20,000 nucleotides of DNA from an uncultured virus (IMG/VR IMGVR_UViG_3300046009_005838) (IMGVR_UViG_3300046009_005838), one strand, 5' to 3'; positions 1 to 20,000 are shown, counted from the first letter of the stretch. The notes: generated from the letters alone by a model not told the origin. Program-made: numbers and translations.

Positions 1-1043
1 CCAGGATTCGAAGAAATTGTCTTATCCTTGTTTGCGCCTTGCGATGCAGAAGAAGGCAAGCCAACGCCTGGTGCTCCATCCTTTAAGTTTTTCAACTTGA
101 ATTTAGCAACGGCTCTTTCCTCTATTTTTGCTACGTAAGATTTGATGTCAGAAGCGAAGTGAGCAACCTCAATTGCATGCTTGATGTCAAGAGATTTGTC
201 CGCCTTGAATCGGTAGAAATTGTTCGCAAGAGAAGTGTTAATCGCTAACAACTTGTCATCCGTAATCTCATCCACCAACCCAAAGGTTTTCTTCTTGTTT
301 TCTTTCAACTCACTGAGAATAGGAAGTACACCTTGTGTATATGTATCCTCCCAAAACTTTTGACCTTTTCTTTGGTCTTCAAGTTTGTCTGCAATAAGTT
401 TATCCTGCAATGCTTTTGCGGCCTTCTTACGCTCTTCTTTCAGACGTTTAATTTCAACGGCCTTTGCAAGATCATCCTTATCATCAAATGAGTTGAACCT
501 TTTATCAAAAGTTCTTTCGAAATCATCTTCCGTCATTTGAATTCCAGCTTGTCTTGCTTCGTCCTGAATTTGAAGTCTGATCAAATCCTCTGCGCCCAAG
601 TGATCTGCCTCAACACCAAAATAATTTCTTACGAAATCAGATGGGTTAATTTCCACTCCTGCACCAAGAACTTCTTCATACTCGGAAACAGCCTTCATTA
701 AAGGGTTTTCAAGTTTTGCTTTCAGTTGTTCTATCAGTTGTGCTGCCTCTTGGAATTTGCCTGCAAGTAATTCGTACTCTTTCCTAGAAACTGTTTCTTC
801 GGACGGTGCTGCCGCAGATGGTGTTGATGGCTTTGAACCTCCACTTGGAGATGCTGCCGAGCCACCTTCTGGATCATCGAAATTGAAGTCATTGTCCTCA
901 AGTTCTGTCGCTGCTGGTTCTGTCGTTTCCGCTGCGGGTGTCCCACCTTCGGGTTCCGTTTGCGTTGCTTTAGAATCTACTGACGGGGTAGCTAATCCTG
1001 TCGGTTGTTCGTCTGAGTCTGGGTTTCTGTGGATCGTGTACAT
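1..1043 (-). CDS. Putative capsid scaffold/assembly protein (partial, >=347 aa, runs off left edge)
   Basis: Not in ORF track because there is no stop in the window. Manual translation from ATG 1043: MYTIHRNPDSDEQPTGLATPSVDSKATQTEPEGGTPAAETTEPAATELEDNDFNFDDPEGG... An acidic/Pro-rich disordered N-terminus is followed by a charged coiled-coil region. Function inferred from composition and position downstream of portal. Confidence 0.6.
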   Translation of the reverse strand, partial: MYTIHRNPDSDEQPTGLATPSVDSKATQTEPEGGTPAAETTEPAATELEDNDFNFDDPEGGSAASPSGGSKPSTPSAAAPSEETVSRKEYELLAGKFQEAAQLIEQLKAKLENPLMKAVSEYEEVLGAGVEINPSDFVRNYFGVEADHLGAEDLIRLQIQDEARQAGIQMTEDDFERTFDKRFNSFDDKDDLAKAVEIKRLKEERKKAAKALQDKLIADKLEDQRKGQKFWEDTYTQGVLPILSELKENKKKTFGLVDEITDDKLLAINTSLANNFYRFKADKSLDIKHAIEVAHFASDIKSYVAKIEERAVAKFKLKNLKDGAPGVGLPSSASQGANKDKTISSNP

Positions 1044-1099
1044 AATTATTTGTTTGTAGTTCACAAAATTCAGAATGAATTATATATTTGTGTAGAAAA

Positions 1100-1107
1100 T
1101 ATATTTG
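1100..1107 (+). promoter_or_regulatory. Bacteroidota sigma70-type -7 element (TATATTTG)
   Basis: Matches TAnnTTTG, 11 nt upstream of ATG 1119. A second copy lies at 1083-1090. Confidence 0.55.
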
Positions 1108-1118
1108 CCAACTATAAC

Positions 1119-1901
1119 ATGAACTACAAAAAGATACATTTCTCAAACTCACAGCATTACAGACAGAAACTCGAAGAAAATCTTCCTATAATCTCCAAGT
1201 CTTTCAAGGTAATAATTGGTGAAAATATTCGGGAAGCGCGGGAAACATTCTTCAAGACAACCGCTTGGGAGGCTTCGAAGCGAATGCAAATGTCCCAAAT
1301 TGAATCCGTAACTGGCGTTTCTACGGTGACAATATCTGCCATCGAAAAGGGAGAAGGCAACTTTACATTGGATAGCATAATCCGAGTTTGTTCCTACTTC
1401 GATATCCCAATAAATTATATGTGCGTTTCAGGTGGCTTTAAGAAATACCACGAGGCACAAACGGCTGTCGGAACGAAGCAGAGAAAGGAGGCAATGAAAA
1501 AAGTTGAAAAGATGCATGAGAACGCTCAGTGGAAGGTGACGTTTTTCTTTTGGGAAAATGGAATCCCAACCATTCAGCTTCCAAATGGAAAGAAAAAGAC
1601 TTTTGAAAACGGAACCACGCTTTACATCTCAGGAGCAAGCAATTTGAAACACTTTGCCGTTACGTTCTATAAAGACGAGCAAGGTCACGAAATGATCTAC
1701 CACGACCTAATAAATGATATTGATTTCTGGGCAAAGGGAATGAAAGAGCCACTTAAACTTTCGAACGAAGGAATTGAGTCGCCTAATTGCTCAAGCTGCT
1801 TGGTAATGTCTAGGAAAGAAAATATCGTAAGCAAGATTGCTGACGTTCGCCTCTATGTGCCTTCGCTAAAACAATACAGTCAAGGTGCAACGGTGCTCTA
1901 G
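1119..1901 (+). CDS. XRE/Cro-CI family helix-turn-helix protein with unknown C-terminal domain (260 aa)
   Basis: IGENIREARE...SQIESVTGVSTVTISAIEKGEGNFTLDSIIRVCSYFDIPINYM is a classic HTH_3 pattern. Start moved to ATG 1119 because the track start (1029) overlaps the divergent gene and promoter. Confidence 0.8.
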   Translation: MNYKKIHFSNSQHYRQKLEENLPIISKSFKVIIGENIREARETFFKTTAWEASKRMQMSQIESVTGVSTVTISAIEKGEGNFTLDSIIRVCSYFDIPINYMCVSGGFKKYHEAQTAVGTKQRKEAMKKVEKMHENAQWKVTFFFWENGIPTIQLPNGKKKTFENGTTLYISGASNLKHFAVTFYKDEQGHEMIYHDLINDIDFWAKGMKEPLKLSNEGIESPNCSSCLVMSRKENIVSKIADVRLYVPSLKQYSQGATVL

Positions 1902-2423
1902 TTCGTTACCGTTAGCAATATAAACTACGCGGCAAACGTAAACATCTTCTTGAACCATTGTGCCAAGGTAAGTTCCATTCCACGGAGTCGGACTGTCGTG
2001 AACAAGTTCGCCCCAACGATTCCAAATCTCAACGGATTTAATGTAAACATTCTCGTACTTCGGAAACCAAGTTGGATTTTCCTTATCTTCGTTTGGCGTA
2101 AATGTATTCGGGAAATAGATTGTCCAATACGGGCAGTCTTCAACTAAAATAAATGCCTGTCCAAATGTTTCGCATCCGTTATTATCGGTGACTTTGTACT
2201 CGATTTGAATTGCTCCCGTTTCTGAAATGATGAGCGATATCCTGTTATCATCCTCATAAACGCTGCCATCGAAGTCAGAGAACCAGTTAATAACATAGTT
2301 ACCATTGCCCATATCCAAGGCAACATTGACAAGTAAACTATCATCGCAAAGTTGTTTATTTAATACAGCCTGACCGTTTGCTGCAAAAGTGAACAACAGA
2401 ATAAGTAGGCTTGCTAGTTTCAT
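1866..2423 (-). CDS. Secreted protein with T9SS type-B C-terminal domain (CHU_C / gliding-motility-associated CTD)
   Basis: Signal peptide MKLASLLILLFTFAANG-Q, a short Ig-like segment (YKVTDNNGC), then IYFPNTFTPNEDKEN...IWNRWGELV...WNGTYLG...DVY, matching the type-B CTD signature. Confidence 0.85.
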   Translation of the reverse strand: MKLASLLILLFTFAANGQAVLNKQLCDDSLLVNVALDMGNGNYVINWFSDFDGSVYEDDNRISLIISETGAIQIEYKVTDNNGCETFGQAFILVEDCPYWTIYFPNTFTPNEDKENPTWFPKYENVYIKSVEIWNRWGELVHDSPTPWNGTYLGTMVQEDVYVCRVVYIANGNELEHRCTLTVLF

Positions 2424-2427
2424 AATA

Positions 2428-2435
2428 CAAAGATA
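2428..2435 (-). promoter_or_regulatory. Bacteroidota -7 element (TATCTTTG)
   Basis: TAnnTTTG 4 nt upstream of ATG 2423, directly after a terminator. Confidence 0.65.
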
Positions 2436-2469
2436 TAAAAACTAAGCCCGTCCAAATCGAACGGGCTTA
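2436..2469 (-). terminator. Rho-independent terminator
   Basis: Minus strand TAAGCCCGTTC-GATTT-GGACGGGCTTA followed by GTTTTTA. Confidence 0.75.
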
Positions 2470-2535
2470 TGTTCTCCAAACATGGTGCGCTGCCACATTT
2501 TAAGAACCGTCCGGTATCTCATCCGGAAATTATTG

Positions 2536-2781
2536 TTAGCAATTCCAACGCTTTCGCGCTGCAATCCCCCTTTCACCCTTCCACCCAGAGGATCTTGCGC
2601 AAAAAGATTTCTTCCGCCCTTTGTCGGCATCAGTCTTAGGGTTTGGGGCTGGCGCCTTGAGGTCGCTTCCCGTTTCACGATTATATTTCGCGCGGCCCTT
2701 GGCTGTTAATCCAGCACCTTTGCTCACCGGAAGTTTTTCTCCACGACCAACTGATAGACTGACTTTCTTCTTGGTTACCAT
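2536..2781 (-). CDS. Small basic phage protein (81 aa), DUF6321-like
   Basis: GLTAKGRAKYNRETGSDLKAP...RKKSFCAR...KRWNC motif, recalled as widespread in aquatic phages. TAATG coupling to upstream gene. Family name from memory. Confidence 0.7.
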   Translation of the reverse strand: MVTKKKVSLSVGRGEKLPVSKGAGLTAKGRAKYNRETGSDLKAPAPNPKTDADKGRKKSFCARSSGWKGERGIAARKRWNC

Positions 2782-3152
2782 TACTTCATCATTCTTTGCA
2801 TTGGCTCGGTCTTTCCTTCGCCAGTGTATTTTTTCGTAGAAGGTGTTTTTAATCGAGGTTTTTGCATTGGAACACTTTCAGCTTTATAGTTTTTTGTAGA
2901 AGGCATTTTGGGCTTTGAAGAAGAATAGGTCACTTTTGTAAGCTGCGACTTTGTTCCTGATGGAGAGATTTTCTCAGGGTAAGCGGTTCTTGTCGTATCT
3001 CTTGATGTTGATACTGTTGTCATTTTCTTTTCAAGAGTTGCGCTTCTTTTTGGAGATGAAGGCTTGGATGACATTGATTGCTTTGGAACGCTTGCCTTAA
3101 CCGCTTTTGATGCAGCATTTACCAATGGCATTTTTTTCTTTTCGTTTTGCAT
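2781..3152 (-). CDS. Lys/Ser/Thr/Pro-rich low-complexity protein (123 aa)
   Basis: ORF track. Stop overlaps the next start (TAATG). Confidence 0.65.
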   Translation of the reverse strand: MQNEKKKMPLVNAASKAVKASVPKQSMSSKPSSPKRSATLEKKMTTVSTSRDTTRTAYPEKISPSGTKSQLTKVTYSSSKPKMPSTKNYKAESVPMQKPRLKTPSTKKYTGEGKTEPMQRMMK

Positions 3153-3186
3153 TATTTCTTGTTTTTTGTGTTTAAAAATGTCATTG

Positions 3187-3357
3187 TTATTTTTTCTTAG
3201 CCTTACCCTTCATCATTGATACAGCTTTCTTTCCGTATTCCTTCATCATTTCTTTAGGATTGCTTTTTTCACGCTTCTCGTGCTTCTTCATTTCTGACTT
3301 TGAGCCATACTTCTCGCCAGTCTTTTTTTCCGTGATTACTTTCTTGCCGTATGCCAT
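3187..3357 (-). CDS. Small Lys-rich protein (56 aa)
   Basis: Manual translation MAYGKKVITEKKTGEKYGSKSEMKKHEKREKSNPKEMMKEYGKKAVSMMKGKAKKK. Below track cutoff. Confidence 0.75.
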   Translation of the reverse strand: MAYGKKVITEKKTGEKYGSKSEMKKHEKREKSNPKEMMKEYGKKAVSMMKGKAKKK

Positions 3358-3383
3358 GATTTCTTGGTTCTTATGTTATTTGT

Positions 3384-3391
3384 CAAAGGTA
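3384..3391 (-). promoter_or_regulatory. Bacteroidota -7 element (TACCTTTG)
   Basis: TAnnTTTG in the 38-nt intergenic gap, 26 nt upstream of ATG 3357. Confidence 0.55.
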
Positions 3392-3395
3392 AAAA

Positions 3396-3548
3396 TTATT
3401 TCTTCTTAGCCGTTTTAGCAGACTCTTTAAAATCCTTATTAGTTGGAGCGCCTTTGCTTCCCACCTTGCGCATCTTCTCGCCTGATCCAGCGGCAATGCG
3501 TTTGCGTTTTTCGTGAATGTTGCTATACAATCCAGGTTTAGTTGCCAT
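3396..3548 (-). CDS. Small basic phage protein (50 aa)
   Basis: Manual translation MATKPGLYSNIHEKRKRIAAGSGEKMRKVGSKGAPTNKDFKESAKTAKKK. The GLY.NIH.KRKRI..GSGEKMRK motif is recalled from many aquatic phages. Confidence 0.8.
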   Translation of the reverse strand: MATKPGLYSNIHEKRKRIAAGSGEKMRKVGSKGAPTNKDFKESAKTAKKK

Positions 3549-3765
3549 TGTTTAAAGATTGAGTGAGCCTGTGAAGCTCGGTGAAAAGATTTTGAAGTTT
3601 TGCCGCTTTCTCTGGGAGCAAATGAAAGTCATCTGCCATCTCAGTTGAATGACTGATTACGACTTTCATTATGTCCCCATCGGAAACGCCCTTTTGTTCT
3701 GCCGCAGCCATCATGTCAACAATAGCCTGAAAAGAATCGTAGAACGAAATTTTTATTGAATCCAT
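3538..3765 (-). CDS. Hypothetical protein (75 aa)
   Basis: Start reassigned to ATG 3765 (MDSIKISF...), which overlaps the upstream stop as TAATG. Confidence 0.65.
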   Translation of the reverse strand: MDSIKISFYDSFQAIVDMMAAAEQKGVSDGDIMKVVISHSTEMADDFHLLPEKAAKLQNLFTELHRLTQSLNNGN

Positions 3766-4334
3766 TAATTGAATGTAATCACACCTGATTGTGGTGAAGG
3801 GTTGACAATAGTTGTTCCAGTCGAAGTTCCGCCACAACCAGATACAGGATCAATTGCAGTGTAGGTTAAGTTATCAGGCAGTCCGTCCGAAGGGTTGTAT
3901 GTTCCATTGGCCAAAACATCAGTTCCAGACCAAGTTCCGCTAGCAGGAGAAGGATTGAATAATGCATCTAAATCAACCGTTCCTTGGTTTTGGCAAATAG
4001 GCACAACAGTAAATGATGAAGTTCCGTCCAATACCTCAACCTGACAATTTAATACAGTATCACAACCGGCAGCATCAACGGTCAATGTAATCGTATAAAT
4101 TCCCGTTGCAGCACCAACAGTTGCCCAAGCCAAAGAGTTCGTTCCTTGTCCTGCAAAGCCAGGCAATGTCGAAGTCCAAGTGTAGGTGTAGCCAGCGTTG
4201 ACAATTGGGTTGCCCAATGCATCGGTGTACGTGGCTGTCAAAGTTTGATTCACGCATTTCGTGGCGCAAATCTGCGCATCAGCAGTGAACATTGTAAACA
4301 CTGATAACATCAGCGCGAGTAGTAATCGTTTCAT
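3765..4334 (-). CDS. Secreted Thr/Gly-rich Ig/PKD-like domain protein (189 aa)
   Basis: Start reassigned to ATG 4334 (ATGA overlap). Signal peptide MKRLLLALMLSVFTMFTADA-Q. YTYTWT...GQGTN...YTITLTVDAAGC and C....VDL...GTWSG...Y.P...TYT...GC patterns are typical of Bacteroidota surface adhesin repeats. Confidence 0.75.
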   Translation of the reverse strand: MKRLLLALMLSVFTMFTADAQICATKCVNQTLTATYTDALGNPIVNAGYTYTWTSTLPGFAGQGTNSLAWATVGAATGIYTITLTVDAAGCDTVLNCQVEVLDGTSSFTVVPICQNQGTVDLDALFNPSPASGTWSGTDVLANGTYNPSDGLPDNLTYTAIDPVSGCGGTSTGTTIVNPSPQSGVITFN

Positions 4335-4960
4335 TGTTTTATGATGTTTATGTGGTTTATATTGATTTTTGCTGAGTCGCAATTGGTGAACATTTCTGCA
4401 TTCAAAGATCGTGGACCGTATCGCCACAACTTTAATTTTCCAATCTTAAAGTCCTTGGTTCGCTTTCCTTTGTAAACAACTAAGTCTGCATCAAGACTGT
4501 ATTTATATGAAAGGTAAGCAAAGGAATCATTGTCGGGAGAATAAAGGCTGACCTTCAAACAGTTTTCCAATGATTTTATCAATCGGCCAACTCTGATAGA
4601 ATCGCCAGGACGTATTGAATCACGCCATTGTAACTTGATATTCTTCTTCTCCTTCTCTAATTCAATCTTAAAGAAGTCAACCACTCGTTGCAGCTTTAAT
4701 TTATCCTTAGAAAGTTTCGACAAAGAATCAATATATTCCGCTTCGCGTTCTGCAAACTGTTCCTCAGTCAATCGAAGTGTCTTCGTGAATCCATCGCCAA
4801 GTCTTTTGTTATTCTCAACCTCAGATTCGTAGTTTTCAGACATTACATGGTAAGCATCCTTCCATTTGTCGCAGCCGTGAAGCGAAACGCCAATGATCCA
4901 AAACAAAACAGCATACCCAACTACAATAAGTATCTGAGTTCTTAAAGAAAAATGCTTCAT
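4331..4960 (-). CDS. Lysis-module membrane-anchored protein, DUF6549-like / possible spanin
   Basis: N-terminal TM ending in a possible lipobox (LHGC), a coiled coil (TLRLTEEQ) and C-terminal KLWRYGPR...N...I. Lies directly downstream of the lysin. Confidence 0.55.
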   Translation of the reverse strand: MKHFSLRTQILIVVGYAVLFWIIGVSLHGCDKWKDAYHVMSENYESEVENNKRLGDGFTKTLRLTEEQFAEREAEYIDSLSKLSKDKLKLQRVVDFFKIELEKEKKNIKLQWRDSIRPGDSIRVGRLIKSLENCLKVSLYSPDNDSFAYLSYKYSLDADLVVYKGKRTKDFKIGKLKLWRYGPRSLNAEMFTNCDSAKININHINIIKQ

Positions 4961-5610
4961 CTCCGTTTGTATGGATTATTAATTACAAACTTACGAATTT
5001 CTTCCAACGTGAGAATCTCTGGAGGGCATGCGCATTTAGATAGGGTTGCAGTCCTTCGCGTGTTCCGGTAGAAGCCATCTCCGTTTCGGCTCAGTCCATT
5101 GCTTGCATTTCCTTCTAGCGTAGTAATGGTTGTTGAGTCAGCATTAGGATTTTCAATCATCCCAATATGAGCATCCCTTTTTTGCTTCGGGAAATAAATG
5201 GTAAACAAACAGCCAGTTTTCACATAAGGCTTATATCCTGCAGGAGTCTTCCATCTTCTGTCGTGAACAACAATCAATGGGCTGCTTCTATTTACCCAAG
5301 AAGGAACGTATGCTGACCTTGGAACTGTTACGCATTCCTCTGTGGTATGGAAACCATAATACATTGAACTTGCACACCAAAAAGATCCCTTCGGAACACT
5401 TGTTAACTTATTGCCAGCATCGGGAAGCCATCCTCGATTAGATCCCAAAGGTGTTTCTTTGAATCCAACGAACTCTGAAAAATAGACGGCAATCTTTTCT
5501 CCTTTCGTATCAGGATTCTTTATACGACTGCTTTTACTACCTTGAGCGCTACCCAAAACAGCAACAACAACAAAGAGAATAGCAACGGTATAGACATAAG
5601 CCTTTGCCAT
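4957..5610 (-). CDS. Endolysin, CHAP-type peptidoglycan hydrolase with N-terminal signal/anchor
   Basis: VGFKE...SNRG...FWCASSM (catalytic Cys), DAHIGMIE (His) and TLEGNAS motifs, plus hydrophobic N-terminus. Confidence 0.8.
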   Translation of the reverse strand: MAKAYVYTVAILFVVVAVLGSAQGSKSSRIKNPDTKGEKIAVYFSEFVGFKETPLGSNRGWLPDAGNKLTSVPKGSFWCASSMYYGFHTTEECVTVPRSAYVPSWVNRSSPLIVVHDRRWKTPAGYKPYVKTGCLFTIYFPKQKRDAHIGMIENPNADSTTITTLEGNASNGLSRNGDGFYRNTRRTATLSKCACPPEILTLEEIRKFVINNPYKRR

Positions 5611-6080
5611 GGTCTTATCGTTTTAAAGTCGTTTTCAAATGTACTTATTAATTCCTTCTTCTCTTCCTTCGTTGGATAAATGTAACGGAATATTGTCCTG
5701 AAATTAAAGTAGAGAAAGCCAAAGAATGATAGCGAAAACAAAACAGTAATTAGTGCCGCCTCTGCAACGTAATCCCACGTTTCCATAAACGGCAATGCTG
5801 CATAAGGATCTGTTTCTCTAATCCATTCCCTGATTAGATACACGCCACCAATAAGAACTAACGCCATTGGAGCGTCTGCAAATCTTTGAAGAAACCATTT
5901 TGTACCCGAATAGCCTTTTCTCAATCCAAACGAAAGTGCCTTCTTTCCAAAGTGGCCAATGAAAATAGATCCGTAGTAACCAACTACAACACAAGCCATG
6001 ATAACCACGAAGGCAATGCCAACAACTACACCAAAGATAGCCAGCATAATTAGTCCAGAACCTTTGAGTAAATCAAGCAT
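5520..6080 (-). CDS. Multi-pass membrane protein, putative holin
   Basis: About four hydrophobic segments. Immediately upstream of and overlapping the CHAP lysin. Confidence 0.6.
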   Translation of the reverse strand: MLDLLKGSGLIMLAIFGVVVGIAFVVIMACVVVGYYGSIFIGHFGKKALSFGLRKGYSGTKWFLQRFADAPMALVLIGGVYLIREWIRETDPYAALPFMETWDYVAEAALITVLFSLSFFGFLYFNFRTIFRYIYPTKEEKKELISTFENDFKTIRPWQRLMSIPLLFSLLLLLFWVALKVVKAVV

Positions 6081-6082
6081 AG

Positions 6083-8362
6083 TTAAGCCGGTTGTTGAGG
6101 TTGCTGTTGTGGTTGTTGCTGTTGCTGCATTTGTTGAGCCTCAATTCCTGCGACCTTGGCATCATAGCCCATAGCCGCCTTCACCATATCAGCTTCAACC
6201 TTTTTATCAGTGTTTGCACTTGCCGTCATAGCCTGCATTTCTGCGACTTGCTTGTTGGCATCAGTTACTTGCTTGGTATTAACCGCGCCCATGATCTTGT
6301 CAAACAATGCTTGGCCTTCCGCAGCCGCTTTGTTCTGTTGAACCTTCCAACTAACATAAGCCTTCATCTCAGACCATGTAGTCATGCTCTCAATCTTGAT
6401 AACATCTTCCATGTCAACCTGACCAGTCTGCATTAAGATTCTCAAGTCAGCAGATAATTGCTGCTTCTGTTTCTCGTCAACATAATCCTCAAAGTCAACC
6501 CGAACCAACAAGGTTTCGAAAAGTGACTTCTTCATTTCTTTCATGAAGAAAATGCCTCGTTCCCCAATTACTGATTCCGTCTGAGCAATATCGCCTCTAG
6601 CAACGCTGAGTTTCATTTGCTCAAGAGAATACTGCATAACGCCAGCCATAAATTGACCGTGAGCATAGTAAATGTACTGCATGTTATTCAACGATGCATC
6701 CATTGTCGCTTGCTGAGTATCGTAGCCAACATATCCCTTCTGAGTACCCAAGCCAATATCCGAAAGATTCAAAATATCCTTCATCATTGTTTCCTTCTGC
6801 TTCCAAAGATTCAGATAGCTCATTGCAATTGCTGCAGTTGACATATCGATCCGGTACATCGGAGGCTTATTGTTCGAAGGATTGTCCAAGTCCATATCTT
6901 GCGTTTCCACAAGAATCCTTGTCTTCTTGATTTCTTCAAGAGCCTCGAACGGAGTAGTCACATTCTGGAATGTTTCACCGCGAAGCCCCATCACAATCCC
7001 CATATCGAAACCAACCATCTCACGGAACTTGTAGTCCAGCATCGAAAGGTCATTCTGAGTCTGGCGAACTTGGTCAACAATAGATTTATTGTACCCTTGG
7101 TAAGTCTGTGGCTGAACGTAAAACAGTGGGCAAAATAATTGTGACTTGTCCATCGGGTTACGGATCTCATCGCAAATGCCTTCGTCAACAATCCATTTGT
7201 TCGCTATCAATGTAGCAGTTCTCCAAACCTCAACCATCTCCCCTTTAGCCTTTGATGAAGGGCTAACATAGAAAACTTTGTTGTTTGGATCATTCCTATC
7301 CGGCAACTCTCTAGTGTCAACAAGAGATTTCCAATAAGCCTTGCATACGGAAAGATTCTTGATCCGATCTTGGTCCATCTTGTACCATCCGAATCCCCAT
7401 CCGCCATATTGAACTTGGTTGGCAATAATAAACTCGCCATCGCAGTTTGCGATCTTGTTCATTACGTCCTTACCATACTTCTTCACTAATTGTTTTCCCC
7501 ACTTCGCTTGAATGTGGTTCGGAGTAAATGGACGAAGCCATCCTCTGAGAACATCATTGTGCCCAAAGTCATCATCTTCTAAAGACTGAGCAATCTGACA
7601 CCACGGTGGAACAATATCCCACGAAGGCCATCCGCCACGTTTAACAATATCAATCATCGCCCGACCTCCACCGATCACATGCATGATCGACTTAAATCCG
7701 GTTGTCGTGTAGTTGTTTTTTACTCTGATTTGATTCAGTAAATCCGTTCCGTAAATCTCTGCCGTAGTGGTCGGATTCTGAAAAAAGTATTTTTCAGCCT
7801 GCTCTTTTGAGTAAACATCTTGCCCTCCCGTTGGCTCGAATCGGATACCAAGTTCTTGAGCAAGTTCCTTGAAGAAAGGTGCTTGATCGTATTTTAAGTA
7901 AGCAAGTTTTAATCGCTTGTTGAGTTTGCTTTGAGCCTTTTGATCGTAAGACTTTACAACAGCTTTGCTTGAACGAAGTATTTTTAGATACTGGTTAGCA
8001 AGGTGACTTGTGAATCGCCAAACCTCTTTACCTGGTTGCCATGGTGCACCAATCTCTCCCCCTGCCTGAATCTGAGTCAAGAAACCCATATCTCGGTTGA
8101 TTTGATCTCCCTGAATATAAGTGAAGTTCTCCCAAGCACGGTCAGCCTCGCCCATTAGCCACCAAGGATTGTTTGCTAACTGATCACTTCCCGTTGCATT
8201 ATTCCTTTTGTTGAAAAAACTCGCAACGTATCGAACATTGTCAGCATACCAGTTGTCAAGCGGATTTTTGTCCCTAGCCGTTGAATAGTGTTTAATTATT
8301 TCATCCATCGACAAATCCTGTCGTGGCTGATAGCCTGAGAATATGTAGGTATTGTCGTTCAT
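6083..8362 (-). CDS. Probable portal protein (759 aa), reminiscent of crAss-like/Bacteroidota phage portals
   Basis: Size, the SIVDQVRQTQNDLSMLDYKFREMVGFDMG segment, the MKDILNLSDIGLG...VG...QATMDAS segment and a Gln-rich C-terminal tail are typical of portals. Confidence 0.72.
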   Translation of the reverse strand: MNDNTYIFSGYQPRQDLSMDEIIKHYSTARDKNPLDNWYADNVRYVASFFNKRNNATGSDQLANNPWWLMGEADRAWENFTYIQGDQINRDMGFLTQIQAGGEIGAPWQPGKEVWRFTSHLANQYLKILRSSKAVVKSYDQKAQSKLNKRLKLAYLKYDQAPFFKELAQELGIRFEPTGGQDVYSKEQAEKYFFQNPTTTAEIYGTDLLNQIRVKNNYTTTGFKSIMHVIGGGRAMIDIVKRGGWPSWDIVPPWCQIAQSLEDDDFGHNDVLRGWLRPFTPNHIQAKWGKQLVKKYGKDVMNKIANCDGEFIIANQVQYGGWGFGWYKMDQDRIKNLSVCKAYWKSLVDTRELPDRNDPNNKVFYVSPSSKAKGEMVEVWRTATLIANKWIVDEGICDEIRNPMDKSQLFCPLFYVQPQTYQGYNKSIVDQVRQTQNDLSMLDYKFREMVGFDMGIVMGLRGETFQNVTTPFEALEEIKKTRILVETQDMDLDNPSNNKPPMYRIDMSTAAIAMSYLNLWKQKETMMKDILNLSDIGLGTQKGYVGYDTQQATMDASLNNMQYIYYAHGQFMAGVMQYSLEQMKLSVARGDIAQTESVIGERGIFFMKEMKKSLFETLLVRVDFEDYVDEKQKQQLSADLRILMQTGQVDMEDVIKIESMTTWSEMKAYVSWKVQQNKAAAEGQALFDKIMGAVNTKQVTDANKQVAEMQAMTASANTDKKVEADMVKAAMGYDAKVAGIEAQQMQQQQQPQQQPQQPA

Positions 8363-8580
8363 ATAGACGACTTGGTTACATTATTTAAACTGATCCTACG
8401 CAAGTCGTGAATTTTCTGCATGCCAGAAACATCATTAGCGTCCTCAGTTTCTTTTGGGCTAACAACAGCAAAGGTTTGGATACCATCTTGCATGCTTCCC
8501 TCCATGAATATCCCATGGAAGTACCCATCAATCCAAGGCGTACTAGGTCTGTTATCTTTTTTGAAAAAACACTTCTTCAT
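8359..8580 (-). CDS. Hypothetical protein (73 aa)
   Basis: Start at ATG 8580 (MKKCFFKK). Stop overlaps the portal start (ATGA). Confidence 0.65.
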   Translation of the reverse strand: MKKCFFKKDNRPSTPWIDGYFHGIFMEGSMQDGIQTFAVVSPKETEDANDVSGMQKIHDLRRISLNNVTKSSI

Positions 8581-8585
8581 GGAAA

Positions 8586-8594
8586 GCAAATGTA
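8586..8594 (-). promoter_or_regulatory. Bacteroidota -7 element (TACATTTGC)
   Basis: TAnnTTTG ending 6 nt upstream of ATG 8580. The same 9-mer occurs at 13127-13135 and 14597-14605. Confidence 0.65.
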
Positions 8595-8608
8595 AAAGAA
8601 AAAATCAT

Positions 8609-9313
8609 TCAATTTAAAATTATTTCACCTTCAATCGGACAACAAAGCTCAGGATAAAATTCCCACGTTTCTGGAATCCAATTATTGCCTCCCCAAGCAG
8701 TAGAGTTTCTTCCCGCAACAACAATAGCATCCGTGCCGTTTATATTGTGCAGACCATGTATCGCCCCTCCATTTACCCAAGCTGAACATATCGGCTTTCT
8801 GATAATGGAATTGCGAATGATATTAGTTGTTTCGTAAATAATAATCTGTTGGCTTGCCAAAAGTGTCGTGCAAACATACATAGGAGCCTTGTGCCAACTG
8901 ACAATAAACCTACGAAATGGAGCCGCGCCATCAGTTCTGTAGTAAACATATTCCAATGGATTCGGACTCGCCCCTGCAATGCCAGTGTGAATGTCGTGAA
9001 ACGGTCCCATAATGCAGTTCTTTGGAATGAAAGGATTTGCCGTTGGTATTGCAAAGGGCGTGAAAGCAAATGGTTGCCCAGCAGAAAATGACACCCACCC
9101 ATTGCTGCCAATCCAAACTTGATTATATTTAATGCCCCAAAAGCAGAAGTCAAAGCCTATCGGAAACGGTCCGCGAACCTGATCGTCAGTATAGGCTAAC
9201 AATGTTCCTTGTGGAAGCGGCAAAGTATCAAAAGGAACTTGAGAAAAAGAATACGCTTGGCCATAAGCCTTTACGCTCATTGCGACAACAAATATTGCCG
9301 ACAGTAGCTTCAT
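8609..9313 (-). CDS. Secreted NIDO-like domain protein (234 aa)
   Basis: Signal peptide ending YG-Q. TDDQVRGPFPIGFDFCFWGIKYNQVWIGSNGWVSF...IMGPFHDI...APFRRFIVSW is the nidogen-like N-terminal module common in Bacteroidota T9SS cargo proteins. Confidence 0.75.
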   Translation of the reverse strand: MKLLSAIFVVAMSVKAYGQAYSFSQVPFDTLPLPQGTLLAYTDDQVRGPFPIGFDFCFWGIKYNQVWIGSNGWVSFSAGQPFAFTPFAIPTANPFIPKNCIMGPFHDIHTGIAGASPNPLEYVYYRTDGAAPFRRFIVSWHKAPMYVCTTLLASQQIIIYETTNIIRNSIIRKPICSAWVNGGAIHGLHNINGTDAIVVAGRNSTAWGGNNWIPETWEFYPELCCPIEGEIILN

Positions 9314-9912
9314 CAGTACGTTATGTGACGCTCAATCTTTATTGTAGAAAGTATCTGCTTGAAGTGCTCGTCCTTTGCTAGTTTCGCGTTACCGTTAGCA
9401 ATGCCTTGCTCATAAACATAGAACAAGTCGCCAATATCAATCGAGTCGGGCTGGTGCCGCCCAAGTGACATCGTTGCTGAATAAATTATAACCTTGTCTT
9501 TGAAGAACTCAGGATCTTTAGCCTTCAATGTTTCGATTCCAATAGCATTTGCCTCTGTGTCATTAGATGCTGGAACAATAGCCATCGCAGGATGAGTCAC
9601 CCCTTGAACAGGATCAGTAAACAATACCTGAACCACAAACGGAATCTTTCCTTTCGAGTAAGCATTCTTTAACTCTAGGTCAAACTGATATTGAGCTTCC
9701 GCATCTTTCTCAAAGTCCTCAAAAGATTCTTGTTGCTCCTTGAAATCAAAGAACAATCCAACAATCGAAGCTATCGAAAATCCCGTTCCCATTATTCCAG
9801 AGAACAAAATCATATCCACGTGACCAATGCCAATCGCCACCATCAAAGAAATCATTGATATCAGCGTTGCAGCAGCCGAAATTCGAGCAAGCAATATTCC
9901 GTTGTAGATCAT
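9313..9912 (-). CDS. Hypothetical membrane protein (two N-terminal TMs, 199 aa)
   Basis: ORF track, hydrophobic N-terminus, TGATG coupling. Confidence 0.75.
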   Translation of the reverse strand: MIYNGILLARISAAATLISMISLMVAIGIGHVDMILFSGIMGTGFSIASIVGLFFDFKEQQESFEDFEKDAEAQYQFDLELKNAYSKGKIPFVVQVLFTDPVQGVTHPAMAIVPASNDTEANAIGIETLKAKDPEFFKDKVIIYSATMSLGRHQPDSIDIGDLFYVYEQGIANGNAKLAKDEHFKQILSTIKIERHITY

Positions 9913-9932
9913 AACTGAGTCTTGTCTTCAAT

Positions 9933-10388
9933 TTATTCTTGAACAATTGCCGCTTTAGAAGCCTCCAAATATGGAGCTAGAAATTTTGACTTGTCAATCA
10001 CATTAGCATAGTGAGCAAGTTCATCAAAATCCCATTCGTTCTCCTTAATCACCAATCGCTGACGTTCCATAATAGACTTCGCCTCGGTAATGAATTCATT
10101 GGCGCGATCAATCTCAGCCTCCATGTACTTGTTCTCGGTTAGCAATCTATCGTGGTTCTGCCTCCAGCTAGTTGCCAACTCAGATTGCTCAAGAAATTCC
10201 TGTCGCGTTGGAGAAGCCGCAAGTTTCTTCTTGTACTGATCTTTCTGAACTGACTCAAGAGCCAACCTTCCCTTTACTTCTTTAAGCAAATGAAAGAGTC
10301 TGAATATCCGAAAGGCCATTACGAATACTGCCACTACCAAGACGGCAATGATTGAGATTGAGGTAAGTGCTTCTGTGGTCATTTGCAT
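9933..10388 (-). CDS. Single-TM coiled-coil protein (151 aa)
   Basis: N-terminal TM followed by a charged helical region. Confidence 0.75.
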   Translation of the reverse strand: MQMTTEALTSISIIAVLVVAVFVMAFRIFRLFHLLKEVKGRLALESVQKDQYKKKLAASPTRQEFLEQSELATSWRQNHDRLLTENKYMEAEIDRANEFITEAKSIMERQRLVIKENEWDFDELAHYANVIDKSKFLAPYLEASKAAIVQE

Positions 10389-10403
10389 TTAGTTAAAAGT
10401 TTC

Positions 10404-10411
10404 CAAAGATA
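10404..10411 (-). promoter_or_regulatory. Bacteroidota -7 element (TATCTTTG)
   Basis: TAnnTTTG in the 23-nt gap, 15 nt upstream of ATG 10388. Confidence 0.5.
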
Positions 10412-10798
10412 TTAATTTACAACTTCCTCAGTCACTTCAACATCAGACACCGGAAACTTTTTGCTCACAACATTCTCAAGATACCACTCAGAAAAAGCAA
10501 AGCCCCAAACCTGGCGAATCCCGTCATCAAAGTCAGCATCCTTGAGCAAGCCGCCCCGACCGTTTGCAGATACATAGCGAACAATTGCCAACCACTTCTT
10601 CCGTTGCTCGGTCAGAATGTGAGCAAGTGTCTTGTCGCTTTGGCGCTTCCGCTTTGCCCTCTCTTCCAAGACCTCGTGCTTGCAAAGATCCGTTAATACA
10701 TTACTGACCATTATACTGAATGGTTTGTCCTCCTGCTTCTTCATGCATTCATACATGCAAGCAACGATTTCTCTCGCGTGTTCTCTTGAGCGTTTCAT
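10412..10798 (-). CDS. Hypothetical protein (128 aa)
   Basis: ORF track. Packs tightly with its neighbours. Confidence 0.75.
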   Translation of the reverse strand: MKRSREHAREIVACMYECMKKQEDKPFSIMVSNVLTDLCKHEVLEERAKRKRQSDKTLAHILTEQRKKWLAIVRYVSANGRGGLLKDADFDDGIRQVWGFAFSEWYLENVVSKKFPVSDVEVTEEVVN

Positions 10799-10804
10799 AT
10801 TTAG

Positions 10805-11092
10805 TTATTGGGTTAAAATGGATAGTTTAAACTTCTCGGCAATCATAAATTCAAAGGACGCACCCTCGCTTCTCTCCCAGCCTTCGAGCATGTAAATGCA
10901 ATCGCAATCCATAAGAGCAATGATACACTCTTTCATGTAAGACTCCCAGCTCTTGTCGTGGTCGTGTGGCAAGTTCATCGGGTTGACAACTTCCATCCCC
11001 GCTGATTTCAGTCGGCATTCTGCTTCTGAAAAAGCAGCCCTCGCTTGCTCAATCGGTAACCCTGTGATCTGGCCTGCAATGTAAGTTTTCAT
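10805..11092 (-). CDS. DUF4406-like (nucleoside 2-deoxyribosyltransferase-fold) protein (95 aa)
   Basis: MKTYIAGQITG...F..AE..L...G..VVNP...WESYMKECI..LMDCDCIYML.GWE.SEGA..E. Start at ATG 11092 (ATGA overlap). Confidence 0.85.
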   Translation of the reverse strand: MKTYIAGQITGLPIEQARAAFSEAECRLKSAGMEVVNPMNLPHDHDKSWESYMKECIIALMDCDCIYMLEGWERSEGASFEFMIAEKFKLSILTQ

Positions 11093-11763
11093 GGTTGGTA
11101 AAGTTCTTTTAAATATTTTCCCCATTGGTTAGCCATTGCTTCGGCTATACCTGGAAATGTTTTTGATCTTACTTTGCTTCGTTCTGATGATTTGAGTTTA
11201 AAGGCATCTGCATACCATTTAGGCTGTCTTTTTAACTTGCCACTTTTACCATCAATCCATTCAAACATCTCACCCTTTCCAACGTGTGTTACTTCATCAT
11301 CAAATAAATTAGGAGATGAGTTATGATATAATGCTGGTAAGTTTTGTAGCCATAAACAAGTTGTCTTTTGCGCTTCGTCACCAAAAAAGTATGGCTGAAT
11401 TTTTTGTGTTGGTGGCTTATAAATCTTGCTCATTATTCCAATCGGATTCTCAATAGCAATATGTTTAATGGGAGCATTAACCATTGCCATAAAAAAATCA
11501 ATACCTTCTTGTTGCCGTCCGTCTGCCCTTTTCTTTTCGAAATGCGGAGCGCCCGAAACGGCCAAATGTGTGCAAGGAGGAAAAGCAATCATCGCATTCC
11601 ATCCGTCATTGATAATATCAAATACGCTTCCTTGGTAATGTTTAGCATCAGGGTTTCTGTTTGGCTGCAAGTCGCAGGACCAAGCATCAAATCCAAGTGC
11701 TTCAAATCGACCTCTGACTTCATCAGATTCTTCGCAAGCTATTAAAATGCGCAATTCGTTCAT
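11089..11763 (-). CDS. Phage DNA cytosine-C5 methyltransferase-like protein (224 aa)
   Basis: ILIACEESDEVR...AWSCD...IAFPPCTHLAVSGA (PC motif), IAIENP (ENV-like) and KTTCLWL...RSKTFPGIAEAMANQWG. Confidence 0.8.
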   Translation of the reverse strand: MNELRILIACEESDEVRGRFEALGFDAWSCDLQPNRNPDAKHYQGSVFDIINDGWNAMIAFPPCTHLAVSGAPHFEKKRADGRQQEGIDFFMAMVNAPIKHIAIENPIGIMSKIYKPPTQKIQPYFFGDEAQKTTCLWLQNLPALYHNSSPNLFDDEVTHVGKGEMFEWIDGKSGKLKRQPKWYADAFKLKSSERSKVRSKTFPGIAEAMANQWGKYLKELYQP

Positions 11764-12125
11764 GGTTGGTCGTTTTCGGTTTCGTCTGCAAATGGATTGT
11801 CTGAATTATCTCCAGTGTATTCTACGTACTCAGCATACATCTTAATCATCGCTGCTACGTTCACTCTGCCATTGGCTTTGATCTCATCTAAAATATCAGC
11901 AAGAAAAGCCTTGTGGTGACTATCTTGTTTCTTGACAAATATATACCCATTTGGCAAATAAAAAAAGGTGAAATCAAAATCTACAAAATCTTTAATCTCA
12001 TCCCTCATGTACTCCCAATAAACAGGCTTGCCAGCGCGAACCCTTCTGACATTCTTCTTAAACTCTTGGGTGTACACCACTTGCCTCCAGTTAGGCATCT
12101 TTTCTTTTTCTTGAGTAGCTTCCAT
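11760..12125 (-). CDS. Hypothetical protein (121 aa)
   Basis: ORF track. ATGA overlap with the MTase. Confidence 0.75.
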   Translation of the reverse strand: MEATQEKEKMPNWRQVVYTQEFKKNVRRVRAGKPVYWEYMRDEIKDFVDFDFTFFYLPNGYIFVKKQDSHHKAFLADILDEIKANGRVNVAAMIKMYAEYVEYTGDNSDNPFADETENDQP

Positions 12126-12127
12126 TT

Positions 12128-13120
12128 TTACAGTAGTCTAAATTTTTTAACATCCCGAAGGCATGATGAATGAAGTCTTAAATTGCTCGGATTCAAATAA
12201 GGCTCAGATTCAGTCGGCAATAGTTCCAAGGTTACAGAATCATAGTACCTCAAAGGATTGTTCACGCTGTGAAAGATTCGGCACTCAGAGCAAGCGTTAA
12301 ACTTGAAGTCAGCGTTGACATAATCTCTTATCCTGTCGTACTTCGGACTTCGAATATCCTTCACGTATTTCGAATACTTCCTAGTGTAAACCCTAGCCTT
12401 TTCCCGTCTGCATTTCTTGCAATCATAATGCATCGCAGTCACCCTTCCTCTCGCAGCGGCTAATGGCGTTACTCGCTTGCTAAATTCATCCAACGGATAA
12501 TAATCAGCGCAAGTGTTGCATTGTCTTTCGCCTTCCTTCAAGTCGTCAATCCGTTCGTTGTCCTCAACAGATCCTTTTGCCCTCGTGTCACGTTCCTTCT
12601 GTGGGCTATCCTTGTCTGCTAGAATCAACTTTCTGGTTTTGCTTGAAGTTCGCCTCGCGCCACCTCGCTTCGGTCGCTTAGAGAACATCTCCTGCGCGCA
12701 ATCATTACAGAAGAAGTAGGCATTCTTAAACTTGCTGTTAGATGCAAAGACAGAATAAGGTTTGGTAGCATTCTTATCCTCGTAAGCATAAGAGATTTCT
12801 TCATTCTCACTACCGCATCTTTGACATGGACATTCCGAGAGAACAAATACATTGTACCTTGCCATCTTCAAATACCTCTCAGCAGACAATCTTGACTTAG
12901 GTAAGAACGTGCTTAGAGTTAGCATATAAGTGTGAGGAACTTTCAATGCCTGAGTTGGCATATCCTCGTGCGGATCTACACCGTCACACTCTCTGCAATA
13001 CTTGTTGACATACTCTTTCCCGTGGGCAAAATCATTCATCGGTTTAGCCTTGCAACACTTGGTGCAATACTTCTTTGGTCCTTCTAAAAATAGCCTCGGT
13101 AGCTGGGTTAAAATGCTCAT
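12128..13120 (-). CDS. Multi-CxxC zinc-finger protein, possibly degenerate HNH-associated (330 aa)
   Basis: CTKC/CREC, CQRC/CNDC, CNTC/CKKC and CSEC/HSSC pairs. First gene of the leftward arm. Confidence 0.75.
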   Translation of the reverse strand: MSILTQLPRLFLEGPKKYCTKCCKAKPMNDFAHGKEYVNKYCRECDGVDPHEDMPTQALKVPHTYMLTLSTFLPKSRLSAERYLKMARYNVFVLSECPCQRCGSENEEISYAYEDKNATKPYSVFASNSKFKNAYFFCNDCAQEMFSKRPKRGGARRTSSKTRKLILADKDSPQKERDTRAKGSVEDNERIDDLKEGERQCNTCADYYPLDEFSKRVTPLAAARGRVTAMHYDCKKCRREKARVYTRKYSKYVKDIRSPKYDRIRDYVNADFKFNACSECRIFHSVNNPLRYYDSVTLELLPTESEPYLNPSNLRLHSSCLRDVKKFRLL

Positions 13121-13126
13121 GATTGG

Positions 13127-13135
13127 GCAAATGTA
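13127..13135 (-). promoter_or_regulatory. Leftward-arm promoter -7 element (TACATTTGC)
   Basis: TAnnTTTG ending 7 nt upstream of ATG 13120. Confidence 0.7.
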
Positions 13136-13582
13136 AATATTTGTATTTAAAAATCAAAATCACACCCCCTCTGGATCGAAGCCCCGAAGAGTTATAAATT
13201 CTATGTGTGCTTAGATATAAAAGGAAAGCAAACAAAAATAATCCCTATGAGAATTTTTAAGAAACAATGTTATGAAAAGTTATATAATTCAGAATCAAAA
13301 GTATAGTACACTTTTAAAACTAAAAAATATATAATTTTCAAAGTGTGTTTCAAAAAAGTACTCCAAGTCATTCTTTGACATCTTAATCCCCAACAAATAA
13401 AGGTAGTCTAACTAAAAATAATGTTCCAGACAATCGGATTCAATCTGAAAAATCCTTAGTTTAAAAGTGTAAACTGCAACCTTTGACATCCCAAATGTAT
13501 TAGCACAATGCAACTTTGTGTTATCACTTTTATCCAAATGTGTAAACAGTTTAATACCTCTTGCCATCCCAAATCACTAAAA

Positions 13583-13640
13583 CTATTAGACACTTTCTTC
13601 TCTTTTTGCCCTTTTTCAGCCAAATTCTATTAGACACTTT
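13583..13640 (+). repeat. 14-bp direct repeat CTATTAGACACTTT x2
   Basis: Copies at 13583-13596 and 13627-13640. Confidence 0.85.
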
Positions 13641-14236
13641 TTGTCACAACTAACCCAAACAACCAAAAATGACCTCTTTTTACCCTCTTTTTTTTGTAAC
13701 TCATTGACAACCAAATACCCAACTCACGAACATTTACACTTTTATGCGTTTTTGGATTTTGCCGTTTTTAACATGCTATTATATGTAACTCTTTTTAAAG
13801 CATAGTTCGTAAATTTATTTGAAACGTATCGCGCAGGGGTAGAGTATATACTGTACCCAGACGGGCCGGCGGGCAAAAAAAACAGCCCCACCCACCTAAC
13901 CCACCCCACCCCCTCGAGAAAAACGCAAACCAAACCAAACAACGACACAGAAAAAAAGAAAATCGAAACCCGAACCCACGCAAGCAAGCATACATACATA
14001 AGAACCACAAAGAACCGCGCCCGCCCGCCTGCCAACATAGAAAGAAACCGACACAACCGAACCATTGTATCGGAAAAGGATCGGACCAACAGCACGACAA
14101 TAGGAAACCAGGCAAACCAGATCATGCAAACGGGCAAACCTGCAGAAGATCGAAAGAAAATTTCCTTTACAAGACCAATCCGCCAACCAAACCAACCCAA
14201 ACCACCGGCAAAGGACCAAGAGAGAGAACCACCAAA

Positions 14237-14344
14237 CAGAACATAATTTTGTGGGACAGGTAAAAGCAGAATAAAATTTTGTATTAAAAGGTAAATGCAG
14301 AACAATATTTTGTTTAACACAGAAAGGACGAAACATTATTTTGT
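14237..14344. repeat. Four phased ~16-bp repeats, consensus CAGAACAWWATTTTGT
   Basis: Starts at 14237, 14267, 14298 and 14329 (30/31/31 bp period). Confidence 0.85.
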
Positions 14345-14354
14345 TAGCCAATAT

Positions 14355-14414
14355 TTTAGGCAGATCTAAAAAAATTTTTAGACTCGTCTAAATTTATTTT
14401 TAGGCTTGTCTAAA
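14355..14414. repeat. Three 16-bp palindromes TTTAG-N6-CTAAA at 22-bp period
   Basis: TTTAGGCAGATCTAAA 14355-14370, TTTAGACTCGTCTAAA 14377-14392 and TTTAGGCTTGTCTAAA 14399-14414. Confidence 0.9.
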
Positions 14415-14596
14415 TTTTTTTACAAGGTCCTGAGAACCTGCGAACCTTTGCCAACATTATATATAAGAACCCAAAAAGTAAACGTTTATATAAATATGCA
14501 AATTAAACGCATTGATTTTCAACCACTTACAAAAATAGCCTATTTATTACTGCAATTATTTTGAGTAAGTAGTAGGATATATCAAAACAACTTTTG

Positions 14597-14605
14597 TACA
14601 TTTGC
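14597..14605 (+). promoter_or_regulatory. Rightward (early) promoter -7 element (TACATTTGC)
   Basis: TAnnTTTG 44 nt upstream of the first plus-strand ATG (14649). No clean -33 TTTG seen. Confidence 0.7.
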
Positions 14606-14648
14606 TCAACTTAAAACCAGGGCAGAAGCCCACAAAAGACCAAACAAT

Positions 14649-14816
14649 ATGAAAACATCTAGAATCTTTGCCGCATTTCTTTTCATGTACTGCCCTTGCG
14701 CCCTTTACATGATATTGACAGCCCCGAACGCGCCTACCCTTGCGCTTGTTATTTTCAGCATCATGATATTGATAGTCATGTTTTTTGCGGGCAAAATCTT
14801 AGTTAACAAATATTAA
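14649..14816 (+). CDS. Small two-TM membrane protein (55 aa)
   Basis: Manual translation MKTSRIFAAFLFMYCPCALYMILTAPNAPTLALVIFSIMILIVMFFAGKILVNKY. Variant motif AAAGACC upstream. Confidence 0.65.
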   Translation: MKTSRIFAAFLFMYCPCALYMILTAPNAPTLALVIFSIMILIVMFFAGKILVNKY

Positions 14817-14851
14817 TTTTCAACCAGGCACCCGCCACAATTCAAACGACC

Positions 14852-15172
14852 ATGATAACCACCACCACCACCACCGAAACTGTAACACCTCAACAGTTCA
14901 CAAGAGTAAACAACGACACAAACGGAAACCCCCGATATGTTATACACTTTTTAAACTTATCAAAAGATGAAGACAGGATAAGCATAAACGCTCAATATCC
15001 AGGATATTTAACAAGCACAAGCCTTTTATATTCAATAGCCTTAAAACGCGCCAAAAAGATAGGAGGAAAAAAATTTCACAACAAGCAATACGGCGGCGGC
15101 ATAGTTTTTCAATCTTACAACATACAGGCAACAGCCGACAGAATAAACGAACTACTAACAACAGGTAAATAA
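14852..15172 (+). CDS. Phage hypothetical protein (106 aa)
   Basis: AAACGACC-ATG start. FTRVNNDTNGNPRYVIHF...GGKKFHNKQYGGGIVFQSYN looks like a conserved phage early-protein motif. Confidence 0.85.
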   Translation: MITTTTTTETVTPQQFTRVNNDTNGNPRYVIHFLNLSKDEDRISINAQYPGYLTSTSLLYSIALKRAKKIGGKKFHNKQYGGGIVFQSYNIQATADRINELLTTGK

Positions 15173-15193
15173 TAACCCCCAAACAAAACGACC

Positions 15194-15592
15194 ATGAAAA
15201 CGACCAACAAACAGCACCCGATTTTTGCCTACTTAATTAACCAACTACCAACCGTTCAAGAAATTACCAACGAATACGGGCCAGAAGTTGAAGACACGAT
15301 ACAGAGCCGCCTTAATTTTGTTGTTAGAACCTTTGAGCAAGAATATTGCTACCCTGAGAACCTGAAAAGATACGGCAACAAAACGCGCACCCTTGAAAAC
15401 TGGTTCAGGGGCCTACCTTCAATCTATTCTATTGAATACAGAAACCATGCAATTTTAGAAATTGCCCAAGAAATGGGAGCGCTAAAGCCAAACGCAACCG
15501 AAGCCCAAGAACAGAAAATCCTAGACAACTGGTTTAACTTTGTCGCCGTGAAATTTGCCCAACTTTGCAAGTTTAACAAGGTAGAATTCTAA
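15194..15592 (+). CDS. Phage hypothetical protein (132 aa)
   Basis: AAACGACC-ATG start. WFRGLPS...N..IL motif. Confidence 0.85.
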   Translation: MKTTNKQHPIFAYLINQLPTVQEITNEYGPEVEDTIQSRLNFVVRTFEQEYCYPENLKRYGNKTRTLENWFRGLPSIYSIEYRNHAILEIAQEMGALKPNATEAQEQKILDNWFNFVAVKFAQLCKFNKVEF

Positions 15593-15601
15593 ATCTATTT
15601 T

Positions 15602-15649
15602 TCCCGTTAGCAACGAGCGAAGCCGGAGCGATACCGGCAGCGGGAGCCA
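15602..15649 (+). ncRNA. tRNA-like mini-helix (acceptor stem + T-arm + GCCA)
   Basis: TCCCGTT(15602-08)/AGCGGGA(15639-45) 7-bp stem, GCCGG-AGCGATA-CCGGC 5-bp stem with 7-nt loop, then G-CCA. No D or anticodon arm. Confidence 0.55.
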
Positions 15650-15663
15650 ACTAAACGACCACC

Positions 15664-15837
15664 ATGAAAAATCTAATTTTAGAACTTGCAGAAATTGCCA
15701 ACGAGCAAAGAAACAGCCTAATAATGGAAAAGCAGAACGCAACAAGCGAAGAAGCTAAAAAAGTAGTTCAATCTATGATTGATGAAGTAAACAACACCCT
15801 TGACAAAGTAAACGCGAAGTACAAAACAAACTACTAA
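15664..15837 (+). CDS. Hypothetical helical protein (57 aa)
   Basis: Manual translation MKNLILELAEIANEQRNSLIMEKQNATSEEAKKVVQSMIDEVNNTLDKVNAKYKTNY, preceded by AAACGACCACC. Confidence 0.8.
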   Translation: MKNLILELAEIANEQRNSLIMEKQNATSEEAKKVVQSMIDEVNNTLDKVNAKYKTNY

Positions 15838-15848
15838 ACGCCCTCAAC

Positions 15849-16061
15849 ATGATAACGACCACGCAACCAATTTACAACGGCCTAAGCATACGACAAATAA
15901 TTGGCCGCCTTCATCCTGAGATGATAAAACAACACCGCAAAGAATACCTGAAAAATTGTATTGAAGTTTACAAGAACGAGAAAGCCGGCACCAATCTAAC
16001 ATGGAACCAGGCCGCAAGAAATAGCAATTTCAACTTAATACTTTTTTACTTGAAATCATGA
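15849..16061 (+). CDS. Hypothetical protein (70 aa)
   Basis: ORF track. Motif lies inside the first codons. Confidence 0.8.
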   Translation: MITTTQPIYNGLSIRQIIGRLHPEMIKQHRKEYLKNCIEVYKNEKAGTNLTWNQAARNSNFNLILFYLKS

Positions 16062-16231
16062 AGACCGCCAAAGAAACGCCCTATCTTCAGTCATTAAGAA
16101 GAAGACTAAAACACGCGCAAGAACATGAAAGCCAAAGTAAAAACATTGAAGACATACAAAACAGAATTGATACATGGACAAGCAAGCCCGAAGCCGATCT
16201 AAATTTTTTTAAGTACACACCAAAAAATTGA
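16058..16231 (+). CDS. Hypothetical protein (57 aa)
   Basis: Manual translation MKTAKETPYLQSLRRRLKHAQEHESQSKNIEDIQNRIDTWTSKPEADLNFFKYTPKN. ATGA overlap. Confidence 0.7.
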   Translation: MKTAKETPYLQSLRRRLKHAQEHESQSKNIEDIQNRIDTWTSKPEADLNFFKYTPKN

Positions 16232-16235
16232 CAAC

Positions 16236-16694
16236 ATGAAAACGACCAAATTTTCAACCCTTGACTGGAAAGATAAAACAATGTTCACCGGCAAAAAAGT
16301 AACTAGTTTATTTATTGACAACATCGAAACGAATATTTATTTTTTTGAGAACGACACAGAAGCCGAAGCGAAAGCCCGCAAGACCGCCAATTTAATACAA
16401 CGCGGAGAAATTTACCCACAAGACGGAAACTGGAAATTTTTTGATATTTGCGGACACATTGAATACAAGATCGAAGCAATAGAAGAAACCGAAGAAAGCC
16501 CAGGAGCATTTAATAACCTAGTAAGCAGATCAGGCCACCCAATACCACAAGAGAAGAAACAGGAAATTATTGACAGCTTAATAGGTAAAACCGAGCACTC
16601 GCAGTGGATTAAAATGTACGACAAGAGCCTCAACAAGCTCAACAAACTTTGCATCAAATTTTACCCATACGGATACACTGTATTTTTCAAATAA
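16236..16694 (+). CDS. Hypothetical protein (152 aa)
   Basis: ORF track. The MKTT start encodes the motif. Confidence 0.8.
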   Translation: MKTTKFSTLDWKDKTMFTGKKVTSLFIDNIETNIYFFENDTEAEAKARKTANLIQRGEIYPQDGNWKFFDICGHIEYKIEAIEETEESPGAFNNLVSRSGHPIPQEKKQEIIDSLIGKTEHSQWIKMYDKSLNKLNKLCIKFYPYGYTVFFK

Positions 16695-16712
16695 CCCAAA
16701 CGACCGCAGCAC

Positions 16713-16919
16713 ATGAAAACCGAAGCAATTGAGATTGAAGACCTTTTCAACACCCCTGAGAAATTGCCCACCGAAGTACAGATCATCCTGGAAAACTTTG
16801 CAGAACGTGAGCAAACCTATGAGAACTGCCAACAGTTAGAACAAGCACTCAGGCCCCACGGCTACACTTTTAGTTGGGGCCTAGATGCAGAACCATACGA
16901 CCTAAGAAAAACAAACTAA
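16713..16919 (+). CDS. Hypothetical protein (68 aa)
   Basis: Motif upstream. DLF..PE.LP.EVQ.IL...GYTFSWGLDAEPYDLR pattern. Confidence 0.85.
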   Translation: MKTEAIEIEDLFNTPEKLPTEVQIILENFAEREQTYENCQQLEQALRPHGYTFSWGLDAEPYDLRKTN

Positions 16920-16943
16920 CAAACCACCAAAACGACCAAAGCC

Positions 16944-17144
16944 ATGATTAAAGGAGAAAAAACAAACTTTTTTACAGACGTAAAATTGCCAGTACATGCC
17001 GGAATGAAATACCAAAACGGCAAAATAATAGATTACAAAATCAAAAAAGTAGGACATGAAATTTATCGCCACTACTTTGACACCGAAGAGAAAGATTGCC
17101 AGGTAGGAAGCGAAAAGATCAAAAGAGTAATTTATTCAAATTAA
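16944..17144 (+). CDS. Hypothetical protein (66 aa)
   Basis: ORF track. Motif upstream. Confidence 0.75.
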   Translation: MIKGEKTNFFTDVKLPVHAGMKYQNGKIIDYKIKKVGHEIYRHYFDTEEKDCQVGSEKIKRVIYSN

Positions 17145-17241
17145 GCCAATCTAAGCAATCCAGACCCCGAAACCATACCAACACACCGCCCAAACAATAA
17201 AACAACGGCACAAGCCACCAAACAACCAAAAAACGACCACC

Positions 17242-17472
17242 ATGGACCAATTTATTTTAAGAGAAAATGTATTGACAGATAATACATTGATCGTAGCAAG
17301 CAAAGGAAAAATTTTCAAAGGAGGATATATTGCAATCCTAAAAGAATACACCTATCAAAACGCTTGGACTGATAAGGAAGAGATAAAAAAATTCAAAAGC
17401 AAAGAAAGACTTTTGAAATATATCAAATCATTTTACCCTGATTTCGACTTAATGGACATTGAATTAAATTAA
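17242..17472 (+). CDS. Hypothetical protein (76 aa)
   Basis: ORF track. AAACGACCACC-ATG start. Confidence 0.8.
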   Translation: MDQFILRENVLTDNTLIVASKGKIFKGGYIAILKEYTYQNAWTDKEEIKKFKSKERLLKYIKSFYPDFDLMDIELN

Positions 17473-17495
17473 ACAAACGACCAAAACCCAAACCA

Positions 17496-17672
17496 ATGAC
17501 AACGACCAACAATTTAGGAACTTACCATGATAGATGGTTCAAGACCTACAAAGGGAAAATATATAAAAACACGCCCACAGACATAAACACCGCAATAAAC
17601 AACAAGGCAATAATTGACAACACGAAGCCAGTAAAAGCTATTTTAACAATCTCAAAAACGACCAACCAATGA
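17496..17672 (+). CDS. Hypothetical protein (58 aa)
   Basis: Manual translation MTTTNNLGTYHDRWFKTYKGKIYKNTPTDINTAINNKAIIDNTKPVKAILTISKTTNQ. ATGA overlap with the next gene. Confidence 0.7.
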   Translation: MTTTNNLGTYHDRWFKTYKGKIYKNTPTDINTAINNKAIIDNTKPVKAILTISKTTNQ

Positions 17673-17974
17673 CAACCAACCACACCGCAGGACCATGGAC
17701 CTACAAAGATAGTTTTGAGCTAAATGTAATCCAAAAGAATAACCCAGAAGCCGAAGCAATTTGCGAAGTAACAGGCAACCCCGCAGAACAATTTGCCAAC
17801 GTCCGATTAATAGCAGCAGCTCCCGAACTTTTGGCAGCATTGATCGAAGCCCAAAATCTTGTTAATCTTTGCCGCCAGTATATGCCGAAATCTATAAAAA
17901 ACAGCGACCGTTTTACATTTGAGAACACCGCAGCCAACATAATCGACAAAGCCATCCAAACCGCAGTTAAATAA
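17669..17974 (+). CDS. Phage protein of the HTxGPW...ANxRLIAAAPELL type (101 aa)
   Basis: HTAGPW and ANVRLIAAAPELLAAL motifs, common in phage early regions. Function unknown. Confidence 0.85.
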   Translation: MTTNHTAGPWTYKDSFELNVIQKNNPEAEAICEVTGNPAEQFANVRLIAAAPELLAALIEAQNLVNLCRQYMPKSIKNSDRFTFENTAANIIDKAIQTAVK

Positions 17975-17995
17975 CGACCAAACCCAAACGACCAA

Positions 17996-18457
17996 ATGAA
18001 GACCTTACACGAACTTAAAGTAGCAGAAGTAGAACTAACCTACAAAAGCAAAATAAAGCCATCAGAACGCCCCAAAGTAATTAATTCAGACCAAGTAAAC
18101 GAAATATTACAGGCAGCATTTGACCAGGATAAGATAGAACACGTTGAAATGTTCTATTTATTACTACTCAACAGAGATAACAAAGTTTTAGGAGTTAAAA
18201 AAGTAAGCGAAGGCGGGACCGCCTCAACAATAGTGGACCCAAAGATCATTTTTCAGACCGCATTGAAAGCAAACGCGAGCGCAATAATTTTGTCGCATAA
18301 CCACCCCAGCGGAAACCCAAGGCCAAGCGATGCAGACAAAGCAATAACAAAACAGATAAGCGAAGGAGGAAGGATACTCAACATTTCAGTTTTGGACCAT
18401 GTAATTGTGCTACCTGAAAACAAGTTCTATTCATTTTCAGATAACCAACTAATGTAA
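17996..18457 (+). CDS. radC: RadC-like JAB/MPN domain protein (153 aa)
   Basis: E.F.LLLLNR.NKVLG...SEGG...VDPKIIF..AL...A..IILSHNHPSG...PS..D..IT......LDHVI. Confidence 0.93.
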   Translation: MKTLHELKVAEVELTYKSKIKPSERPKVINSDQVNEILQAAFDQDKIEHVEMFYLLLLNRDNKVLGVKKVSEGGTASTIVDPKIIFQTALKANASAIILSHNHPSGNPRPSDADKAITKQISEGGRILNISVLDHVIVLPENKFYSFSDNQLM

Positions 18458-18463
18458 ACGACC

Positions 18464-18652
18464 ATGACAGCAGATAAAATTAAACATTACATAGGCGAAC
18501 AAGTATTCGACCACATTTGCAGCCTTGACAAACAAAATCTGGAAACAATGAAGCGGAACATAATTTCCGACATAAACAACATAAAACACGATTCAAAAAC
18601 ACTTTTCAAGAGAACCATAGAACTTGAATTCATCAAAAACAGACTTTCTTAA
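18464..18652 (+). CDS. Hypothetical protein (62 aa)
   Basis: TAA-ACGACC-ATG junction. Confidence 0.8.
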   Translation: MTADKIKHYIGEQVFDHICSLDKQNLETMKRNIISDINNIKHDSKTLFKRTIELEFIKNRLS

Positions 18653-18659
18653 AACGACC

Positions 18660-18947
18660 ATGATAGCACAAGGATACCACCCGACCGCCAGAACTTATGC
18701 CAACGTAGAAACGCAGCAAAAGTTCAAAATGTACCAGCACCAAGATACCAAAGAATTGAAGCTGATAGACGAGCAAACGCACGAAGAAGCAAACAGTTTT
18801 TATACGTGTGCTTTCACTGATTGCGAAGTGAAACTAAATACCGGAGAGATCGTAAGCCTACGACAAGGAACATTTTTCGCACAAACCGCAGATCGGAAAG
18901 TAATTGCCAGGAAGTTCTTCATGGAAAAACGATTCAGAAAAATATAA
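18660..18947 (+). CDS. Hypothetical protein (95 aa)
   Basis: Start reassigned to the ATG directly after AAACGACC (MIAQGYHP...). Confidence 0.8.
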   Translation: MIAQGYHPTARTYANVETQQKFKMYQHQDTKELKLIDEQTHEEANSFYTCAFTDCEVKLNTGEIVSLRQGTFFAQTADRKVIARKFFMEKRFRKI

Positions 18948-18952
18948 CGACC

Positions 18953-19105
18953 ATGATAGCCTACTCAGTAACAATAGACACCGGCAAAGGACCGCAGACT
19001 TACAGGACCTTTGCCGACACCAAAGCCGAAGCAAAATCAAAAGTTTGCGCCTTCATGCAGACCGAACCAAACTCAATTCATTCAGTTAAAAAACTAAAGA
19101 ACTAA
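18953..19105 (+). CDS. Hypothetical protein (50 aa)
   Basis: Start reassigned to TAACGACC-ATG (MIAYSVTIDTGKG...). Confidence 0.8.
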   Translation: MIAYSVTIDTGKGPQTYRTFADTKAEAKSKVCAFMQTEPNSIHSVKKLKN

Positions 19106-19111
19106 ACGACC

Positions 19112-19354
19112 ATGAGCAAGAACATAACATTGACAACGCAAGGAATTAAAGGCGGCAGCGCCAAAGTTCAGAACGTAGGATATTGCCTACTTGAATTAAG
19201 ACACGACCAAGACCGCATAACCGTTGATGATTTTGAAGGAAGCGGAGCAAATTACAAGCAAAGAGAACAGCAGAAAATTCAGATCATTGAAAACGGAGCA
19301 ATTCTTTTTGAGGGAACTAAATACGAACTTTTTGAAATACTTAAAAAAGCATAA
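19112..19354 (+). CDS. Hypothetical protein (80 aa)
   Basis: TAA-ACGACC-ATG junction. Confidence 0.8.
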   Translation: MSKNITLTTQGIKGGSAKVQNVGYCLLELRHDQDRITVDDFEGSGANYKQREQQKIQIIENGAILFEGTKYELFEILKKA

Positions 19355-19355
19355 C

Positions 19356-19625
19356 ATGCAAACGACCGAACTAAGAGTAACAGACACCGCAGGAGGACAC
19401 CAATTTGCTATCGTTGATGATAGCACAGGACAAGACATTGCCCTCGTTTATAATCGTAACGAAGACAGCAGAAAGACCGCGCAACTTCTGGCAGCAGCCC
19501 CAACCATGCTAACGGAGCTGTTGCACGTATCGGAAAGAATCGGAACAGTCCGACCTGATGATGCGTTTTGCCAAGCACTAAAACAAATTATTGACCAAGC
19601 AATCCAAAAAGCCACACAGCTATGA
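19356..19625 (+). CDS. Second AAAP-motif protein (89 aa), probable paralog of 17669-17974
   Basis: Start reassigned to ATG 19356 (MQTTELR...). AQLLAAAPTML...IIDQAIQKA. Confidence 0.8.
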   Translation: MQTTELRVTDTAGGHQFAIVDDSTGQDIALVYNRNEDSRKTAQLLAAAPTMLTELLHVSERIGTVRPDDAFCQALKQIIDQAIQKATQL

Positions 19626-19852
19626 ATGCAGGAGCAAAAAGGATAAACCCAAGCGGACGGGCAAAGATTGACACCGCGAAAAACCTGATAAGATTTTCAA
19701 CATCACCGTTTGACGGTGGTGGATTCGTAAAGACTGCAATTTCAGAACTTAGAAAAGAAGGAATTGAAATAATTTACGATAAAAATAAATGCAGATACTA
19801 CAACACCAAAACAATCTCCTCAATTTGGGGATATAACACCACCAACCTATGA
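19622..19852 (+). CDS. Hypothetical protein (76 aa)
   Basis: ORF track. ATGA overlaps at both ends. Confidence 0.7.
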   Translation: MNAGAKRINPSGRAKIDTAKNLIRFSTSPFDGGGFVKTAISELRKEGIEIIYDKNKCRYYNTKTISSIWGYNTTNL

Positions 19853-19992
19853 AATCATTCATTCAATCCAGGATCCACAACCGCATAAATGCCAGGGCAG
19901 CAGCCAAGGCAAACCAATGCCAACTCTACACACATTCAGACGTGATGTTTTTACGCCAAATAAAACCAATTATAGCAGCATTAAAAGCCTGA
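19849..19992 (+). CDS. Hypothetical protein (47 aa)
   Basis: Manual translation MKSFIQSRIHNRINARAAAKANQCQLYTHSDVMFLRQIKPIIAALKA. ATGA overlap. Confidence 0.55.
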   Translation: MKSFIQSRIHNRINARAAAKANQCQLYTHSDVMFLRQIKPIIAALKA

Positions 19993-20000
19993 TATATGCC

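Follow-up and report, generated by a model that had tools for sequence, protein, structure and literature searches.

The window analysed here, a 20,000-nucleotide stretch of DNA, belongs to an uncultured lake phage whose host probably lies in the Bacteroidota. It contains an array of 20 small, co-directional ORFs (47–153 aa, with spacers of −4 to 97 nt; Table 1), on whose + strand a terminator scan found no terminator-like sites. Gene starts are our own ORF calls (first ATG, longest ORFs), made without a gene finder. The second gene, g2 (start codon at 14852), is TreK-like (PF24229, 8.9e-23), g13 (17996) is RadC, g3 belongs to phrog_11100, and g12 and g18 to phrog_1273. We infer that these are early genes, because (i) the Aeromonas phage 4L372D record has homologues of g2 and g3 as neighbours close to its start, and (ii) Staphylococcus K-like phages carry TreK in their long terminal repeats. 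The first gene is preceded by a promoter-like box, TACATTTGCTCAA, which we take to be of the Bacteroidota −7 type (consensus TAnnTTTG); a pattern scan places an inverted copy at 13123–13135, facing the leftward operon.

The heptamer AACGACC occurs 20 times in the window when both strands are counted: 19 times on the + strand between 14845 and 19367, exactly as the original prediction had it (19 copies, all on the coding strand), and once on the − strand (11768–11774), an addition to that list. Dinucleotide-shuffled versions of the window hold a mean of 1.52 and a maximum of 5 copies (none of 200 shuffles reaches 20). For region 14641–20000, with its A/C-rich local background, 0.95 (order 1) or 1.29 (order 2) copies are expected from Markov models, and simulations of orders 1–3 (500 each) peak at 4, 5 and 12 copies. 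AACGACC is the commonest 7-mer in this region—the runner-up, an unrelated 7-mer, has nine copies—and reaches a density of 3.5 copies per kb in the array. The core is weakly extended to A-AACGACC-A, with A at −1 in 15/19 copies and at +8 in 17/19.

All 19 array copies lie wholly within −23 to +12 of a start codon (binomial P = 5.6e-19; these intervals around the 20 ATG-first ORF starts make up 10.9% of positions), and no copy in the window is mid-gene, which bears out the predicted placement within about 16 nt of a start. The motif marks 16 of the 20 array genes, three of them with two copies, in keeping with the claim that nearly every early gene carries it. No exact copy is present at the remaining four: the first gene, and three that begin with an ATG overlapping the stop codon upstream. 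Split by overlap, 15/16 non-overlapping genes are marked versus 1/4 ATGA-overlap genes; the exception, g12, starts within the stop of g11 and yet carries the motif. The gap between motif and ATG is 0–16 nt, and 0 nt in the six cases that had been predicted; at the last four of these the junction is indeed TAA plus 5–7 nt plus ATG. The distance from the upstream stop to the motif, on the other hand, varies from −2 to 87 nt, so the motif is tied to the ATG rather than to the stop. Five copies lie at +6, in codons 2–4: two of them (genes 15194 and 17496) supplement an upstream copy, while at 15849, 16236 and 19356 the exact motif is found at +6 alone, as foreseen. The Thr-Thr pair at codons 3–4 is written ACG-ACC in 5/5 cases, which we count as nucleotide-level selection.

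Table 1. Array, promoter-like box and motif copies in the window.
Feature	Position	Strand	Remarks
Promoter-like box TACATTTGCTCAA	14597..14609	+	40 nt upstream of first gene; pattern match only
Array	14649..19992	+	20 small co-directional ORFs
Near-cognate AAAGACC	14635..14641	+	one mismatch; 7 nt before ATG of first gene (14649); no exact copy there
AACGACC	14845..14851	+	abuts ATG 14852 (g2); kept in L086 and L087
AACGACC	15187..15193	+	abuts ATG 15194 (g3); kept in L086 and L087 despite differing spacer
AACGACC	15199..15205	+	second g3 copy, +6 (codons 2–4, MKTT); L086 and L087 instead read ATGAAAACCAAT
AACGACC	15654..15660	+	3 nt before ATG 15664 (g4)
Near-cognate AACGCCC	15837..15843	+	5 nt before ATG 15849 (g5)
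AACGACC	15854..15860	+	only exact copy of g5, +6 (MITT); kept in L086
AACGACC	16241..16247	+	+6 of g7 (MKTT); upstream spacer just 4 nt
AACGACC	16699..16705	+	7 nt before ATG 16713 (g8)
AACGACC	16931..16937	+	6 nt before ATG 16944 (g9)
AACGACC	17232..17238	+	3 nt before ATG 17242 (g10); ends a 97-nt A/C-rich spacer
AACGACC	17476..17482	+	13 nt before ATG 17496 (g11)
AACGACC	17501..17507	+	second g11 copy, +6 (MTTT)
AACGACC	17657..17663	+	5 nt before ATG 17669 (g12), within last codons of g11
AACGACC	17973..17979	+	overlaps g12 TAA stop; 16 nt before ATG 17996
AACGACC	17987..17993	+	2 nt before ATG 17996 (g13, RadC)
AACGACC	18457..18463	+	abuts ATG 18464 (g14); first A is final base of TAA stop
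AACGACC	18653..18659	+	entire 7-nt spacer before ATG 18660 (g15)
AACGACC	18946..18952	+	abuts ATG 18953 (g16); overlaps TAA stop
AACGACC	19105..19111	+	abuts ATG 19112 (g17); overlaps TAA stop
AACGACC	19361..19367	+	+6 of g18 (MQTT); upstream spacer 1 nt
AACGACC	11768..11774	-	sole copy outside array; 4 nt before ATG 11763 of DNA methyltransferase gene (11089–11763)

AACGACC is thus a real, lineage-specific signal. Composition might seem to offer another origin: A makes up 40% and C 23% of the array's + strand, the spacers are A/C-rich, and several members of the g2 family have Thr-rich N-termini. That such spacers and N-termini, or chance, gave rise to the motif is refuted by the counts, the Markov models and the start-position test, and also by the facts that no other 7-mer behaves in this way, that the motif includes G, a base the region otherwise avoids, that its Thr-Thr codons are invariant, and that relatives keep it although the flanks change. 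The original prediction had named the A/C-rich background as the finding that would overturn it; that background yields about one copy (orders 1–2) against the 19 observed.

A short conserved word ahead of each gene, in an array devoid of internal terminators, recalls the gene-start signals of other viruses, such as the nidovirus TRS and the minimal promoters of jumbo phages. By this analogy, a phage RNA polymerase could use AACGACC as a minimal promoter or initiator; alternatively, the word could be a processing site that yields one mRNA per gene. We regard this as very unlikely: the +4/+6 copies lie downstream of their own ATG, where a transcript start or a cut would lose or destroy the ORF, host-type promoter boxes precede the array, and several spacers are 5–7 nt long, no more than a stop codon plus the motif. 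Further, a virion-polymerase regime has been mapped in a single Bacteroidota phage, whose early transcripts are described as having no shared upstream motif (bioRxiv 10.1101/2020.03.07.982082, in excerpt). The suggestion of an antitermination signal at every gene is likewise not supported, and an RNase could target the motif only by making an inactivating cut, given the five copies in codons 2–4.

The only motif copy outside the array precedes a DNA methyltransferase gene (phrog_757, 5e-60) and lies within the last codons of the upstream ORF. The remaining 19 of the 20 leftward genes have no copy, and neither do the late and structural genes of this phage. The methyltransferase gene is mobile, being common to 79 otherwise unrelated contigs; as the lone tagged gene of another operon, it looks like the member of a regulon.

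Two short metagenome sequences, L086 and L087 (1.7 and 1.8 kb, 86–90% nucleotide identity), were the only close relatives found. They carry seven and three AACGACC copies, respectively, all on the + strand. Eight of their nine gene starts are marked, including those of genes missing from the window and that of the first L087 gene, which follows the promoter; gene L086:1294 has just a one-mismatch copy, and one copy (L086:1432) is mid-gene. The redundant second copy of g3 is absent from the relatives, while the sole copy of g5 is retained. In L086, g4 has lost its upstream copy along with the 56-nt spacer; the spacer that remains is 15 nt long and holds no motif, and AACGACC appears instead at +4 (ATGAACGACC), changing MKN to MND.

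The gene in front of g2 differs in all three related sequences. Between g4 and g5, L086 carries an additional gene that is flanked by 17-nt imperfect direct repeats (TAAACGNNCTCAACATG, the junction type of g5), and in three lake runs a variant contig matches the window to 17488 and then continues with other sequence containing an ATG of its own. The window, L086, L087 and the lake variant thus differ by whole-gene swaps and one-gene indels. Their breakpoints lie in various places: that between the window and L087 coincides with a stop codon, that of L086 precedes AACGACC by 6 nt, that of the lake variant follows copy 17476–17482 by 6 nt, and others are inside the degenerate 17-nt junction repeat and 19 nt into g14. 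None falls on AACGACC itself, and the predicted micro-homology joint is not borne out; given selection for intact genes and short spacers, breakpoints near the motif are to be expected in any case.

The broader possibility that the 7-mer is kept mainly as micro-homology for single-gene cassette exchange, with any effect on expression secondary, strikes us as improbable. It draws on the swaps themselves, on every copy being a direct repeat, on the mobility of the one tagged gene outside the array, and on the ATGA-overlap pairs, each of which would act as a single cassette. There are parallels: the PeSL cassettes of T4-type phages consist of a promoter and a stem-loop, tens of nucleotides in all, and mosaic phages have 'boundary sequences'. 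As in these, a repeat stands before each small early gene, offering possible homology for shuffling, and swaps are seen between relatives. Unlike PeSLs, however, AACGACC has 7 nt—very short for homologous exchange—no stem and no promoter features, and the breakpoints are off the motif. A joint would need neither to hug the ATG, as six copies do at 0 nt, nor to be re-created in codons 2–4 after loss of a spacer. The methyltransferase gene, moreover, is tagged on one flank only, and attC-like inverted repeats are absent at the junctions.

The signal is private, as had been proposed. In 243 other phage loci (2.49 Mb; 158 of them carry the same g2 family, and they probably include Bacteroidota phages), AACGACC stays at background (0.038 per kb per strand; at most 3 per strand in any 5 kb), and only L086 and L087 share the tagging with the window. 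It is also, as stated at the outset, not a Shine-Dalgarno (SD) sequence: the complement GGU[C/U]GUU is found in 1/31 Bacteroidota 16S rRNAs, with no conserved site, and the best duplexes with 16S rRNA (−7.3 and −7.8 kcal/mol) are no stronger than the median for 600 random 7-mers. Across 61 Bacteroidota genomes, AACGACCATG reaches no more than 19 occurrences in any one genome, similar to a backwards control, and AACGACC is not enriched before ATG as a general start context. A common host reader is unlikely, because enrichment is lacking in both these genomes and the 243 phage loci. AACGACC is predicted to be unpaired with a mean probability of 0.51, versus 0.21 for all 7-mers in the transcript.

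These properties set the motif beside, and apart from, the known initiation signals. Like the SD, it is a short word near almost every start that is missing at translationally coupled genes; unlike the SD, it lacks complementarity to the 16S 3' tail or any conserved 16S site, prefers a spacing of 0 rather than 5–9 nt, also occurs downstream of the AUG, and is confined to one gene set in one phage lineage. The Kozak-like context of Bacteroidia (A at −3, −6, −12 and −13; PMC6847099, in excerpt) also works without an SD, and positions −3 and −6 are filled with A when the tag abuts the ATG. Host genes share this context as a statistical adenine preference, whereas AACGACC is a fixed word that includes C and G and is movable relative to the AUG. 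The stop-start junctions (TAA-ACGACC-ATG) in polycistronic RNA resemble termination-reinitiation signals, of which the calicivirus TURBS acts through rRNA pairing; for AACGACC no rRNA pairing was found, and the tag also stands before the first gene of L087 and after spacers of 35–97 nt. In prokaryotes the comparison is with ATGA coupling (PMC6728339, in excerpt).

Most likely, judging from the sequence evidence, AACGACC controls translation of the whole gene set. The direction of control is where the two leading explanations part. The main rival, somewhat unlikely in our view, is that the tag is a positive, private start signal: in a host without SD pairing, it would bring the 30S subunit to early cistrons or position it there, so that cistrons inside a polycistronic, A/C-rich mRNA that is unstructured are marked as true starts. 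The reader could be bS1 or another host protein, a factor delivered by the virion, or a ribosome that the phage has altered. Such a signal fits the presence of the tag on 15/16 independently initiated genes and its absence from 3/4 coupled ones, its relocation rather than loss upon spacer deletion, and its predicted unpaired state. With the preferred spacing of 0, and also with the 3-nt ACC spacer, A falls at −3 and −6, where it acts positively in F. johnsoniae (PMC6847099, in excerpt). The tag is found on nearly all independent genes, including swapped-in ones and the first gene of L087, a distribution that resembles a requirement for expression more than an optional off-switch. Against a positive signal stand the lack of a 16S complement and of enrichment in host genomes and phage loci, the absence of an exact copy at the window's first gene, and the fact that the late, structural and 19/20 leftward genes manage without the tag. 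Known ribosome-read positive elements, furthermore, do not act at both +4/+6 and −7 to −23.

The explanation that we favour, with a probability of roughly 40%, is a coordinated shut-off of early genes via the tag, in the manner of T4 RegA/RegB or an sRNA seed. In T4, likewise a virulent phage with a short sequence shared by the unstructured initiation regions of many early mRNAs, one phage product inactivates the tagged mRNAs jointly: RegA competes with the ribosome at about 30 mRNAs, and RegB cuts GGAG in early initiation regions, inactivating them (PMC3014915, in excerpt). The systems differ in sequence: RegB targets the SD itself, and RegA recognises loose A/U-rich stretches with the AUG among them, while AACGACC is an exact 7-mer, is not an SD and can lie in codons 2–4. 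Small-RNA targets provide a second likeness, being 6–10-nt single-stranded sites around the start codon that are effective on either side of the AUG (the 'five-codon window' for targets at initiation regions). In Bacteroides, from a phylum without SD, the sRNA GibS has been shown to repress by base-pairing over start codons (PMC7366714, in excerpt); there, a long seed serves few targets, as opposed to one 7-mer on 16 genes here. Pairing over 7 nt alone is weak, which counts against an sRNA reader, and an antisense partner was not found in this window.

Further observations count against shut-off. Among these are the small number of relatives, two short sequences, together with the mid-gene copy L086:1432 and the one-mismatch copy of L086:1294. 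Searches of the 41 window ORFs against Pfam and PHROGs returned no RegA, RegB or other RNA-binding family, and the 20-kb window holds no hairpin or loop with GGUCGUU. The A at −3 and −6 set by an abutting tag is, in addition, a positive determinant in Flavobacterium (PMC6847099, in excerpt).

Under the shut-off model, AACGACC would be a cis-acting tag of early mRNA, one for each cistron that must initiate independently, lying in unstructured RNA under the initiating 30S subunit (about −23 to +12 around the AUG). It would act on RNA, at initiation and in the negative direction, and would be read not via the 16S rRNA tail but by a sequence-specific, trans-acting, lineage-private factor. That the code is private suggests a co-evolving reader encoded by the phage, and a reader made by the phage would not be required for the very first translation but could end it. 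Candidates are a small RNA-binding protein, a RegB-like endoribonuclease or a 7-nt small-RNA seed; a protein would bind or cut AAACGACCA RNA. Once bound to, or cutting at, the tag, the reader would block 30S loading; sites that function at any position under the ribosome, before or after the AUG, are the pattern of steric initiation blockers. Genes whose ATG overlaps the upstream stop would follow their upstream partner and so need no tag, and tags that abut the ATG may additionally set an A context that is favourable in Bacteroidia. The proposal of an RNA-binding factor or altered ribosome acting near the start is, of the mechanisms originally put forward, the one that best fits a motif that is tied to the ATG on either side, missing at 3/4 ATGA-coupled genes, predicted to be unpaired and retained in relatives; its corollary, that early mRNAs are prioritised, is less secure, as shut-off fits at least as well. 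In that case, a single product would switch off the early set, together with the methyltransferase gene, at the early-to-middle transition.

The heptamer AACGACC occurs 20 times in the window, against an expectation of 1.5, a count that none of 200 shuffles reaches. It is the commonest 7-mer of the array of 20 small rightward ORFs (gene starts are from our own ORF calls), where low-order Markov models lead one to expect about one copy within the A/C-rich background, and where 500 simulations at each of orders 1 and 2 never gave more than five. Composition as a cause is ruled out by these shuffles and simulations; the A/C-richness that the original prediction wished to see checked against a Markov background is excluded. 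All 19 array copies fall between -23 and +12 of a start codon, in windows that make up 10.9% of array positions (P = 5.6e-19), and the start-linked pattern first read from the bare sequence is therefore real.

At least one copy accompanies 16 of the 20 array genes. Fourteen copies stand upstream of the ATG, at gaps of 0 (six copies), 2, 3, 3, 5, 6, 7, 13 and 16 nt, and five lie exactly at +6 (ATGNN-AACGACC, encoding M-x-T-T). The four untagged genes are (i) the first, which has AAAGACC nearby and lacks an exact copy, and (ii) three whose ATGA overlaps the preceding stop; a fourth gene with such an overlap is tagged. The anchor is thus the ATG rather than the stop, with either side of the ATG allowed, and each independently initiated cistron has one tag, which is dispensable where translation is coupled. 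The flanks are scarcely conserved apart from an A at each side. The twentieth copy lies on the opposite strand, 4 nt ahead of the ATG of a methyltransferase gene, and none of the other leftward genes in the window is tagged. At the junctions themselves, TAA is the stop in 14 of the 15 non-overlapping array genes with a scored stop, and at four junctions one or two letters are common to stop and tag (T-AACGACC or TA-AACGACC).

Features of the window referred to in the text
Feature	Coordinates	Strand	Description
Leftward block	3-13120	-	Structural, lysis and DNA-metabolism ORFs
Methyltransferase gene	11089-11763	-	phrog_757
AACGACC at the methyltransferase gene	11768-11774	-	
Non-coding gap	13121-14648		1.5 kb, between leftward block and array
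Leftward operon box	13123-13135	-	
A/C-rich, T-poor tract	about 13870-14240		
Tandem repeat	14258-14319		31 nt, with ATTTTGT boxes
Palindromes	14365-14418		TCTAAA...TTTAGA
Rightward operon box	14597-14609	+	
Rightward array	14649-19992	+	20 small ORFs (g1-g20)
g2	ATG 14852	+	TreK-like, PF24229
g3	ATG 15194	+	phrog_11100
GC-rich hairpin-like stretch	15600-15650		In 71-nt g3-g4 spacer
g12	17669-17974	+	phrog_1273
g13	ATG 17996	+	RadC
g18	19356-19625	+	phrog_1273

The leftward ORFs include endolysin-like, CHU_C (type IX secretion) domain and DUF4406/nucleoside deoxyribosyltransferase-like proteins, a DNA methyltransferase and an HNH/Lar-like protein. In the array, g2, g3, g12, g13 and g18 are the ORFs with any relatives; g12 and g18 are paralogues with a common AAAPELL/AAAPTML helix, both tagged, one upstream of its ATG and the other at +6. 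In the record of Aeromonas phage 4L372D, homologues of g2 and g3 are neighbours close to the start, and Staphylococcus K-like phages carry TreK in their long terminal repeats; from these positions it is a reasonable inference that the array is an early, host-takeover-type set of a virulent phage. A Bacteroidota host is inferred from (i) the CHU_C domain, (ii) promoter-like TAnnTTTG boxes, which we take to be the Bacteroidota consensus, and (iii) the taxonomy of genome matches to the g2 family, 7 of 11 of which, including the six best, lie in metagenome-assembled genomes that bear the labels Cyclobacteriaceae, Chitinophagaceae, Sediminibacterium, Spirosomataceae, Dyadobacter and Sphingobacteriales. 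Such a phage-host system would be SD-less. DNA of the window is found in lake and freshwater metagenomes (24 runs among the matches listed, none of them an RNA run, from which nothing follows about expression). The window holds no tRNA gene and no Rfam family, a single chance miRNA match (E 0.64) aside.

Several features of the gap and its surroundings are recorded here in their own right. The same box, TACATTTGC[C/T]CAA, precedes both divergent operons, the two together forming a 13-nt inverted repeat (92%); the leftward one ends 7 nt from the ATG (13120) of a 330-aa gene, so that the leftward mRNA would be nearly leaderless. The palindromes are kept in the array relative L087 (273-326, 89% over 54 nt), a conservation that suggests operators or an origin. 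The GC-rich stretch, which starts GTTAGCAACGA, has a similar counterpart in L087 (532-560), after a TATATTTG box and ahead of the first gene, and is missing from L086, the other array relative; a promoter inside the array, followed by a stem-loop at the 5' end of its transcript, is one candidate reading.

The statistical case for AACGACC as a start-codon tag is overwhelming: the tag is real, private to the lineage, and placed on an array of presumably early genes. A metagenome scan with a g2-family alignment returned 80 loci, of which just L086 and L087, the closest pair (86-90% nucleotide identity), have the array in common with the window; these are also the only motif-enriched ones, with 7 copies in 1.7 kb and 3 in 1.8 kb, respectively, all on the coding strand. 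In the remaining 78 loci, 383 kb together, the motif is found 12 times, on either strand. With the loci from the IMG/VR scans among the controls, motif density is 3.5 per kb in the array versus 0.038 per kb per strand in 243 control loci, whose maximum is three copies per strand in 5 kb. AACGACC is absent from L097, which is more distantly related (g2 61%, g3 52% and RadC 42% identical). A screen of the control loci for any start-adjacent 7-mer found nothing comparable (the best, at 7 of 49 genes, was SD-like); it excluded words with at least five identical letters and missed A/T-rich blocks in four loci. Those blocks are found in other phages with a g2 (TreK-like) gene, each of which has its own repeated block ahead of each small gene: TTAAAAATTGTCAAYN-ATG at 4 of 4 genes in L094:90-1300, and TTTAAAA-type blocks about 10-16 nt upstream in L112:440-2300, L102:400-2400 and L172:400-2100. 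These blocks could be promoters, or else forms that the Bacteroidota A-rich leader takes in each lineage.

Searches of named phages and IMG/VR gave no close relative. Against named phages, the sole blastn match of 13100-20000 covers 93 nt and lies in an Aeromonas phage, and tblastn of two large leftward proteins gave none. In IMG/VR, the 759-aa protein had no close relative (two at 24% identity), g3 found no locus, the g2 family found 80 loci, none above 64% identity, and a pattern scan with AACGACCATGNNAACGACC found four loci with 2-5 copies each, taken as chance. The methyltransferase found 79 loci (L007-L085) with genes 40-83% identical and nothing else in common with the window; among the leftward genes this one, exchanged widely, is alone in having the tag. 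Among the papers listed by literal-word and concept searches of the literature, none was found to describe the motif.

In L086 and L087, eight of nine gene starts are tagged. The window, L086 and L087 each have a different gene ahead of g2, and every new gene comes with a tag of its own that abuts the ATG (two in L086, AACGACCAAACGACCATG); in the alignments, the g2-g3 spacer has changed around an identical tag. The redundant +6 copy of g3 is missing from both relatives, and the sole copy of g5, likewise at +6, is retained. The g3-g4 spacer of L086 is 56 nt shorter and without a tag, which reappears at +4 of g4 (ATGAACGACC), changing MKN to MND. Also in L086, g4 and g5 are separated by an additional gene, bounded by imperfect 17-nt junction repeats, with only a one-mismatch copy at its start and one copy mid-gene.

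The position rule, together with single-strandedness (predicted unpaired probability 0.51 for the motif versus 0.21 for the rest of the transcript), makes it probable that the motif is an RNA signal acting at translation initiation. Our preferred reading, held tentatively at a probability of about 0.4, is a regulon-wide shut-off tag whose reader would be a protein, a nuclease or an sRNA seed. That the word is private and has no rRNA complement suggests a sequence-specific reader co-evolving with the phage. Such a reader, if phage-made, could not be a requirement for the earliest round of translation in the infected cell, yet could end it, and a site that functions anywhere in the ribosome-covered window would behave as the sites of steric blockers do. 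In T4, the RegB site doubles as an SD. According to PMC3014915, T4 RegA competes with ribosomes on ~30 mRNAs and T4 RegB cuts GGAG within early initiation regions; the mark of such targets, a short, unstructured motif shared by initiation regions, is seen here in 16 of 20 genes that are probably early. GibS, in the account of it in PMC7366714, represses Bacteroides mRNA by pairing across start codons. The likeness to known phage translational regulons is one of logic; the tag differs in sequence, placement and putative reader. Among the 41 ORFs of the window (20 kb of the genome), no Pfam or PHROG match to RegA or RegB (RelE/YoeB-like RNase) was found. On the plus strand GGTCGTT occurs once, opposite the copy at the methyltransferase gene, and no plausible RNA gene within the window has a loop-exposed complementary 6-7-mer. 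Outside the complements of the tags, no exposed GGUCGUU was found in the window. Other analogies that we have drawn on are PeSL, TURBS, TRS, the five-codon window and MazF-type 7-nt sites.

The main rival, a positive private start signal, we consider rather unlikely; it and shut-off are compatible, as the double role of the RegB site in T4 illustrates. In its favour, the tag is near-universal, accompanies genes that have only recently been swapped in, and is present at the first gene of L087. The SD-less initiation context of Bacteroidia consists of adenines at -3, -6 and -11 to -14. An abutting tag, or a 3-nt ACC spacing, supplies the A at -3 and -6, and these have a positive effect in Flavobacterium according to PMC6847099; the other spacings do not supply both, and the invariant C and G are foreign to that context. 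Copies downstream of the ATG, and the lack of the word in host-type genomes and in the phage's other genes, argue against it. Also unlikely is an orthogonal start-selection system, with the tag, a private, non-SD, seven-letter code, as its cis half. The reader would be a ribosome altered by the phage, or else a phage factor that is brought in by the virion or present very early, and would read the tag on either flank of the AUG and channel the ribosomes of the SD-less host to phage early cistrons; other lineages would use other words, as the blocks of other g2-family phages might illustrate.

Very unlikely is a recombination joint as the primary function, the cassette-junction option of the original prediction. 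Gene swaps among the relatives are real, but the breakpoints are scattered around the motif rather than on it. T4 PeSL cassettes carry functional repeats that may help shuffling, and by analogy AACGACC may be a functional repeat that does so incidentally. Contigs from other lake samples (among the pieces listed) follow the window to 17488 (three runs) or 18482 (two runs) and then diverge, and hence variants with other genes at these places co-exist in nature; four runs assembled against the window gave, among those listed, short contigs identical to it and a few loose ends. Integron cassettes end in attC, an imperfect inverted repeat of ~60-140 nt; integron-type cassettes are rejected, as the junctions have no inverted repeats and several spacers are just 5-7 nt.

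The remaining candidates fail. An SD lies about 5-9 nt upstream of the start and pairs with the anti-SD (CCUCC) at the 3' end of 16S rRNA. AACGACC has no GGAGG-like core, hence no CCUCC complementarity; the 16S rRNA tails of 31 Bacteroidota read ...CACCTCCTTT and variants, none with GGTCGTT; and the spacing breaks the rule (0 in 6 of 14 upstream copies, range 0-16, five at +6). The view that this is not an SD therefore holds. In two Bacteroidota 16S rRNAs, one of them L257 (G004), the anti-SD core is altered: the tail reads ACATCTCCTTT or ACATCTCATTT where others have CACCTCCTTT. The search of the 31 rRNAs and the duplex energies also speak against an rRNA-pairing enhancer or reinitiation element (TURBS-like, epsilon-like): GGU[C/U]GUU occurs in one of 31, at no conserved place (the true host's rRNA may differ), 6-mers in four of 31, at no conserved exposed site, and the best 16S duplex energy is no better than the random-7-mer median. 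Pairing with the initiator tRNA is rejected as well: in three initiator tRNAs examined, only GGUCG (variable region and T-stem) matches, in two. None of 61 Bacteroidota genomes has more than 19 copies of AACGACCATG, a level that the backwards control also shows; this speaks against a general host start context within a sample, and is no proof, the true host not being among known genomes. A promoter or productive processing site is ruled out because the +4 and +6 copies lie downstream of their ATG, and scanning-type selection leaves no sign (68 array ATGs observed versus ~72 expected). Chi-like, primase-recognition (GGTC is contained in the complement) and nick sites, RNase P/CCA-end mimicry and Hfq ARN motifs were dropped because they leave the tie to start codons unexplained.

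How start codons are chosen without SD pairing in Bacteroidota and their phages is an open question, and early-gene timing by these phages is almost unstudied. The tag offers an unusually clean handle: 16 of the 20 presumably early genes have exactly one and the same seven-letter word, placed by a clear rule, and the relatives of the array provide natural "experiments" in which the word is retained, lost if redundant, or shifted across the ATG. Whichever the direction of its effect, the reader should be findable. The outcome could be a new regulon-wide translational switch or a new mode of marking starts, and either would aid the annotation of small phage genes and the design of Bacteroidota expression tools.

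Follow-up and report, generated by a model that had tools for sequence, protein, structure and literature searches.

Why does a phage carry, between two small genes, a short GC-rich hairpin that resembles the upper half of a tRNA and ends in CCA, and what might it do there? The question arises at positions 15602-15649 of a 20,000-nucleotide stretch of DNA from an uncultured virus (IMG/VR IMGVR_UViG_3300046009_005838), called here, in its whole length, the window. An initial annotation of this site had read a 48-nt tRNA-like mini-helix with an encoded CCA and had proposed either an mRNA-processing or mRNA-stabilising element or an anticodon-less tRNA decoy against tRNA-targeting defences.

The element and its genomic setting

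The window appears to derive from the genome of an uncultured phage of lake water. Positions 1-13200 hold larger minus-strand genes, including those for an endolysin-like protein, a DNA methyltransferase, an HNH protein, and a DUF4406 protein, and a run of small plus-strand genes begins near 14400. A 185-aa protein encoded on the minus strand (1866-2423) has a CHU_C type IX secretion sorting domain (32 bits, cutoff 27), which is unusual phage cargo, and no Shine-Dalgarno words were found ahead of the window's genes; from these two features we infer that the host is probably a member of the Bacteroidota. The element occupies most of a 71-nt spacer (15593-15663) between two small genes of the ORF list on the same (plus) strand, an upstream gene of 132 aa (15194-15592; PHROG 11100, function not known) and a downstream gene of 57 aa without family assignment (15664-15837). 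About 56 nt of this spacer are missing from related contigs.

Direct reading reproduced the annotated sequence and coordinates exactly. The site (15602-15649, plus strand) forms the core of a Y-shaped RNA of ∼46 nt with three helices, which begins 9 nt past the upstream stop codon. The closing stem pairs TCCCGTT (15602-15608) with AGCGGGA (15639-15645) in 7 bp with a single G-U (T15607-G15640); its 5′ strand is supported by direct reading and RNAfold, and the stem covaries with AACCGCC/GGCGGTT in IMG/VR sequences. A 13-nt arm, the linker (15609-15621), contains a 2-bp mini-hairpin (G15610-C15618 and C15611-G15617) with the loop AACGA (15612-15616). It leads into an inner hairpin, GCCGG-AGCGATA-CCGGC (15622-15638), with a 5-bp stem (15622-15626/15634-15638) and a 7-nt loop (15627-15633), which the 3′ strand of the closing stem adjoins with zero gap, so the longest coaxial stack in the element is 12 bp (7 + 5). 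A GCCA tail follows (15646-15649, comprising G15646 and CCA at 15647-15649).

RNAfold returned the proposed structure together with the 2-bp mini-stem in the linker, at −18.1 kcal/mol (z = −2.07; 8 of 200 shuffles were as stable), so that the stacked 7-bp and 5-bp helix with its 7-nt loop holds by both reading and folding. In a 101-nt context the fold is weaker relative to shuffles (z = −0.81; 42 of 200 equally good), and the opposite strand of the element folds at z = −0.06. The window's most GC-rich 45-nt stretch (GC = 0.69) lies here, and the element is the second most stable 56-nt plus-strand fold across 13200-20000. The strongest local fold of the early region is elsewhere, at 16836-16891 on the plus strand (−22.7 kcal/mol), inside the ORF at 16713-16919; it also occurs in two related loci (−18.8 in L004, −21.1 in L006) and may be a structured RNA inside a coding region.

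How unusual is such a geometry by chance? A descriptor of 7 bp and 5 bp stacked, a 7-nt loop, a linker of 0 to 25 nt, and at most one G-U was scanned against the window and 300 Markov shuffles on both strands. The element was the sole site in the window that matched. The geometry without a CCA requirement is expected 0.75 times per window, with at least one match in 52% of shuffles, and with NCCA it is expected 0.003 times (1 of 300 shuffles). Helix geometry alone is therefore not unusual; the apparent rarity came from the CCA, and conservation had to decide.

Other identities for the spacer were set aside. On the plus strand, the frame running through the element has no start codon, and it is closed in locus L002, the only close relative to carry the element. 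A 74-aa minus-strand ORF (15521-15745) lies antisense to a pair of conserved genes, and the 56-nt indel would shift its frame. A promoter-like match at 15573-15601 scores 9/12, in a search that found 16 matches against 14.3 expected, and its −10-like word is absent in L002.

The word AACGACC noted 4 nt past the CCA is present at 15654-15660. It is part of AAACGACC (15653-15660), the start-proximal word of most plus-strand early genes, and belongs to the start region of the downstream gene, outside the hairpin, whose end is 18 nt from that gene's start codon. More broadly, (A)AACGACC stands directly before the ATG, or at most ∼12 nt before it, in 13 of 21 candidate plus-strand early genes and just after the ATG in 5 more. 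These plus-strand sites span 14846-19367 (for example 14846, 15188, 15655, 17233, 18458, 18654, 18947, and 19106), with a single minus-strand site at 11773. The shorter ACGACC occurs 21 times on the plus strand of 14400-20000 against 2.3 expected (maximum of 8 in 1,000 shuffles) and only twice on the plus strand of 1-14399. The word is frequent in related loci as well. It is no Shine-Dalgarno word and might act as an early-gene signal in translation, processing, or recombination. The idea that the mini-loop of the element copies whichever translation-start word is in local use (AACGA here, but GAGGA where phages have Shine-Dalgarno words) was rejected, as many IMG/VR members have GAGAA, and it is weakened further by the commonness of AACGA-type words in the region.

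Further sequence features lie around the early genes. The AT-rich divergent control region at 14230-14422 contains four AACA(T/A)(A/T)ATTTTGT-type words (direct repeats D2, D7, and D14), which resemble the Bacteroidota −7 promoter box, with its consensus TAnnTTTG, and nested inverted repeats TTTAGGC..GTCTAAA lie at 14350-14421; these words and repeats are likely to be early promoters with operators. An imperfect inverted repeat (15555-15573/15683-15701; 19 nt, 74%) with the exact core TGCAAGTT/AACTTGCA has its arms on either side of the spacer, in the 3′-terminal part of the upstream gene and the 5′-terminal part of the downstream one. The linker word CAACGAGCGAAG recurs inside the downstream gene at 15699 and 15740, with one mismatch each.

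Close relatives and the tRNA reading

Thirteen proteins of the collection searched are related to the upstream protein (58 to 91% identity), and their alignment led to six metagenome loci. The element is present in L002 (88% protein identity), which is the sole close relative with it. In L003, L004, and L006 (81 to 83%), both flanking genes are joined by TAA-CTAAATACTGACAAC-ATG only, and these empty sites form a 56-column gap in the alignment with the window. A contig from sequencing run X18 (word depth of 100) has the same empty junction, passing from 15592 to 15663 with 14 other letters between, and a contig from run X15 matches the filled form without differences, covering the element to 15618 only. 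The contig from run X12 stops short of the element, and that from RNA run X20 covers the downstream gene only (15665-15888) in a divergent variant. Because the same flanking genes occur without the element in L003, L004, L006, and X18, the element is optional within its lineage, and because these relatives do without it, any function must be dispensable.

Comparison of the filled and empty sites showed no clean target-site duplication or terminal repeats, and no second copy of the element was found in the window or the related loci. A MITE-like mobile insertion was rejected on these grounds, as a single copy without terminal inverted repeats and target-site duplication. Compared with L002 to L007, the early region (14800-18500) is a mosaic of small gene cassettes with shared blocks that are 76 to 98% identical; whole genes are missing from these loci or stand in a different order, and the breakpoints coincide with gene borders. 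In L004, for instance, 16061-16740 and 17244-17973 are missing, and in L007 the 57-aa gene lies ∼900 nt upstream of the 132-aa gene.

Wider searches for close relatives returned little. INPHARED contained no close phages, a 2.6-kb query giving only a 93-nt match at 74%, and 76-nt and 87-nt queries with the element gave no meaningful match there. In IMG/VR, neither the flanking proteins nor longer exact words from the element led to any relatives, and the upstream protein had no relatives in a collection of one genome per species. A covariance model search of 151 genomes from the phylum of a Chitinophagaceae MAG gave a best E value of 0.006 per genome; we read these matches as noise, since the alignments are ridden with mismatches and none is a tRNA.

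The pair of window and L002, the only two sequences in the window's own subfamily, proved informative. They differ at 6 of 48 positions without a single broken pair. T15607 is C in L002, turning U-G into C-G, and two double compensations (G15610A with C15618T and C15611G with G15617C) preserve the mini-stem, a prediction made from the window sequence only. Under random substitution the probability of no broken pair is 0.037 and that of at least two double compensations is 0.001, with the caveat that adjacent double changes could be single template-switch events. The inner hairpin (15622-15638) is identical in both, as are all 29 nt of 15619-15647, compared with differences at 33 of 133 third codon positions (∼25%) in the adjacent gene, although recent exchange of the element between these mosaic phages could also have reduced the divergence. 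The flanks immediately outside the closing stem have diverged. The L002 copy folds in the same way (z = −2.99; 1 of 200 shuffles equally good), and its tail reads GCAA through the change C15648A, so that the CCA is lost. This pattern speaks for selection to maintain the fold and against any to maintain the CCA.

The features specific to tRNAs fared less well than the shape. ARAGORN called no tRNA or tmRNA gene, and no Rfam tRNA-clan model matched at E ≤ 10 (3.5-kb and 86-nt queries) or E ≤ 1 (whole window). The consensus of a T-loop is U54, U55, C56, a purine at 57, and A58, and the loop contains a U54-A58 pair. The loop AGCGATA has A at position 54 and G at position 55, and its relatives vary at positions that are fixed in T-loops; it is not a T-loop. 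The encoded CCA likewise fails: it is CAA in L002 and absent from all 118 IMG/VR members described below, among the matches listed, so the CCA of the window copy looks accidental. Other T-arm-like words in the window number 6 against 6.3 expected, with no excess. An origin as a copy of a host tRNA 3′ end, of the attachment-site type, was rejected because a search for GCCGG-N7-CCGGCAGCGGGAG in one genome per bacterial species gave at least 120 loci, none of which overlaps a tRNA gene among the matches listed. Nor did the suggestion of an anticodon-less tRNA decoy gain support, as the nearest relatives with the same flanking genes lack the element. The tRNA-mimic reading is thus mostly refuted; what survives is the shape of 12 stacked pairs and a 7-nt loop, which is strict across the family.

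A wider family in IMG/VR phages

A search of IMG/VR with the exact 17-nt inner hairpin yielded 26 loci. Twelve are GC-rich coding contexts with 0 to 4 Watson-Crick pairs at the corresponding geometry, and the other 14 share the whole design in the same order: a stop codon, AACCGCC or AGCCGCC, a 13-nt arm, the inner hairpin, GGCGGTT without a gap, and a T-run. In these 14 loci the arm forms a GCA-GAGGA-TGC mini-hairpin (3 bp, 5-nt loop). As this link was found with a word derived from the window, part of the similarity follows from the search, and a model built from window and L002 alone was used to measure the remainder: it scored IMG/VR members with the same 17-mer at 34 to 38 bits over the full length and the twelve unrelated 17-mer loci at 20 to 22 bits, and the similarity therefore extends well past the search key. 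A search by neighboring genes, independent of the 17-mer, recovered members with other loops.

A degenerate pattern then gave at least 119 loci in IMG/VR, of which 118 were analyzed. Among the matches listed, all seven closing pairs occur at the same spacing in 109 of 118, at least three T's stand in the six bases past the stem in 114, and CCA follows the stem in none. The loops are ATCACTA (at least 90), ACCGATA (at least 18), AGCGATA (at least 5), and others (at least 6), again among the matches listed. Loop position 1 is A in every member listed, positions 2, 4, and 5 vary (position 5 being A or C), position 3 is C, and position 4 is a purine.

Window, L002, and six distinct IMG/VR variants align without gaps. 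In these eight rows, 97.5% of cells are paired, and 5 of 15 pairs have changed on both sides; the covariation score was reached by none of 500 shuffles, and slid partners pair at 29 to 58%. The inner stem is invariant in all eight rows, and compensatory changes support every other helix. Wobble cells are all G-U on the plus strand, with no A-C; the family model scores 64 to 77 bits on the plus strand versus 10 to 15 bits on the minus strand, and the orientation relative to the flanking genes is constant throughout the IMG/VR members. The confinement of G-U to the plus strand and the constant orientation point to a sense-strand RNA. Conservation and covariation, which the initial annotation had listed among its checks, were both found, and the compensatory changes and the relatives support a real structured element in the sense-strand transcript. 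Rfam 15 does not contain the family and gave no significant match. Judged from these alignments, the element is a member of an uncatalogued family of terminator-like hairpins between small phage genes.

The IMG/VR phages that carry the family differ from the window in having GGAGG-type ribosome-binding words. Their elements follow the stop codons of many small genes, in at least 41 upstream and at least 62 downstream sequence contexts, and the downstream small proteins of the two phage groups show no homology (hhalign probability of 1.5%). The slot upstream of one 55-aa gene holds this element in some contigs and hairpins with T-loop words (GGTTCGATTCC, GGTTCAATTCC) in others. In the latter the closing stem abuts the hairpin and a T-run follows, and Rfam aligns them weakly (12 to 16 bits) to the T-arms of tmRNA and mascRNA; against our family model they score 10 to 12 bits (E = 0.25 to 0.65), without detectable homology. 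Locus L181 is a chimera of a family element and a T-loop-word hairpin, recombined inside the element.

The same phages also carry type II hammerhead ribozymes between small genes (55 to 62 bits, gathering score of 37), at 531-600, 766-833, and 872-939 in L163, 299-368 in L164, 334-403 in L165, and, on the minus strand, 2203-2272 in L162 and 1906-1975 in L166. Weaker tandem hammerhead copies score 27 to 29 bits. Separately, L167 and L170 to L186 (∼40 to 100 nt upstream of position 601) and L163 (1230-1290) contain classes of intergenic hairpins that resemble tRNAs without an anticodon arm. Their closing stem measures 5 to 7 bp; a 4-bp mini-hairpin (e.g., TGCA-GGCGG-TGCA) occupies the short arm, and a 6- to 8-bp stem bearing a T-loop word (TTCGATT, TTCAATT, or TTCAACG) precedes the T-run. 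ARAGORN called none of them, and they may represent processing signals, terminators of tRNA origin, or relics of attachment sites.

Possible roles and known systems

The reading we favor, with a little less than even confidence, is that the element is a terminator-derived intergenic hairpin at a cassette junction and that this copy most likely acts on 3′-end stability, pausing, or processing. In the IMG/VR relatives, a hairpin and T-run after a stop codon would work as an intrinsic terminator or attenuator and insulate the gene cassettes. The window copy has no U-tract after the hairpin, the stem being followed by GCCAACTAAACG, and the terminator scan omits the site; terminator action is therefore not predicted for it. 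Lacking the U-tract and being optional, it most likely would not terminate efficiently and might instead serve the message of the upstream gene as a stable 3′ hairpin, that is, as a pause site or a barrier to exonucleases, or alternatively as a processing landmark that uncouples the two genes. Its presence in the window would reflect cassette exchange. A processing or stabilising role in the mRNA, as first suggested for the site, is compatible with all observations. Processing by RNase III was rejected: a site of the T7 early-region type needs about two turns of double-stranded RNA, and the longest coaxial stack here is only 12 bp. The invariant inner stem, conserved even across apparently different host types, is not explained by a plain terminator and hints at sequence-specific recognition or spread by recombination.

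Spread by recombination could be pushed further, making the element a shared patch of DNA at cassette borders where genes are swapped, gained, and lost, with the window copy a leftover of little or no RNA function. We regard this as rather unlikely. It would account for presence and absence at one site among contigs 81 to 88% identical in the neighboring protein, for mosaic gene order with breaks at gene borders, for the many different genes flanking IMG/VR members, and for the chimera L181, and the invariant inner stem fits copying by recombination better than independent selection; PeSL cassettes supply a precedent (PMC4122927; PMC2839356). Yet with a single copy in the window and none further in related loci, there is no partner to recombine with here, the filled and empty sites show neither target-site duplication nor terminal repeats, and the window-L002 compensations and strand-specific G-U pairs argue for selection on the folded sense strand. 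Recognition of sequence by a protein, at an RNA operator or the DNA palindrome GCCGG-N7-CCGGC (for example, an antiterminator or translational repressor site regulating the neighbors), is improbable in our estimation. An inner stem that is constant in eight of eight rows while the loop and other helices vary is what sequence-read half-sites would show, and the hairpin ends close ahead of the downstream start codon, but the two phage groups share no candidate protein, their downstream small proteins being nonhomologous, relatives with the same genes dispense with the element, and G-U pairs and fixed orientation argue against a double-stranded DNA site. That the hairpin is a functionless accident in a GC-rich scrap of foreign DNA is highly improbable, even though its geometry without CCA is to be expected at the frequency given above, its fold is unremarkable in context, and it is optional: the compensatory changes in L002, the gapless match of the whole architecture to a large IMG/VR family, and the absence of differences over 29 nt where third codon positions differ at about one in four all speak against chance.

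A tRNA-shaped processing signal stays live because the shape is that of RNase P model substrates. Here the stacked helix would be read as the top half of a tRNA, by RNase P at the 5′ side and by RNase Z or exonucleases at the 3′ side, cutting the early multigene transcript between cassettes and freeing a small RNA that a CCA-adding enzyme could complete. The strict geometry is in its favor: besides the nearly universal seven closing pairs, the matches listed all have an inner stem of 5 bp that directly abuts the closing stem and a loop of 7 nt. The loop, in which position 3 remains C and position 4 a purine, also favors it. The alternation with canonical T-loop-word hairpins in the slot of the 55-aa gene, their weak alignment to tmRNA and mascRNA T-arms, and the chimera of both hairpin kinds point the same way, and the intergenic hammerheads in the same contigs imply that cutting of transcripts between genes is already part of the design of these phages. 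RNase P cleaves acceptor/T-stem-loop hairpins efficiently and also acts on the phage M3 and C4 RNAs (PMC11143913). Set against this are the unconserved CCA, the lack of any tRNA or tmRNA call or tRNA-clan Rfam match, T-arm-like words at chance level in the window, and true T-loop hairpins that are not detectably homologous to the family; moreover, A at loop position 1 with A or C at position 5 in the members listed makes a U54-A58 pair impossible. On balance we consider such a signal unlikely. A bolder version, in which phages of unrelated hosts mark early cassettes with tRNA-shaped junctions lacking an anticodon arm and read by shape by RNase P, RNase Z, and the CCA-adding enzyme, as a counterpart of mitochondrial tRNA punctuation beside the hammerheads, and in which the window copy is freed as a small capped-off RNA, is decidedly unlikely; were it true, the window copy, which alone among those seen already ends in GCCA, could soak up tRNA-3′-end enzymes or toxins.

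Returning to the favored reading, this compact three-helix RNA, which is not in Rfam 15, occurs at no fewer than 118 loci in phage contigs and in a lake phage whose style of translation start differs, and it occupies the junctions at which small phage genes are swapped. If an insulator, terminator, or processing role were confirmed, it would help to explain how shuffled early genes stay expressible, and the RNA could be a small portable part for separating genes in synthetic operons. The case also counsels caution in motif hunting, as an RNA can copy the top half of a tRNA in shape, and CCA by accident, without the features that define the family.

Among known systems, intrinsic terminators and protective stem-loops share with the element a GC-rich sense-strand hairpin directly past a stop codon and, in 114 of the 118 relatives among the matches listed, a T-run. 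Unlike a terminator, which needs none of these features, the element branches into three helices, has arms of fixed length, and keeps its inner stem invariant, and the window copy lacks a U-tract and lies inside a run of same-strand genes. The T-arm-bearing hairpins of the same IMG/VR phages resemble it in slot, order of parts, 7-nt loop, and T-run and differ in their canonical T-loop words, 6- to 8-bp inner stems, and family-model scores of 10 to 12 bits. The best Rfam alignment, to the D12-methyl RNA (RF02950), has CGUU..AACG, a GCCGG/CCGGC stem, and a GCGGGA tail in common with the element; it is not significant (11.9 bits against a gathering score of 57, with E = 2.9 on 86 nt only), and the first hairpin of that RNA is not kept in L002. 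The model RNase P substrates built from an acceptor and T-stem-loop (McClain, Guerrier-Takada, and Altman, 1987, as described in PMC11143913) have, like the element, 12 stacked bp (7 + 5), a 7-nt loop, and a single-stranded 3′ tail (GCCA in the window), from which it departs in having no T-loop, no CCA in any relative among the matches listed, and an extra 13-nt arm with a mini-hairpin. PeSL stem-loops of T4-type phages, as PMC2839356 and PMC4122927 describe them, terminate transcription, serve as recombination points, and combine a strong sigma-70 promoter with a stem-loop in many repeats per genome. In keeping with those accounts, the element is a conserved intergenic stem-loop whose surroundings are plastic and made up of small genes, most of them orphans; it lies at borders where genes have been inserted, deleted, or replaced, and it has recombined internally (L181). 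It differs from the PeSLs so described in being single copy, with a promoter-like match within chance, no sequence relation to them, and a phage that is not of the T4 type. Literature searches covering D12-methyl, tRNA-like, RNase Z, and phage intergenic topics found no description of the element. The branched, strictly dimensioned form with its invariant inner stem is thus not described in Rfam or the literature found, whereas the kind to which it belongs, a hairpin or terminator between genes at cassette junctions, is a known one.
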